A stretch of DNA of 64,000 nucleotides, from positions 79,946 to 143,945 of the forward strand of contig CAJTLG010000006.1 of the NCBI GenBank assembly GCA_910577395.1. The letters run 5' to 3'. Below are positions 1-64,000 of the stretch, one piece after another (position 1 is the stretch's first letter; the number at the start of each line of letters is the position of its first letter). This DNA is from an uncultured Vampirovibrio sp. Lineage in GTDB: Bacteria > Cyanobacteriota > Vampirovibrionia > Gastranaerophilales > Gastranaerophilaceae. A program made the translations under genes and the position numbers. The notes under the pieces were generated by a model. The model did not search any database and was not told where the DNA came from. It was given only the letters and a program-made list of their open reading frames with translations.

Positions 1-540
1 ACAAACTATAAAACAGAAAACGGTAAATTGAAAATCCAAAAAACTAAAAACGACCTAAAGACAACAATAGAAAATACGGTTGAAAATTTGAAGTTTATAA
101 TCTCTCAAAAGAACCAGTCCATAAATGTATCTTATGAAAATATTGATTCTACAACAGCCTATTATGACGATATAGAAATTAAAAGAGTGCTCTCAAACCT
201 TATAGTGAATGCTTCAGAATATAGTTTTGATAATTCCGTAATTAAAATTATAGTTACAAAGGAAAACAACAATTTTAAAATAACAGTATCGGATACAGGG
301 CTTGGAATTCAGCCAAATGATATAAATACATTGTTTCAAAAATATTCTACAAACTCTAAAGACTACAGAAAGGTGGGTACAGGTCTTGGACTTTATATTT
401 GCCGCGCCATTGTAAACGCCCATGGCGGCACAATAGAGGCCAACCGTCCAAAAGACGGCGGTACAAGCTTTAGCTTTACACTAAGTACACAAACCCCGGT
501 CCAAAGCCCAAGTAAAGCCAAAAATACTAATAAAGCTTGA
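1..540 (+). CDS. sensor histidine kinase, C-terminal catalytic (HATPase_c) part; 5' end outside the window
   Basis: Frame 1 is open from nt 1; the listed ORF only starts at an internal TTG at 28. ATP-lid motifs are present: N box 'LSNLIVNASEY', G1 'VSDTGLGI', G2 'GTGLGLYICRAIVNAHGG'. Confidence 0.85.
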   Translation, partial: TNYKTENGKLKIQKTKNDLKTTIENTVENLKFIISQKNQSINVSYENIDSTTAYYDDIEIKRVLSNLIVNASEYSFDNSVIKIIVTKENNNFKITVSDTGLGIQPNDINTLFQKYSTNSKDYRKVGTGLGLYICRAIVNAHGGTIEANRPKDGGTSFSFTLSTQTPVQSPSKAKNTNKA

Positions 541-1222
541 TAATCTGCTGTATTGCGTTTTCTGCCGTTTCGTACATTTTAAAAAGCTCATCTTTTGTAA
601 ACGCATTACCTTCAGCAGTTGCCTGAAATTCTATTATTTTACCGCTTTGGGTCATCACAATGTTTGCATCCACATCAGTTGAAGAATCTTCTTCATAACA
701 TAAATCCGCAAGCACAGTACCGTTTTTAATACCGACAGAAATAGCTGCAATTGGTTCAATTATAGGATTTTCCTTTAATTCACCTGCTTTTAAAAGCTTT
801 TCAACAAGTTCCTTTAAAGCAACGTATGCTCCGCAAATAGAGGCCACTCTGGTGCCGCCGTCCGCCTGTATGACATCGGCATCAATTGTAATTGTTCTTT
901 CACCAAGTTTTTCAAGATTAACACAAGCCCTTATACTGCGGCCTATCAGCCTTTGAATTTCCTGCGTGCGCCCTGAAAGCTTTGTCCTTTCTCTTTGGCA
1001 TCTGACATTTGTAGAACTTGGCAATAATGAATACTCGGCACTTATCCAACCTGAAGCTTCATCCTTTGGCATCCATTTTGGTTTAACATTTTCTACACTT
1101 GCACATACTATTACTTTTGTATCCCCAAACTCTACAAGGACAGAACCCATAGCATGTTTTGTAAACCCTTTTGTAAATTTCACCCGTCTAATCTGGTTGT
1201 TTTCTCTTCCATCGTTGCGCAT
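527..1222 (-). CDS. rph: ribonuclease PH
   Basis: 231 aa. 'MRNDGRENNQIRRV', 'GSVLVEFGDTKVI', 'SGRTQEIQRLIGRS' and 'DADVIQADGGTR' match the RNase PH family end to end. Overlaps the kinase 3' end by 14 nt, convergently. Confidence 0.93.
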   Translation of the reverse strand: MRNDGRENNQIRRVKFTKGFTKHAMGSVLVEFGDTKVIVCASVENVKPKWMPKDEASGWISAEYSLLPSSTNVRCQRERTKLSGRTQEIQRLIGRSIRACVNLEKLGERTITIDADVIQADGGTRVASICGAYVALKELVEKLLKAGELKENPIIEPIAAISVGIKNGTVLADLCYEEDSSTDVDANIVMTQSGKIIEFQATAEGNAFTKDELFKMYETAENAIQQIIKLY

Positions 1223-1454
1223 AAATCAAACCTTTGCCCATTCAATACAAGGGCGTTTTAAACCTTTGTCATTATAGCATAAAAGTATTATTTTCAAGTT
1301 ATTTTTAATTTTAAAAAATTGTAGTTTGCGGCAATTTAAAAGGGAAAACAATTTTATATAATAATTTTATAAATCCTCAACTCTTCTGATTGCTTTTGCC
1401 CTTCCTAATAAGCCCCTGTTTTCAGGGACATATCAGGAAGGGTTATTTTAAAGA

Positions 1455-2060
1455 TTACTTGCAGTCTGTTTTTGGACATTCAACCGACGGTCTTTTAGAA
1501 TAGTTATGATGATACCCGGGGCGGCCGAACATTTCGGGACCTTGCGGCATTCTGTGTTCCCTAAAATGTTTTCTGCCTTCTTCTTTAATTTGGGCATATT
1601 TTACCTTTTGTTCGGGTGTTAAAATAGCCTTAAATTCTTTTTCGTTATCTTGTCTGATTTGGCGAATATCCTGGTCGATACTTCTAAGTTCTGTTTTTAA
1701 TACATCAACCCTTTTATCCTGTTCTTTTATTGTTAAATTATCATTATCCATAACGGCTCTGATTTCATCAAGCTTTACCTTTTTTTTATCCATTAAAGGT
1801 TTCATTTTATCATGCCCGCTCATCCTTATTTCTCTTGCCTTTGCAACCTGTTCATCAGAAAGCCCGAGCGCTTTATTGAATTCTTCCGCCCTTTTTTGCA
1901 TTTCAGCCTTTATTTCATCAGGACAGGGTTTTTGGTTTTTTTCATAGCACGGCTGCGCTTTATTTGGGGCCTCAACCTTGCATGGTGCAGCATCTGCTGA
2001 ACACAATCCGCCAAATACAACTGTTGCAGCAAGTGCCATAGTTAAAAATTCTTTTTTCAT
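1455..2060 (-). CDS. periplasmic Spy/CpxP-like (LTxxQ motif) protein
   Basis: I place the start at ATG 2060 (SD 'AAAGGA' 7 nt upstream) rather than 2117. Signal peptide 'MKKEFLTMALAATVVFGGLCSADA|AP'. Charged helical body with 'LTPEQ' (LTxxQ). Lies directly downstream of an ECF sigma gene. Confidence 0.6.
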   Translation of the reverse strand: MKKEFLTMALAATVVFGGLCSADAAPCKVEAPNKAQPCYEKNQKPCPDEIKAEMQKRAEEFNKALGLSDEQVAKAREIRMSGHDKMKPLMDKKKVKLDEIRAVMDNDNLTIKEQDKRVDVLKTELRSIDQDIRQIRQDNEKEFKAILTPEQKVKYAQIKEEGRKHFREHRMPQGPEMFGRPGYHHNYSKRPSVECPKTDCK

Positions 2061-2083
2061 TAAATAATCCTTTCTAATTTTAA

Positions 2084-2584
2084 TTATTCTTCTATTAAAT
2101 CCTGTAATTTTTGACAAAGTTCTTTTTTAGCATTATAAATTCTGGACTTTACCGTCCCGACAGGGCAACTCAGCCTGCGCGCAATATCTTCATAGGTAAA
2201 ATTATAAATTTCTGACATAACAATCACTTCTTTATGCTTTTTATTGAGCGAATTAATCGCCTCTGTTATTCTTACCTGTCTTTCTTTTTGAAGCAATGCC
2301 CCTTCCGGCCCCTTTTTCTTATCCCTCATATTCACCACCACGGTATCATCCTCCGGGGGTGCTTCATATCTATAGCGCGCACTTTTAAGATAATCCCTTG
2401 AAATGTTATAAGTAATTGCTGCAAGCCAGCTTGAAAGTTTACCTCTTTCAGTGTATTTGTCCTTGTTTTTAAAGGCTTTCATATACACTTCCTGTTCAAG
2501 GTCCTCATTATCTTCTTTTGTGACAAGCTTTATTATATTTTTAACCTTTTGCCTGTCTTTATTAAATATTTCCCTAAAATCCAT
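2084..2584 (-). CDS. ECF-type RNA polymerase sigma factor (sigma-70 family, group 4)
   Basis: 166 aa. Region 2 'DLEQEVYMKAF...WLAAITYNISRDYL' and region 4 'YEDIARRLSCPVGTVKSRIYNAKKEL'. Confidence 0.9.
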   Translation of the reverse strand: MDFREIFNKDRQKVKNIIKLVTKEDNEDLEQEVYMKAFKNKDKYTERGKLSSWLAAITYNISRDYLKSARYRYEAPPEDDTVVVNMRDKKKGPEGALLQKERQVRITEAINSLNKKHKEVIVMSEIYNFTYEDIARRLSCPVGTVKSRIYNAKKELCQKLQDLIEE

Positions 2585-2625
2585 TTAAAAATTTCCGTCT
2601 TATCCTGATAAAAAGGCTCTTTGAA

Positions 2626-3018
2626 TTATTGCCCGAAATCCACCGCTATAAGCCCGTAATCATCAACAGGCAAGCCCATTTGCTCATAGCTGTAATCTAC
2701 CCCGTAGGCACCGTCTGAAATAACCGCAATAGTTTCATTTACAAAAGATTCAGGGGTGGTAATTTGCACTGCAAAGAATGCAAGAAATATCATCAGAAAC
2801 GATGCCGCTATTGACAAAATGGCGGTTTTAAGCCTCTTTTGCCTTTGTCTGTATGAAAAAGAAACCTCTTTTATAAGGCCGGAAACTTTTTTCATCTTTT
2901 CATGTTCTGCCGCACAATCCGGGCATATTTTAATATGCTCCAAAAGTGCATTTTTATCAGATGAAATAAAAAGTTCTTCGTATTTCGTGCATTTTTTATC
3001 CATTTTTTGTCCTAGCAT
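2626..3018 (-). CDS. putative zf-HC2 anti-sigma factor, single-pass membrane protein
   Basis: 'EHIKICPDC' fits H-x3-C-x2-C. One TM segment 'AILSIAASFLMIFLAFFAV'. Lies immediately upstream of the ECF sigma gene on the same strand. Confidence 0.65.
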   Translation of the reverse strand: MLGQKMDKKCTKYEELFISSDKNALLEHIKICPDCAAEHEKMKKVSGLIKEVSFSYRQRQKRLKTAILSIAASFLMIFLAFFAVQITTPESFVNETIAVISDGAYGVDYSYEQMGLPVDDYGLIAVDFGQ

Positions 3019-3264
3019 TTTGTTCCTTACATAAATTATAACGATTTAGAATTCGGATTGTTCATTTTTAACGGTTTTTTGATAACATATTAATAATAAA
3101 ACCGCTATAGAGTGCCAAGGTTCAAGGATTTTGGCAGATTGGCAAAAATTCAAATCGTCAGGGTAAACCATACTTTAATGGTAAATTTTCTAAGGCATTT
3201 AGCCTGCGAATTCCGTTTGAACAGTGCCTATACTGTTAAATCAAAAGATTACCCCATAAATAAT

Positions 3265-3434
3265 GGCACAGTGCAAGGGCCACAGCCGATGCTGACAACT
3301 GCTACCCGGCCTGGATATGGGCAGGCACACCCACAAGCGGCAAGTACCATACCATGGTGTTAAACAGCGGCAGCTTTTATGAGCACTCGAACTCTCCGTA
3401 TCCCGCTACTCTTGCCTTTTCGGTGCGCTGTGCC
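3265..3434 (+). ncRNA. candidate structured RNA of unassigned family (GC-rich island in an AT-rich 525-bp intergenic region)
   Basis: A 10-bp closing helix, 3265-3274 'ggcacagtgc' with 3425-3434 'gcgctgtgcc', includes one G-U pair that only works on the + strand. Nested helices: 3277-3281/3308-3312, 3283-3286/3291-3294, 3318-3321/3330-3333, 3339-3344/3411-3416, 3345-3350/3354-3359, 3366-3370/3403-3407. No convincing CDS covers it. Confidence 0.35.
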
Positions 3435-3542
3435 ACGTGGTTTTGGAGACAAATCTGATTAATCCAATCAGACTGATAATTTGTAAATTCTTGTAACAAT
3501 ATTACATATTTACGAAGTTGTTTATCTAATAAAGGAAAAATT

Positions 3543-4157
3543 ATGAGTGAATTTTCAAATGTACGGCTGAACACATTCAATGAATGGTATGGAACAAATA
3601 TCCAACCTGCAATAACCCAACAAAATAATGCTAGCTCCACAAGTATTTTTAGTGAAAATACTATAGATAACAAAGAAACAAAAAATGGCGATACTATAAC
3701 AATTACAGGCAAAGAAATAAGCAAGGAAAAGGCAATTATAGGTGGGTTTGCAATTGTTACCACGGTAATTGGGGCCACTATTTTAATATTTAAAGGCAAA
3801 GGAAAAATGCTGCAAAATGCATCTACACCAAAATTAAATACAAACCAAGGAATTAAAGATGCAGCTAAAATAGCAGAAACAGCAGCCAAAGAAACATCTG
3901 AAGAAACTCTAAAAGATATTGCAACAATTTTTCTAAATCCAGAAGAAATTGACAAATTGATAAACTGGAATACACTTGACCCAAAAATAACTAAAATACT
4001 CCAAGGCGATTTTAAAAACTACCTTGTCAAAACCCCAAAAACCAGGGGCACGATTGAAACTATAGTAAAAAATTTACAAAACATAAGTAAAGAATTACAC
4101 CAGCAGAACTTGAAAAAATTACAAAAAAACATGATGATGGCAACAATCCGGGATTAA
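3543..4157 (+). CDS. hypothetical bitopic membrane protein; 3' end probably continues in the -1 frame to 4246
   Basis: SD-like 'AAAGGAAAAA' lies before ATG 3543. One TM segment 'IIGGFAIVTTVIGATILIF' is followed by 'KGKGK'. No family recognised. See the frameshift finding. Confidence 0.55.
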   Translation: MSEFSNVRLNTFNEWYGTNIQPAITQQNNASSTSIFSENTIDNKETKNGDTITITGKEISKEKAIIGGFAIVTTVIGATILIFKGKGKMLQNASTPKLNTNQGIKDAAKIAETAAKETSEETLKDIATIFLNPEEIDKLINWNTLDPKITKILQGDFKNYLVKTPKTRGTIETIVKNLQNISKELHQQNLKKLQKNMMMATIRD

Positions 4158-4285
4158 AATATCTTGTTGATTATCTTCAAGAAACAATGGGTAGGCCTAA
4201 AGATGTAAAAATGATAATTGATTATTTGCACAAAATTGGCTCGTAGTTGAAAATAAAATCTTTATTAGATAATATAAAAAAATGA

Positions 4286-4318
4286 AGTGCTCTTAAATAA
4301 AAACTAGGAGCACTTTTT
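4286..4318 (+). terminator. rho-independent terminator
   Basis: Stem 'agtgctc' (4286-4292) pairs with 'gagcact' (4308-4314), followed by TTTT (4315-4318). Confidence 0.6.
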
Positions 4319-4381
4319 ATCATCCCCAATCTGTTTTCATGCTATACTTACCCTGTAATCCACCAAAATAGAGGCTGTGCA

Positions 4382-6346
4382 ATGCTTGATATCACAAAAT
4401 ATATTAAAATGGAACTTTCGGGACAGGAATTTTGCGGAGAAAATTTTCACACAAATCCCGATATAGACAAGCTTTCAACTGAAGAAAAAAAAGAAATAAT
4501 ATCAAAAATAAAACCGCACCTTACCCCGGAAGCCATTGTACTGGCGCAGGTTGACCCGATTGTAGGGGATATAGAATATAATTTTAACAAGGCAAAAAAA
4601 TATATAGAGTGGGCAAATGAATTAAAAGTAGGTGCAATCGCCTTTCCGGAGCTGTTTTTATTCGGCTATCCGGTTTTTGATATTATTGACCGCTACCCAA
4701 AATTAGTTGAAAAAAATATTGAATACCTTGAAAAACTTGCAAAATGTACCGGTAAAACCAAGGTCCTGATTGGCTTTTGCGAATTTAACAGATTTTACAT
4801 AGGAAAAAGATATTTTAACTCGGTTGCGGTTTTATCAAACAAAAAAATTGAAACCATAATCAGAAAGACGCTTTTGCCCGTCTACAGCGAGTTTAACGAT
4901 GCCAGATATTTTCAATCTGCAGAATTTGATTCAAAAGAAAGAATTATTGAAATCGGCAAAATGCGCGCAGGCATTGTGATTTGCGAGGAAAACTGGGCAG
5001 ATAAAGACTTCTTTGACCACCCCGTATATAGTTTTGACCCTGTCGATAAAATCATAAAAGAGCAAAACCCTGATATAATCATTAATTGCAGCTCTTCGCC
5101 CACGCGTGCCAAAAAAGAACAGCTGCTGCATAACATGCTTTCTTTTGTAAGTAAAAAGTATGAAACCCCTATCGCGTACGTGAACCAAACTGGTGCTGTT
5201 GACAACATCACCTTTCAGGGCGCAAGCCGCCTGTACAGTGCAAAAGGGGAGATTATGGCCCGTGCAAAGTCTTTTGAGGAGCAGTTTTTCATAGTACAGC
5301 CAAATCCAAAACCCTCTTGCAGCAAGGATATCAACTGTATTTACACCCTTCCGCAGGGTCTTGAAAAAACCTTAAACTCCCAAAAGGCCTTCAGTCTTGA
5401 TTATGAGCCGGACCTTGAGCGTACATACCTCACCATCACTAGCTCTATAAGGGATTACTTTCATAAAAACGGCTTTAAAAGGGCTGTTTTGGGCGTTTCA
5501 GGGGGCTTAGATTCAAGCGTATCGTGTGTTTTACTGGCAGATGCCCTTAAATCGGAAAACGTTTTTGCAGTTTCTATGCCATCCTCCATCACAAGTGAAC
5601 AGTCAAAATCTGACGCACAAGAATTGTGTGCCAATTTAGGCGTTAATTTCACCGAAATCCCGATTTTTGATATGTTCAAAGCCGCGCGGAGCACGTTTGA
5701 CGGGGTATTTGAAAAAGTTGAAACCCGCTGGCAGGATAGGTTTAAGGCGTCTTTAACAAATGATAATATTCAAGCAAGAAGCCGTGCAATGATACTGTGG
5801 GGAATTTCAAACGAGTTCCCAAATACAATGCCCATCGCAACTTCAGACAAATCAGAGCTATATATGGGTTATGCCACAATTAACGGAGATATGTCAGGCG
5901 GTTTTGCGCCAATAGCAGATGTCACAAAAACAAAGCTTTTTGCCCTTGCACGTTGGCTAAACAAAAACAGATTACAGCGAAATGCAATCCCTGAGGCTGT
6001 TTTAATTAAGCCGCCCGGCGCAGAGCTTGCCATAGACCCAAAAACCGGCAAACCCCTGCTTGCAGAAGATGCCCTAATGCCTTATGAATTCCTGGATGAG
6101 GTCATCTGGAGGCTTGAAAACCTGCACCAGAGCAAGGAAGAGATGCTATGCGAAACATTTTTATATGAAGAAAAAAATAATATATCAAAAGCCACTAAAA
6201 TTGCGTGGTTAGACAAATTTTTCCGCCGCATGCAAACTGCTCTCTTTAAATGGTCTATAATGCCCCCGGCACCTATTGTTGATGCCCGCTCAATCAATAA
6301 AACCGAATATAATCAACCAATAACATCAAAATTAAAATTTTATTAA
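4382..6346 (+). CDS. nadE: glutamine-dependent NAD+ synthetase (N-terminal CN-hydrolase domain plus NAD synthetase domain)
   Basis: 654 aa. Nitrilase-type N-terminal half ('AFPELFLFGYP', 'GIVICEENW'). C-terminal PP-loop 'VLGVSGGLDSSV', then 'ELYMGYATINGDMSGGFAPIADV'. Confidence 0.9.
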   Translation: MLDITKYIKMELSGQEFCGENFHTNPDIDKLSTEEKKEIISKIKPHLTPEAIVLAQVDPIVGDIEYNFNKAKKYIEWANELKVGAIAFPELFLFGYPVFDIIDRYPKLVEKNIEYLEKLAKCTGKTKVLIGFCEFNRFYIGKRYFNSVAVLSNKKIETIIRKTLLPVYSEFNDARYFQSAEFDSKERIIEIGKMRAGIVICEENWADKDFFDHPVYSFDPVDKIIKEQNPDIIINCSSSPTRAKKEQLLHNMLSFVSKKYETPIAYVNQTGAVDNITFQGASRLYSAKGEIMARAKSFEEQFFIVQPNPKPSCSKDINCIYTLPQGLEKTLNSQKAFSLDYEPDLERTYLTITSSIRDYFHKNGFKRAVLGVSGGLDSSVSCVLLADALKSENVFAVSMPSSITSEQSKSDAQELCANLGVNFTEIPIFDMFKAARSTFDGVFEKVETRWQDRFKASLTNDNIQARSRAMILWGISNEFPNTMPIATSDKSELYMGYATINGDMSGGFAPIADVTKTKLFALARWLNKNRLQRNAIPEAVLIKPPGAELAIDPKTGKPLLAEDALMPYEFLDEVIWRLENLHQSKEEMLCETFLYEEKNNISKATKIAWLDKFFRRMQTALFKWSIMPPAPIVDARSINKTEYNQPITSKLKFY

Positions 6347-6378
6347 GGATAAACAACATTTTACACGGGAAAACCTTG

Positions 6379-6735
6379 TTATGACTGCCTTACAGCCTGA
6401 CAAAATTTAAACAGCATTCGTGCAAGCATATCATTTTGGCGCACTTCATTAATTACAGAAATTTTAATTTCTTCAATGGATTTTTGGCCGTTATCAAACA
6501 TAAATAGTTCATAAATCTCTATATTCAATGCCAGTGCAATTTTTGCAAGATTATCGGGGGAGGGGTAATTTTTACCTATTTCGATTTTTGAAACATTATT
6601 CGGCTCAATATCAATCAACTCTGCAAGCTTTTCCTGGGTCATCTTCCTAAACTTGCGAAGTTCTTTTATCCTTGAACCGAGTAGTTTTTTTACGTCAATG
6701 GGTGCAGTCATTATAAGTGCCCTTTTCGCTGTCAT
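6379..6735 (-). CDS. XRE-family helix-turn-helix transcriptional regulator
   Basis: 'LRKFRKMTQEKLAELIDIEPNNVSKIEIGKNYPSPDNLAKIALALNIEIYELF' is a classic Cro/C1-type HTH. Divergent from the glycine-rich prepilin gene. Start may be an internal Met. Confidence 0.85.
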   Translation of the reverse strand: MTAKRALIMTAPIDVKKLLGSRIKELRKFRKMTQEKLAELIDIEPNNVSKIEIGKNYPSPDNLAKIALALNIEIYELFMFDNGQKSIEEIKISVINEVRQNDMLARMLFKFCQAVRQS

Positions 6736-6793
6736 TATTATATATTAGCGATTTTACCCGAAATGAAACATATTTTTATAGAATATATTTTAT

Positions 6794-6822
6794 TTGACAA
6801 TTCTACCCAATAAATATAAAAT
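6794..6822 (+). promoter_or_regulatory. sigma-70-type promoter for the glycine-rich prepilin gene
   Basis: TTGACA (6794-6799), 17-nt spacer, TAAAAT (6817-6822), about 70 nt upstream of ATG 6894. Confidence 0.55.
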
Positions 6823-6893
6823 ACAATTAGTTGCATCTAATTTCTTATAGAAAAGTTGTTGTATTAAATAGAATTTTAGGGAAATTGTTTATT

Positions 6894-9815
6894 ATGAAGA
6901 AAAGTTGTTCATTTGTGCGCCATTTTGCGCACCCCGGTTTTTCATTAATTGAGATGCTCATGGCTCTCCTTGTAGCATCATTGTTACTTGCAGCATTAGC
7001 TCCTGTAATGACAAGAAAGTTTGGGGATAATGTTAATGTATCCGGTGTAGGTAATGGTGCTAAAAGTGATTATACAAGATTATTTGATAAAGACACTGAA
7101 TGGAATATACCAAACGGTGTTAATGTTGTTAATATAACAGCAATAGGAGGTGGAGGAGCAGGGGGTGGAGCAAGTTACGGATTTCAGGAATTTACATCCA
7201 CAACTAATAATTGGATTGTTCCAAATGGTGTAACAAAGATTAGAGTATTTATGACAGGTGCAGGAGGGGGCGGAGCATCAGGGGGTGCAGGTAAAGATTG
7301 GGCGTATGGTGATATACCCAAGATAGATAGTGCAGAAACACAAATCGCCGCCGCGGGTACATATACATTCAGTGATGATATTGTGCCCCCTACAACCCAT
7401 GTTGCTCCTGAATTAAATAACTTATGTAAAAGTTTAAACGGCAGTTGGCATATTATATCAAAAGATAATGAAAAAATTGTTGCAGGAGAAACATTTAAAA
7501 ATATTGATAAAAATGCAACTGTAACTTTAAGTAAAGTTACAGCTTGCGGCGCAGGCGGAGGAGGAGGCGGAGGAGCGGGGCATGCTGCCGGTGGAGGTGG
7601 TGGCTCAGGGGGATATATCCAAAATGAAACATTAAATGTATCCAAACTTGCATCGAAAATATTCTTAAAAATCGGCTCAGGTGGCGGAGCAGGAAATGGT
7701 GGCAACTATATTGGCGGTTCCAATGTCACTTCGACAGGAGGTACGGGTGGTGGCAGTGGAATTGGCACAGCAAGAGGAGGCACAGGTGCTTACGGCAGTA
7801 CGGGTAGAGCAGGCAACGGAGGCAGCGGTAATGGTACCAGCACTCCAGGTACAGGTGGAGGAACCAGTTCTTATACGTGCTACGGAAAAACAAGTTGCGC
7901 TTCAAGCCCCACTACCGCAGCCGGAAATGGCAGCTATGGCGGCGGCGGGGGAGGCGGCAAAATTGGCGGTTATTCAAGTGCAGGCGGTTCTTCCGGAGCT
8001 GGCGGCGGAGGTGGAGGGGGTACAGCTATTTTAACCGATAGTTCAAACGGTAATGTTGTGTTTGAGATTGGCGGCGGAGGCGGCGGCGGAGGAGCTGGTG
8101 GTAGTCTTGGTACAGGCGGGTCAGGTTATGCCGGCGGCGGCGGAGGAGCTGGTGGTGGTGCGGGCGCCGGCGGCGGCGGAGGCGGTGGTGCAGGCGGGTC
8201 CTATACACAAGGTACAGGTGGTGCAGGCGGGTCTTTTAGTAAGGGTTCTGGTGGGTCTGGTGGCGGAGGTGGTAATACAAATATTTCAAATACCAACGGT
8301 AGCAGTGTAAACGGCGGCCGTGGCGGTAGCCATGGCAGCTATGGTGGAGCTGGCGGAGGTGGTGGTGCGGGCGCCGGTGGCCGTGGCGGTAATGGCGGTG
8401 TTGGCTCATATTCAGATAGCGCTTTAACCGGTGGTGGCACAATATCAACAATTTTTCCAAGCAATTGTAACGGCGGACAAGGCGGCCGTGCCGGAGGAAG
8501 TGATTGCGGTAGTAATGGTTATGGCGGTCTTCCCGGTGCCATGAAACTCTGGTACTCTGCTTCATCAGTAGTGAATGGTCTAAAGTGTGAATATTATACT
8601 AAATCCAACTCCGGTGGGGGCGGCGGTGCCGGTCAGGTATGGTTAGGAGAGATAAGCGTAACCCCCGGTCAAAAGTTAAGCTTTAATATAGGGATTGGAG
8701 GAGAAGGTACATCTAATTACGGAAGTAGCGGATATGGAAGAAATGGCGGCAATGGCGGGGATACATCTATCTTGGTTAACGGTGTAAGTATTGCAAGTGT
8801 ATCAGGGGGTAAAGGAGGAAAATATATAAATAGTAATAATGAAAGTGAGATAAGCAGTAATAGTATAGGTATAGGTGGAGGAATAAAGAAAAGCAGTTTT
8901 TCTAATAATGCTAAATATGTTAATTGGTTAAATCTTAATACAACTAATAACCCCCCAGGACAGTCAGGATTAAAAGCATCTACTCCTGCAAACGGTGCAG
9001 GGGGTGGCAGAGGCGGAAATACTATATCAAAGAATAATACTCTTGTATTAGGAGGATTAGGAGGAGGAGCGCAATCAAACGGAGTTGATACTCTATCTTC
9101 TAACTACGGAGCCGGAGGAGGCGGAGGCGGAGGTGTAGTTAATGAAGGAGGAACACCCGGCCATGGAGGCAAAGGTGCTAACGGATATATATACATTGAA
9201 TGGGGAAGTACAAACGGGGGTGGCGGAGCCAGTGGTCAGGTTGTAGAAAAGAAAGCCGTATGGGTAACACCCGGTACCAAAATAAAAATAAATGTGGGTA
9301 AGGGTGGAGAAGGTAAGGATATACTTAGTGAATTAAATGGTGTATCCGGACAATTCGGACAAAAAGGAAGTAGCGGAGGAAATACTATAGTTACTATACC
9401 TAATGAAGAAATAATAACAGCTCTTGGGGGAGAAGGAGGATACCCGGGGGGAAGTAACCATGGAATAGGAGGGAATGGTGGAGATGAAGCTAATGAAAGT
9501 ATTGGGGGTAATAAGAATAATATGATAACAGAGAATTCTATACCCGGGTATAACGGTAATGATGATTTTGGAGGAAATGGCGGATACATTATGAAAGAGA
9601 TATGTCCTTTATTATACGAACTTAACAAAGCAAGTTACGGAGGATGTGGCGGAAGTAATCCAAGTACTAACGGATGTTATCCAAGCACAGGCCCTATGGG
9701 AAGTAAAGGATACGGTATAGGAGCAGGGGGCGGAGGAGGAAGTGTTAAAGATAACCAAGCTCACGTTGGAGGCAATGGCAGTAATGGGGGTGTAATTATT
9801 GAGTGGAGTAACTAA
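6894..9815 (+). CDS. prepilin-type N-terminal cleavage/methylation domain protein fused to multi-module glycine-rich (polyglycine) domains, 973 aa
   Basis: I use ATG 6894; the listed TTG 6831 adds 21 unlikely residues. Leader 'MKKSCSFVRHFAHPG|FSLIEMLMALLVASLLLAALAPV' has G-1, F+1, E+5 and a hydrophobic helix. The body has Gly runs of up to 8 residues and repeated strand-plus-Gly-run units such as 'WIVPNGVTKIRVFMTGAGGGG', 'VTPGQKLSFNIGIGGEG...GANGYIYIEW' and 'VTPGTKIKINVGKGGEG...GSNGGVIIEW'. Confidence 0.8.
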   Translation: MKKSCSFVRHFAHPGFSLIEMLMALLVASLLLAALAPVMTRKFGDNVNVSGVGNGAKSDYTRLFDKDTEWNIPNGVNVVNITAIGGGGAGGGASYGFQEFTSTTNNWIVPNGVTKIRVFMTGAGGGGASGGAGKDWAYGDIPKIDSAETQIAAAGTYTFSDDIVPPTTHVAPELNNLCKSLNGSWHIISKDNEKIVAGETFKNIDKNATVTLSKVTACGAGGGGGGGAGHAAGGGGGSGGYIQNETLNVSKLASKIFLKIGSGGGAGNGGNYIGGSNVTSTGGTGGGSGIGTARGGTGAYGSTGRAGNGGSGNGTSTPGTGGGTSSYTCYGKTSCASSPTTAAGNGSYGGGGGGGKIGGYSSAGGSSGAGGGGGGGTAILTDSSNGNVVFEIGGGGGGGGAGGSLGTGGSGYAGGGGGAGGGAGAGGGGGGGAGGSYTQGTGGAGGSFSKGSGGSGGGGGNTNISNTNGSSVNGGRGGSHGSYGGAGGGGGAGAGGRGGNGGVGSYSDSALTGGGTISTIFPSNCNGGQGGRAGGSDCGSNGYGGLPGAMKLWYSASSVVNGLKCEYYTKSNSGGGGGAGQVWLGEISVTPGQKLSFNIGIGGEGTSNYGSSGYGRNGGNGGDTSILVNGVSIASVSGGKGGKYINSNNESEISSNSIGIGGGIKKSSFSNNAKYVNWLNLNTTNNPPGQSGLKASTPANGAGGGRGGNTISKNNTLVLGGLGGGAQSNGVDTLSSNYGAGGGGGGGVVNEGGTPGHGGKGANGYIYIEWGSTNGGGGASGQVVEKKAVWVTPGTKIKINVGKGGEGKDILSELNGVSGQFGQKGSSGGNTIVTIPNEEIITALGGEGGYPGGSNHGIGGNGGDEANESIGGNKNNMITENSIPGYNGNDDFGGNGGYIMKEICPLLYELNKASYGGCGGSNPSTNGCYPSTGPMGSKGYGIGAGGGGGSVKDNQAHVGGNGSNGGVIIEWSN

Positions 9816-9957
9816 AATGGGGTACGGCCTTCGTCCTGTCCGCCTTGCCCTTCGGCAAGCCGTCACGGACTCGCACACCTCAGGCTCATTCGGCCTCACA
9901 AAGCCCATCGGGCTAATGTTCGACTCTCACTAAGATTTTAGATAAACAACTTATTTT

Positions 9958-9990
9958 GGGCGCGTATTGTAACCTTCGCGCCCTTTTTTT
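9958..9990 (+). terminator. rho-independent terminator
   Basis: Stem 'gggcgcg' (9958-9964) pairs with 'cgcgccc' (9977-9983), followed by TTTTTTT (9984-9990). Confidence 0.8.
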
Positions 9991-10031
9991 AGCTGTAGGG
10001 CAGGGTTAAATTTACATGCTAAAATGTTACT

Positions 10032-12017
10032 ATGATTGAAAAAAAATTTGAAATAGTTTCTGATTATAAACCGCAGGGCGACCAGCCAAAGGCAATAGAA
10101 ACCCTTGCACAGGGTATAAATGACGGTATGGCAACCCAGACCTTGCTTGGGGTAACAGGTTCAGGAAAAACTTTTACAATTGCAAATGTCATTGAAAAGG
10201 TGCAAAAGCCAACCCTTATAATTGCACACAACAAAACCCTTGCAGCACAGCTGTATAATGAATTTAAAGAGCTTTTCCCGAATAACGCCGTTGAATATTT
10301 TATAAGCTATTATGATTACTATCAACCGGAGGCCTACATCCCGCGCACGGATACATATATTGAAAAATCCGCCTCTATTAATGATGAAATTGACCGCCTG
10401 CGCCATAATACCACACGCAGCCTGTATGAAAGAAAAGATGTAATCATAGTGGCATCTGTCAGCTGTATATACGGTTTAGGGCTTCCGGAAAATTATTTTA
10501 GGGGCTCCATAAACCTTTCTGTTGGTGAAGAAATTGACAGACAGGCGCTTTTAGAACATTTAGTGTTAACACGGTATGAAAGAAACGATGTAGAACTAAA
10601 GCGTGCAACCTTCCGCGCAAGAGGCGATATTGTTGAGATTATGCCAAGTTATGAAAAAATCATAACGCGGATTTATTTCTTTGGGGATGAGATTGAAAAA
10701 ATTTCAAAAATTGACCCTGTAACGGGCGAAATACTTGAAAATGTGCCCGAAACCGTAATATATCCTGCTGTGCATTATCTTGCAGATGATGATGACCTTG
10801 AAGGCTCCTTAGAGCAAATCCGCCGGGAACTTCGTGCCCGCCTGAATGAACTGTATGCACAAAACAAGCTAGTAGAGGCCCAAAGGCTTGAACAGCGGGT
10901 GAATTATGACATTGAAATGATAAAAGAAATGGGGTACTGTTCGGGTATTGAAAATTATTCCCGTATCCTTGAGCGCCGCGCCCCGGGCACCCCGCCCGCT
11001 ACCCTTTTAGACTATTTTCAGGGGGATTATCTTGTGGTGGTGGATGAATCACACGTAACTCTGCCACAGCTAAGAGGTATGTATTTTGGCGACCGTTCAA
11101 GAAAAGAAACCCTTGTAGAGTACGGTTTCAGGCTGCCTTGCGCCAAAGATAACCGCCCGCTTACATTTGATGAATTCTGGGAAAAAATCGGCCAAAAGAT
11201 TTTTATTTCAGCCACCCCTGCTGATTTTGAAAAGGAAGAATCATCACAAATTGTAGAACAAATCATCCGCCCGACAGGGCTTTTAGACCCTGAAATTGAC
11301 GTACGCCCTACAGAAGGCCAAGTAAAGGATTTAATAGAAGAAATCAAAAAGACTTCTGATAAAAAGGAACGTGTTTTAGTTACCACGCTGACTAAAAAAA
11401 TGGCGGAAGAGCTGACTGAATATATGACAGGGCAGGGAATACGCGTAAGATACCTGCATAGCGGGGTGCAATCACTTGAAAGGGTGGAAATCTTAAGGGA
11501 TTTAAGACTCGGAGAATTTGATGTACTTGTAGGCGTAAACCTTTTGAGAGAGGGGCTTGATATTCCTGAAGTATCCCTTGTTGCAATTATGGATGCGGAC
11601 AAAGAAGGGTTTTTAAGGTGTGAAACATCTTTAATCCAGACCATTGGCCGCAGCGCAAGAAATTCTGCAGGCAGGGTTATTATGTATGCCGATAAAATGA
11701 CAGATTCAATGAAGGTGGCAATCGATGAAACCCAAAGGCGCCGCGAACTTCAGATGAAATTTAACAAAGAGCACAATATAACACCAAAAACTATCAAAAA
11801 ATCAATTGAAAACAACCTTTTATCGCTCGTGCAAAGCTATAGAAGTATTGAAGATATTGTGGCAGACCAGATGTGTGAATTAAATATTGAAAAAAAAGAC
11901 CTGCCAAAACTTTTAAACCAGCTTGAAAAAGATATGCACAAAGCTGCTAAAATCCTTGATTTTGAACGCGCCGCAGAATTAAGAGACCAGATAAAGAAAT
12001 TAAGAGAGATGGTGTAA
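10032..12017 (+). CDS. uvrB: excinuclease ABC subunit B
   Basis: 661 aa. Walker A '[10 protein letters not shown]', '[10 protein letters not shown]', helicase motifs 'VVVDESHVT' and 'TIGRSARN', and C-terminal UVR motif '[14 protein letters not shown]'. Confidence 0.97.
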
Positions 12018-12195
12018 AACATAAAAACTGCATCTACGCTGCTTTTTAATCAGTGTCTGACAAACGGCGAAATTGATGATGAGACATTGTTCCTTGCAAT
12101 GTCTCTCAAGAAAATAGTTGAAGAATGCGAAAATAAAATGTATAAAATTTAAATTTTTAAAGCAAAAAAATATTCACAGATGTTTTAAATATTAT

Positions 12196-13032
12196 ATGAT
12201 TACAGTTACAAATAAAACAAGTACAGCACAATTACCCAAACCAAATAATGCACAATATCAACCGACCCCGCTTAGCGCAATCAATACAACAAGCATAAAG
12301 CAAGATGATACTTTTGGTTTTACAATCAGGCAATCTGATAAGCTTAATAACCTTAAGGCGCTATATTCAATGTTTGTTAATTTGACACCTCAAAATGTAA
12401 AAGATATGAAGAATAAGACAAACAAAGAGGCGGCAAAATACTGTTACGATTTAATATGCAAATCTATGAAAATACCAAATGAAATTGCCCCTGAATTTAT
12501 AATAAAAACCACAAATAAAGAAGCGCCCGGATTATGCGGGCTATATACTTATATGACAAATGAATTAAGTTATTTTAGTGAATCTGCCGGCAATACAAAA
12601 CTTGGGAAATGGTGGACTTTCGGGCTTATAAGACATGAAATGGAACATTTTAGACAAAATATAGATATATTAAGAAGTAAAGAACTTAGCGAAAAATTGT
12701 TTGAATATTATGATAAAACACTTGAAGATGTCGGAGCTGCCTATAAATTCAGCAAACAAGAAATACAAGATGAAAAAGCGGAATTTAGGAATATACAAAA
12801 AAGTTTTCAATCCAAAATACTAAAATATTATCCGCCAATTCAAGCAGGCACCAAAGAATATAAACATGCAGAAAAAATGCTTAATAATCGCATGAATTAC
12901 ACCCTTGGCACAAAAGGAATATCAGATAAATTAAAGTATTTTATCCAGCCAAGCGAATTTGAAGCCTGCAGGGTGCAGGGGTTTAACTGGATAAATTACT
13001 TATCAAAACGTATTAAAAGCATATTTATCTGA
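12196..13032 (+). CDS. hypothetical protein with HExxH zinc-metallopeptidase-like motif
   Basis: Likely start is ATG 12196 ('MITVTNK'), since the upstream part of the listed ORF is AT-rich promoter-like sequence. 'LIRHEMEHF' is the only recognisable motif. No signal peptide or TM segment. Confidence 0.45.
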   Translation: MITVTNKTSTAQLPKPNNAQYQPTPLSAINTTSIKQDDTFGFTIRQSDKLNNLKALYSMFVNLTPQNVKDMKNKTNKEAAKYCYDLICKSMKIPNEIAPEFIIKTTNKEAPGLCGLYTYMTNELSYFSESAGNTKLGKWWTFGLIRHEMEHFRQNIDILRSKELSEKLFEYYDKTLEDVGAAYKFSKQEIQDEKAEFRNIQKSFQSKILKYYPPIQAGTKEYKHAEKMLNNRMNYTLGTKGISDKLKYFIQPSEFEACRVQGFNWINYLSKRIKSIFI

Positions 13033-13057
13033 TATTTGCTGATGTAATACCAAAACT

Positions 13058-13972
13058 TTACACTAGCGGGGTTTTATCAATAGATTTTAAGACATCATTT
13101 AAAACGTCAAACAGCTCTGCACGCTCAATTTCCGTTAATTCGACAAGCGGCCTTCTTACATAATTTTCAAACATCTTTAATCTTGATAATACAGCCTTTA
13201 CAGGAACAGGATTTGGTGCCATAAATAATTTTTTAAACAGCGGGTATAATTTTTGGTGCATATTCCTTGCTGCTTTTACCTGCCCTGATTTGAAATTGTG
13301 AATTAAGGATTTAATTTCATCCCCCACAACATGAGATGCCACAGAAATTACCCCATGTGCCCCAAGTGAAAGCATTGGAAGCGTAAGACTGTCATCTCCG
13401 CAATAAATTGCAAAATCATCAGGGCACTGTGCCTTTAATTCCGTTATCACATCCATATCGGGGAAACTTTGCTTTAGGGCGACAATATTAGGATACTCTT
13501 TTGCAAGGAATGCAACTGTTGAAGGCTGCATATTTACACCTGTACGCCCAGGAATATTGTATAGGATAATAGGAATATCTACACTTTTAGCAATCGCCCC
13601 AAAATGTTCAATCATCCCTTGCTGATTTGGTTTATTATAATAAGGCACAACAGAAAGTATAGCATCTGCCCCAAGTTCCTGCGCTTTTTTAGATGATTCA
13701 ATAGCGGTTCTTGTACAGTTTGAGCCTGCACCCATAATAACCTTAGCAGCCCCCGAAACAACACCTTTAACGGCATATAAAAGTTCGTACTCTTCGCTGT
13801 GGGTTAATGTGGGGCTTTCCCCCGTGGTGCCTGCAACCAATATAGTGTCAGAGCCTGTATTTATAAGATGTTTTGCAAGCTTTTCAACCGCAGGAAAATC
13901 TATCTCTCTTTTTTCGTTAAACGGTGTCACCATTGCGGTTATTACTTCACCTGCATCATATCTTAATGTCAT
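13058..13972 (-). CDS. dapA: 4-hydroxy-tetrahydrodipicolinate synthase
   Basis: 304 aa. 'ITAMVTPF', 'ILVAGTTGESPTLTHSE', 'YYNKP' and 'ILYNIPGRTG' are DapA family motifs. SD 'GAAGGAG' lies upstream. Confidence 0.93.
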   Translation of the reverse strand: MTLRYDAGEVITAMVTPFNEKREIDFPAVEKLAKHLINTGSDTILVAGTTGESPTLTHSEEYELLYAVKGVVSGAAKVIMGAGSNCTRTAIESSKKAQELGADAILSVVPYYNKPNQQGMIEHFGAIAKSVDIPIILYNIPGRTGVNMQPSTVAFLAKEYPNIVALKQSFPDMDVITELKAQCPDDFAIYCGDDSLTLPMLSLGAHGVISVASHVVGDEIKSLIHNFKSGQVKAARNMHQKLYPLFKKLFMAPNPVPVKAVLSRLKMFENYVRRPLVELTEIERAELFDVLNDVLKSIDKTPLV

Positions 13973-14001
13973 ACCTTTTAATCTCCTTCAAGCTATTTTG
14001 A

Positions 14002-14071
14002 TTTACTTATATACGGCCGCGCCCTTTATTTGTTTACGGTTGCGCCCATTTATTTATTTACGGCTGTGCCG
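14002..14071. repeat. three tandem degenerate 23-24-bp copies of the asd 3' terminus
   Basis: Copies at 14002-14024, 14025-14047 and 14049-14071 match 18/23 (first vs second) and 19/23 (second vs third). The third copy encodes the last asd codons plus the stop. The other two fill the asd-dapA spacer. Confidence 0.7.
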
Positions 14072-15081
14072 TAAAGGCCCATTTTTACAACAGATTCCGC
14101 AATGCGCACTGTATTAAGTGCAGCACCTATTCTTAAATTATCCGCCACACAGAATAAATCAATCGCATTATCAAAAGCAATAGATTTTCTTATCCTGCCC
14201 ACATAAACAGGGTCTTTGCCGGCACAATCTTTTGGGGTTGGGTAAACGTAGTTATCAATATCATCAACCACTTCTACACCCCATGCGTTTGATAAAATTT
14301 CGCGTGCTTTATTTGCATCCATAGGTTTTTCAAATTCAATAGTAACAGCCTCACTGTGGCCTCTGTATACAGGTACACGCACAGCGGTACAAGATATGGG
14401 CACACTTTCTGAAAGGTGAAGGATTTTCCTTGTTTCGTTTGTCACCTTCATCTCTTCTTTTGTATAGCCGTTTTCAGTAAATGAATCAATCTGCGGAATA
14501 AGGTTAAAACCTATTTCATATTTAAACACCTTGTTTTCATAGGGCATTCCAACTAAATTAACCTTTGAATTATCAGTTAATTCATTCATAGCAGCCAATC
14601 CGGCACCTGAAACAGCCTGATAGGTAGAAACTATAAGCCTTTTAATATTTGCATAGTCATGCAGTGGTTTTAAAACAAGCATTAATTGGGATGTTGAACA
14701 ATTCGGATTAGCAACAATTCCCTTGTGCATTTTTAAATCTTCATCATTAACACCTGCAATCACAAGCGGTACATCCTTTTCCATTCTGAATGCACTTGAA
14801 TTATCTATATATACAGCCCCTCTTTTTGCAGCCTCTTTTGCAAGAGCAAGGCTTGTAGAGCCGCCGGCAGAGGCCAACACTATATCAACCCCCTCAAAAG
14901 CATCGGGCGTTGCTTTAATTACTGTGTGTTCTTTGCCTGCAAAATCAAGCTTTGAGCCTGCGGAACGGGCTGATGCCAGCATTTTAATTGAGTTAAATTC
15001 AAATTTTTTTTCTTCCAAAATACTTAGTATTTCTCTTCCGACAACCCCTGTCGCCCCAAGAACAGCTATATTCGGTTTCAT
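14050..15081 (-). CDS. asd: aspartate-semialdehyde dehydrogenase
   Basis: 343 aa. 'VLGATGVVGRE', active-site region 'ANPNCSTSQLM' and 'STYQAVSGAG'. Confidence 0.95.
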   Translation of the reverse strand: MKPNIAVLGATGVVGREILSILEEKKFEFNSIKMLASARSAGSKLDFAGKEHTVIKATPDAFEGVDIVLASAGGSTSLALAKEAAKRGAVYIDNSSAFRMEKDVPLVIAGVNDEDLKMHKGIVANPNCSTSQLMLVLKPLHDYANIKRLIVSTYQAVSGAGLAAMNELTDNSKVNLVGMPYENKVFKYEIGFNLIPQIDSFTENGYTKEEMKVTNETRKILHLSESVPISCTAVRVPVYRGHSEAVTIEFEKPMDANKAREILSNAWGVEVVDDIDNYVYPTPKDCAGKDPVYVGRIRKSIAFDNAIDLFCVADNLRIGAALNTVRIAESVVKMGLYGTAVNK

Positions 15082-15872
15082 AATATATTCTCCAATCCGT
15101 ATATAAATTCATTATTTTCAAAAACATGTTTAATTGCAAGCTCAACCCCTGACATATAACATTCACGGTTTATTGAATCATGCCTGATAGTAAGCGTTTG
15201 CCCCACTGCCCCAAGAATAACTTCCTGGCTTGCAACAAACCCGGGCATTCTAACCGAATGTATATGTATATTGCCCCCGTTTTCATTAAAGGTACCGCCT
15301 CTTGAACCTTTTATAAGTTCTGTATCCGGTACATTACCTTTGGCTAAGTCAGAATTTACCTCAGCCATCATTTGTGCCGTTTTAACGGCAGTGCCGGAAG
15401 GTGCATCCTTCTTTTGGTTATGGTGAAATTCAATAATCTCTGCGTTATCAAAATATTTTGCAGCCATTTTTGAAAACATCATCATTAAAACCGCACCAAT
15501 AGTAAAATTCGGCGCAATAAAGCAGCCTGTATTTTTTTCTTTGGATAGCTTTTTAAGCTCCTCAATCTGCGCACCGTTAAGGCCGGTTGTGCCTATTACA
15601 GGCTTTATGCCTAATTCAAGATATGTTTTTGTATTTTCAAACACCATACTCGGTTGGGTAAAATCAACTACAACATCAGGCTTGCTTATTTCAAGCGCCT
15701 TTTTGATATCGCCCTCAATTACAACATTTTCCCAAATATTTTCACCCACGCCAAATTTATCAACAGCACAAACAAGAACCATTTCTTTTTTTGTTTCACT
15801 ATTGTTTATAACTGTTTTAACAACCTCAGTGCCCATTTTTCCTTTGGCACCCACAACTGCAACTTTTATCAA
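15078..15872 (-). CDS. dapB: 4-hydroxy-tetrahydrodipicolinate reductase
   Basis: 264 aa. 'IKVAVVGAKGKMG', 'EFHHNQKKDAPSGTA' (the E-x-HH-x-K-x-DAPSGTA signature). 4-nt overlap with asd. Confidence 0.95.
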   Translation of the reverse strand: MIKVAVVGAKGKMGTEVVKTVINNSETKKEMVLVCAVDKFGVGENIWENVVIEGDIKKALEISKPDVVVDFTQPSMVFENTKTYLELGIKPVIGTTGLNGAQIEELKKLSKEKNTGCFIAPNFTIGAVLMMMFSKMAAKYFDNAEIIEFHHNQKKDAPSGTAVKTAQMMAEVNSDLAKGNVPDTELIKGSRGGTFNENGGNIHIHSVRMPGFVASQEVILGAVGQTLTIRHDSINRECYMSGVELAIKHVFENNEFIYGLENIL

Positions 15873-15953
15873 TTTAAATCTCCAAAATTGTTAAAATATC
15901 CGACTGGAATTATTTCACAAAAACACACCAAATACAAGACTGTGCCAATTTTT

Positions 15954-16583
15954 CTAAACAACTTCGCCCTTAACAAGCTTGTCTTTTACTTTATCAAGGC
16001 CGGATTTTATAATCCTGGAAATTCTTGATGCAGAAATTGAAAATTCTTCAGATAATTCCATTAATTTTTTTTCCTGGAAAAATTTTGCTTCAATCAGCTC
16101 TCTTTCACGTCTCGGCAATTCTTCTATAGCCTTTTTAATGGCAACGGAAATCTGATTAAATTCACAGGTTTCTTCAGGGGTTTTTCTTAAATCTTTAACT
16201 TCAAAAGGCTTTTCGGATTCATACATCTCATCGGTTGAAAGTATGGTCTTATAAATAGCCTCGCGCAATTCATTTTTGTCTGCCTCAAGCGGCTTTTGGG
16301 ATTTTACGCCATGCCACCTGTAACGCCTTCTTAGTTCATTTCTTATAGCCCATTTTATAGCAGTTGCAAGATAAGATTCGTTATATTCTTCATTATCGTC
16401 ATCTTCATCATGTTTATTGCACAATATATCTACGGTCTGAATGCCGATATTTACAAGTTCGTCAAACTCTATAAGATGCTGAGCCGCTATAGTTTTATAT
16501 TCAACTTTTACTATCTTATTAATTAAATCAAGGTATTTGCGAAGCTTTACGTTCTTTTCAATTTTTTCTCTAAGGTTTTCCAT
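15954..16583 (-). CDS. sigma-70 family RNA polymerase sigma factor (short, group-3-like)
   Basis: 209 aa. Region 2-like 'ATAIKWAIRNELRRRYRW'. Region 4 'LPRRERELIEAKFFQEKKLMELSEEFSISASRISRIIKSGLDKV'. Confidence 0.6.
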   Translation of the reverse strand: MENLREKIEKNVKLRKYLDLINKIVKVEYKTIAAQHLIEFDELVNIGIQTVDILCNKHDEDDDNEEYNESYLATAIKWAIRNELRRRYRWHGVKSQKPLEADKNELREAIYKTILSTDEMYESEKPFEVKDLRKTPEETCEFNQISVAIKKAIEELPRRERELIEAKFFQEKKLMELSEEFSISASRISRIIKSGLDKVKDKLVKGEVV

Positions 16584-16689
16584 CTTTATAAAAAATTAAG
16601 TCACAATAAATGTTAGGTAAACATAATAAACATTATTTACATGTTTTTCAACTAAAAAAAGTTTAATGTAAAGAAAAATAACATTTTAT

Positions 16690-16716
16690 TTGACAACCAG
16701 CTTTGTTTTATATAAT
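16690..16716 (+). promoter_or_regulatory. candidate promoter of rplJ-rplL, followed by a long (~200 nt) leader
   Basis: TTGACA (16690-16695), 15-nt spacer, TATAAT (16711-16716). The spacer is short, so this is tentative. Confidence 0.4.
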
Positions 16717-16921
16717 CTGATTACATTATACACCAATGACAGCCATGGCGGTCTTAATTAAAAGACCTTAAAAAACAAAGCCGGCCCAGGTAGCAAAATT
16801 AAAATAATTGAATATTTGTTATCAGGAATGTTTTGTGCGTTGCGTGTATTAATAATACGGGTACAAAACTTTTTAGTTTATATCCTGTACACAAACCCGA
16901 TTTGAAAGGAGAAAGTTACAA

Positions 16922-17443
16922 ATGTCAACAAAGGCTTTTAAAAACGAAAAAGTTGAATACTTTAAAAAACAATTCGAAAACGCCAAGGTTGCTGTTGTTA
17001 CTGACTATCGAGGATATAGTGTTGAAGAAATTACTGAATTAAGACGCAAACTTCAAAAAAGCGATGCTGATTATACGGTAACAAAAAACACTCTTTGTAA
17101 ACTTGCCTCAAAAGGTACTTCTTTTGAAAACATTGAAGAGCTATTATCAGGCCCTAGCGCTATCGCTTTTGGCTTTGGCGATGAAGTAAGTGCAGCTAAA
17201 GTTGTTTCAACCTTCATCAAAGAAAGCAAAAAAGGCGAGATCAAAGGTGCCGTGCTTGACGGCAAAGTTTTAAATGCCGATGAGGCTAAAAAACTTGCTC
17301 TTCTTCCTTCAAAAGAAGAACTTTACGCAAAAATTCTCGGCAGTATCAATTCACCTGCATCAGGTATCGTATTCGGTATCAATGGCGTTATGTCAGCTTT
17401 AGTGCGTGCAGTTGATGCAGTAGCAAAACAAAAACAAGCGTAA
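16922..17443 (+). CDS. rplJ: 50S ribosomal protein L10
   Basis: 173 aa. 'VAVVTDYRGYSVEEITELRRKL', 'VTKNTL', 'SGPSAIAF'. SD 'AAAGGAG'. Lies directly upstream of rplL. Confidence 0.95.
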   Translation: MSTKAFKNEKVEYFKKQFENAKVAVVTDYRGYSVEEITELRRKLQKSDADYTVTKNTLCKLASKGTSFENIEELLSGPSAIAFGFGDEVSAAKVVSTFIKESKKGEIKGAVLDGKVLNADEAKKLALLPSKEELYAKILGSINSPASGIVFGINGVMSALVRAVDAVAKQKQA

Positions 17444-17537
17444 GCCGGTGTTCCCAAGGCACAAACGATGAGTTTGCAACTGGAACGCAATAAAACAAGC
17501 GTAATCAATAGAAAATAAATAAAAGGAGATTAAAATT

Positions 17538-17915
17538 ATGAGTAATGTAGAATCAATTTTAGAATCAATTGAAAAATTAACATTAATCGAAGCAAGCGAA
17601 TTAGTTAAAGCTATGGAAGAAAAATTCGGCGTATCTGCTGCTGCTCCTGTAGCTGTAGCTGCTGCCCCCGCTGCTGCTGCCGGTGAAGCTGCTGATGCTG
17701 GTGCTTCTGAAGTAACTGTAGTTCTTGCTTCAGCCGGCGCTAACAAAATTCCGGTACTTAAAATCGTTAGAGAAATCACCGGTCTTGGCCTAAAAGAAGC
17801 TAAAGATTTAGTTGACGGTGCTCCTAAACCGATTAAAGAAAATGTTAAAAAAGAAGATGCCGAAGCTATCAAAAAACAGCTTGAAGAAGCCGGCGCTACT
17901 GTAGAAATCAAGTAA
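17538..17915 (+). CDS. rplL: 50S ribosomal protein L7/L12
   Basis: 125 aa. '[26 protein letters not shown]', Ala-rich hinge, '[29 protein letters not shown]'. Confidence 0.97.
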
Positions 17916-17939
17916 TTGATTTTCAATTAAATTTTTAAA

Positions 17940-17967
17940 ACCGGTATCCTTTTGGGTGCCGGTTTTT
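17940..17967 (+). terminator. rho-independent terminator after rplL, sitting between convergent genes
   Basis: 10-bp stem 17940-17949 with 17954-17963 (two G-U pairs), TTTT loop, then a T-run to 17967. Confidence 0.7.
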
Positions 17968-17970
17968 ATC

Positions 17971-19083
17971 TTATTTAAACAAATTGCTAAAAAACCCTTT
18001 TATATTATCCAAATATCCGTCTATTGTTGCAGGACGATAGCTGTATGTTTTTTCTGTGCGGTCATCATATTCTTTTATTTTAAGTTTCCCATATGTTTCA
18101 AATATACCGTCTCCGTCTTCATCATAGAGTGTTTCTCTTATTTTTACGCCGTGTTTTTCACTCCAGGAATGTTCTGCAATTTGGTCCCAGGTACCATTTC
18201 CGTCATTATCATACATTTCTTTTACAAGATTTTCATCTTCAGTAAAAGCCCAGGATGCATCATTAATTCTGTCATCAATATTATTATCGGCTCCCGTATA
18301 CTGCAATGTAATTTTGCCGTTTTCGTCATATTTATATTCAAGTTTGCTTAGCAATTGCCCGTCTTCATCCCAGGATTGATACAAATCTTTTGTTCCGTCT
18401 TTATTAGTGTCAACTTCTTTATATGAAAGCTGCCCGTTATCATACCATTCACTATATTCAATTGTCTGCCCGGGAATACTATCATCGTATAGTTCTTGCA
18501 TTACAATGGTTCCGTCAAAATTGTATTCATTATAGGTATTAATCACACCATTATCATCTTTATCAAACTGTTCATTTCTGAATGTTATATCATACCCGTT
18601 ATTTACCTCTGTATAATCAAAGTTTACCTGGTATTCAGGATTGCCGTTTGAATTTTCATCAACAACAATTTTATTCGCGCTATAAAATCCTCTTTCATCT
18701 GCCACGCAAGAATAACCCCCAAAACTTAATTCAGGATTTCCGTCATTATCTTTATCTATATATGCTCCTTGAAATTTATCCTCTTTTATTAAATCGAAAA
18801 TGTTAGTATCAAGCATCTTGTTCAACTGCTCTTCCGGTACGTAGCAAGCTGTTTCTGGGGTTCCGGATTCAAGCGGCTTGTTTGGCACATCGCATAAAAA
18901 TGTCACCCGAGTGCCGTCATCTGTTTCTATTTTGATTTCAAAATATTTATTTTCCCAACAGGCGGGTGCAGTGGTTGAAATTATATTTTTTGATGACAAT
19001 TTCGCATTTTCATCAAACAGACCCTTGATTGTTTTAAAATCCTTATTATTATTTAAATACGAAGTATTTCCTTTAATTTCCAT
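17971..19083 (-). CDS. hypothetical repeat protein with multiple DxDxDG-type (Ca-binding-like) and YD-like repeats
   Basis: 370 aa. Recurrent 'DKDNDGNPE', 'DENSNGNPE', 'DKDDNGVIN', 'DTNKDGTKD', 'WDEDGQLLSKLEYKYDENGKITLQY', 'YDNDGNGTWD', 'YDEDGDGIFE'. No signal peptide seen. Confidence 0.5.
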   Translation of the reverse strand: MEIKGNTSYLNNNKDFKTIKGLFDENAKLSSKNIISTTAPACWENKYFEIKIETDDGTRVTFLCDVPNKPLESGTPETACYVPEEQLNKMLDTNIFDLIKEDKFQGAYIDKDNDGNPELSFGGYSCVADERGFYSANKIVVDENSNGNPEYQVNFDYTEVNNGYDITFRNEQFDKDDNGVINTYNEYNFDGTIVMQELYDDSIPGQTIEYSEWYDNGQLSYKEVDTNKDGTKDLYQSWDEDGQLLSKLEYKYDENGKITLQYTGADNNIDDRINDASWAFTEDENLVKEMYDNDGNGTWDQIAEHSWSEKHGVKIRETLYDEDGDGIFETYGKLKIKEYDDRTEKTYSYRPATIDGYLDNIKGFFSNLFK

Positions 19084-19427
19084 TCATCTCTCTCGTATGT
19101 ATTTTATTGATACTTTATATATAAATAAAATATTTTGCGGCTCAAAAATTGCTTAAAAAATCAAAAAAATTATTTTAAAAAAACTTTACAAATACTTTTA
19201 TTTTTATAATGCGTATATGATAATTCTAAAAGTTGTTACAGATGCAAACAAAAGGGTGAAATTCAGTAACAATGTCTTTTTCAAAATCTCCACTCAAAGT
19301 CAAAAAGGGAAACAATGCGGTCATAAGTTATTAAACTTTCCGCTCCGTTAAGTCTGGGGTCATATTTAATATGCAAGCCATTGCCATATAGATATAGCCC
19401 CTTTTTATTCCCTATATTACCTGATTT

Positions 19428-20393
19428 TTACCTGCTGCATCCTTCATAAAGTCTGCAGGCAACACGTGAATTATCTTTTTGACAAATAAGATGAAATGTC
19501 TTTTTTGCGCAAATTTCAGAAGCGTACTTACACCTGGGGTGATAAGGGCACCCCGAAACAGGCTTTGTAATTGGTGCAGGTGCGCCTTTTATGTTTTCAA
19601 GTTTTTTGCCTTTAATCGTTGGAAGTGCTGCAAACAAATCTTTGGTATACGGGTGCTTTGGGTTTCTGAATAGCATATTGGTTTCAGCCTCCTCTACTAT
19701 CCTTCCCATATACATAATTGATACAAAATCAGCATACTGCTTTACTATACCAAGATTGTGGGTAATCAAAATTATTGATTTTCCTGCTTTTTTGATATCC
19801 GATAAAAGTTTTAATATCTGCGCCTGAATTGTAACATCCAATGCAGTTGTGGGTTCATCCGCTATAATAACATCGGCTCCGGAAGATAGTGCCATTGCAA
19901 TTATCACTCTTTGTTTCATACCTCCGGAAAGTTCATGCGGATAAGCCTTTAGGCGTTCAGCAGGATTTATTATACCGACATCATTTAATACATCAAGCGC
20001 AATTTTATAAGCCCCTCTCTTGCCAACTTTGTTATGAAGCATGATTGTTTCTATCATCTGGTTTTCAATATTATAAAGAGGATTAAGTGATGTCATAGGG
20101 TCTTGCGGAATAAGAGCAATCCTTTTACCCCTTAATTTTCTTAAATCCTTTTCTTTTAGGGAAAGTAAATTTTTGTCTTCAAACATTATATTACCGCCAA
20201 TTATTTTAGCGTTTTTTGGAAGCAGCTTTATAATACTCATCACGGTTGCTGTCTTGCCGCAGCCTGATTCACCCACTATGGCGTGCATCCTTCCTTTTTG
20301 AATATCAAAATTTACATCATAAACTGCCTGATAAAATTTTTCATCAATTTCAAAACCTAAGGATAGATTGTTTATTTCAATGATGTTCCGCAT
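19428..20393 (-). CDS. ABC transporter ATP-binding protein, oligopeptide/dipeptide (OppD/DppD) type; no permease or binding protein nearby
   Basis: 321 aa. Walker A 'GESGCGKT', signature 'LSGGMKQR', Walker B 'VIIADEPTTALD'. Opp-type C-terminal extension with Cys motif 'CPYHPRCKYASEIC'. Confidence 0.88.
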   Translation of the reverse strand: MRNIIEINNLSLGFEIDEKFYQAVYDVNFDIQKGRMHAIVGESGCGKTATVMSIIKLLPKNAKIIGGNIMFEDKNLLSLKEKDLRKLRGKRIALIPQDPMTSLNPLYNIENQMIETIMLHNKVGKRGAYKIALDVLNDVGIINPAERLKAYPHELSGGMKQRVIIAMALSSGADVIIADEPTTALDVTIQAQILKLLSDIKKAGKSIILITHNLGIVKQYADFVSIMYMGRIVEEAETNMLFRNPKHPYTKDLFAALPTIKGKKLENIKGAPAPITKPVSGCPYHPRCKYASEICAKKTFHLICQKDNSRVACRLYEGCSR

Positions 20394-20424
20394 AAAAGAA
20401 ATATAACATATTGAGTGATTTTTT

Positions 20425-21012
20425 TCACTTGCCGTTCAGGATTGTTTCAAGATAAAATTTCCTGATGTCATTCAAAGCCCGTATAAATAGTGCTTTCACT
20501 TCATTATTATCCTTCCAAATGTTATATGCGCAAGATTTTGGCAGGTTTTCAAGCGGGGTATCGGGGAAATTCCTGCAAACAGCAGGTCTTTTATCATATA
20601 TCGGGCAAAAATATTTGCCATTCCTGTTTTCGACTTTTTTACAATGATAAAACCAAGCACCTTTAGCGGGTTTTACAGGCAAATAATCCTCTAATTCCTT
20701 TGGCAACATATTATTTTCATACAATTCAAATACTTCTAAAAAACTTTTTGCGGTTTTATCACCCGCCCCTGCACGCCTTAAAAGCTCATTTGGACCAAAT
20801 TCACTAACAGCCAAGCGGCAGCATACCCCGCAATTGGTACACTTTACGGCATTAAAACCTTGCCTTATATTTTCTTCATCCTCTAAAATCTTATCCCGAA
20901 GGGCATTTTCAAGATAATTACGCACATCGGCAGGATTATTTATCTCCGAAAGTTTTTTATCTATACCCTTTTTAGCTTTTATAAAGATTTCTCTGTAGAA
21001 TTTGCCGCACAC
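20425..21012 (-). CDS. YkgJ-family cysteine-cluster (CxxCxxCC) protein
   Basis: 'CTNCGVCCR' N-terminal cluster plus later 'YFCPIYDKRPAVCRNFP', typical of the UPF0153/YkgJ zinc/iron-chelating domain. Overlaps the upstream gene by 34 nt. Confidence 0.6.
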   Translation of the reverse strand: MCGKFYREIFIKAKKGIDKKLSEINNPADVRNYLENALRDKILEDEENIRQGFNAVKCTNCGVCCRLAVSEFGPNELLRRAGAGDKTAKSFLEVFELYENNMLPKELEDYLPVKPAKGAWFYHCKKVENRNGKYFCPIYDKRPAVCRNFPDTPLENLPKSCAYNIWKDNNEVKALFIRALNDIRKFYLETILNGK

Positions 21013-22124
21013 TTGTTTCTCATCTTCTTTCGCCTCATTAAATCAACAAAAGCCTCAAGCCTTGTTAAATATCCGGCCTTTCCTGTCTGCTCATCCATAA
21101 TCAGTGATAAAATCGGCAAATCAACATCCTCTCTCATTTTTGGGAAAATATTTTGGGACATAATTTCAGGCATACAAGTAAACGGTGATACATGGATAAG
21201 CCCGTCAGTACCTCTTTCCTCTGCATACATAACATCCGATATACATTCCAGTGCATCACCGCCTATATCGCGCATAAGATAGGGCTTTGCCATTCTGAAT
21301 GCCCTTTCAAGGTGGGTTTCACCTTTTTTGCACATTTTAGGAATAATTGCATCTTTTAAAAACCCTGAAACCGTCAGGCTGCGCCTTGTCTGTACACCCA
21401 TTTTGCCAAGTTCGCGTTCAATATTCTGATTTGAAAACCTGTCAAGCACAAGGAAAATTTCCCCTGTTAAATCAACATGTAAAACTTCTCTGTCAGGGTC
21501 AATTTTTACACTTGAAATTTCCTTTAACCCGGCCTTGAGTGCTTTTTTAAGTTCGCGTGTTGTATCAGCATCGGACACCATTTTAAGCGCCCTGTTGAAT
21601 GCCTTTTCAGCATCCCCGATGTTTATTTCACGCGCCCTGTGGTATGATAAAAAGTTTTCAAGTTCATCAATTGCAAAAACTTTCCTTACAGCGATATTTA
21701 TAGCCCTGATAATAGGTACGGGGTTTTTTGTCCCGGTTAATTCCGTTAAAAACCTGTACATTCCCTTAAACCCGTCGTACAGATTTAACTCAATAAAATT
21801 AGCCTCATACCCGAGGTCTTTTAACACATTTTTAATGCTTTTTCCATACTCTCCAAGTCTGCAAATACCGGGAGAGGTTATCATGGCAACATAATCTGTG
21901 CCGCCTTCAATTGCCTCAATAAAATTCCCTAAAATTAATTTGTATGGAAGGCATATAGCCTCCGGGGAATTTTTTGTACCTAAAGATAAAGTTTTTTTAC
22001 TGGTATAAGGAGGAATAAACGGTTCTATCCCCATTTTTTTAAGTGCTGCAGCCCAGGCAACAGAGATTGTCCCCATATGCGGAAAGGCAACTTTCATCTT
22101 TTTTTTATCAGAATTTTTATCCAT
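20979..22124 (-). CDS. CoA-enzyme-activase-associated DUF2229 / 2-hydroxyacyl-CoA-dehydratase-like protein
   Basis: Start taken at the second Met ('MDKNSDKKKMKVAFPHMG'). 'SPEAICLPYKLILGNFIEAIEGGTDYVAMITSPGICRLGEYG' resembles the conserved Cys-containing core of DUF2229/HgdB-like proteins. Assignment is from memory only. Confidence 0.45.
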   Translation of the reverse strand: MDKNSDKKKMKVAFPHMGTISVAWAAALKKMGIEPFIPPYTSKKTLSLGTKNSPEAICLPYKLILGNFIEAIEGGTDYVAMITSPGICRLGEYGKSIKNVLKDLGYEANFIELNLYDGFKGMYRFLTELTGTKNPVPIIRAINIAVRKVFAIDELENFLSYHRAREINIGDAEKAFNRALKMVSDADTTRELKKALKAGLKEISSVKIDPDREVLHVDLTGEIFLVLDRFSNQNIERELGKMGVQTRRSLTVSGFLKDAIIPKMCKKGETHLERAFRMAKPYLMRDIGGDALECISDVMYAEERGTDGLIHVSPFTCMPEIMSQNIFPKMREDVDLPILSLIMDEQTGKAGYLTRLEAFVDLMRRKKMRNKCAANSTEKSL

Positions 22125-22211
22125 AATATAAAATCCGTTTAATATACTTCCATGCTCTAAAATCAAGTATATTTTGGCATAAAAATTATCAAGTGTCACC
22201 CATAAAGTAAA

Positions 22212-22991
22212 TTATCTGCTCCACTTAATGTCACTTTTTCTCTGTTTTGCAGGAATTCCCGCAATAATGCAATTTTTTTCAGCAAATTTTTTGTTAACAA
22301 GCGACCCTATACCAACAACGCACCCGTCCGGAACACTTACACCCTTCATAATTTTAACGTCATCACAAACCCATACGTGGTCGCCGATTACGATATCTTC
22401 ATCAGGATTTAGTCTTTCATTTGTTGCCAAACTACAAACAGGGTGCCAATCGGTTGTTGACAAGACAACATTTGTTGCAAACATACAATCTTCGCCAATT
22501 GTAACCCCTACCCCCTCACCGCAACATCTTATATATAGTTTTCTGGTTGAAGTGCAATTTTTACCTATTAAAACTTTTCTGTTGCTCTGATGAATATCTC
22601 TAATATAAGACATGCATATATTTAAACCGTCAAATTTGCATCCTGAACCAATATCCACTTTGTTATTACTGCCATAGATTGTTATACTGCTTTTATTAAA
22701 AGTTGAAATATAATCTTTTGGAAGAATAACGGTATTATTATCCCCCTCTATTACGACATTGATATAATGTAAAATATCTTTTGAGCCGGTCACATCCAGA
22801 TACTCTTTATTATTTTCATCAAATAAAAGTACCTTGTTATTTTTCCCTAAAACAATAGCTTGCCTGAAGGAAAACTTTAAAAAACAGAACTTAACAATTT
22901 TATACTTTTTTGTGGCGATATAACCATTTGGCCTCACATACCGTTTCGTTACAGAATAAATATTTTTTAAAATGTTGGACAAAAAATTCAT
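22212..22991 (-). CDS. hexapeptide-repeat (left-handed beta-helix) O-acetyltransferase
   Basis: C-terminal 'IVIGDHVWVCDDVKIMKGVSVPDGCVVGIGSLVNKKFAEKNCIIAGIPAK' is a typical LacA/WbbJ-like hexapeptide region. The N-terminal ~110 aa are unassigned. Confidence 0.75.
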   Translation of the reverse strand: MNFLSNILKNIYSVTKRYVRPNGYIATKKYKIVKFCFLKFSFRQAIVLGKNNKVLLFDENNKEYLDVTGSKDILHYINVVIEGDNNTVILPKDYISTFNKSSITIYGSNNKVDIGSGCKFDGLNICMSYIRDIHQSNRKVLIGKNCTSTRKLYIRCCGEGVGVTIGEDCMFATNVVLSTTDWHPVCSLATNERLNPDEDIVIGDHVWVCDDVKIMKGVSVPDGCVVGIGSLVNKKFAEKNCIIAGIPAKQRKSDIKWSR

Positions 22992-23310
22992 ATATCAAAC
23001 CCTTGTTTTTTCTATATACGGGTTCAAACATCCATACAATTCATACGCCAACATATCGCAAGCATTTTTCATTTTTTAGTTAATCCAAATTAAATAAAAT
23101 TCAGCATAAAAATTTAATAAAGCTATTCTATCATCTTTCACCCCGGCTTGCAACGTATTTTTGTTTATAATACAATTTTTAGCGAAAGAAGAAACTGATA
23201 TCGTATGGCGTATTGTGCCTTTCCTTCAAAGGAATATAACAAAGGGCCAGCGCACACCATAGGCGCAGATAGTGTTTCTTTTGACGATGTAAAAATGAAA
23301 GGATAAAACT

Positions 23311-24081
23311 ATGGCAACAGCAACATTAGTAGAATTATTAGATGCAGGTGTGCATTTTGGACACCAAACACAAAAATGGAACCCGAAAATGAAACCGTAT
23401 ATTTTCGGTGCAAAAAACGGAATTTACATTTTAGATTTAAGAAAAACATCAGACAAGCTTGACAAAGCTTATGAAATCGTTAGAGAATACGCCGCAAAAG
23501 GCAAAAATGTGCTTTTCGTAGGTACCAAAAAACAAGCAACCGACGTAATTGCACAAGAAGCCGTAAGAGCCGGTGCATACTATGTAAACAGAAGATGGCT
23601 TGGCGGTATGATGACAAACTTTGAAACAATCAGAGGCAGGGTTAATAAATTAAGAGAATTAGAATCTTTTATTGAATCAGGCCACATCAATAAACTTCCT
23701 AAAAAAGAAATTGCACAATTAAACAGACAGCTTGCAAAATTATCAAAAACCTTGGGCGGTATTAAAGAAATGAAGGGTATGCCTGACATTTTATTTATCG
23801 TTGACCAAAAGAAAGAATTAATTGCTATTCAGGAAGCAAATAAATTAAACATCCCTGTTATCTGCCTTGCTGACACAAACGCAGACCCGGACGGTATTGA
23901 TTACATTATCCCCGGAAACGATGATGCAATAAGAAGTATTAAATTAATCGCCTCCAAAATGGCGGATGCTGTTTTAGAAGGTAAAGAATTAAGGCAAAAC
24001 AAAGCAAACACCGGCAAAATTGAAAAAATTGAAGCAAAAGATGCCGGGGTTGCTGAAGAAACCGAAAAGGCAGAAGTATAA
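23311..24081 (+). CDS. rpsB: 30S ribosomal protein S2
   Basis: 256 aa. '[19 protein letters not shown]', '[10 protein letters not shown]', '[14 protein letters not shown]'. Confidence 0.97.
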
Positions 24082-24107
24082 ACAATATTTTTAAGGAGTA
24101 TAAAACT

Positions 24108-24992
24108 ATGGAAATAAAAGCCTCAATGGTAAAAGAACTAAGAGATAAAACCGGTGCCGGCATGATGGATGCCAAAAAAGCACTTGTTGAAGCTAATGGT
24201 GATATGGAAAAAGCAGCTGAGCTTTTAAGACAAAAAGGCATTGCTTCAGCTGACAAGAAAATGGGCAGAATTGCGGCAGAAGGCGTGGTTGCAACATATG
24301 TTGACGGCAAAATCGGTGCTATGGTTGAAATGAACTGTGAAACAGATTTTGTAGCTAAAAACGAAAACTTCAAAAATCTTGCAAACATGATGGCTGAGGC
24401 TGTTGCAAAATTAAACCCCGCATCTGTTGATGATATGCTTAAAATGGATTGTCCAGTTTGCAAAAAACCAATTGACGATGTTGTTAAAGAACAGATAGCT
24501 AAAATCGGCGAAAAAATCACAATCAGAAGATTTGTAAGATATGATGCAGACTGCTGTGTTTCAACTTATGTTCACAACGGCAAAATCGGTGTTCTTTTAG
24601 AAGTTAAATGCAACACTTGCAATGACGAAACAAAAACTATTGCAAAAGATATATGCCTGCATATAGCATCTTCTGCACCTGAATTTGTTTCAAGAGAAGA
24701 AATTCCTTCTTCTGTTATTGAAGAGGAAAAAAGAATTGAAATGGGTAAAGAAGACCTTGCAAACAAACCTGAAGCAATCAGAGAAAAAATTGTTGCAGGC
24801 AGGATTGACAAGCTAATGGCTCAAAGATGCTTGCTTGACCAAGCCTTTGTTAAAGACCCAAATCAAACAATTGCACAATTAATAGAAGGCAAACTTTCAG
24901 TTGTAAAATTTGACAGATATGTTCTTGGCGAAGGCTTAGAAAAAAGACAGGAAAATTTTGCAGATGAAGTAATGAGCCAAATCAAAGGCTAA
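24108..24992 (+). CDS. tsf: translation elongation factor Ts
   Basis: 294 aa. UBA-like N-terminus 'VKELRDKTGAGMMDAKKALVEANGDMEKAAELLRQKG', 'EMNCETDFVAKNENF'. Directly downstream of rpsB. Confidence 0.95.
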   Translation: MEIKASMVKELRDKTGAGMMDAKKALVEANGDMEKAAELLRQKGIASADKKMGRIAAEGVVATYVDGKIGAMVEMNCETDFVAKNENFKNLANMMAEAVAKLNPASVDDMLKMDCPVCKKPIDDVVKEQIAKIGEKITIRRFVRYDADCCVSTYVHNGKIGVLLEVKCNTCNDETKTIAKDICLHIASSAPEFVSREEIPSSVIEEEKRIEMGKEDLANKPEAIREKIVAGRIDKLMAQRCLLDQAFVKDPNQTIAQLIEGKLSVVKFDRYVLGEGLEKRQENFADEVMSQIKG

Positions 24993-25004
24993 TATTATTA
25001 AAAT

Positions 25005-25039
25005 AATCCCCGCCCGAAATAAACAAGGCGGGGATTTTT
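25005..25039 (+). terminator. rho-independent terminator after tsf
   Basis: Stem 'aatccccgcc' (25005-25014) pairs with 'ggcggggatt' (25027-25036), then a T-run to 25039. Confidence 0.85.
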
Positions 25040-25051
25040 AGGTAAAAAATT

Positions 25052-25411
25052 ATGTATGAAGTTAAGATAGAAACACATTTTTCATCAGCACATCATCTTT
25101 TAAATTACAAAGGTGAATGTGAAAATCAACACGGTCACAACTGGAAGGTTGAAGTGTTTGTGCGTGGCACAAGGCTTGATAAATCAAATATTTTAATAGA
25201 TTTTAAGGTACTAAAAAAGAAAGTTAACGAAATTGTTGATTATCTTGACCATACAGACATCAATAATTTACCCGAATTTGACGAAGTATCACCAAGTTCT
25301 GAAATCATATCGGAATTTTTATACAATAAAATTAAAAAAGAAATTCCAAATGTTTGCAAGGTAAGCATTTGGGAAACACCAACTTCATGTGCTTCATATT
25401 TTGAAGAATAA
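25052..25411 (+). CDS. queD: 6-carboxy-5,6,7,8-tetrahydropterin synthase
   Basis: 119 aa. 'FSSAHHL', 'CENQHGHNWKVEV', 'WETPTSCASY' are PTPS/QueD motifs. Confidence 0.9.
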   Translation: MYEVKIETHFSSAHHLLNYKGECENQHGHNWKVEVFVRGTRLDKSNILIDFKVLKKKVNEIVDYLDHTDINNLPEFDEVSPSSEIISEFLYNKIKKEIPNVCKVSIWETPTSCASYFEE

Positions 25412-25443
25412 CAATATTTAAAAGAAGGGATAGAAAAAATTTT

Positions 25444-26277
25444 ATGAATACCGTACAGGCAGTGCTAATGGGCGCAGCACAAGGAATAAGCGAATTTTTA
25501 CCCATATCAAGTTCTGCTCATATAGTGTTTACATCAACAATTTATAAAATTTTAGCCGGGACTAATTTCCAAAACGTAACATCAGAAGAAATTTTCTTTG
25601 ATATTTTAATCCACTTGTCTACCCTTGTTGCAGTAGTAATATTCTTCTATAAGGATTTAAAGGAAATATTGGCAGGTTTTATAAACGGCATAAAAAACAA
25701 AGACTACAAAAATTCTGAATTCCAAACCGGGCTTTTTGTAATTGTAGCCACATTTATAACTTGTATAATTGCATTTTTTACAAAAGACGCGGCTCATAAA
25801 TTAACTGAAAACCCGCTTGTAGTATCAATTCTGTTATTATTTACAGGCTGCATTTTATTTTTTAGTGAAAAATTAAAAAAATCTTCTAAAAATATGGATT
25901 TCAAAACCTCAATTTTAATAGGCATAGCCCAGGGTCTTGCTGTATTCCCCGGCTTATCCCGCTCCGGTTTAACTATTGCGACGGGTATATATAATGGCAT
26001 AGAAAGAGTGAAGGCAGCAAAATTTTCATTCATTTTAAGCGTGCCCATTATAATCCTTGCATCCGTTGTTTATCCTTTAATTGAAATTGATGTACCTGAA
26101 ATACAAAATTTTAATTTCAAAGCAATTATTTTAGGATGTATAACATCATTTATAACAGGCTATTTTTGTATCAAATATTTTATGAAATATCTGGAAAAAT
26201 TTAACCTGAAAGGTTTTGCGTATTATTGTTGGATAATTGGCATATTGATGATTTTTATATGCATTGAAAATTATTAG
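25444..26277 (+). CDS. uppP: undecaprenyl-diphosphate phosphatase
   Basis: 277 aa polytopic protein. 'GAAQGISEFLPISSSAH' and 'PGLSRSGLTIATG' are BacA/UppP signatures. Confidence 0.93.
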   Translation: MNTVQAVLMGAAQGISEFLPISSSAHIVFTSTIYKILAGTNFQNVTSEEIFFDILIHLSTLVAVVIFFYKDLKEILAGFINGIKNKDYKNSEFQTGLFVIVATFITCIIAFFTKDAAHKLTENPLVVSILLLFTGCILFFSEKLKKSSKNMDFKTSILIGIAQGLAVFPGLSRSGLTIATGIYNGIERVKAAKFSFILSVPIIILASVVYPLIEIDVPEIQNFNFKAIILGCITSFITGYFCIKYFMKYLEKFNLKGFAYYCWIIGILMIFICIENY

Positions 26278-26281
26278 AGAA

Positions 26282-28108
26282 TTAAACTATCTCAATTCTT
26301 TTATCATCAGTAACAACAAGCTCTTCTTTATTTGGAAGTTTGCTTATATAATCTGCAGCAGTTTTATCTTTATCAAAATTGTAGTGCTGCACTTCCTGGT
26401 TTTTGCGTGCAGAAATCAACATGCCAGGGTATTCAACTTTTTCTCTTTCTTCAGCCACAAATGTATCATGGGCAACCGTATAAAATTTATTATCATCGGG
26501 ATTATTGATATCTATAGGGGTTTTATTGCCGCTCTTATCAACAAAACTCATCTCTAACAAATCACCGGCTTTGTTTATTTTATATGATATACCGCTTACA
26601 TGCATAATGCCCGGATACCCGGTTGAATCAGAAAAGCTTGTCTTGGCTGCCTCTTTAACCACCCTTACAATTTCTTTTTCGGTCATTTTTGACACCATTA
26701 AAGTATTTTTTAAAGGTGTGGTATCTGTTATATCCCTTTGGGTTAAAGTGCCGATTTTTGGGACCTTTCTCATATTCGCAGCATTAACAAAAGCAACATC
26801 AGTGTTTAATTCTGCCCTCATAGAGTCCGCAAGGAAATTTGTCCACGCACATGAAACTATTCTTCTGTTTTCGGGGGTGGGGTCAATCGCTTGTATTGAG
26901 CCAACTTTCGGCGATACTCCAAGAACGGAGTTCTTTATATATTCTAATACCGGGCTTTTTTCAAGTTCCGCTTTATTGATATCCATTGAGGCTGTTGTTA
27001 TGATGCCGTTTTCATCAAACTCAACATCCAAAACACCTGCATATTTGCCGTTTTCACCAGCCTGAACTAAAACTACAGGTTCGCCGGTCTTACTTTTAAG
27101 AATAGTCTGCCCCTCTTTAAGTTCAGACGTCAAATTATGTGAATGCCCGCCCTGAATAATATCAACGCCATCAAGCATTGAGGCAATTTTTGCATCTTCA
27201 TCAATACCGATATGGGAAAGCAAAATTATCTTATTAACACCTTGGGCGCGAAGTTTATCAACTTCCGCCTGTACCAATTTTACGGATTCTTCAAAACCGT
27301 ATGGTTTTATCCCTTCAAGCCCCTCAAGTGTGCTTGCTGCAGATTCAAGGTCAAATGGCACAAGGCCGACTACGCCATATTTGTTGCCGTTTTCCTCAAG
27401 TATCATGGATTTTTGAACATTATTGTAAAATTCGCTCCCCTCAGGGATTTTAGCATTCGCAGCCACAAATTTTACATTACTGTCCGCATTCAATTTATAA
27501 AAATTTGTTGCATTGCTGTCAAATTCATGGTTTCCGACTGCCGAAACCTTGACGCCTATAAAATCAAGGAACTTTAGCATTAAAGAATTTCTTTTAAGGT
27601 CACCGCCGGTATAATTATCCCCTGCAGAAAGCTTAATTGTATCAGCACCTTTTGCTTTTGCATCCTTGTCAAACTGTTTTGAGGCCCCTAATATATTGGT
27701 CATATTATCAATATGACCATGGATATCATTTATAAAAAATAAACTGAGTTTCGCCTTGTTTGTTTTAACTTTTGCCGGCGTATTCTGCACCGTTTGCGCC
27801 GTATTAAAGGACACCATATTTGAAGATTGGAAAACATCTTTAATTATTGGCTGCTGCATTTGGGGTGCAGGCATTAAATAAATTGGAGGCTGCCCCCCGG
27901 GCGCAAGCTGAGGTGCCGCAGAAGAATAAACGTACCCCTGCGCACTATAAGCGGGCTGCAAATACGGTATAATAGGGGCTGCATGTGAATTTGCATTAAC
28001 CGGCTGTCCCATATAATTAAAGCTGTAATTTGCACCATTAACCATACATTTTAAAAACCGCTCAAACAGAAAAATTGCCCAAATATAAAAAAATATTAAG
28101 CAGGACAC
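26282..28108 (-). CDS. bifunctional metallophosphatase/5'-nucleotidase with a Gln/Pro/Tyr-rich N-terminal extension
   Basis: 'FFINDIHGH', 'SAGDNYTGG', 'GNHEFD', 'LSHIG', 'GGHSH', then a 5'-nucleotidase C-terminal domain. Start is uncertain (GTG 28108 or ATG 28045). Confidence 0.85.
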   Translation of the reverse strand: MSCLIFFYIWAIFLFERFLKCMVNGANYSFNYMGQPVNANSHAAPIIPYLQPAYSAQGYVYSSAAPQLAPGGQPPIYLMPAPQMQQPIIKDVFQSSNMVSFNTAQTVQNTPAKVKTNKAKLSLFFINDIHGHIDNMTNILGASKQFDKDAKAKGADTIKLSAGDNYTGGDLKRNSLMLKFLDFIGVKVSAVGNHEFDSNATNFYKLNADSNVKFVAANAKIPEGSEFYNNVQKSMILEENGNKYGVVGLVPFDLESAASTLEGLEGIKPYGFEESVKLVQAEVDKLRAQGVNKIILLSHIGIDEDAKIASMLDGVDIIQGGHSHNLTSELKEGQTILKSKTGEPVVLVQAGENGKYAGVLDVEFDENGIITTASMDINKAELEKSPVLEYIKNSVLGVSPKVGSIQAIDPTPENRRIVSCAWTNFLADSMRAELNTDVAFVNAANMRKVPKIGTLTQRDITDTTPLKNTLMVSKMTEKEIVRVVKEAAKTSFSDSTGYPGIMHVSGISYKINKAGDLLEMSFVDKSGNKTPIDINNPDDNKFYTVAHDTFVAEEREKVEYPGMLISARKNQEVQHYNFDKDKTAADYISKLPNKEELVVTDDKRIEIV

Positions 28109-28156
28109 TCCAAAAATTCAGAATGCCCTGCTTTTTAAAATTAAGCCTTGTATTTA

Positions 28157-29605
28157 TTAGAATACAATTGTTAATTCTTCATTAGGATTTAGGCTTGAAG
28201 AATTAGACAAGCTTGGAACAAGTACATATACGATTTCATCACCTAATTCGTAAAGAACACCGAATGTGCCTGAAACGATAAGTTTACTGAAATCAAATAT
28301 ACCTTTACCGGTTGTTACAAGAACATTGCCGGCACTTGCCATACCACGTCCCGGGTGAAGAGTCAATGTTTCAACAAACGCATTGCCAATTTCATCACCA
28401 ATTTCTTCTAAACCGTTAGCAGTAACATTAACAGCAGCTGCTGCAGTTCTGCCTGCAACACCCACCACCCTGCCGGCACCGGTGAACGGGAAACCAAGTA
28501 ATCTTGCTATAATGTTCGGATTTTTAACGTCATCCACACCGGCTGATGCAATTGAAGAAGGTAGTTCAACTTCACAGTTATCTTCAAGATTTTTAATTTT
28601 ATTGAATTTAACCTTGATATAACCGTTTTTGCAATTTTTTAGGCCCGGTCTTTCAACTTCAATAACTTCGCCTCTAACAATAGAGCCTGCGGGGAAATTA
28701 ACTCCGCCAACAGTAACATCTTCTGTTGTTTTTGCAGTAAATGCATCGCCAATGTTTGAAGCTTTAGCACTCAATCTATCCAAAAGCTTGATTTTCAAAG
28801 TAGTTAAACCGGCTTTTGAAACACACTTAGCGCCAGCCTGGCTTGCATTTGCAAGACTTTGTGAGTAACTGTAGTTTTTCTTCATAGCACCAACAAGATT
28901 TGCAACCTGTTCTTTTGATAAATATTGAGAATTAATAACTTTGTCCTGATTTGGAACATGAGCAAGCAGGCCTGAAGCTATAACTTCATTTGTAGCATCA
29001 TACGCCCAAGTCGGTATGTATTGCATTGTTTTGCCTTTGTAAACAGGTGTGGCATCACTTGAATGGCTATAGTTAATTTGTTTTGCAATAGTTGCAAAAA
29101 CCTCTGCCTTTGTTATGGGTTGGTCTGGTTTAAATACGCCTGAAGGGTAACCAATCATAAGACCTGCATCAGTTGCAGAGCTAATCCAATCTTTTGCCCA
29201 ATAGCTTGATGAAATATCAGAATAATTTGCATCTTTAGATGATTTAACACCTGAAGCTTCGGCAAGAACCACTGCAAGTTCTGACCTTAAAATAGGCATT
29301 CTTGGGTTAAACATATCTTTTGAATAACCTGCCTTTTCTTGGCTCTCTCTGATAAGTTTTAACACATCTCTTGACCAAGAGCTAACATAGACATCATTTT
29401 TGTTTTTAACACCAAGTCTGTGTTTTGATTTTAGAATTTGTCCGCCTGTTTGATAAGTAGCATCACCGTCAACCAATGTCTGGCTTTGGGTGCCAAAAAG
29501 TGTCGGATGCGCATAAGCTTCAACCTTTGGCTCATCAGCAAAAGCAGCTGTGCTCATTGCAGCAAAAACAACAGTTGTAGCTAAAAATTTTTTAACCGTA
29601 TTCAT
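28157..29605 (-). CDS. SLH-domain outer-membrane/cell-envelope protein
   Basis: Signal peptide 'MNTVKKFLATTVVFAAMSTAAFA'. SLH motif 'YWAKDWISSATDAGLMIGYPSGVFKPDQPITKAEVFATIAK'. The C-terminus '...EELTIVF' has alternating hydrophobic residues and a terminal Phe, like OM beta-barrel proteins. Confidence 0.75.
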   Translation of the reverse strand: MNTVKKFLATTVVFAAMSTAAFADEPKVEAYAHPTLFGTQSQTLVDGDATYQTGGQILKSKHRLGVKNKNDVYVSSWSRDVLKLIRESQEKAGYSKDMFNPRMPILRSELAVVLAEASGVKSSKDANYSDISSSYWAKDWISSATDAGLMIGYPSGVFKPDQPITKAEVFATIAKQINYSHSSDATPVYKGKTMQYIPTWAYDATNEVIASGLLAHVPNQDKVINSQYLSKEQVANLVGAMKKNYSYSQSLANASQAGAKCVSKAGLTTLKIKLLDRLSAKASNIGDAFTAKTTEDVTVGGVNFPAGSIVRGEVIEVERPGLKNCKNGYIKVKFNKIKNLEDNCEVELPSSIASAGVDDVKNPNIIARLLGFPFTGAGRVVGVAGRTAAAAVNVTANGLEEIGDEIGNAFVETLTLHPGRGMASAGNVLVTTGKGIFDFSKLIVSGTFGVLYELGDEIVYVLVPSLSNSSSLNPNEELTIVF

Positions 29606-29789
29606 TACTTCTCTATCCTTTCTACACCTAAAACTAAATCCTTTTTAGGTAAGTCTATTATCCTAAAAGCTAAAAGTATAGTCAAGATATTTAAATTAAT
29701 TGTAAATAACCGGGTAATTATTATTTATAAATGGCAATTTTTTTCATGTTTTGTTTTTATAACAACGATAAATAATAAAGGAGATTTTA

Positions 29790-30098
29790 ATGAGCATAAA
29801 TGCAATAAATGTACAACCAAGCCTGATACAAATTGAAAAATTGTCTACCAAAGATGATAAAAATAAAGAGCCTGTAAAACAGTATATCAATCCTGCTTTT
29901 ATAGTGAGCATGGAAAGCAGCAACAAACAAAAGCGCTTAAATGAAGGATGCAGCATGGGCAGCAACAGTATTGCAAATGAAACAAAATTTACCCTGTCTA
30001 ACGGGAAAGAAATTTATATAAAAGGTTCAGTTGATGAAGTTGCTGAAGCATTAAATGGAACCGGTATAAAAACAAACAAACTAAATATAGTTACATAG
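29790..30098 (+). CDS. hypothetical protein, possibly FlbD-like
   Basis: SD 'AAGGAG' upstream. 'YINPAFIVSMES...TKFTLSNGKEIYIKGSVDEVAEAL' resembles the FlbD pattern 'lNa.lIe.iE..PDT.I.LtnGkk..VkEsv.EV', but with an insertion. Weak assignment from memory. Confidence 0.3.
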   Translation: MSINAINVQPSLIQIEKLSTKDDKNKEPVKQYINPAFIVSMESSNKQKRLNEGCSMGSNSIANETKFTLSNGKEIYIKGSVDEVAEALNGTGIKTNKLNIVT

Positions 30099-30115
30099 AG
30101 TTGCAATAACAAAAT

Positions 30116-30151
30116 AAAAAGGACAGCTCTAATTAAAGGCTGTCCTTTTTA
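30116..30151 (+). terminator. rho-independent terminator
   Basis: Stem 'ggacagc' (30121-30127) pairs with 'gctgtcc' (30139-30145). Flanked by an A-run and a TTTTT run, so possibly bidirectional. Confidence 0.8.
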
Positions 30152-30169
30152 TTGCTTTATTAAACTATT

Positions 30170-30187
30170 TCGTGCAAAAAATCACAT
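30170..30187 (+). promoter_or_regulatory. weak Rex-box-like palindrome (distal)
   Basis: 'TCGTGCAAAAAATCACAT' compared with the Rex consensus TTGTGAA-N4-TTCACAA. The GTG-N8-CAC core is kept, with 4 mismatches in the 14 specified positions. Confidence 0.35.
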
Positions 30188-30231
30188 TTCATGTAAAGAA
30201 TGTATAAAATACACTTGCAAAATAAGTTTTT

Positions 30232-30240
30232 TGTTATAAT
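30232..30240 (+). promoter_or_regulatory. extended -10 promoter element for adhE
   Basis: 'TGTTATAAT' is TGnTATAAT, about 70 nt upstream of ATG 30310. No well-spaced -35 element. Confidence 0.5.
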
Positions 30241-30246
30241 ATATTA

Positions 30247-30264
30247 TTGTGAATAAAATCACGA
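30247..30264 (+). promoter_or_regulatory. Rex operator candidate overlapping the predicted adhE transcription start
   Basis: 'TTGTGAATAAAATCACGA' matches TTGTGAA-N4-TTCACAA at 12 of 14 specified positions. It starts 7 nt after the -10 element. rex is the next gene after adhE. Confidence 0.6.
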
Positions 30265-30309
30265 ATAAGCAACTAATCGTTTAGCACTTATATAATTAAG
30301 GAGAAACAA

Positions 30310-32955
30310 ATGACAGAAGAAAAAGATTGCAATTGCGTTTGTGAATGCAATATACAGGATGTTAGAAAACCTGTAGAAACTGCCGAAGACCTTGAAGAAT
30401 TAATTTCAAGAGTAAAGGCTGCACAGAAAGAATTTGCAAGCTACTCTCAGGAGCAAATTGATAAAATCTTTAGGGCAGCTGCACTTGCCGCAAACAAAGC
30501 AAGAATTCCTCTTGCAAAAATGGCTGTTGAAGAATCAGGCATGGGTGTCGTTGAAGATAAAATCATCAAAAACCACTTTGCATCTGAATATATCTACAAC
30601 AAATTTAAAAATGCCAAAACATGCGGCATCTTAGAAGAAGACAAGGTTAACGGTATTAAAAAAGTTGGTGAACCTTTAGGTGTTATAGCAGGCATTGTAC
30701 CTACTACAAACCCTACTTCTACTGCTATTTTTAAATCTTTAATATGTTTAAAAACTAGAAACGCAATTATCTTTTCACCCCACCCAAGGGCTAAAAAAGC
30801 TACAATTCAGGCTGCAAAAACAGTTCTTGATGCAGCAATTAAAGCAGGAGCCCCAAAAGATATTATCGGCTGGATTGATATTCCATCTATTGAATTATCA
30901 AACATGCTTATGAAACACCCTGAAATCAACGCAATCCTTGCAACAGGCGGTCCTGGCATGGTTAAAGCTGCTTATTCATCAGGCAAACCGGCACTGGGTG
31001 TAGGCTCAGGCAACACTCCTGCCGTTATTGATGAAACAGCTGATATTCAAATGGCAGTATCATCAATCCTTATGTCAAAAACATTTGACAACGGTATGAT
31101 TTGCGCTTCAGAACAATCTATCGTTGCAGTTAAAGATGTATATGATGCAGTTAAGGCAGAACTTGTTAAAAGGGGTGCATATATCCTTAATGAAAAAGAA
31201 GCTGAAAAAGTTTCAAAAATCATTTTAACAGAAGCCGGCAGCGTAAACCCAAAAATTGTCGGGCAGCCTGCTTATAAAATTGCAGAACTTGCAGGTATTC
31301 AGGTTCCTGAATGCGCCAAGGTTCTTGTTGGGGAAGAAACCGAAGTGGCTATGGAAAACCCATTCTCACACGAAAAACTTTCTCCAATCCTTGCACTATA
31401 TAAAGCGGAAGATTTTGAAGAAGCAACAGATATGGCATACCACCTTGTAATCCTTGGCGGTGCCGGCCATACATCCGTTCTTTATACTGATGCCAGAACG
31501 CAGGAAAGAATTGATTACTTTGCAAAAAAACTTCCTACAGGAAGATTATTAATTAACTCTCCGTCATCCCAGGGCGGTATCGGTGACCTTTATAACTTTA
31601 GGTTGGAACCGTCATTAACACTTGGCTGCGGAAGCTGGGGCGGGAACTCCGTAAGTGAAAACGTTGGCATTAAACATTTGTTAAACTACAAAACAGTGGC
31701 TGAAAGGAGAGAAAATATGTTGTGGTTCAAAGTTCCGCCAAAAATATACTTCAAAAGAGGTGCTACAGATTTAGCTCTTCGTGAACTTAAAGGAAAACAA
31801 CGCGCATTTATCGTAACCGACAGATTTTTATTCGATTCAGGTGCTGTTTACCAAATTACAAAAGTGCTTGAAGAAATCGGCGTGGATTTCCAAATCTTCT
31901 TTGACGTTAAACCTGACCCGACACTTTCAACCATTAACGAAGCAATGCAAATGGTTAATGTTTATAAACCCGATGTATTCATCGCTCTTGGCGGCGGCTC
32001 ACCAATTGATGCCTGCAAAGTTATCTGGTTAATGTATGAACAGCCTGATACAGTATTTGACGATGTTGCAATGAGATTTATGGATATAAGAAAGAGAATT
32101 TGCGACGTTCCTGAACTTGGTAAAAAAGCAACAATGGTTGCAATCCCGACTACATCAGGTACAGGTTCTGAGGTAACCTCATTTGCGGTTATTACAGATG
32201 ATAAAACACATATCAAATACCCTCTTGCAGACTATGCCTTAACTCCTAATATGGCAATCATCGACCCGAACTTTGTTGATACTATGCCAAAAGGCTTATG
32301 TGCAGCATCCGGTATCGATGCTCTTACCCATGCAATTGAAGCATACGTAAGCTGCATGGCAACAAACTTCACAAATTCTCCTGCACTCGAGGCTACAAAG
32401 TTAATCTTTAGATACTTGCCAAGGTCTTATAACGGCGGCAAAGATGACCCTGTTGCAAGAGAAAAAATCCACTACGCATCTTGTCTTGCAGGTATGGCTT
32501 TTGCAAACGCATTCTTGGGCTTGTGCCACTCTATGGCTCATAAACTTGGTGCAGCATTTAACATCCCTCACGGTGTTGCAAACGCATTATTAATTAACCA
32601 AATAATCAGATACAATGCTAATGACTGCCCGAAAAAACAAGCCACATTCCCGCAATACAAATATCCGCAAGCAAAACTTAAATATGGTCAGATTGCAGAT
32701 AACCTAGGCCTTGGCGGAAAGAATGATGACGAAAAGGTTAACCTTCTTTTGGATGCTATTACAAACCTTAAAAAGGATATCAATCTGCCGTTATCAATCA
32801 AAGATGCAGGCGTTACTGAAGAAAACTTCTACGCCAAACTTGATGAATTGGTTGAGCTTGCATTTGATGACCAGTGTACGGGTGCAAACCCTGTTTATCC
32901 TTTAATGGAAGAAATCAGAGAAATCTACATTAAAGCATTTAACGGTACGTACTAA
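30310..32955 (+). CDS. adhE: bifunctional acetaldehyde-CoA/alcohol dehydrogenase
   Basis: 881 aa. N-terminal ALDH domain ('GMICASEQS' catalytic Cys region) plus a C-terminal Fe-ADH domain ('GGGSPIDACK', 'HSMAHKLG'). SD 'AAGGAG'. Confidence 0.96.
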   Translation: MTEEKDCNCVCECNIQDVRKPVETAEDLEELISRVKAAQKEFASYSQEQIDKIFRAAALAANKARIPLAKMAVEESGMGVVEDKIIKNHFASEYIYNKFKNAKTCGILEEDKVNGIKKVGEPLGVIAGIVPTTNPTSTAIFKSLICLKTRNAIIFSPHPRAKKATIQAAKTVLDAAIKAGAPKDIIGWIDIPSIELSNMLMKHPEINAILATGGPGMVKAAYSSGKPALGVGSGNTPAVIDETADIQMAVSSILMSKTFDNGMICASEQSIVAVKDVYDAVKAELVKRGAYILNEKEAEKVSKIILTEAGSVNPKIVGQPAYKIAELAGIQVPECAKVLVGEETEVAMENPFSHEKLSPILALYKAEDFEEATDMAYHLVILGGAGHTSVLYTDARTQERIDYFAKKLPTGRLLINSPSSQGGIGDLYNFRLEPSLTLGCGSWGGNSVSENVGIKHLLNYKTVAERRENMLWFKVPPKIYFKRGATDLALRELKGKQRAFIVTDRFLFDSGAVYQITKVLEEIGVDFQIFFDVKPDPTLSTINEAMQMVNVYKPDVFIALGGGSPIDACKVIWLMYEQPDTVFDDVAMRFMDIRKRICDVPELGKKATMVAIPTTSGTGSEVTSFAVITDDKTHIKYPLADYALTPNMAIIDPNFVDTMPKGLCAASGIDALTHAIEAYVSCMATNFTNSPALEATKLIFRYLPRSYNGGKDDPVAREKIHYASCLAGMAFANAFLGLCHSMAHKLGAAFNIPHGVANALLINQIIRYNANDCPKKQATFPQYKYPQAKLKYGQIADNLGLGGKNDDEKVNLLLDAITNLKKDINLPLSIKDAGVTEENFYAKLDELVELAFDDQCTGANPVYPLMEEIREIYIKAFNGTY

Positions 32956-32970
32956 TTCAAAACACGATAA

Positions 32971-33002
32971 AAGGCCCCGGGTTTAATTATTCGGGGCCTT
33001 TT
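32971..33002 (+). terminator. hairpin/terminator between adhE and rex
   Basis: Stem 'aaggccccg' (32971-32979) pairs with 'cggggcctt' (32992-33000), followed by TT. The T-tract is short, so it may be leaky. Confidence 0.6.
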
Positions 33003-33024
33003 AATAAATTAAAATTGAGGATTT

Positions 33025-33645
33025 ATGACAGGAAAATTCCCGGATACTGTAATAAACAGGCTAACTTTATATCATTGCATTCTTGTTGATTATATTAAAA
33101 ACAATCTTGAAACAATTACAAGCTCTACAATAGCAGGTCTTTTGGAAATTGATGATTCGCAAGTAAGAAAAGATATTTCTCTGCTTAAAAATACCGGCAA
33201 AAGTCGTGTCGGATACAATGTTGCAGAACTAAAAATCTCAATTGAAAAAACTCTCGGATTTGAAAGACCTAAAAATGCATTTATAATAGGTGCAGGAAAC
33301 CTTGGCATGGCACTTGCAAACTATAATAATTTTACAGACTACGGGCTTAATGTTGTTGCATTATTTGATAATGATAAAAATAAAATAGGAAAAAGGATAA
33401 AAGATAAAGAGATTTGTAATATTGAAGAACTCCCTTCCCTTGCTGATAAACTAAATATTGAAATGGCAATTTTAACCGTACCTATGGCTTCAGCGCAATC
33501 AACAGTCGATTTTCTTGTTCAATCAAACATTAAATATATATGGAATTTTTCCCCAACCGTACTTATAGTACCAAGCGGCGTTAAAGTGTGGAATGAAAAT
33601 TTAATGGGTAATTTCTTGCAATTTTCTTACAAAATAGGAAAATAA
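33025..33645 (+). CDS. rex: redox-sensing transcriptional repressor Rex
   Basis: 206 aa. Winged-helix N-terminus 'RLTLYHCIL...SSTIAGLLEIDDSQVRKDISLL' and Rossmann motif 'IIGAGNLGMALANY'. Confidence 0.9.
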   Translation: MTGKFPDTVINRLTLYHCILVDYIKNNLETITSSTIAGLLEIDDSQVRKDISLLKNTGKSRVGYNVAELKISIEKTLGFERPKNAFIIGAGNLGMALANYNNFTDYGLNVVALFDNDKNKIGKRIKDKEICNIEELPSLADKLNIEMAILTVPMASAQSTVDFLVQSNIKYIWNFSPTVLIVPSGVKVWNENLMGNFLQFSYKIGK

Positions 33646-34656
33646 TTATCTGTAAAGCCAGCTTGATTCCGTTTCTCTTCTACCCACAAGCCCCGGCATG
33701 ACCACATATACATATTCACCGGTGCCGTTGTTATTTTCATCTTTAATTTCGATTTTGCCCTTTATATACTCTCTCATTTTATCGGCAGCGCCGTCAATGT
33801 CCCCGTCTGCAATTAGCTCCGTAAGACCTGAGCTTTGATATTTACCTATACCGCAATTGTATGCAAAGCTGACAAGTGCATCAAATTGCCCCTGTGTAAG
33901 TACCACATCCAATGATTTAGCATAGTTTGTAACGGTATCTATAGCCTCTTGAATATCTTGTCTTAGAAATTCTTCAGCCTCTTCCATTGTGGTTGTCTGA
34001 CCCTCATAAACATCTTTTGTATGTCCCCACCCGATTGTCAGTTTGCCGGAAGGACAAAGATAAGCCTCACCCCTATAGGTTTCCCAACCCTTAAGCAGTT
34101 CTATAACTTCATTGCTTACATCATCAGGCATAGCTGCAGGTGCTGCGACCAATTCTTCAGGTTCTTCTTCTAAACTTACCTCAATATCATTATAATTCGC
34201 GGCAGTATCTTGTATTATTTGATTTATTTCTTCTCTAAAATTATTTTGTGCATAGATACCTTCCGCTCCTACAGTTGCGCCTTTTTCTTCCTCAAAAGGA
34301 ACAGCAAAATCTTCCATATTCACGGTTTGAATATCATCATTACAATCATGCCCAAGAAGGGCTACGGCCGCACTGGTTGCAGCGCCCACTGACAGAGTAC
34401 CGGCAGCAACTAATCCAAAAATCATTTTTTTAATAAAAAGCTCATACTCTCTTTGGCGTCTTGACATTTTACGACCACTTTGAGTGCGCGAACTTCTTAA
34501 AAATTCATCCTTGCTAAGCCTGCGCCTCATTGTGCTTTCGCTATCCAAATAATAGCCGGGCATTGTATGCTTTTTCTTTTTTGCCCTTCGCGGAGCAGCT
34601 ACCCCAGACTCTCTTCTTGGTGAAATAATATCTAAATTACTACCGGTAAAATACAT
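33646..34656 (-). CDS. membrane-anchored GH24 (phage-type) lysozyme
   Basis: Basic N-terminus, one TM segment 'MIFGLVAAGTLSVGAATSAAVALLG', an acidic linker, then 'GWETYRGEAYLCPSGKLTIGWGHT' and 'QGQFDALVSFAYNCG' (GH24 motifs). Confidence 0.8.
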   Translation of the reverse strand: MYFTGSNLDIISPRRESGVAAPRRAKKKKHTMPGYYLDSESTMRRRLSKDEFLRSSRTQSGRKMSRRQREYELFIKKMIFGLVAAGTLSVGAATSAAVALLGHDCNDDIQTVNMEDFAVPFEEEKGATVGAEGIYAQNNFREEINQIIQDTAANYNDIEVSLEEEPEELVAAPAAMPDDVSNEVIELLKGWETYRGEAYLCPSGKLTIGWGHTKDVYEGQTTTMEEAEEFLRQDIQEAIDTVTNYAKSLDVVLTQGQFDALVSFAYNCGIGKYQSSGLTELIADGDIDGAADKMREYIKGKIEIKDENNNGTGEYVYVVMPGLVGRRETESSWLYR

Positions 34657-34805
34657 TTAAATCTTCATCCAATTCATACACATTCTTAATAAGAAAAGTA
34701 TTGATTAATAATTGCCTAAACATGCAAAAAACTTGAAGTTTTATTAAGAAATTCTACCCCAAGTTTTTAAAAATATTTACCCGTGCATTGTTGCACTATC
34801 AAAGC

Positions 34806-34997
34806 CTACACAGCTTTTTGAACTTTGCCTGCTTTGATACAGGAAGTGCAAACCCTTATTCTTTTCACACTGCCGTTTATAACAGCTTTAACACTTTGAA
34901 GATTAGGTGCCTGTTTATATATATGGTGCTTATGTGAAAAAGAAAGTTTGGAAGCCTTTTTAGATATTTTTCCGCAAACTTCACATTCTACTGACAT
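34806..34997 (-). CDS. rpmB: 50S ribosomal protein L28
   Basis: Start taken at 'MSVECEVCGK' (63 aa). 'SFSHKHHIYKQAPNLQ' and 'RIRVCTSCIKAGKV' fit L28. Confidence 0.88.
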   Translation of the reverse strand: MSVECEVCGKISKKASKLSFSHKHHIYKQAPNLQSVKAVINGSVKRIRVCTSCIKAGKVQKAV

Positions 34998-35036
34998 TGT
35001 TATCATCCTTTCAAAATTAAATTCTTTTGTATATTA

Positions 35037-35064
35037 ATTTTATGACAAAAAGGTTAATAGTCAA
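35037..35064 (-). promoter_or_regulatory. sigma-70-type promoter for rpmB
   Basis: On the minus strand: TTGACT (35064-35059), 16-nt spacer, TAAAAT (35042-35037). Confidence 0.5.
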
Positions 35065-35086
35065 GAGGGGCAATTTATCAACAATC

Positions 35087-35887
35087 CTACTGTTGATAAA
35101 TCCAAACATCAAAACCTTCCTTGCCGTAATTACCGGCAACGGCCCTTGCAACATCCATATTTGAATATGAACCTATTTGCAAACAATAAACATCATCTAC
35201 TCTTCTTATAAAGGGTGCTATACGCGCTTTAGAATTTTTCATGGCATTTTGTGCCGTTTTTGCATCATCAAAGGTTGGATATTTGCCTATTAAAACCTTG
35301 ATATTGGCTTTCTGCGGAAGTTCTATGGGTGAAAATACGCCTTGTTGCTCAACATTGAGGCTTTGCTGCTCGGGTGCCTGCTGTGTCGAATTAGCCTGCT
35401 GCTGATTTTGCGCCGGTTTTGGTTCCTCTGTTTTCTTTGGCACCACAGGCTCATCATCATCTATATTGTCAGACTTTAATTTTTCGAAATGTTCAAGGTT
35501 CATAACCTCGTTTTTATCCCTGTCCTGCGGCAATACACGACTTTCAGACGGAGCGTTTTCTTCTTCCTGAATTAAAAGCAGCCTCTTATCAATCGTCCTT
35601 TTATCGCTATCATAGCTATCATTAAAATAATTATCACTAAGACCGGGGGTTTCACTATTTTTGGCAATCTCTGCCCCATGCCTGCCATACTCTATATCCA
35701 CGCGTTTTGCATATTTTTTAATAACCACAACTACGCATATAAACATAATACAAAAAGTAACAAAGGAAAGCTTTAATATCCTTTTTACCTTTTCAACACG
35801 CTTTTCAACCCTTTGTACACGGGCAGGGTTCATTTTGCTTTTCTTATAGGTTAAATAATCAGAGGATGGTGTATTTTTTAAATTCAT
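35087..35887 (-). CDS. SPOR-domain membrane protein
   Basis: N-terminal TM segment 'LSFVTFCIMFICVVVVI', a low-complexity linker, and a C-terminal SPOR-like 'KVLIGKYPTFDDAKTAQNAM...YCLQIGSYSNMDVARAVAGNY'. Confidence 0.7.
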   Translation of the reverse strand: MNLKNTPSSDYLTYKKSKMNPARVQRVEKRVEKVKRILKLSFVTFCIMFICVVVVIKKYAKRVDIEYGRHGAEIAKNSETPGLSDNYFNDSYDSDKRTIDKRLLLIQEEENAPSESRVLPQDRDKNEVMNLEHFEKLKSDNIDDDEPVVPKKTEEPKPAQNQQQANSTQQAPEQQSLNVEQQGVFSPIELPQKANIKVLIGKYPTFDDAKTAQNAMKNSKARIAPFIRRVDDVYCLQIGSYSNMDVARAVAGNYGKEGFDVWIYQQ

Positions 35888-36441
35888 TAAATCACCCCTC
35901 TCACCTTGGATTTTGCAAAATTCATATCTTCAATTTCAGCTGTAAATTTTTCCATAACCTTTAATGCAAAACCTTTAATATCGCTTATCCCGATTTCATT
36001 TAAGGACGACACAGGGATAGGTGTGCCCTCTGACACAATATTTAAAGCCGTATGCACAAGGGAAGATGTCAGGGATTTTGTAGCTATTGAAACGGAAAGC
36101 TTTCTATCCTGATAAAATAAATCATCCCCGCTCCTTTTTATAACGGCACCGTATTCTTCAATCACCTCTTTTATAATGCACACAAAAAGTCTTTGATTTG
36201 AAACCATATGCCCCAAATTTACTTCAAAATCTTCAATTATAAAATTAAGCATTTTATCTGATGATATAGGTTCATTGTTTAGAACATCTTCTATATCCAC
36301 CATTTCCCCTAAATCAACTCTAACAGGGCCGATAAACGCCGCAATAGCGCTTCCTTGTATATTAAAATTTCTGTAAATCCAGTGCGGGCAAAGCTCACGC
36401 CCTGTATATGTTATTTCTTTATCAATAAAAATATATCTCAT
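35887..36441 (-). CDS. hypothetical protein, DUF366-like
   Basis: 'IDKEITYTGRELCPHWIYRNFNIQGSAIAAFIGPVRVDLGEMVDIEDV' resembles what I recall of the DUF366 N-terminus. Its stop overlaps the SPOR gene start (TAATG). Confidence 0.4.
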   Translation of the reverse strand: MRYIFIDKEITYTGRELCPHWIYRNFNIQGSAIAAFIGPVRVDLGEMVDIEDVLNNEPISSDKMLNFIIEDFEVNLGHMVSNQRLFVCIIKEVIEEYGAVIKRSGDDLFYQDRKLSVSIATKSLTSSLVHTALNIVSEGTPIPVSSLNEIGISDIKGFALKVMEKFTAEIEDMNFAKSKVRGVI

Positions 36442-36458
36442 ATTATCCTTATTAAATT

Positions 36459-37142
36459 TTAAAAGAAAAGTTTTATCAAGTCCCTATTTTTACTTTTTAA
36501 TATAGCCGCCTTTAAGCGTTTACAGCTTTCGCACACTCCGCAGTGGTTTTGACCCGGCAGCACACCTTGTGCATTGTAGCAACTTTTTAAAATACCTAAA
36601 TTAACCCTTAAGTGCAATGCAAGGTTAATTATCTCATATTTTTCCAACTCAATCAGGGGTGTAAGAACCTTAACCCCGTTTAGCGTAGAATATTTAAAAA
36701 ATTCATCCGCAATATTGCAAAATTTTTTTGAATTATCACTGAATGTACCAGCCTCTTCCTTATTTGCGCCTATTATTATACAATCATACCCTTCTGCATC
36801 ACAAAATGAAGCTGCTATATTTAAAAATAAACCGTTTCTGTTTGGTACCCATACAGCCTTCATGCTTTCTTTATCAAGAGCATCAAATTCAAGATTGCAT
36901 TCCGTTTTATTAAGCGCAGAATTGCTAATCTCCGCTAAAAACGGTAATTTTATAACTTTATGCTCTATATTATAAATTTTACAAATTTCCCGGGCCGCAT
37001 TGATTTCATCCGCCACCGCCCTTTGCCCGTAATCAAAAGTGAGCGCAAGAGAAACACTAACCCCTTTATTAACAGCCTCGGCAAGACTAACCAAAGAATC
37101 AAGCCCGCCGGATAGTAAAATAACAGCCCTGTTACTGCTCAT
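36459..37142 (-). CDS. queC: 7-cyano-7-deazaguanine synthase
   Basis: Start taken at 'MSSNRAVILLSGGLDS' (227 aa). PP-loop 'SGGLDS' and C-terminal zinc motif 'CGVCESCKRLKAA'. Confidence 0.92.
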   Translation of the reverse strand: MSSNRAVILLSGGLDSLVSLAEAVNKGVSVSLALTFDYGQRAVADEINAAREICKIYNIEHKVIKLPFLAEISNSALNKTECNLEFDALDKESMKAVWVPNRNGLFLNIAASFCDAEGYDCIIIGANKEEAGTFSDNSKKFCNIADEFFKYSTLNGVKVLTPLIELEKYEIINLALHLRVNLGILKSCYNAQGVLPGQNHCGVCESCKRLKAAILKSKNRDLIKLFF

Positions 37143-38004
37143 CCGCCTCATCCTCATCTTCATCATTAAGAATATTGCCTGCTTCATCCTTACAATGTTC
37201 CGGCATATCGGGGTCATTTAAAATTTCCTCTAAAATCTCATCCCCAAGTATATTATATAAAGCCCATACAGCATTTCTGCCTACAGCCTCATTATCATCA
37301 TATAATGTGCCCTTAAGGGCAGCTATTGTTCTTTTATCCGCAAAAAAATCGATTTTTGAAAGCGCCTCAACGACTCTTTCTTTTAAAAAGGTAAACTTAT
37401 CAAGAAAACTTTTTTTAGCCTCTAATATACTTACAAACGGGTCTACCGCCCTCATATCCCCAATCATACCAAGGGCATGCGCAGCCGATTCCCTTACGTA
37501 TACAGATTTCTCGTCTTCATCTGAAACCACTTCAATCAAAGGCTCTACGGCATTTCTATCCCCTATTTTTCCTAAAGCCTCAGCTGCCGCAAGACGAAAC
37601 TTGTAATGTTCATTCTTACTGTTCAAAAAATACAAAATCGACTCTATGGTGCGGTTTTCTTTATAATTAGAAATCACCTTAAGGCACAAAACTCTTATAT
37701 CCACAAAATTATTCAAATCTTCTCCGGATATGGCATGGGTATCTTTTGCAAACAAAAAATCCAACAAATCATCAAGATTATCAGGATGCCTTAGTGTATC
37801 AATTTCCCGCACAAGACATTTTAAAAACCCTAAATCAGTACTTTTTTGGAGCAAAACAGAATATATTTTTGATAAATCATCTTTTAAATATTCACCTCGA
37901 AGGGCACCAAAAAAGGCTGTAAAATCACCCTTGCAATCTTCAAGGCGCTGTTCAATTAAATAAAAATTATCAGCCGAAATTTCAGTTAATGTTTTTTTAT
38001 CCAT
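37132..38004 (-). CDS. HEAT-repeat (PBS-lyase-type) protein with acidic C-terminus
   Basis: Start at ATG 38004 ('MDKKTL'). Repeats 'RLAAAEALGKIGDRNAVEPLIEVV' and 'VRESAAHALGMIGDMRAVDPFVSIL'. Overlaps queC by 11 nt. Confidence 0.75.
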   Translation of the reverse strand: MDKKTLTEISADNFYLIEQRLEDCKGDFTAFFGALRGEYLKDDLSKIYSVLLQKSTDLGFLKCLVREIDTLRHPDNLDDLLDFLFAKDTHAISGEDLNNFVDIRVLCLKVISNYKENRTIESILYFLNSKNEHYKFRLAAAEALGKIGDRNAVEPLIEVVSDEDEKSVYVRESAAHALGMIGDMRAVDPFVSILEAKKSFLDKFTFLKERVVEALSKIDFFADKRTIAALKGTLYDDNEAVGRNAVWALYNILGDEILEEILNDPDMPEHCKDEAGNILNDEDEDEADEQ

Positions 38005-38144
38005 TTTTACCCTGAAAAAGTGCATCCTATGATAATAAAATACTATAAAAAGCGTATGAGTTACAATAATTGTAAACTTTTTTGACAAAACGCCTCTAAA
38101 TATGTACAAAAATATTCGTCTTGGTGTTATACCTTAAACGGATT

Positions 38145-40022
38145 ATGAGTGAGCTAACTTATCAACAAGTAACTGAAGAAATTAAAAGCCGGCTAGATAT
38201 AGTTGATGTAATATCAAAATTTGTCGTGCTTAAAAAATCCGGCCATAATTATATGGGGCTTTGCCCGTTCCATAACGAAAAAACGCCCTCTTTCACGGTT
38301 ACCCCCTCCCGCCAAATTTTTAAATGTTTTGGCTGCGGCGAAGGCGGCGATGTCCTTGCTTTTTTAATGAAAATTAATAAACAAAGCTTTACTGAAGTTA
38401 TTGTTGAACAAGCTGAAATCCTTGGAATAGAACTCCCAAAGACAACATCAGGGGCAAATGCCAAAGAATATAAAAAAGAAAAAGAACGCCTGCTTGAGGC
38501 TGTTAAATATTCTATGGAATTTTACCACAACAAGCTTCTAAGTAATGAAAACGCACTTAAATACCTCGAAAAACGCGGCGTGAATGAAATTGCAATAGGA
38601 AGTTTTTTCTTAGGATTGGCCCCCAATTCAAACTTTGAACTTAAAAACTATTTAAAAGAACTTGGCTATACAAATGATGAAATGTATAAAGCAGGCCTTT
38701 TGTATGAAAAAAACGGCGATTTCTTGGATAGGTTCAAAAACAGGCTTATAATCCCTATCATGGATGTAAACAACAACCCTATAGCATTTGGCGCAAGAGC
38801 AATTATAGACGGACAAAACCCAAAATATTTAAACTCTCCGGATTCTTCGATATACAATAAAAGCTCGGTGTTATTTGGCCTAAACAGAGCTAAAGATGCC
38901 ATAAAAGAAGAAGACGGCGTTATTATTATGGAAGGATATTTTGATGTAATATCCGCCCAGGTTAACGGTGTTAAAAATGCCGTAGCATCCTGCGGAACAG
39001 CACTTACCCCGCAACATATAAAACTTTTAAGCAGATACACATCCTCAAGAAAAATATTCCTTGCTTTTGACCAGGATGCGGCAGGCAGAAAGGCTACAAA
39101 ACTTGGTGCGCAAGTAATAAAAGAAATATTTTCAGGTCTTGGAAACATTAAACAGTACGATTCAAGCTACACCTCATCATCGGATAATGTCTGTGAAATC
39201 CGCGTAGTATCACAGCTTGGCGGCAAGGACCCTGATGAATATATAAGAGAATACGGTGCGGAAAGCTATAAAAATGAAATCCTAAAAGCCCCTCTTTTAA
39301 TTGATTTTGAACTTTCCATGCTCTTTGAAAATGCACCAAAATCACCAACGGCACAGGAAAAGAGCGAACTTGTACAACAAATAGTGTATATTTTACAAGA
39401 AATCAAAAATCCCATTATTTTAGCTGATTACATAAAAAATATCTCGTTTAAACTGAATATAGATGAGGCCGTTTTAAAAAGACAAGTTGAAAGCCATCAG
39501 GTGCAATCCGAGGATTTGTATCAAAATGTAACAATTGAACCTTCAAGAGTGCTATTTAAAAAGATTGCCAAAAACAATATAAACGCACGCTATGAAAGAA
39601 TGGAGGACAATTTAACAAAACTTGCTCTTCAAGCCAATACCCCTGAAAAAAAGCTATATTTTATACAACAGATTAAGGGGTACAAACCCAAGTCAGAGGC
39701 CAATTCCAAGATTTTATCAGACATTGACAAAACACTTAGCGAAGCTGATAATGTTGAATCAATAGCAAAAAAACTTTTTTCGAAGTTTTATGATGATAAC
39801 GAAATCCAAAAGGATTTATCTGACAAAATCTTTTCCTCAAACGAATTTGAAAAATTACCATACAACGATTATATAAATGCTGTCCAAGAAACCTTTTTAA
39901 GGCTTAACCAGCTTGAAAAAACCCTGAAAAAAGAAGAATTAAAAAGAAAAAACAGACAAAGCAATATAACCGAAGAAGACAAAATAACAATCTCAAAAGA
40001 AATATTAAACGGAAATTTTTAA
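38145..40022 (+). CDS. dnaG: DNA primase
   Basis: Zinc ribbon 'CPFHNEKTPSFTVTPSRQIFKCFGCGEGG'. RNA-polymerase/TOPRIM region 'IIMEGYFDVISA' and 'FDQDAAGRKAT'. Start chosen at 'MSELTYQQV'. Confidence 0.95.
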   Translation: MSELTYQQVTEEIKSRLDIVDVISKFVVLKKSGHNYMGLCPFHNEKTPSFTVTPSRQIFKCFGCGEGGDVLAFLMKINKQSFTEVIVEQAEILGIELPKTTSGANAKEYKKEKERLLEAVKYSMEFYHNKLLSNENALKYLEKRGVNEIAIGSFFLGLAPNSNFELKNYLKELGYTNDEMYKAGLLYEKNGDFLDRFKNRLIIPIMDVNNNPIAFGARAIIDGQNPKYLNSPDSSIYNKSSVLFGLNRAKDAIKEEDGVIIMEGYFDVISAQVNGVKNAVASCGTALTPQHIKLLSRYTSSRKIFLAFDQDAAGRKATKLGAQVIKEIFSGLGNIKQYDSSYTSSSDNVCEIRVVSQLGGKDPDEYIREYGAESYKNEILKAPLLIDFELSMLFENAPKSPTAQEKSELVQQIVYILQEIKNPIILADYIKNISFKLNIDEAVLKRQVESHQVQSEDLYQNVTIEPSRVLFKKIAKNNINARYERMEDNLTKLALQANTPEKKLYFIQQIKGYKPKSEANSKILSDIDKTLSEADNVESIAKKLFSKFYDDNEIQKDLSDKIFSSNEFEKLPYNDYINAVQETFLRLNQLEKTLKKEELKRKNRQSNITEEDKITISKEILNGNF

Positions 40023-40061
40023 GTAACAAATATAAAAACTAATAAAAATGGAGAAATCTAA

Positions 40062-41129
40062 ATGACAAGAAAAAGAAATTCAGACCAATCTGTAATTAGT
40101 GTAGTTGATAAAGACGAAGATATGACTGATGACGGGTTCTTTGAAAGCTCCGCCCTTGAAACAGACAATATCTCAAACATTATAAGGTCTCAGGCAGGGA
40201 TTGATGTCAGCACAATTTCAGGCTCTGCATTCTTTGAAAAAGAGGATGATGAAGATGAAAGTGACGAAATCTCCGTACCGAAAGGAATTTCTATAGATGA
40301 CCCTGTAAGGATGTACCTTAGAGAAATAGGCAGGATTAAGCTTTTAACCGCAGATGAAGAAATCGACCTTGCAAGAAAAATTGTTGCAGGCGGCAATGCG
40401 GGTGCTATTGCAAAAAGAAAACTTGTCCAGGCAAACCTTAGATTAGTTGTAAGTATTGCAAAAAAATACGTAGGCCGTGGTATGCTGTTTTTAGACCTTA
40501 TCCAGGAAGGAAACCTTGGCCTTATCCGTGCTGCTGAAAAATTTGACCATGAAAGAGGCTATAAATTTTCAACATATGCCACCTGGTGGATAAGACAAGC
40601 TATCACAAGAGCAATTGCAGACCAGGCAAGAACAATCAGAATTCCTGTTCATATGGTTGAAACAATAAATAAACTTAAAAAAGTAACAAGAAAACTTGCA
40701 CAGGAACTTGCAAGAAAACCATCAGAAGAAGAATTATCAGTGGAAATGGGTATTTCCATTAATAAATTAAGAGAGATTATAAAAGTGGCACAGGAACCGC
40801 TTTCTCTTGAAACACCGATAGGTAAAGAGGAAGATTCCCGCCTTGGCGATTTTATCGAAGATAAAGACGCCGATGCACCGGTAAAAACTGTTGCCCATGA
40901 ATTATTAAGAGAAGACCTTGCAGAGGTTTTAGGCAGCCTTTCCCCAAGGGAAAGAGATGTTTTAAGGCTAAGATTTGGCATGGATGACGGCAGACAAAGA
41001 ACACTGGAAGAAGTTGGCCAGTTGTTTGGCGTAACCCGCGAACGTATCCGTCAAATTGAGGCAAAAGCACTCAGAAAATTAAGGCACCCAAACCGCTCTA
41101 AAAGGTTGAAAGAGTATATTGAAGTGTAG
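40062..41129 (+). CDS. rpoD: primary RNA polymerase sigma factor
   Basis: 355 aa. '[11 protein letters not shown]', '[10 protein letters not shown]', '[17 protein letters not shown]', '[27 protein letters not shown]', '[30 protein letters not shown]'. Conserved dnaG-rpoD order. Confidence 0.96.
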
Positions 41130-41250
41130 CAGATTTTGCGGTGCGTGGCAGGCTTTCGCCGAACGTACATTGTGAGAGCTTTGTTAAAAAGACCGAACCC
41201 GCAATAATCCAAGAAAACAGGTCTGTAACTATACCTTATAAAACTATTAT

Positions 41251-41277
41251 AAAAACCGGGTTTAAACCCGGTTTTTA
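41251..41277 (+). terminator. rho-independent terminator after rpoD
   Basis: Palindrome 'aaaaaccggg ttt aaa cccggttttt' (stems 41256-41260 and 41267-41271) with flanking A and T runs. Confidence 0.75.
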
Positions 41278-41449
41278 TTTGTTGCTCTTTTCAAACTTTT
41301 TATCCGAAACTGCACAAGCTAATACCAACTTCTGCATTGCCTTTCTTATCAACGATCTGTTGAACATTTCACAATACAAAAAAGGCAAAATTTAAAATTT
41401 ACGGGTTTTAAAAAAAACACAATGCCGTACATTATAAAAGGGATAAAGT

Positions 41450-41956
41450 ATGAATATTAACGCCTCCAGGTCATTTAACAGCATAAAAAACTCTCCGAAA
41501 TTTGGCAATATAAACGAATTTGCCATAAGAAAACTGATAGACAGCTATAATGAGGAAAAGATTTCAAAAAAAGAATTCAAACAAGGCATAAAAGCTATTG
41601 AAAACGATAAAAGCGGAGATATCGCAAAAGTATCCCACCATGCCCATTGGCCCACAGAACGCCCATGCCCGTATAGCGTTGTTACCCCAAAGGTCTTGGG
41701 AGAGACCAGAATGTATTGCGCAGATGAATTTGACACCCTTGCTGCTGCAGGCGCTTATGCAAATTTATACGCTCTTGCGGTAAAAACCGAAGACCAGAAA
41801 GACAAAGCTGAATATATAGATAAAATGACAAAAATATACCTGCATCATGCGCAAAAAGATATATGCGAACCCGATGTACACGATGCGGAGGGCATAAATA
41901 GAAGAATATCAAGAAATATTGATGAAACAAAAGAATATTTTGAAATAGAAGAATAA
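41450..41956 (+). CDS. hypothetical protein
   Basis: 168 aa with coding-like composition. No family recognised. Lies upstream of the two EF-hand genes on the same strand. Confidence 0.5.
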   Translation: MNINASRSFNSIKNSPKFGNINEFAIRKLIDSYNEEKISKKEFKQGIKAIENDKSGDIAKVSHHAHWPTERPCPYSVVTPKVLGETRMYCADEFDTLAAAGAYANLYALAVKTEDQKDKAEYIDKMTKIYLHHAQKDICEPDVHDAEGINRRISRNIDETKEYFEIEE

Positions 41957-42058
41957 TCTTTTAATATTCCTTAACATTTCCTCATATAAAAAGGCAATTA
42001 TTTAATAAAAATAGTTTTTATTAACTCATAAGAGAGATTTTTTAGAGGAAATAAAACT

Positions 42059-42769
42059 ATGGACAACAATGTAGGGACAAACTATACCGTTAAAAGCGGC
42101 GATAACCTTTGGAATATTGTTAAAAATAATTATAAAGCCCCGGACGGCGGCACATTAAGCAATAATCAAATTCAAAAAATAGTAAATAAAATCACCGCCA
42201 ATAACAGCAATATCACAAATGCAAATATGATTTTTGCAGGTGAAAACATTATTTTACCGCCCGTTGATATGCTTGAAACCGAAACCGAATACGAAGATAC
42301 TGACAGCAAATATGCGCAATTAAACCAATGGTTTAACGGAAATCATAAAAATGCTTTTAATTTTAATGCAGCAAACTCATCAAGCCCGATTTCTGACGGC
42401 GCAAAAGAACTTGCCGAAGCGCAAATGAAACAATTTGATACAGATGAAAACGGCACAATAGATTTTGATGAATTTACCGCAGGATACGGCCTGGTGGATG
42501 CAGATGATGAAACTAAAAAACAACTTGAAAACATATTTAATTTTATCGATGTAAATAATGAAAACGGCATCCAAAGAAAAGAACTGACCGGCCTTTACAA
42601 AATAATGGATGACTATAAAGGCGCAGACGGCAAAATTACCTATGATACGTTCCAATTTTTTGCAAATAATATGAAAGCCGATGACACGGAGCGCGAAATT
42701 ACCGCAGAAGATTATAAAAAACTGTACACAGAATACTACCCAAACGATATGAACACATACAAAGCATAG
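42059..42769 (+). CDS. LysM-domain plus EF-hand calcium-binding protein
   Basis: N-terminal LysM 'YTVKSGDNLWNIVKNNY...MIFAGENIILP'. Canonical EF-hand loop 'DTDENGTIDFDE' (nt 42437-42472) and a second, less canonical 'DVNNENGIQRKE'. No signal peptide. Confidence 0.75.
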   Translation: MDNNVGTNYTVKSGDNLWNIVKNNYKAPDGGTLSNNQIQKIVNKITANNSNITNANMIFAGENIILPPVDMLETETEYEDTDSKYAQLNQWFNGNHKNAFNFNAANSSSPISDGAKELAEAQMKQFDTDENGTIDFDEFTAGYGLVDADDETKKQLENIFNFIDVNNENGIQRKELTGLYKIMDDYKGADGKITYDTFQFFANNMKADDTEREITAEDYKKLYTEYYPNDMNTYKA

Positions 42770-42806
42770 TAAAACAGGCATTTTAAGGAATTACAGAGGA
42801 GAAAAA

Positions 42807-51586: not shown

Positions 51587-52186
51587 ATGAATTACATCTG
51601 GGGCGGATTAATAATAATTTCAATAGTTTTTGGTGCAATAAACGGCAAACTGGATGATGTGGTAAACGCTATGCTGTCATCTGTACAAAATGCCGTAACG
51701 ATTGCAATAGCACTAATTGGCATTATGGCATTCTGGCTTGGTATGACACATATTGCCCTTAAAAGCGGCCTTATTGATTGGTTTTCAAAACTTATAAGCC
51801 CCCTTTTAAGATTAATTTTTAACGAGCTCCCAAAAGACAGCCCCGCATATTCTAATATCGCGCTAAATTTCAGTGCAAACGCACTTGGGCTTGCAAATGC
51901 AGCAACGCCTTTCGGTATAAAAGCAATGCAAGATTTAAAAGAGGAAGCAATAAAAGCAGGTAAGCCAAAAGATACTGCAACAAATTCCATGTGTATATTT
52001 TTAGGAATGAACACGGCAGGCTTTCAGCTAATCCCTGCAAGTGTTATTGCAATTTTAACAGCAGCGGGTGCAGTTAACCCTGCAAAAATTATTCTGCCGA
52101 CCCTTATTGTAACAAGCATAGCCTTTATAAGTGCCATTATAATTGCACGCCTGCTTGCACCTTTTTTTAAGGAGGGTGCAAAATGA
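51587..52186 (+). CDS. spmA: nucleoside-recognition (Gate) domain membrane protein, SpmA-like
   Basis: 199 aa. 'MNYIWGGLIIISIVFGAINGK...' and 'ALGLANAATPFGIKAM' fit spore-maturation-protein-A-type Gate domain proteins. Paired with a SpmB-like gene. Confidence 0.7.
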   Translation: MNYIWGGLIIISIVFGAINGKLDDVVNAMLSSVQNAVTIAIALIGIMAFWLGMTHIALKSGLIDWFSKLISPLLRLIFNELPKDSPAYSNIALNFSANALGLANAATPFGIKAMQDLKEEAIKAGKPKDTATNSMCIFLGMNTAGFQLIPASVIAILTAAGAVNPAKIILPTLIVTSIAFISAIIIARLLAPFFKEGAK

Positions 52187-52716
52187 AAGAAATTTTAAAC
52201 CTTGTATCAATCTGGATTTTACCCGCCATAATACTTATAATTTTAATCAATGCCTTTATAAAAAAGGTGCCCGTGTATGAAACATTCACGGAAGGCGCAA
52301 AAGAAGGCTTTTCTTTAAGTGTTAAAATAATCCCCTATCTTGTTGCCATTATGGCGGCAGTTTCAATGCTGCGTGCGTCCGGTGCGATAGAATGGATAGC
52401 GGAAACCTTAAAAACCCCGCTTGAATATTTTAATATACCTGCCGATACTCTTCCGCTTATGCTTACGCGTTCATTATCAGGCGGTGCCACACTTGGCGTG
52501 TTCTCGGATATTGTTGAAGCTAACGGTGCAAACTCTTACGCTGCAAGCTTTGCTGCAGTTATAACGGGAAGCTCTGAAACAACATTTTACGTTTTAAGTG
52601 TTTATTTTGGCGCGGTGGGCATTAAAAAATTTCGCCACGCTGTACTTACGGGGGTTTTTGCCGATATAATCGGCATTGTCGCCGCAATAATTGTGTGCAG
52701 ATGGTGGTTTTTGTGA
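52183..52716 (+). CDS. spmB: nucleoside-recognition (Gate) domain membrane protein, SpmB-like
   Basis: 177 aa. 'VYETFTEGAKEGF', 'PADTLPLMLTRSLSGGA', 'TGSSETTFYVLSVYFG'. 4-nt overlap with the preceding gene. Confidence 0.7.
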   Translation: MKEILNLVSIWILPAIILIILINAFIKKVPVYETFTEGAKEGFSLSVKIIPYLVAIMAAVSMLRASGAIEWIAETLKTPLEYFNIPADTLPLMLTRSLSGGATLGVFSDIVEANGANSYAASFAAVITGSSETTFYVLSVYFGAVGIKKFRHAVLTGVFADIIGIVAAIIVCRWWFL

Positions 52717-52730
52717 TATAAAACTATATT

Positions 52731-53273
52731 TTATTCAAAATATCCGATATATGGGATATTGCGGTAAAGTTCGTTATAATCAAGCCCAAACCCGACAATA
52801 AATTTATCATCCACATCAAGTGCATAAAAATCGGGTGAAATATCGTATTTTCTGGCACATTTTTTATCACACATAACGGCAAGCTTTACATCTTTTGCCC
52901 TGCATTTTGTTTCTATAAAATCAAGTAAAAACTTAAGTGTCAGCCCTGTATCCATAATATCTTCAACTACAAGTACATTTTTATTTTCAAGAGGCGGAAG
53001 GGAAAGATTTAAAGCAGAAACCCTGCCTGAAGATTTTTCACCCGCCCCATAGCTTGAAAGACTCACAAATTCCATTCTGACAGGCATTTTAAGATATTTA
53101 GAAAGCTCCGCAAAAAACATAACAGCCCCTTTAAGTACGCAAACCACTGTCAGCTCTTCATTTTCCGAATAATTTGAAGAATAATATTTGTTTATTTCAT
53201 CTGCAAGATTTTTTATTTTTTCAGTTAGTTCATCTTTGTCAATTAAGGTTTTAAGCTCTTTTATGTTTTTCAT
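52731..53273 (-). CDS. hpt: hypoxanthine phosphoribosyltransferase
   Basis: 180 aa. PRPP motif 'VLVVEDIMDTGLTL', and 'FIVGFGLDYNELYRNIPYIG'. Confidence 0.94.
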   Translation of the reverse strand: MKNIKELKTLIDKDELTEKIKNLADEINKYYSSNYSENEELTVVCVLKGAVMFFAELSKYLKMPVRMEFVSLSSYGAGEKSSGRVSALNLSLPPLENKNVLVVEDIMDTGLTLKFLLDFIETKCRAKDVKLAVMCDKKCARKYDISPDFYALDVDDKFIVGFGLDYNELYRNIPYIGYFE

Positions 53274-53282
53274 AATCCTTGT

Positions 53283-54248
53283 TTACCCCCTGTTATCCTT
53301 CCTGTACAAAAAAACAGTACCCTTCCACACCTTTAAGAAAGTATCCGTATTAACGGAAAGTATAGAATCTTCATTATCAACAATAAAATTTTGAATTTTC
53401 AAAATATTCTTAAAATCCCTGTTTTTTAAAATACCCTTAAAATATCTGGATAAAATCTCCCGCTGCAAAGCAGGTTTCAGCTTTAAAAATTCTTCCCTTA
53501 TAATAGTGGGGCGTTTATAGTGCCAACTTTCAGAATTTTTTTCAAATATTTTTTTTTCAACATCCGCCATATAATCATCTATAATTTCCGTGTTTTCAGA
53601 GGCTAGCCGAATTAAAGATGATATGGAATTCAACACGGTATCATTTATCTGCTGCATTTGTGGCAAAATATTTTGGCGGATAAAATTCCTTTTATACTTG
53701 GTATCACTGTTTGATTTATCTTCCCTAAACAAAATATTGTGCTTTTTTGCAAATTTTTCAATCTCCATGCGGGAAAAATCCAGCAGGGGGCGATAATAAG
53801 GATGCCGGATTTTCGGGATAGATGAAAGCCCTGAAACCCCAGTCCCTTTAATCACCCTATAAATAAGGGTTTCAACATTATCATTTTTATTATGGGCAAG
53901 AAAACAAACATCCGAATTAAATTTATTTAAAGCCTCTTCAAAAAAATCATACCTTGCATCCCTGGCCTCAAGCTCTGTTTTTTTAACATCATCTTCAAGC
54001 GTCTTTGTATAAAATCCGCACCCTGCCTCATCTGCAAGGTTTTGCACAAATTCTAAATCCTTTAATGATTCTTCCCCGCGCCAGTTATGGTTTAGGTGAA
54101 TAACCTTTAAATCAAGGCTAAATTCTTTTTTAAGGCTGTTTAAAATATAAAACAGAACACAGCTGTCCACCCCGCCTGATACTGCAGCAAGAACGGTTTT
54201 ATCCTTGATATTATTTTCTTTAAGAAATTTAGTAACTTCTTTCATCAT
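53283..54248 (-). CDS. tilS: tRNA(Ile)-lysidine synthetase (short form)
   Basis: 321 aa. PP-loop 'AAVSGGVDSCVL', 'HLNHNWRGEES', 'LAHNKNDNVET'. Conserved tilS-hpt adjacency. Confidence 0.9.
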   Translation of the reverse strand: MMKEVTKFLKENNIKDKTVLAAVSGGVDSCVLFYILNSLKKEFSLDLKVIHLNHNWRGEESLKDLEFVQNLADEAGCGFYTKTLEDDVKKTELEARDARYDFFEEALNKFNSDVCFLAHNKNDNVETLIYRVIKGTGVSGLSSIPKIRHPYYRPLLDFSRMEIEKFAKKHNILFREDKSNSDTKYKRNFIRQNILPQMQQINDTVLNSISSLIRLASENTEIIDDYMADVEKKIFEKNSESWHYKRPTIIREEFLKLKPALQREILSRYFKGILKNRDFKNILKIQNFIVDNEDSILSVNTDTFLKVWKGTVFLYRKDNRG

Positions 54249-55207
54249 ACCTTGCTGTATTTTTCTGTTCCTCTTAAAAGCTCTTCCGCCATAATAATCG
54301 CCTCATTGGTATTTGTACCGTTTATAAGATTTCTTGCATATGTGCCATACCCTATAATTGGCATTTTTGCACCGTTTAAAATTTCATCCTCTATTGTTTC
54401 ATACAGCATTTTTGGCGTTTTGGCATTTGTACCGCCTGAAATAATCAAATTAAACCCGTAAGGGATAAGCTCTTTTGCAAACAAAATACACTCAAGCGTA
54501 GACTCTACATCCTTCGCGCCGCCATTCATAGATGCACCATCTGCCTGCACAAAAAATCTGCCCTTGGGGTTTGAAATTTCATACAAACCTCTTAATTCTT
54601 TAAGTAAATCAATAACATTATTCAGCGAAAACTGTTTTTTATTCACACACACACTGATATCACCTTTAAAAACAGAAAGTATATCTTTAAAGTCACGAAT
54701 AATTTGCTTTTTATCAGAAACAGAAGCATGCAGCTCAACCATATCAGGAATTACATCGGCATCAACAAGGCTGTTTAGCGATACAATACCGCTGTTTCCA
54801 TATTCAAAAGAAATTGCATAACAATTCATTGCCTTTTTGCAAAACCCACACCCTATGCATTTTTTATTATCAACTTCACATTTGCCGGTTTTTTTATTTT
54901 TGGATATTGCAAATTGAGGACAGTTTTTTAAACAAATGGCACACCCTGAACATACGCTTTCGCTGATATGCGCCTTTCTTCCATGGATATCCCCTAATGT
55001 TGCAACAGAAACACATAATGTAAATTCATCAACATTATACCCCGCCTTCACCAGGCATCTTTTTAAATCAGGTAACACCCCGGGCGCAATATCAAAAAAC
55101 CTCACGCCGGCATGTGCATATAAAAGCGCCATATCAAAGGCGCTTTTAATATCCTGGTTACCAAGCCCTAAAATGAGCTTGAATTTTACATTATCATCCA
55201 AAAACAT
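54245..55207 (-). CDS. 2x[4Fe-4S] ferredoxin-domain protein, LdpA-like
   Basis: Two cluster motifs, 'CSGCAICLKNCP' and 'CIGCGFCKKAMNC'. The N-terminal 'KLILGLGNQD...MALLYAHAGVRFFDIAPG' resembles what I recall of cyanobacterial LdpA. The Fe-S call is solid; the LdpA call is tentative. Confidence 0.5.
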   Translation of the reverse strand: MFLDDNVKFKLILGLGNQDIKSAFDMALLYAHAGVRFFDIAPGVLPDLKRCLVKAGYNVDEFTLCVSVATLGDIHGRKAHISESVCSGCAICLKNCPQFAISKNKKTGKCEVDNKKCIGCGFCKKAMNCYAISFEYGNSGIVSLNSLVDADVIPDMVELHASVSDKKQIIRDFKDILSVFKGDISVCVNKKQFSLNNVIDLLKELRGLYEISNPKGRFFVQADGASMNGGAKDVESTLECILFAKELIPYGFNLIISGGTNAKTPKMLYETIEDEILNGAKMPIIGYGTYARNLINGTNTNEAIIMAEELLRGTEKYSKV

Positions 55208-55226
55208 TTTCTAAAAATACTGCTTT

Positions 55227-56486
55227 CTAATCGGGCAGCGTACCTTTTACAACGGCGGCCTCGGCTCCGTCAAGCTCAAACACTTTGCATAGCGCCTGCA
55301 CTGCTTTTTTGCCGTCAAATTTTTCAACAAGACAGCTTATCTTGATTTCACTTGTTGCAATCATTTTGATATTTACATTTTCTTTTGCAAGCGTTTCAAA
55401 CATTGTTGATGCTATACCGGGCCTGTCTATCATGCCGGCACCCACAATTGAAACCTTTGCTATATCTTCATCAATATGCACATTGCTTGGATTCATAAGG
55501 TTCATAATGTCCTCTTTAACAGCACAGAACCTTGTTAAGTCATCTTTATCAATGGTAAATGCTATATCGTTAGTATTATTATGACTTCTTGCGTAAGATT
55601 GAATAATCATATCAACCGAAAGATTATTTTTTGCAAGAAGCGTAAACAGTTTGCCGGCATTCCCCGGTTTATCGGGCACATCACAAATTACAACCCTGAC
55701 CTGGGAATTATCGCAGGCTACCCCTGTAACCGGTTTATAAATTTCCATATCTTCAACTCCTATTATTAAAGTTCCTAAATCATCAAGCTTAAACGAGCTT
55801 CTAAGCCTCATCGGCACACCAAATTGTTTTGCTGTTTCAACACTTCTTGGATGCAATACATTTGCGCCTACACGAGCAAGTTCAAGCATTTCTTCATAAG
55901 AAATTTCTTTCAATTTTTGTGCCGTAGGCACAACCCTGGGGTCGGTTGTATAAATCCCTTCTACATCAGAATATATATCACACCTGTCTACCTTCATTGC
56001 AGCGGCTATCGCAACAGCAGATGTATCAGAACCGCCTCTTCCGAGGGTTGTAATCTCACCTTTTTTGGTAACTCCCTGAAAACCTGCAACAATAATGATT
56101 TTACCTTCATCAATATGTTTTTCGAGCTTATCGGTTTTAATATCCACAATCCTTGCGCGCGAATGGGTTTCTTCGGTTAAAATTCCAACCTGCTGCCCTG
56201 TCATAGAAACAGCATCATACCCCATTTCCTGAATTGCCATAGTTAAAAGGGCAATTGATACTTGCTCTCCCGTAGACATAAGCATATCCATTTCTCTGTC
56301 TGAAGGGTGCTCTGAAATTTCATGCGCAAGCTTGATAAGATTATCTGTAGTATGCCCCATGGCAGAAACCACAACTATTACATCGTTTCCAAGCTCTTTT
56401 TCCCTGACAACCGCACGTGCAACATTTTTGATTTTATCAGTATCGGCAAGCGATGTGCCTCCGAATTTTTGTACAATAACACTCAT
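55227..56486 (-). CDS. lysC: aspartate kinase
   Basis: 419 aa. 'VQKFGGTSL', 'VVVSAMG.TTD', 'GRGGSDTSA', and two C-terminal ACT-like regions. Confidence 0.95.
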   Translation of the reverse strand: MSVIVQKFGGTSLADTDKIKNVARAVVREKELGNDVIVVVSAMGHTTDNLIKLAHEISEHPSDREMDMLMSTGEQVSIALLTMAIQEMGYDAVSMTGQQVGILTEETHSRARIVDIKTDKLEKHIDEGKIIIVAGFQGVTKKGEITTLGRGGSDTSAVAIAAAMKVDRCDIYSDVEGIYTTDPRVVPTAQKLKEISYEEMLELARVGANVLHPRSVETAKQFGVPMRLRSSFKLDDLGTLIIGVEDMEIYKPVTGVACDNSQVRVVICDVPDKPGNAGKLFTLLAKNNLSVDMIIQSYARSHNNTNDIAFTIDKDDLTRFCAVKEDIMNLMNPSNVHIDEDIAKVSIVGAGMIDRPGIASTMFETLAKENVNIKMIATSEIKISCLVEKFDGKKAVQALCKVFELDGAEAAVVKGTLPD

Positions 56487-56489
56487 ACT

Positions 56490-58220
56490 TTACTCTTCTT
56501 TTTTCTCCAGCTTTTGTTTTAGCTCTTCATATTTTTCTTTAATCCACAGGTCACATTTATCTGCCCCATGGATAGAAAACATTTTATCACAAACCTCTGT
56601 TGTTGTCTTAATTAAATATTCATTTTCTTTTTCATCCTGCACTTCATCTGTTAATTTTGAATAAGCAAAGATTTTTAAAGCCAAAAATTCCTTATTATCT
56701 CCATATTTTTCTTCATATTCATTTAAAATACAAAGCGCCTCTTTTACCTTATTCATCTTAACAAGACATTCAACCTTCCCAAATACGGCAAGATGCATAT
56801 TCTTATCAAGACTGCAAACTGTTTCAAATTTTTCCATAGCTTCAAAAAATTCATTGTTTTTAAGAAGTAAAACCGCATACACAAACACAATCCTTGGATT
56901 TTTTTTATCTGCAAGATAAGCAGACCTTATTTTCCTTATCGCAGAGGCACTATCTCCATTTAACGCATAAGCATTTGCAAGATTAACTTTGGCCTCAACA
57001 TTATCCGGGTTGTATTCAACGGTTTTTTCCCAATATTTAAGAGCATTTTTATAGTCTTCTTTTTGATGATAACAATTTGCTATATTGAAATAGATATGCT
57101 TTGCATCATGGGTAGAATTTAGCGCGCGGGTAAAATATTCTATGGCACTGTCAAACTCTTTTCTTTTAAAATAATACTGTCCGATATTATAAAGGGTTAT
57201 AGTATGCTCCGGCTCTAATTCAAGGATTTTTTGCATAGTATCATATGCTTCACTGTCCATATTCATCTTTAAATAAGACATTGAAAGCCCGTAATAAGGA
57301 AAAACATTTTTGTTATCAAATTTTATAGCCTCTTTAAATTTTTCAATTGATTTTTCCCACAACTGAAAATTCTGACACGCAAGCCCCCAAGAAGAATAAA
57401 ATCTTGAATTTAAAGGCGTAATCGAAAGTGCTTTTTCGTAAACAGACAGGCATAATTTTTCTTCACGAAGGTTCATATATGCTTCCGCAAGAATAATGTA
57501 TGTATCAAGATTATCCGGAGCTATTGCCATAGCTTTTCTTGCGTATTCAACAGCATATTTATAATTTTTTATGCTGAAAAAACAATTTGCAAGATGATAA
57601 AGTGCCTCCGAATGAAAAGGTAACATAGAATTGACCTTTTGGAATTTTTCTATTGCAGCCTCAAACTCACCCATTTGTGAAAGTAGTACACCCCAAAGGA
57701 AAACTCCTTGCATATTTGAAGGATTAAAAAGACAGGCTTTTTGAAAAGCAGCATTGGCCTCTTTTTTGTAATCAAATTTAGCAAGAAAAACTGCCTGACT
57801 TATGTATGTTTGCGCATTTCTGGGGTCAATTCTTAAAGATGTGTCAAATGATTTTTTTGCGTTTTTAAAATCCGAAATTTCGCTATAAACCGTACCCAAA
57901 AGCGCATAAGCCCTTGCAGAGGCTCTATCTAACCTTATAGCTTTTTTAAAATATTCAGCTGCCTTTTCATACTCGCTATTTTTAGCTTTTAAAATACCTA
58001 TATTAATATAAGCCTCAGGGTTTCTGTATGCCATATTAAGGCTTGTTTCAAATTTCTTAAGCGCCTCTGTTGAATGCCCCTCATCTAAAAGTTTCATGCC
58101 CCAGTTTATATAGGCATTTGAAGGAAGGCCAACCTCTTTTGCGGCAGTTTTATATTTATTCACAAAGAGATTGAGTTTGTTTGCTCTAAATAAAATTTTT
58201 TTAAAAAAACTCATTCCCAT
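56490..58220 (-). CDS. tetratricopeptide (TPR) repeat protein
   Basis: 576 aa made of ~34-aa repeats with 'A...Y..AL..dP.n..a' periodicity throughout. Confidence 0.8.
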   Translation of the reverse strand: MGMSFFKKILFRANKLNLFVNKYKTAAKEVGLPSNAYINWGMKLLDEGHSTEALKKFETSLNMAYRNPEAYINIGILKAKNSEYEKAAEYFKKAIRLDRASARAYALLGTVYSEISDFKNAKKSFDTSLRIDPRNAQTYISQAVFLAKFDYKKEANAAFQKACLFNPSNMQGVFLWGVLLSQMGEFEAAIEKFQKVNSMLPFHSEALYHLANCFFSIKNYKYAVEYARKAMAIAPDNLDTYIILAEAYMNLREEKLCLSVYEKALSITPLNSRFYSSWGLACQNFQLWEKSIEKFKEAIKFDNKNVFPYYGLSMSYLKMNMDSEAYDTMQKILELEPEHTITLYNIGQYYFKRKEFDSAIEYFTRALNSTHDAKHIYFNIANCYHQKEDYKNALKYWEKTVEYNPDNVEAKVNLANAYALNGDSASAIRKIRSAYLADKKNPRIVFVYAVLLLKNNEFFEAMEKFETVCSLDKNMHLAVFGKVECLVKMNKVKEALCILNEYEEKYGDNKEFLALKIFAYSKLTDEVQDEKENEYLIKTTTEVCDKMFSIHGADKCDLWIKEKYEELKQKLEKKEE

Positions 58221-58708
58221 AAAAGCTCATCAACCATTTCACGAAAAGCACCGTTTCCGCCGGATTTTTCAGTTATTTGAACATCCTTCATCACTTTAAT
58301 TACAGGGTTTGCATTACTTGGGGCAATTTTATAATCAACACACTTAAAAGCCGCAATATCGTTTATATCATCCCCTATATATAAGACCTCACTGCTTTTA
58401 AGATTATATTTTTCCATTAATTCGGTAAGTACAATTCCTTTTTGCCGTATTCCTTTGTGGATTTCTTCAACCCCGAATTTATGACGAAAATATTCTAAAA
58501 TATCAGATGTTTCACCGGATATTATTCCAAACATAATACCTTTTTTAAGAAGCAGGCTAACCCCCATAATATCAACAAAATTAACGCTTTTTTGCTGTTT
58601 AAGATTTTCATCAATTAAAAATGTACCGTCAGTAAAGACACCGTCAAAATCCGAAACAACCATTTTTATATCTTTTGAAAGCTTTAATTTTCTCTTAATA
58701 CCGGACAT
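58211..58708 (-). CDS. kdsC: 3-deoxy-D-manno-octulosonate 8-phosphate phosphatase (HAD-IIIA, YrbI family)
   Basis: 165 aa. 'VVSDFDGVFTDG', 'IISGETS', 'YIGDDINDI', 'GGNGAFREMVDELL'. Confidence 0.8.
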   Translation of the reverse strand: MSGIKRKLKLSKDIKMVVSDFDGVFTDGTFLIDENLKQQKSVNFVDIMGVSLLLKKGIMFGIISGETSDILEYFRHKFGVEEIHKGIRQKGIVLTELMEKYNLKSSEVLYIGDDINDIAAFKCVDYKIAPSNANPVIKVMKDVQITEKSGGNGAFREMVDELLWE

Positions 58709-58712
58709 AACC

Positions 58713-59123
58713 TTAATTCCTGAAATTAGACTTTATTACATCTGAGATGAACGGCAGGTATGAATATTTTCCTAAAACCGCACCAAATGAAAGATACACT
58801 AAAAATAAAAATATTACAAAATGAATAAGTGAAAATGTAAAATATATGGGCGTTCTTACAAGATAAACATAAGCATACTGTATAAAACTACCTATATATG
58901 GGATTTGGGATGTAAAAGAATAAGCAATATCAAAAAACATCCCTAAAACCGCAAGAATTACCGCAATAAATATTGATTGATAAATATGATAAGCGCAAAA
59001 TTGGGTCACTGTTTTTTTAAAAATCAAAAATGACGCTATAAGCCAAATTAGCCCCGCCATGCCAAAGGTAAAATATGTAGCAACCGAAACAAATCTGTCC
59101 CACAAGGATACACTCTGCCTCAT
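58713..59123 (-). CDS. small polytopic membrane protein, possibly Tic20/DUF4870-like
   Basis: 136 aa with about 4 TM segments. 'FCAYHIYQSIFIAVIL' loosely resembles the Tic20-family 'RFNAMQAILLDVLL' segment. Weak assignment. Confidence 0.3.
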   Translation of the reverse strand: MRQSVSLWDRFVSVATYFTFGMAGLIWLIASFLIFKKTVTQFCAYHIYQSIFIAVILAVLGMFFDIAYSFTSQIPYIGSFIQYAYVYLVRTPIYFTFSLIHFVIFLFLVYLSFGAVLGKYSYLPFISDVIKSNFRN

Positions 59124-60202
59124 GCTCTGTTTGCCTCCTTTATCTTGCGTGAAATATATTCATTCATAATTTCAACATAGATTAGTCTTATTTCATTATT
59201 TTCAGGTGACTCACGAAGTGCCATTCTATAATATGTTATAGCATTATTTATATCTTCAAGCAGCATATACGCATTTGCAATAAATACAAATAATACTCTT
59301 CTGCCTTTCTTTTCGTCTGCCCCTACAAGTTTTATCGCCTGTTTATAAAGCCCTATTGCCTCTTTGTATCTTCTTTCATTTGTTAGAATATTTGCAAGAA
59401 GAATATACGCATTTGGTTTCATCGGGTCTATTTCAATAGCGCGCTCATATAATTCTATTGCTTTATCAATATTATTATTATCAGCAAGGGTAATAGCGAA
59501 ACATAACCAGGCGGAATAATTTTCAGGAGCAATCTTGACCGCAGCCTCAAAACATTCAACAGCTTTTTCTTCTATGCCGGCTGAAGCATAAGTATTTGCA
59601 AGGCTCAATAGTGCCTTGAAATCATCACCGTTAAATTCAAGAGCTTTTTTATAGTTTTCAACTGCTTTTTCAAAATCCCCTTCTTTTTGGTAAATATTTG
59701 CAAGATATATATAATATTCACCATTTTCAGGCTCAAGCTCTACTGCTTTTTTATAATTAGCTTTTGCGCCTTTAAGGTCATTTTTATCCTGATACAACAT
59801 TCCAATAGCGCTATATACAGCACCATTTTCAGGTCCTAATTCTATCGCTTTTTTATAATATTTTAATGCATTTATAAAATTGCCGATTTCAGCATATACA
59901 TTTCCGAGATTATATTGTATTGAGGCGTTTTCGGTATCTATTGAGGCAGCCTTCAGATACAAAGCAATGGCTTTTTCAAAATCTTTTTTATAAAAATATA
60001 TACTTCCTGAATTTATAAGCGCCTGAACGTCATCCGCAAAAACATTCAACATTTTGTTATACACAAAAAGGGCGCTGTCAAAATCACCGCCTGCCACGTA
60101 TATATTTGCAAGCTCCCTATAATTATCAATAATATCAGGGGCTTCATCAATTTTTTTTCTTAAGGTTTCTATATACTCTTTATCTTGCAAGGCGTCATCC
60201 AT
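59120..60202 (-). CDS. tetratricopeptide (TPR) repeat protein
   Basis: 360 aa of consecutive TPR units, for example 'ALKYYKKAIELGPENGAVYSAIGMLY' and 'AKANYKKAVELEPENGEYYIYLANIY'. Confidence 0.85.
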   Translation of the reverse strand: MDDALQDKEYIETLRKKIDEAPDIIDNYRELANIYVAGGDFDSALFVYNKMLNVFADDVQALINSGSIYFYKKDFEKAIALYLKAASIDTENASIQYNLGNVYAEIGNFINALKYYKKAIELGPENGAVYSAIGMLYQDKNDLKGAKANYKKAVELEPENGEYYIYLANIYQKEGDFEKAVENYKKALEFNGDDFKALLSLANTYASAGIEEKAVECFEAAVKIAPENYSAWLCFAITLADNNNIDKAIELYERAIEIDPMKPNAYILLANILTNERRYKEAIGLYKQAIKLVGADEKKGRRVLFVFIANAYMLLEDINNAITYYRMALRESPENNEIRLIYVEIMNEYISRKIKEANRA

Positions 60203-60299
60203 AAAGCTGTTTCCCGTCTGGTCTTTTAAACATTATACAACACAAATAGTAAATTTGATAACTTACTTTTTCAAACATTGTTGTAATATAATTAATGAT

Positions 60300-61292
60300 A
60301 TGAAAAATGAGAAAAAAATATTATTCATAATTGATGAAATTGAACTTAAATATTTTGAATTCAACCGTCTCATCACCAATTTTTGGCTTATAAAATGTTT
60401 TCTTGAAAGAGGCTATGAGGTTTCAATCACTGTTAAAAACCTGCTTTATTTAAACGGCAACATTCCGCTTGCAAAAATTTATCAAACAAGTGCAAGAAAT
60501 AATAATATTTTTAAATCCGAAACTGTAGATACTGTTTGCCTTAACGATTTCAGTGTAATTTTTATGCGCCCGGACCCGCCCGTTGATATTGATTATATTA
60601 ATGCAACATATATTTTAAGCTATATAAATAATCCAAAAACACTTATTATAAATTCCCCCAAGACATTAAGAGATTTTAACGAAAAACTTTATATAAATAA
60701 ATTTCCAAACCTTGCGCCTGAGAATATAGTAAGTGCAAACAAAAATATAATAAAAGAATTTTTATTCAAAAACGGGGAGATAATCATAAAACCATTGAAC
60801 AGATGTTTTTCAAGCGGCGTATTTTACCTGAATAAAGCTGATAAAAATATAAATGCAATAATAGATACCGCAACAAATAACGGTAAAACGCAGATTATGG
60901 CACAAAGATTTCTTTCAGGAATTTCAAAAGGCGATAAAAGACTTATATTTATAGGCGGCGAGATTTTTAACTACGCCGTAAGAAAAGTAGCTACAAATAA
61001 TGATTTTAAATTTAACGAGCATGTTAAGGAAAATCTTATAAAGGGTGATTTAGACGAAAGTGAAAAACTTATTGAGGGCCAAATAGCACAAACCCTGTTG
61101 GATGACGGCGTATATATGGCCGGTTTAGATGTAATTGACGGCAAAATTATTGAAATAAATATTACAAGCCCATGTTTTTTCATCAATGAAATTAATTCTC
61201 TTTATAATGTAAACTTTGAAAATATTATTACTGATAAAATATTAAATATTATAAATTCAGAAAAATCAGGGACTTGTGCCGGTATTTTATAA
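60300..61292 (+). CDS. gshB: glutathione synthetase (ATP-grasp, prokaryotic GshB type)
   Basis: Start at 'MKNEKKILFI' (330 aa). 'FMRPDPPVDIDYINATYIL', 'IIKPLNRCFSSGVFYL', 'QRFLSGISKGDKRLIFIGGE', 'GLDVIDGKIIEINITSP'. Confidence 0.7.
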   Translation: MKNEKKILFIIDEIELKYFEFNRLITNFWLIKCFLERGYEVSITVKNLLYLNGNIPLAKIYQTSARNNNIFKSETVDTVCLNDFSVIFMRPDPPVDIDYINATYILSYINNPKTLIINSPKTLRDFNEKLYINKFPNLAPENIVSANKNIIKEFLFKNGEIIIKPLNRCFSSGVFYLNKADKNINAIIDTATNNGKTQIMAQRFLSGISKGDKRLIFIGGEIFNYAVRKVATNNDFKFNEHVKENLIKGDLDESEKLIEGQIAQTLLDDGVYMAGLDVIDGKIIEINITSPCFFINEINSLYNVNFENIITDKILNIINSEKSGTCAGIL

Positions 61293-61346
61293 GAAATGTT
61301 AATTTTTGTTTAAATAAGTATTTCAGAGGCAAATTATTTTATTCAC

Positions 61347-64000: not shown

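Follow-up and report, generated by a model that had tools for sequence, protein, structure and literature searches.

A large glycine-rich protein with a prepilin-type signal belongs to a strain-variable gene family of Gastranaerophilales

Results

The window, the whole stretch of 64,000 nucleotides analysed in this study, carries on its forward strand a coding sequence at positions 6894-9815 that encodes 973 aa from an ATG, with the stop codon at 9813-9815. The call is identical in the source contig (L001), and an alternative TTG start at 6831 would give 994 aa. Glycine makes up 29.8% of the protein, and the G+C content of the gene region is 48%, compared with about 36% for the window. The initial annotation described this ORF as a pilin leader with glycine-rich modules and runs of up to eight glycines. 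The ORF check and HMM scores bore out the first point, and the longest run was indeed eight residues (aa 394-401).

Both regulatory features proposed upstream of the gene were recovered. A divergent gene on the reverse strand (6379-6735) encodes its putative cognate partner, an XRE-family HTH regulator (Pfam HTH_19/HTH_3) of 118 aa from ATG here and 110 aa in the source contig. A sigma-70-type promoter-like site, TTGACA-17 nt-TAAAAT (6794-6822, forward strand), matches at 11 of 12 positions, and both hexamers are kept in the positional ortholog L086 although the upstream sequence diverges. In 55 of the 81 loci of the gene family described below, a homologous divergent HTH gene was found upstream at a distance of no more than 900 bp, and it was co-directional in none; the distant relative L088 also has a divergent XRE gene. 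Promoter-like sites that match in 10 or more of the 12 positions occurred upstream of 40 of 85 family genes and in 57 of 425 random windows (47% vs 13%). Downstream of the gene lies a GC-rich (57%), possibly REP/MITE-like element (9816-9940, forward strand), which is 98% conserved in L086 and had no Rfam match; in L066, another family gene has a 61-nt piece of it downstream, in inverted orientation. It is followed by an intrinsic-terminator-like hairpin, GGGCGCG-12 nt loop-CGCGCCC with a T7 tract (9958-9990, forward strand), which a pattern scan missed because of its 12-nt loop. The hairpin and T7 tract previously called a strong terminator are thus present, but the folding energy is unexceptional against shuffles (z = -0.65).

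The N-terminus of the protein reads MKKSCSFVRHFAHPG|FSLIEMLMALLVASLLLAALAPVMTRK. The first 15 residues (6894-6938) form a basic, Gly-ended leader with a predicted prepilin-peptidase cut after G15, and aa 16-42 (6939-7019) form an alpha1-N-type hydrophobic helix with F+1, E+5, P+22 and a T-(K/R)-(K/R) stop. TIGR02532 scored 22.8 bits at aa 15-35 (cutoff 16.3), where an N_methyl match had been predicted (near residues 10-35). PF07963 scored 20.6 bits on the full protein and 25.8 bits on the isolated N-terminus (gathering score 21.2). The earlier reading of the N-terminus as a prepilin-peptidase substrate is upheld by the TIGR02532 score and by PF07963 on the isolated N-terminus. This was the only prepilin-like ORF in the window. 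Across the family, the near-invariant helix can be written (A/G)|FSL(V/I)EMLMALLVASLLLAALAPVMT(K/R). Residues F16, S17, L18, E20, L22, A24-S29, L31, A34-V38 and T40 were unchanged across 78 family sequences, and mean identity was 90% in the helix compared with 22-45% at non-Gly positions elsewhere. Residue -1 was Ala in 88 members, Gly in 18 and Ser in one; Ala and Gly are the accepted -1 residues of class III signals (PMC10191384; PMC8179133). The MKKSCS-type start recurs in the leaders of paralogs, and distant relatives with diverged helices retain the short basic leader, A/G at -1, F1, E5 and P22.

The helix is joined by a variable, low-confidence linker (aa 43-57; 7020-7064), in which mean identity is 33% and pLDDT is below 50 (residues 35-57), to a conserved N-terminal beta/Gly domain (aa 58-132; 7065-7291) with pLDDT of about 90 and partial Gly_rich_2 matches (profile positions 11-73). 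This domain contains two "strand + GGGG" starts at aa 69-93 and 106-133, which are the two W(N/I)(I/V)PNGV...GGGG units noted initially. The C-terminal part consists of glycine-rich module A (aa 545-773; 8526-9212), which ends in GANGYIYIEW and has pLDDT mostly above 90, and module B (aa 774-973; 9213-9812), which ends in GGVIIEWSN. They matched PF21722 with 35.0 bits (profile positions 33-225/226) and 37.7 bits (34-225/226), respectively, and contain, at the nucleotide positions originally claimed, the two long repeats GQVW...GYIYIEW (aa 581-771) and GQVV...GGVIIEW (aa 781-971). Over the full protein, PF21722 (Gly_rich_2) scored 45.5 bits against a gathering score of 24.3; the matches comprise two complete modules and, towards the N-terminus, three partial starts. 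The Pfam profile search gave no PF12810 match. The proposed glycine-rich-domain assignment therefore held, with repeated matches, but the family is PF21722 and not PF12810. Judged from its sequence, the protein bears a bona fide class III (prepilin-type) signal and stacked glycine-rich domain modules.

An AF2 model of the full protein had a pLDDT of 81.4, and module B modelled alone had a pLDDT of 88.6 and a pTM of 0.84. In the high-confidence blocks, 65% of residues had no alpha/beta assignment, and 42% of those were Gly. The only modelled pilin element was a helix at residues 18-33 followed by the disordered linker; neither an alpha1-C helix nor a pilin beta-sheet head was seen in the model, which departs from known pilins and modular pilins. 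The best PDB matches were the cyanophage Pam3 fibre, the Bxb1 tail tip and ALK/LTK. They were weak (TM 0.3-0.4 to phage fibres; 0.15-0.24 with rmsd of about 17 A to ALK/LTK), and none reached E <= 1e-3 in the PDB search. Of the 68 matches that a BFVD search gave at E <= 1e-3, most were to tail-fibre or minor-tail proteins. In Pam3 gp24, the domain that is TNF-like as well as glycine-rich has been described as a receptor-recognition module whose stem is conserved and whose tip is hypervariable (PMC9608196). The nearest folds, solved or predicted, are the receptor-binding glycine-rich domains of phage tail fibres; the likeness to ALK/LTK is slight.

These matches raise the question of whether the genes, domesticated or resident, encode receptor-binding proteins of a phage tail fibre or tailocin and are accompanied by a phage-type XRE repressor. 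Glycine-rich modules of this class are typical of minor tail proteins and of phage tail fibres, a weak PHROG tail-fibre-assembly match was obtained, and phages commonly carry XRE regulators. However, no phage structural, integrase or lysis genes flanked any inspected locus, the neighbours were housekeeping genes in conserved synteny, and no relative was found among 2.9 million viral contigs with either the helix or the C-terminal modules as seed. PADLOC gave no match, and a pilin-type signal is foreign to phage fibres. A phage origin of this kind is very improbable.

The modules are separated from the N-terminal domain by a central segment (aa 133-544; 7292-8525, forward strand) that comprises a small beta subdomain and the most glycine-rich stretch of the protein. 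This 1.23-kb segment gave no blastn alignment with its counterpart in L086 (1234 vs 1081 nt), whereas its flanks were 94.7% and 98.9% identical. The boundary is sharp, at codon 133/134, and residues 24-126 are 100% identical in the two proteins. Because the segment is unalignable between near-identical positional orthologs, we regard it as a hypervariable cassette. Synonymous and non-synonymous substitutions in the flanks numbered 19:1 and 28:8, and the alignments indicate that the flanks are under purifying selection. A central identity dip was also found in three other leader-sharing homolog groups, most clearly in the MYKLTT group. No Pfam match was found inside the cassette, and a Cys-rich, Lcl_C-like insert occupies its site in some paralogs. 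The strain-level cassette and the missing head domain had both been overlooked in the initial annotation. The protein also has two conserved Cys pairs, C178/C218 and C525/C565, which hint at an extracytoplasmic location.

Although it had been called an orphan, the gene belongs to a multigene family that is specific to Gastranaerophilales/Melainabacteria and whose members usually come with a cognate XRE gene. Among 1.84 billion protein representatives (50%-identity clusters), only 214 matched. Family loci were found in 13 MAGs, with at least 9-16 per MAG and up to 16 in one. The homolog survey called for at the outset found that every full-length homolog has the fusion of leader and Gly modules, even distant homologs whose helices have diverged. 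These data bear on a possible artefact, in which the gene call would be spurious or the GGN-rich region misassembled, chimeric or collapsed. The gene is indeed broken in the Logan assembly made from the same sample (L002), and contig ends truncate about one third of the family loci. However, an independent sample (L086) has the same gene in the same synteny, with identical ends and an intact leader. In addition, the architecture is repeated in more than 200 homologs of 770-1100 aa, the tandem repeats are only short and imperfect, and the AF2 model is confident over the module boundaries. An artefact can scarcely be credited.

In agreement with the initial annotation, no pilus, T2SS (gsp) or Tad genes were present among the annotated genes of the window. 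Nor was a prepilin peptidase found in the window or, by a motif screen, in about 0.9 Mb of related loci. Secretin, T2SSE and T2SSF genes lie 2.7 kb from one paralog, and an MshEN-T2SSE ATPase gene directly adjoins an XRE-plus-family gene in five assemblies. Since relatives adjoin such genes, and since pilA-D and pilT have been reported from the order (PMC5877343), it is plausible that the protein is delivered by machinery whose genes lie elsewhere in the genome.

Discussion

We lean towards reading this glycine-rich protein as a giant "headless" modular type IV pilin-like protein that acts as a filament- or surface-displayed variable adhesin; its processing and display are what we infer. The class III signal would place the protein in the inner membrane, where a prepilin peptidase would cut after Gly15 (Ala in most paralogs), releasing the 15-residue leader, and methylate Phe16. 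The near-invariant helix may then serve as a handle: a type IV filament machine encoded elsewhere, with a secretin, an MshE/PilB-type ATPase and a PilC-type platform, would take up the protein by this helix and fit the helix into the core of the filament, most probably at the tip or close to it, in the way that a phage fibre docks into a baseplate through its N-terminal helix. The remaining ~930 residues, with TNF-like/glycine-rich modules of the kind used by phage tail fibres for receptor recognition, would be displayed. The cassette, which is swapped between otherwise near-identical strains and replaced by a Cys-rich, lectin-like insert in some paralogs, may be the specificity-determining, antigenically variable part. 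That paralogs have their own strong promoters and divergent XRE regulators suggests that a repertoire of adhesive heads is switched individually.

Several observations weigh against this reading. The ~95-kDa cargo must pass or bypass the secretin in a diderm. Glu5 is invariant, whereas tip-complex capping subunits usually lack it (PMC10191384). The classical short pilins of the same genomes carry G|FTLAE and a different helix. The model has no pilin head, the window has no pilus/T2SS genes, and similarity to solved structures is weak.

The absent head would also fit a surface or envelope protein whose prepilin-like N-terminus serves for export or anchoring only, the protein never polymerising into a pilus. 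Its helix could keep it tethered, cleaved or not, or a T2SS-like piston could expel it as a variable glycine-rich cell coat, with archaeal class-III-signal surface proteins and the PGII-type PE_PGRS family of mycobacteria as analogues. The helix-bearing proteins are all 815-980 aa and no short pilin has this helix; pilus genes are not adjacent to most loci; and many paralogs with strain-level hypervariability resemble surface-antigen families, PE_PGRS proteins having been modelled as PGII sandwiches with exposed variable loops (PMC7550000). Yet the invariant F1, E5 and P22 are filament-assembly and peptidase determinants that are hard to explain for a mere anchor, and a charged Glu is disfavoured in a plain membrane anchor. 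A linker of 20 residues is too short to reach across a diderm's periplasm and outer membrane, so that a protein tethered in the inner membrane would not be exposed to the pressures for diversity to which the cassette points. The adjacency to T2SSE-type ATPase genes is conserved in five assemblies. We consider this explanation rather unlikely.

Alternatively, the family might itself supply the major subunits of a type IV-like filament of a novel, thick and heteropolymeric kind, with a core of identical alpha1-N helices and a bulky, variable sheath of glycine-rich modules. With the helix so strongly conserved among paralogs, the subunits could co-polymerise freely; Glu5 never varies, as is also the case in polymerising subunits; and the genes have strong promoters. 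A filament of 95-kDa subunits would nevertheless be too big for the secretin channel, and the hosts are diderms with secretin genes; the head domain for the usual outer-shell contacts is missing, and there is no known precedent. Such a filament seems improbable.

The variable adhesin that we favour resembles several known systems. Mycobacterial PE_PGRS proteins offer a functional analogy only. They form a large paralogous surface-protein family in which a conserved export module at the N-terminus is followed by a glycine-rich domain that is polymorphic and modelled as PGII sandwiches (PMC7550000), but they differ in the PE domain/ESX-5 export signal, the GGA-GGX repeat chemistry and the phylum, and there is no homology. 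The large minor tip pilins of type IVb systems (ETEC CofB, V. cholerae TcpB) and GspK/ComZ-type proteins are likewise large pilin-signal proteins with extra beta-rich domains. They start or cap the filament and mediate the binding of a ligand or effector, CofB being a tip trimer (PMC10191384; PMC8179133). Unlike the protein studied here, these proteins have a full pilin head, are single-copy in a pilus operon, are about half the size, and are neither glycine-rich nor hypervariable.

The extracellular glycine-rich (TG) domain of ALK/LTK (PF12810) has polyglycine-II helices on a TNF-like sandwich, binds ligand and has been reported to be structurally similar to Pam3 gp24 (PMC9608196). Our protein has no PF12810 match and low TM-scores to this domain, whose context is a eukaryotic receptor kinase. 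The best structural matches are phage fibre domains (Pam3 gp24, PDB 7YPX; Salmonella phage S16 gp38; the Bxb1 tail tip), in which a glycine-rich lattice lies on a beta-sandwich, with a conserved glycine stem, hypervariable ligand-contacting segments and an N-terminal helix that docks to a larger machine (PMC9608196). The protein of the window differs in being cellular, chromosomal and absent from viral contigs, in having three tandem or nested modules instead of one, and in using a pilin alpha1-N with a class III leader as its docking helix; the TM-scores are only 0.3-0.4.

Modular type IV pilins such as PilB and PilC of S. sanguinis (Raynaud et al. 2021, PMC8179133) also carry a class III signal (IPR012902 motif) followed by non-pilus "effector" domains. 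These are thought to be displayed on filaments for adhesion, occur in diderms and monoderms and include multi-domain examples. Pilin leaders joined to glycine-rich modules are already known from that catalogue: its Dataset S1 lists IPR012902-PF12810 for two proteins and IPR012902-PF12810 x3 for one, contrary to the earlier assumption that pilins with stacks of such modules were not known. In contrast to these pilins, the pilin module here is alpha1-N alone, with neither alpha1-C nor a beta-sheet head, and the cargo is PF21722 instead of the catalogued PF12810. Nor have modular pilins been described with at least 9-16 family copies per genome, with a helix that is invariant, with a cognate XRE gene or with a cassette that is hypervariable between strains. 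What is new here is a large, hitherto undescribed, strain-variable gene family in Gastranaerophilales, the uncultured gut relatives of cyanobacteria.

A class III signal and near-invariant helix precede the glycine-rich region

The 973-aa open reading frame proposed in the initial annotation at 6894-9815 (+) is real. Read from its ATG, it was called identically in the source scaffold (L001), a 153-kb metagenomic sequence. Glycine makes up 29.8% of the protein, with a longest run of 8 residues, and the gene has a G+C content of 48% and a strong G-skew, compared with about 36% G+C for the window. The N-terminus reads MKKSCSFVRHFAHPG/FSLIEMLMALLVASLLLAALAPVMTRK, and the 15-aa leader MKKSCSFVRHFAHPG ends in Gly. 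A prepilin-type N-terminus with Gly-1, Phe+1 and Glu+5 had been claimed, and both this sequence and a match to TIGR02532 (22.8 bits, aa 15-35; cutoff 16.3) bear it out. Class III signals carry a hydrophobic segment of 20-25 residues behind the cleavage site. The accompanying expectation of an N_methyl match held for TIGR02532, which exceeded its cutoff, and for PF07963 (gathering score 21.2) on the isolated N-terminus (25.8 bits); PF07963 scored 20.6 bits in the full protein.

The gene belongs to a family of homologs in Gastranaerophilales (Melainabacteria). The motif (A/G)FSL(V/I)EMLMALLVASLL(L/M)AALAP(V/I) was present in 107 of 121 sequences, the remainder being truncated gene calls. In an alignment of 78 sequences, F16, S17, L18, E20, L22, A24-S29, L31, A34-V38 (which includes P37) and T40 were invariant, and identity across the family was 90% in the helix versus 22-45% at non-glycine positions elsewhere. 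The residue at -1 was Ala in 88 sequences, Gly in 18 and Ser in 1. Since class III leaders end in Gly or Ala (PMC10191384, PMC8179133), Ala at -1 is compatible with processing. Tip complexes are capped by a subunit without Glu5 (PMC10191384, PMC8179133), and the invariance of Glu5 therefore argues against a place for the family protein at the extreme tip.

In distant members the helix has diverged (MKKRA/FTLAELLTAVLVISIIMVALAPVITKR is one case), yet the leader is still short and basic, -1 is still Ala or Gly, and F1, E5, P22 and the T-(K/R)-(K/R) stop are retained. They also keep two "strand + GGGG" starts, a variable insert and the terminal glycine-rich modules. These results indicate that the fusion of leader and glycine-rich modules is ancient and conserved down to distant members; the chimeric join considered in the initial annotation was not borne out.

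The glycine-rich modules belong to PF21722 and may resemble phage fibres

PF21722 (Gly_rich_2; gathering score 24.3) matched the whole protein at 45.5 bits and was present in all 120 homologs among the matches listed. Scans of fragments gave two complete modules, A at aa 543-774 (35.0 bits) and B at aa 771-973 (37.7 bits), which span positions 33/34-225 of the 226 in the profile. Three partial PF21722 starts were found in aa 43-270, and the fragment aa 201-560 gave no PF21722 match. Repeated glycine-rich modules had been expected and were present, their family being PF21722 and not the PF12810 type; PF12810 had no match to the protein at E <= 1 in the Pfam profile search. The two WxxPNGV...GGGG units (aa 69-93 and 106-133) and the two long repeats (aa 581-771, ending GYIYIEW, and aa 781-971, ending GGVIIEW) were located where they had been described.

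A full-length AF2 model was built with the family alignment (mean pLDDT 81.4, pTM 0.58, 493 residues at pLDDT >= 90). The model has a helix only at 18-33, followed by a low-confidence linker at 35-57 and then by beta-rich glycine-rich domains. The full alpha1 helix of a pilin is about 53 residues long and is packed on a globular beta-sheet head. Neither an alpha1-C helix nor a pilin beta-sheet head is present in the AF2 model. In blocks with pLDDT >= 85, 65% of residues were assigned to neither alpha nor beta structure and Gly made up 42% of these, and the modelled blocks are consistent with what is expected of a polyglycine-II-type lattice.

In a Foldseek search against the PDB, the top matches were the cyanophage Pam3 fibre (7ypx_A; E = 3.3e-3, probability 1.00, TMt 0.39, with 23% identity in 211 columns) and the tail tip of mycobacteriophage Bxb1 (9d93_Qb, TMt 0.42). 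The ALK/LTK glycine-rich domains, in which a TNF-like beta-sandwich bears a lattice of polyglycine-II helices, scored lower (TM 0.15-0.24). Among the predicted viral structures of BFVD, 68 matches were obtained at E <= 1e-3, most of them to proteins of the tail fibre or minor tail and to "glycine-rich domain" proteins of giant viruses. Module B modelled alone (pLDDT 88.6, pTM 0.84) gave no better similarity in the PDB: its best match was Bxb1 (E = 0.06, TM 0.31), and ALK/LTK 7lir appeared in this module-only search at E = 4.5. By sequence, the sole match in the PDB was a spurious PPR, and PHROGs gave one weak local match. It is very unlikely that the family consists of phage or tailocin fibre genes, because the neighbours are chromosomal housekeeping genes, the two scans of viral contigs gave no relatives and the glycine-rich protein had no PADLOC match.

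The family is narrow and amplified within genomes

A word-indexed protein search returned 224 relatives, and those among the matches listed (120) were 688-1135 aa long. These relatives and the multiple paralogs per MAG refute the view that the gene is an orphan. A scan of one genome per GTDB species gave 154 relatives, and the 80 of them that were analysed came from 13 MAGs, mostly from mouse gut. As judged on those 80 of the 154 relatives, 11 of the 13 MAGs were labelled Candidatus Gastranaerophilales, "Vampirovibrio", Melainabacteria or "uncultured bacterium", and one of the 13 was a single-contig record labelled "uncultured Bacteroides sp.". At least 16 family loci were counted in MGBC162268, at least 10 (12 genes) in MGBC159851 and at least 9 in MGBC157385. 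The mature length of complete open reading frames with the family helix was always 815-980 aa. An exhaustive HMMER search of 1.84 billion representatives at 50% identity matched no more than 214 of them at E <= 1e-3, and 36 at E <= 1e-30, which makes this a narrow superfamily.

About one third of the family loci run off contig ends (L017, L019-L023, L025, L028, L030, L036, L039, L040, L043, L049, L051, L061, L063, L068, L070 and others). The Logan assembly of the window's own sample also breaks at the gene, its contig L002 ending 210 bp upstream of uvrB. Gastranaerophilales MAGs thus have a hotspot of fragmentation in this family, and its copy numbers are underestimates.

The centre of the gene is a hypervariable cassette

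Among the homologs, P0001 is the closest; it is the positional ortholog of the gene in a different sample (locus L086, SRR18530818). L086 has the same gene order as the window: ECF sigma, NadE, XRE, the gene, UvrB, DapA, Asd and DapB. Recovery of the same gene in the same synteny from an independent assembly makes it extremely improbable that the gene was created by misassembly. Nucleotide identity between the window and L086 was 94.7% over 1366-7291 and 98.9% over 8526-17644. The segment between them, 7292-8525 (aa 133-544), was unaligned, with 1234 nt in the window and 1081 nt in L086, and its left edge was sharp, at codon 133/134. Compared with the ortholog, 19 of the 132 codons in the N-terminal part had synonymous changes and 1 had a non-synonymous change; in the 429 codons of the C-terminal part, the counts were 28 synonymous and 8 non-synonymous. 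These counts indicate that the conserved ends of the gene are under purifying selection. Synonymous change in these ends was higher than in the flanking nadE and uvrB.

A variable centre was also observed in further groups of homologs, each with a common leader. In one group of eight members, the first ~240 residues were 95-100% identical, identity fell to 14-62% in residues ~241-520, and it rose again to 85-100% after that. No donor ("silent") copies of the cassette were found in the window and 88 loci, where only short matches of ~70-85% were obtained. Long tandem repeats, as would be needed for slippage or assembly collapse, were also absent, the arrays being short and imperfect. In view of these two negative results, the cassette most likely changes by allele replacement through recombination, as far as can be read from the sequences compared.

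In lower-glycine paralogs, a Cys-rich insert of ~250 residues with the motif W(R/S/Q)LP(T/S)..EL..W occupies the cassette site. Its match to Lcl_C (PF07603)/DUF1566 was sub-threshold (19-21 bits against a cutoff of 34.9) and covered nearly the whole profile. The presence of this insert suggests that the cassette site is an insertion hot spot for alternative modules, and the modules swapped in there are possibly lectin-like. Lower-glycine genes were seen at L040 3059-5515 and L041 3059-5503, in both cases in tandem with a glycine-rich paralog, and at L065, L073, L077 and L082.

Most family genes are paired with a divergent XRE regulator

The divergent XRE/HTH gene (6379-6735), the promoter-like sequence TTGACA-17-TAAAAT (6794-6822) and the terminator with a GC-rich stem and T7 (9958-9990) that had been reported around the gene were all located. 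An XRE homolog lay divergently within 900 bp upstream in 55 of the 81 family genes with enough flank and was never co-directional, and the pairing was also found in a distant relative of another genome (L088). The wider neighbourhoods varied from locus to locus. XRE divergence correlated weakly with that of the cargo (rho = 0.19; 18 of 999 Mantel permutations reached the observed value). A promoter-like site that matched at 10 or more of the 12 positions was found upstream of 47% of family genes versus 13% of random windows, and the site in the window is conserved in the ortholog.

Some gene calls are extended at the N-terminus (P0002, P0023, P0036, P0045, P0084, P0089 and P0110-P0112). The in-frame upstream extensions give the recurring peptides HAELVSAS, VTLNLFQGL and RHCEGSDSDEA, which suggests small repeat elements between the XRE and family genes in many genomes. 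The stop codon is followed immediately by a GC-rich element of 125 nt (9816-9940; 57% versus ~36%), which is 98% conserved in L086 (8270-8394). A 61-nt piece of it (90%) occurs inverted just downstream of another family gene (L066 3244-3304). The element had a folding energy of -36.8 kcal/mol (z = -1.8) and no Rfam match, and it may be a REP/MITE-like element tied to family genes. Within the coding region of the leader peptide (aa 8-16), a terminator-like hairpin, GTGCGCCATTTTGCGCAC then CCCGGTTTTT, was seen at 6915-6941. It is largely kept in the ortholog and could be either chance or an attenuator.

Filament machinery occurs near relatives and a display role is tentatively proposed

No prepilin peptidase or assembly machinery was found within the 64-kb window, and the initial annotation was right that pilus, T2SS and Tad genes are missing among the annotated genes there. 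A minus-strand cluster at 53-60 kb was considered as a pilus operon and rejected, as Pfam gave TPR proteins, a HAD hydrolase, aspartate kinase, an LdpA-like protein, TilS and a PRTase. The GxGDxK motif of prepilin peptidases was absent from the related loci, which cover small parts of genomes. One paralog lies 2.7 kb from an operon of secretin, T2SSE(MshEN) and T2SSF (L003/L024). P0002 is the closest non-orthologous relative of the window protein, and in five assemblies the genes of its group directly follow a GAF histidine kinase, a response regulator and a 459-aa MshEN/T2SSE ATPase. The kinase-regulator-ATPase unit stands upstream of the XRE and family-gene cassette at L043 1780-5577, and also in L019, L049, L073 and L087. 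The ATPase in units of the L043 type may be associated with the family and be controlled by c-di-GMP or a signal. A single-cell genome of Gastranaerophilales has been reported to carry pilA, pilB, pilC, pilT and pilD (PMC5877343). Across ~0.9 Mb of related loci, just two short pilins of the classical kind were found, both with G/FTLAE and a different helix. The LptF/G, SLH and secretin genes present indicate a diderm envelope.

Other features of the window were also recorded. An SLH-domain protein at 28157-29605 (-) is consistent with a diderm envelope tethered through SLH. A 336-aa gene of the Phage_lysozyme family lies at 33646-34656 (-), with no other phage genes nearby. Two tandem paralogous genes (42059-42769 and 42807-43529; 236 and 240 aa) had only faint EF-hand Pfam matches. 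The gene at 54245-55207 (-) encodes an Fe-S protein that has an LdpA_C domain, of a family known from circadian input in cyanobacteria; the organism here is a non-photosynthetic relative of these bacteria. Rfam and tRNA scans of the window gave no match.

The analysis showed the class III signal, the invariance of the helix, what the modules are, the paralogy, the cassette, the XRE synteny and the machinery in relatives. A far-reaching reading, of rather low probability, is that gut Melainabacteria carry ~10-16 interchangeable phage-fibre-like "heads", each with its own XRE and a strain-exchanged cassette, which would be mounted on a type IV filament through a headless alpha1-N. In the mechanism that we consider most likely, the protein would be inserted in the inner membrane, cleaved after G15 (or Ala), methylated at F16 and extracted by a type IV filament machine. 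Its helix would dock in the core of the filament, probably at the tip or close to it, and phage-fibre-like binding modules would be displayed with their specificity in the variable cassette, each paralog being controlled by its XRE. It is unlikely that the protein would be the major subunit of a novel thick filament. Two problems face the filament model: the pilin head is absent from the predicted structure, and a 95-kDa cargo must pass the secretin in a diderm. A plausible but less likely alternative is that the N-terminus serves only as an export or anchor signal and that the proteins make up a variable surface coat, a logic like that of PE_PGRS (PMC7550000); the strict conservation of the assembly-specific F1, E5 and P22 weakens it. 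If the reading as a repertoire of interchangeable heads is true, cells would have in this family their own equivalent of the host-range cassettes of phages and of families for antigenic variation like PE_PGRS, and a new way to functionalise type IV filaments.

Significance and comparison with known systems

Type IV filaments are thought to gain functions by domain grafting onto pilins. The family may be an extreme of this, in which the pilin is cut down to the membrane/core helix, the cargo is ~930 residues of glycine-rich modules of phage-fibre type, and a genome holds a dozen or more copies of the gene, every one of which has a regulator of its own and a cassette that varies between strains. 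Gastranaerophilales is a widespread, uncultured gut lineage, and if displayed, these proteins would probably be its main variable surface or adhesion determinants. As a hotspot of MAG fragmentation and strain variation, the family could serve as a strain marker. It also offers many confidently modelled natural cases of a rare glycine-rich, probably polyglycine-II, fold, and may link this fold evolutionarily between phage fibres, bacterial surface proteins and the animal ALK/LTK receptors.

In the literature, we found no description of the headless design, of a near-invariant helix in a dozen or more paralogs per genome, of a cognate XRE partner, of strain-level cassette replacement or of restriction to gut Melainabacteria. 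Searches for PF21722/Gly_rich_2, or for Melainabacteria together with glycine-rich proteins, found no literature. Dataset S1 of PMC8179133 lists the architectures IPR012902-PF12810 (2 proteins) and IPR012902-PF12810 x3 (1 protein). The initial annotation had named no known pilin with stacked glycine-rich modules of this size; given the entries in Dataset S1, a pilin leader with stacked glycine-rich modules is not new in kind.

Modular pilins (Raynaud et al. 2021) combine the IPR012902 motif with an extra non-pilus domain, and the window protein shares this plan (N_methyl and PF21722). However, modular pilins have a small complete pilin module and a short linker, whereas the window protein is predicted to have alpha1-N alone before the linker. 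Pam3 gp24 consists of an N-terminal docking helix, a TNF-like domain and a glycine-rich domain, and is reported to be structurally related to the S16 gp38 adhesin and ALK (PMC9608196). Proteins of the Pam3 gp24/S16 gp38 type are encoded by phage tail genes and form trimeric fibres, whereas the window gene lies amid chromosomal housekeeping genes.
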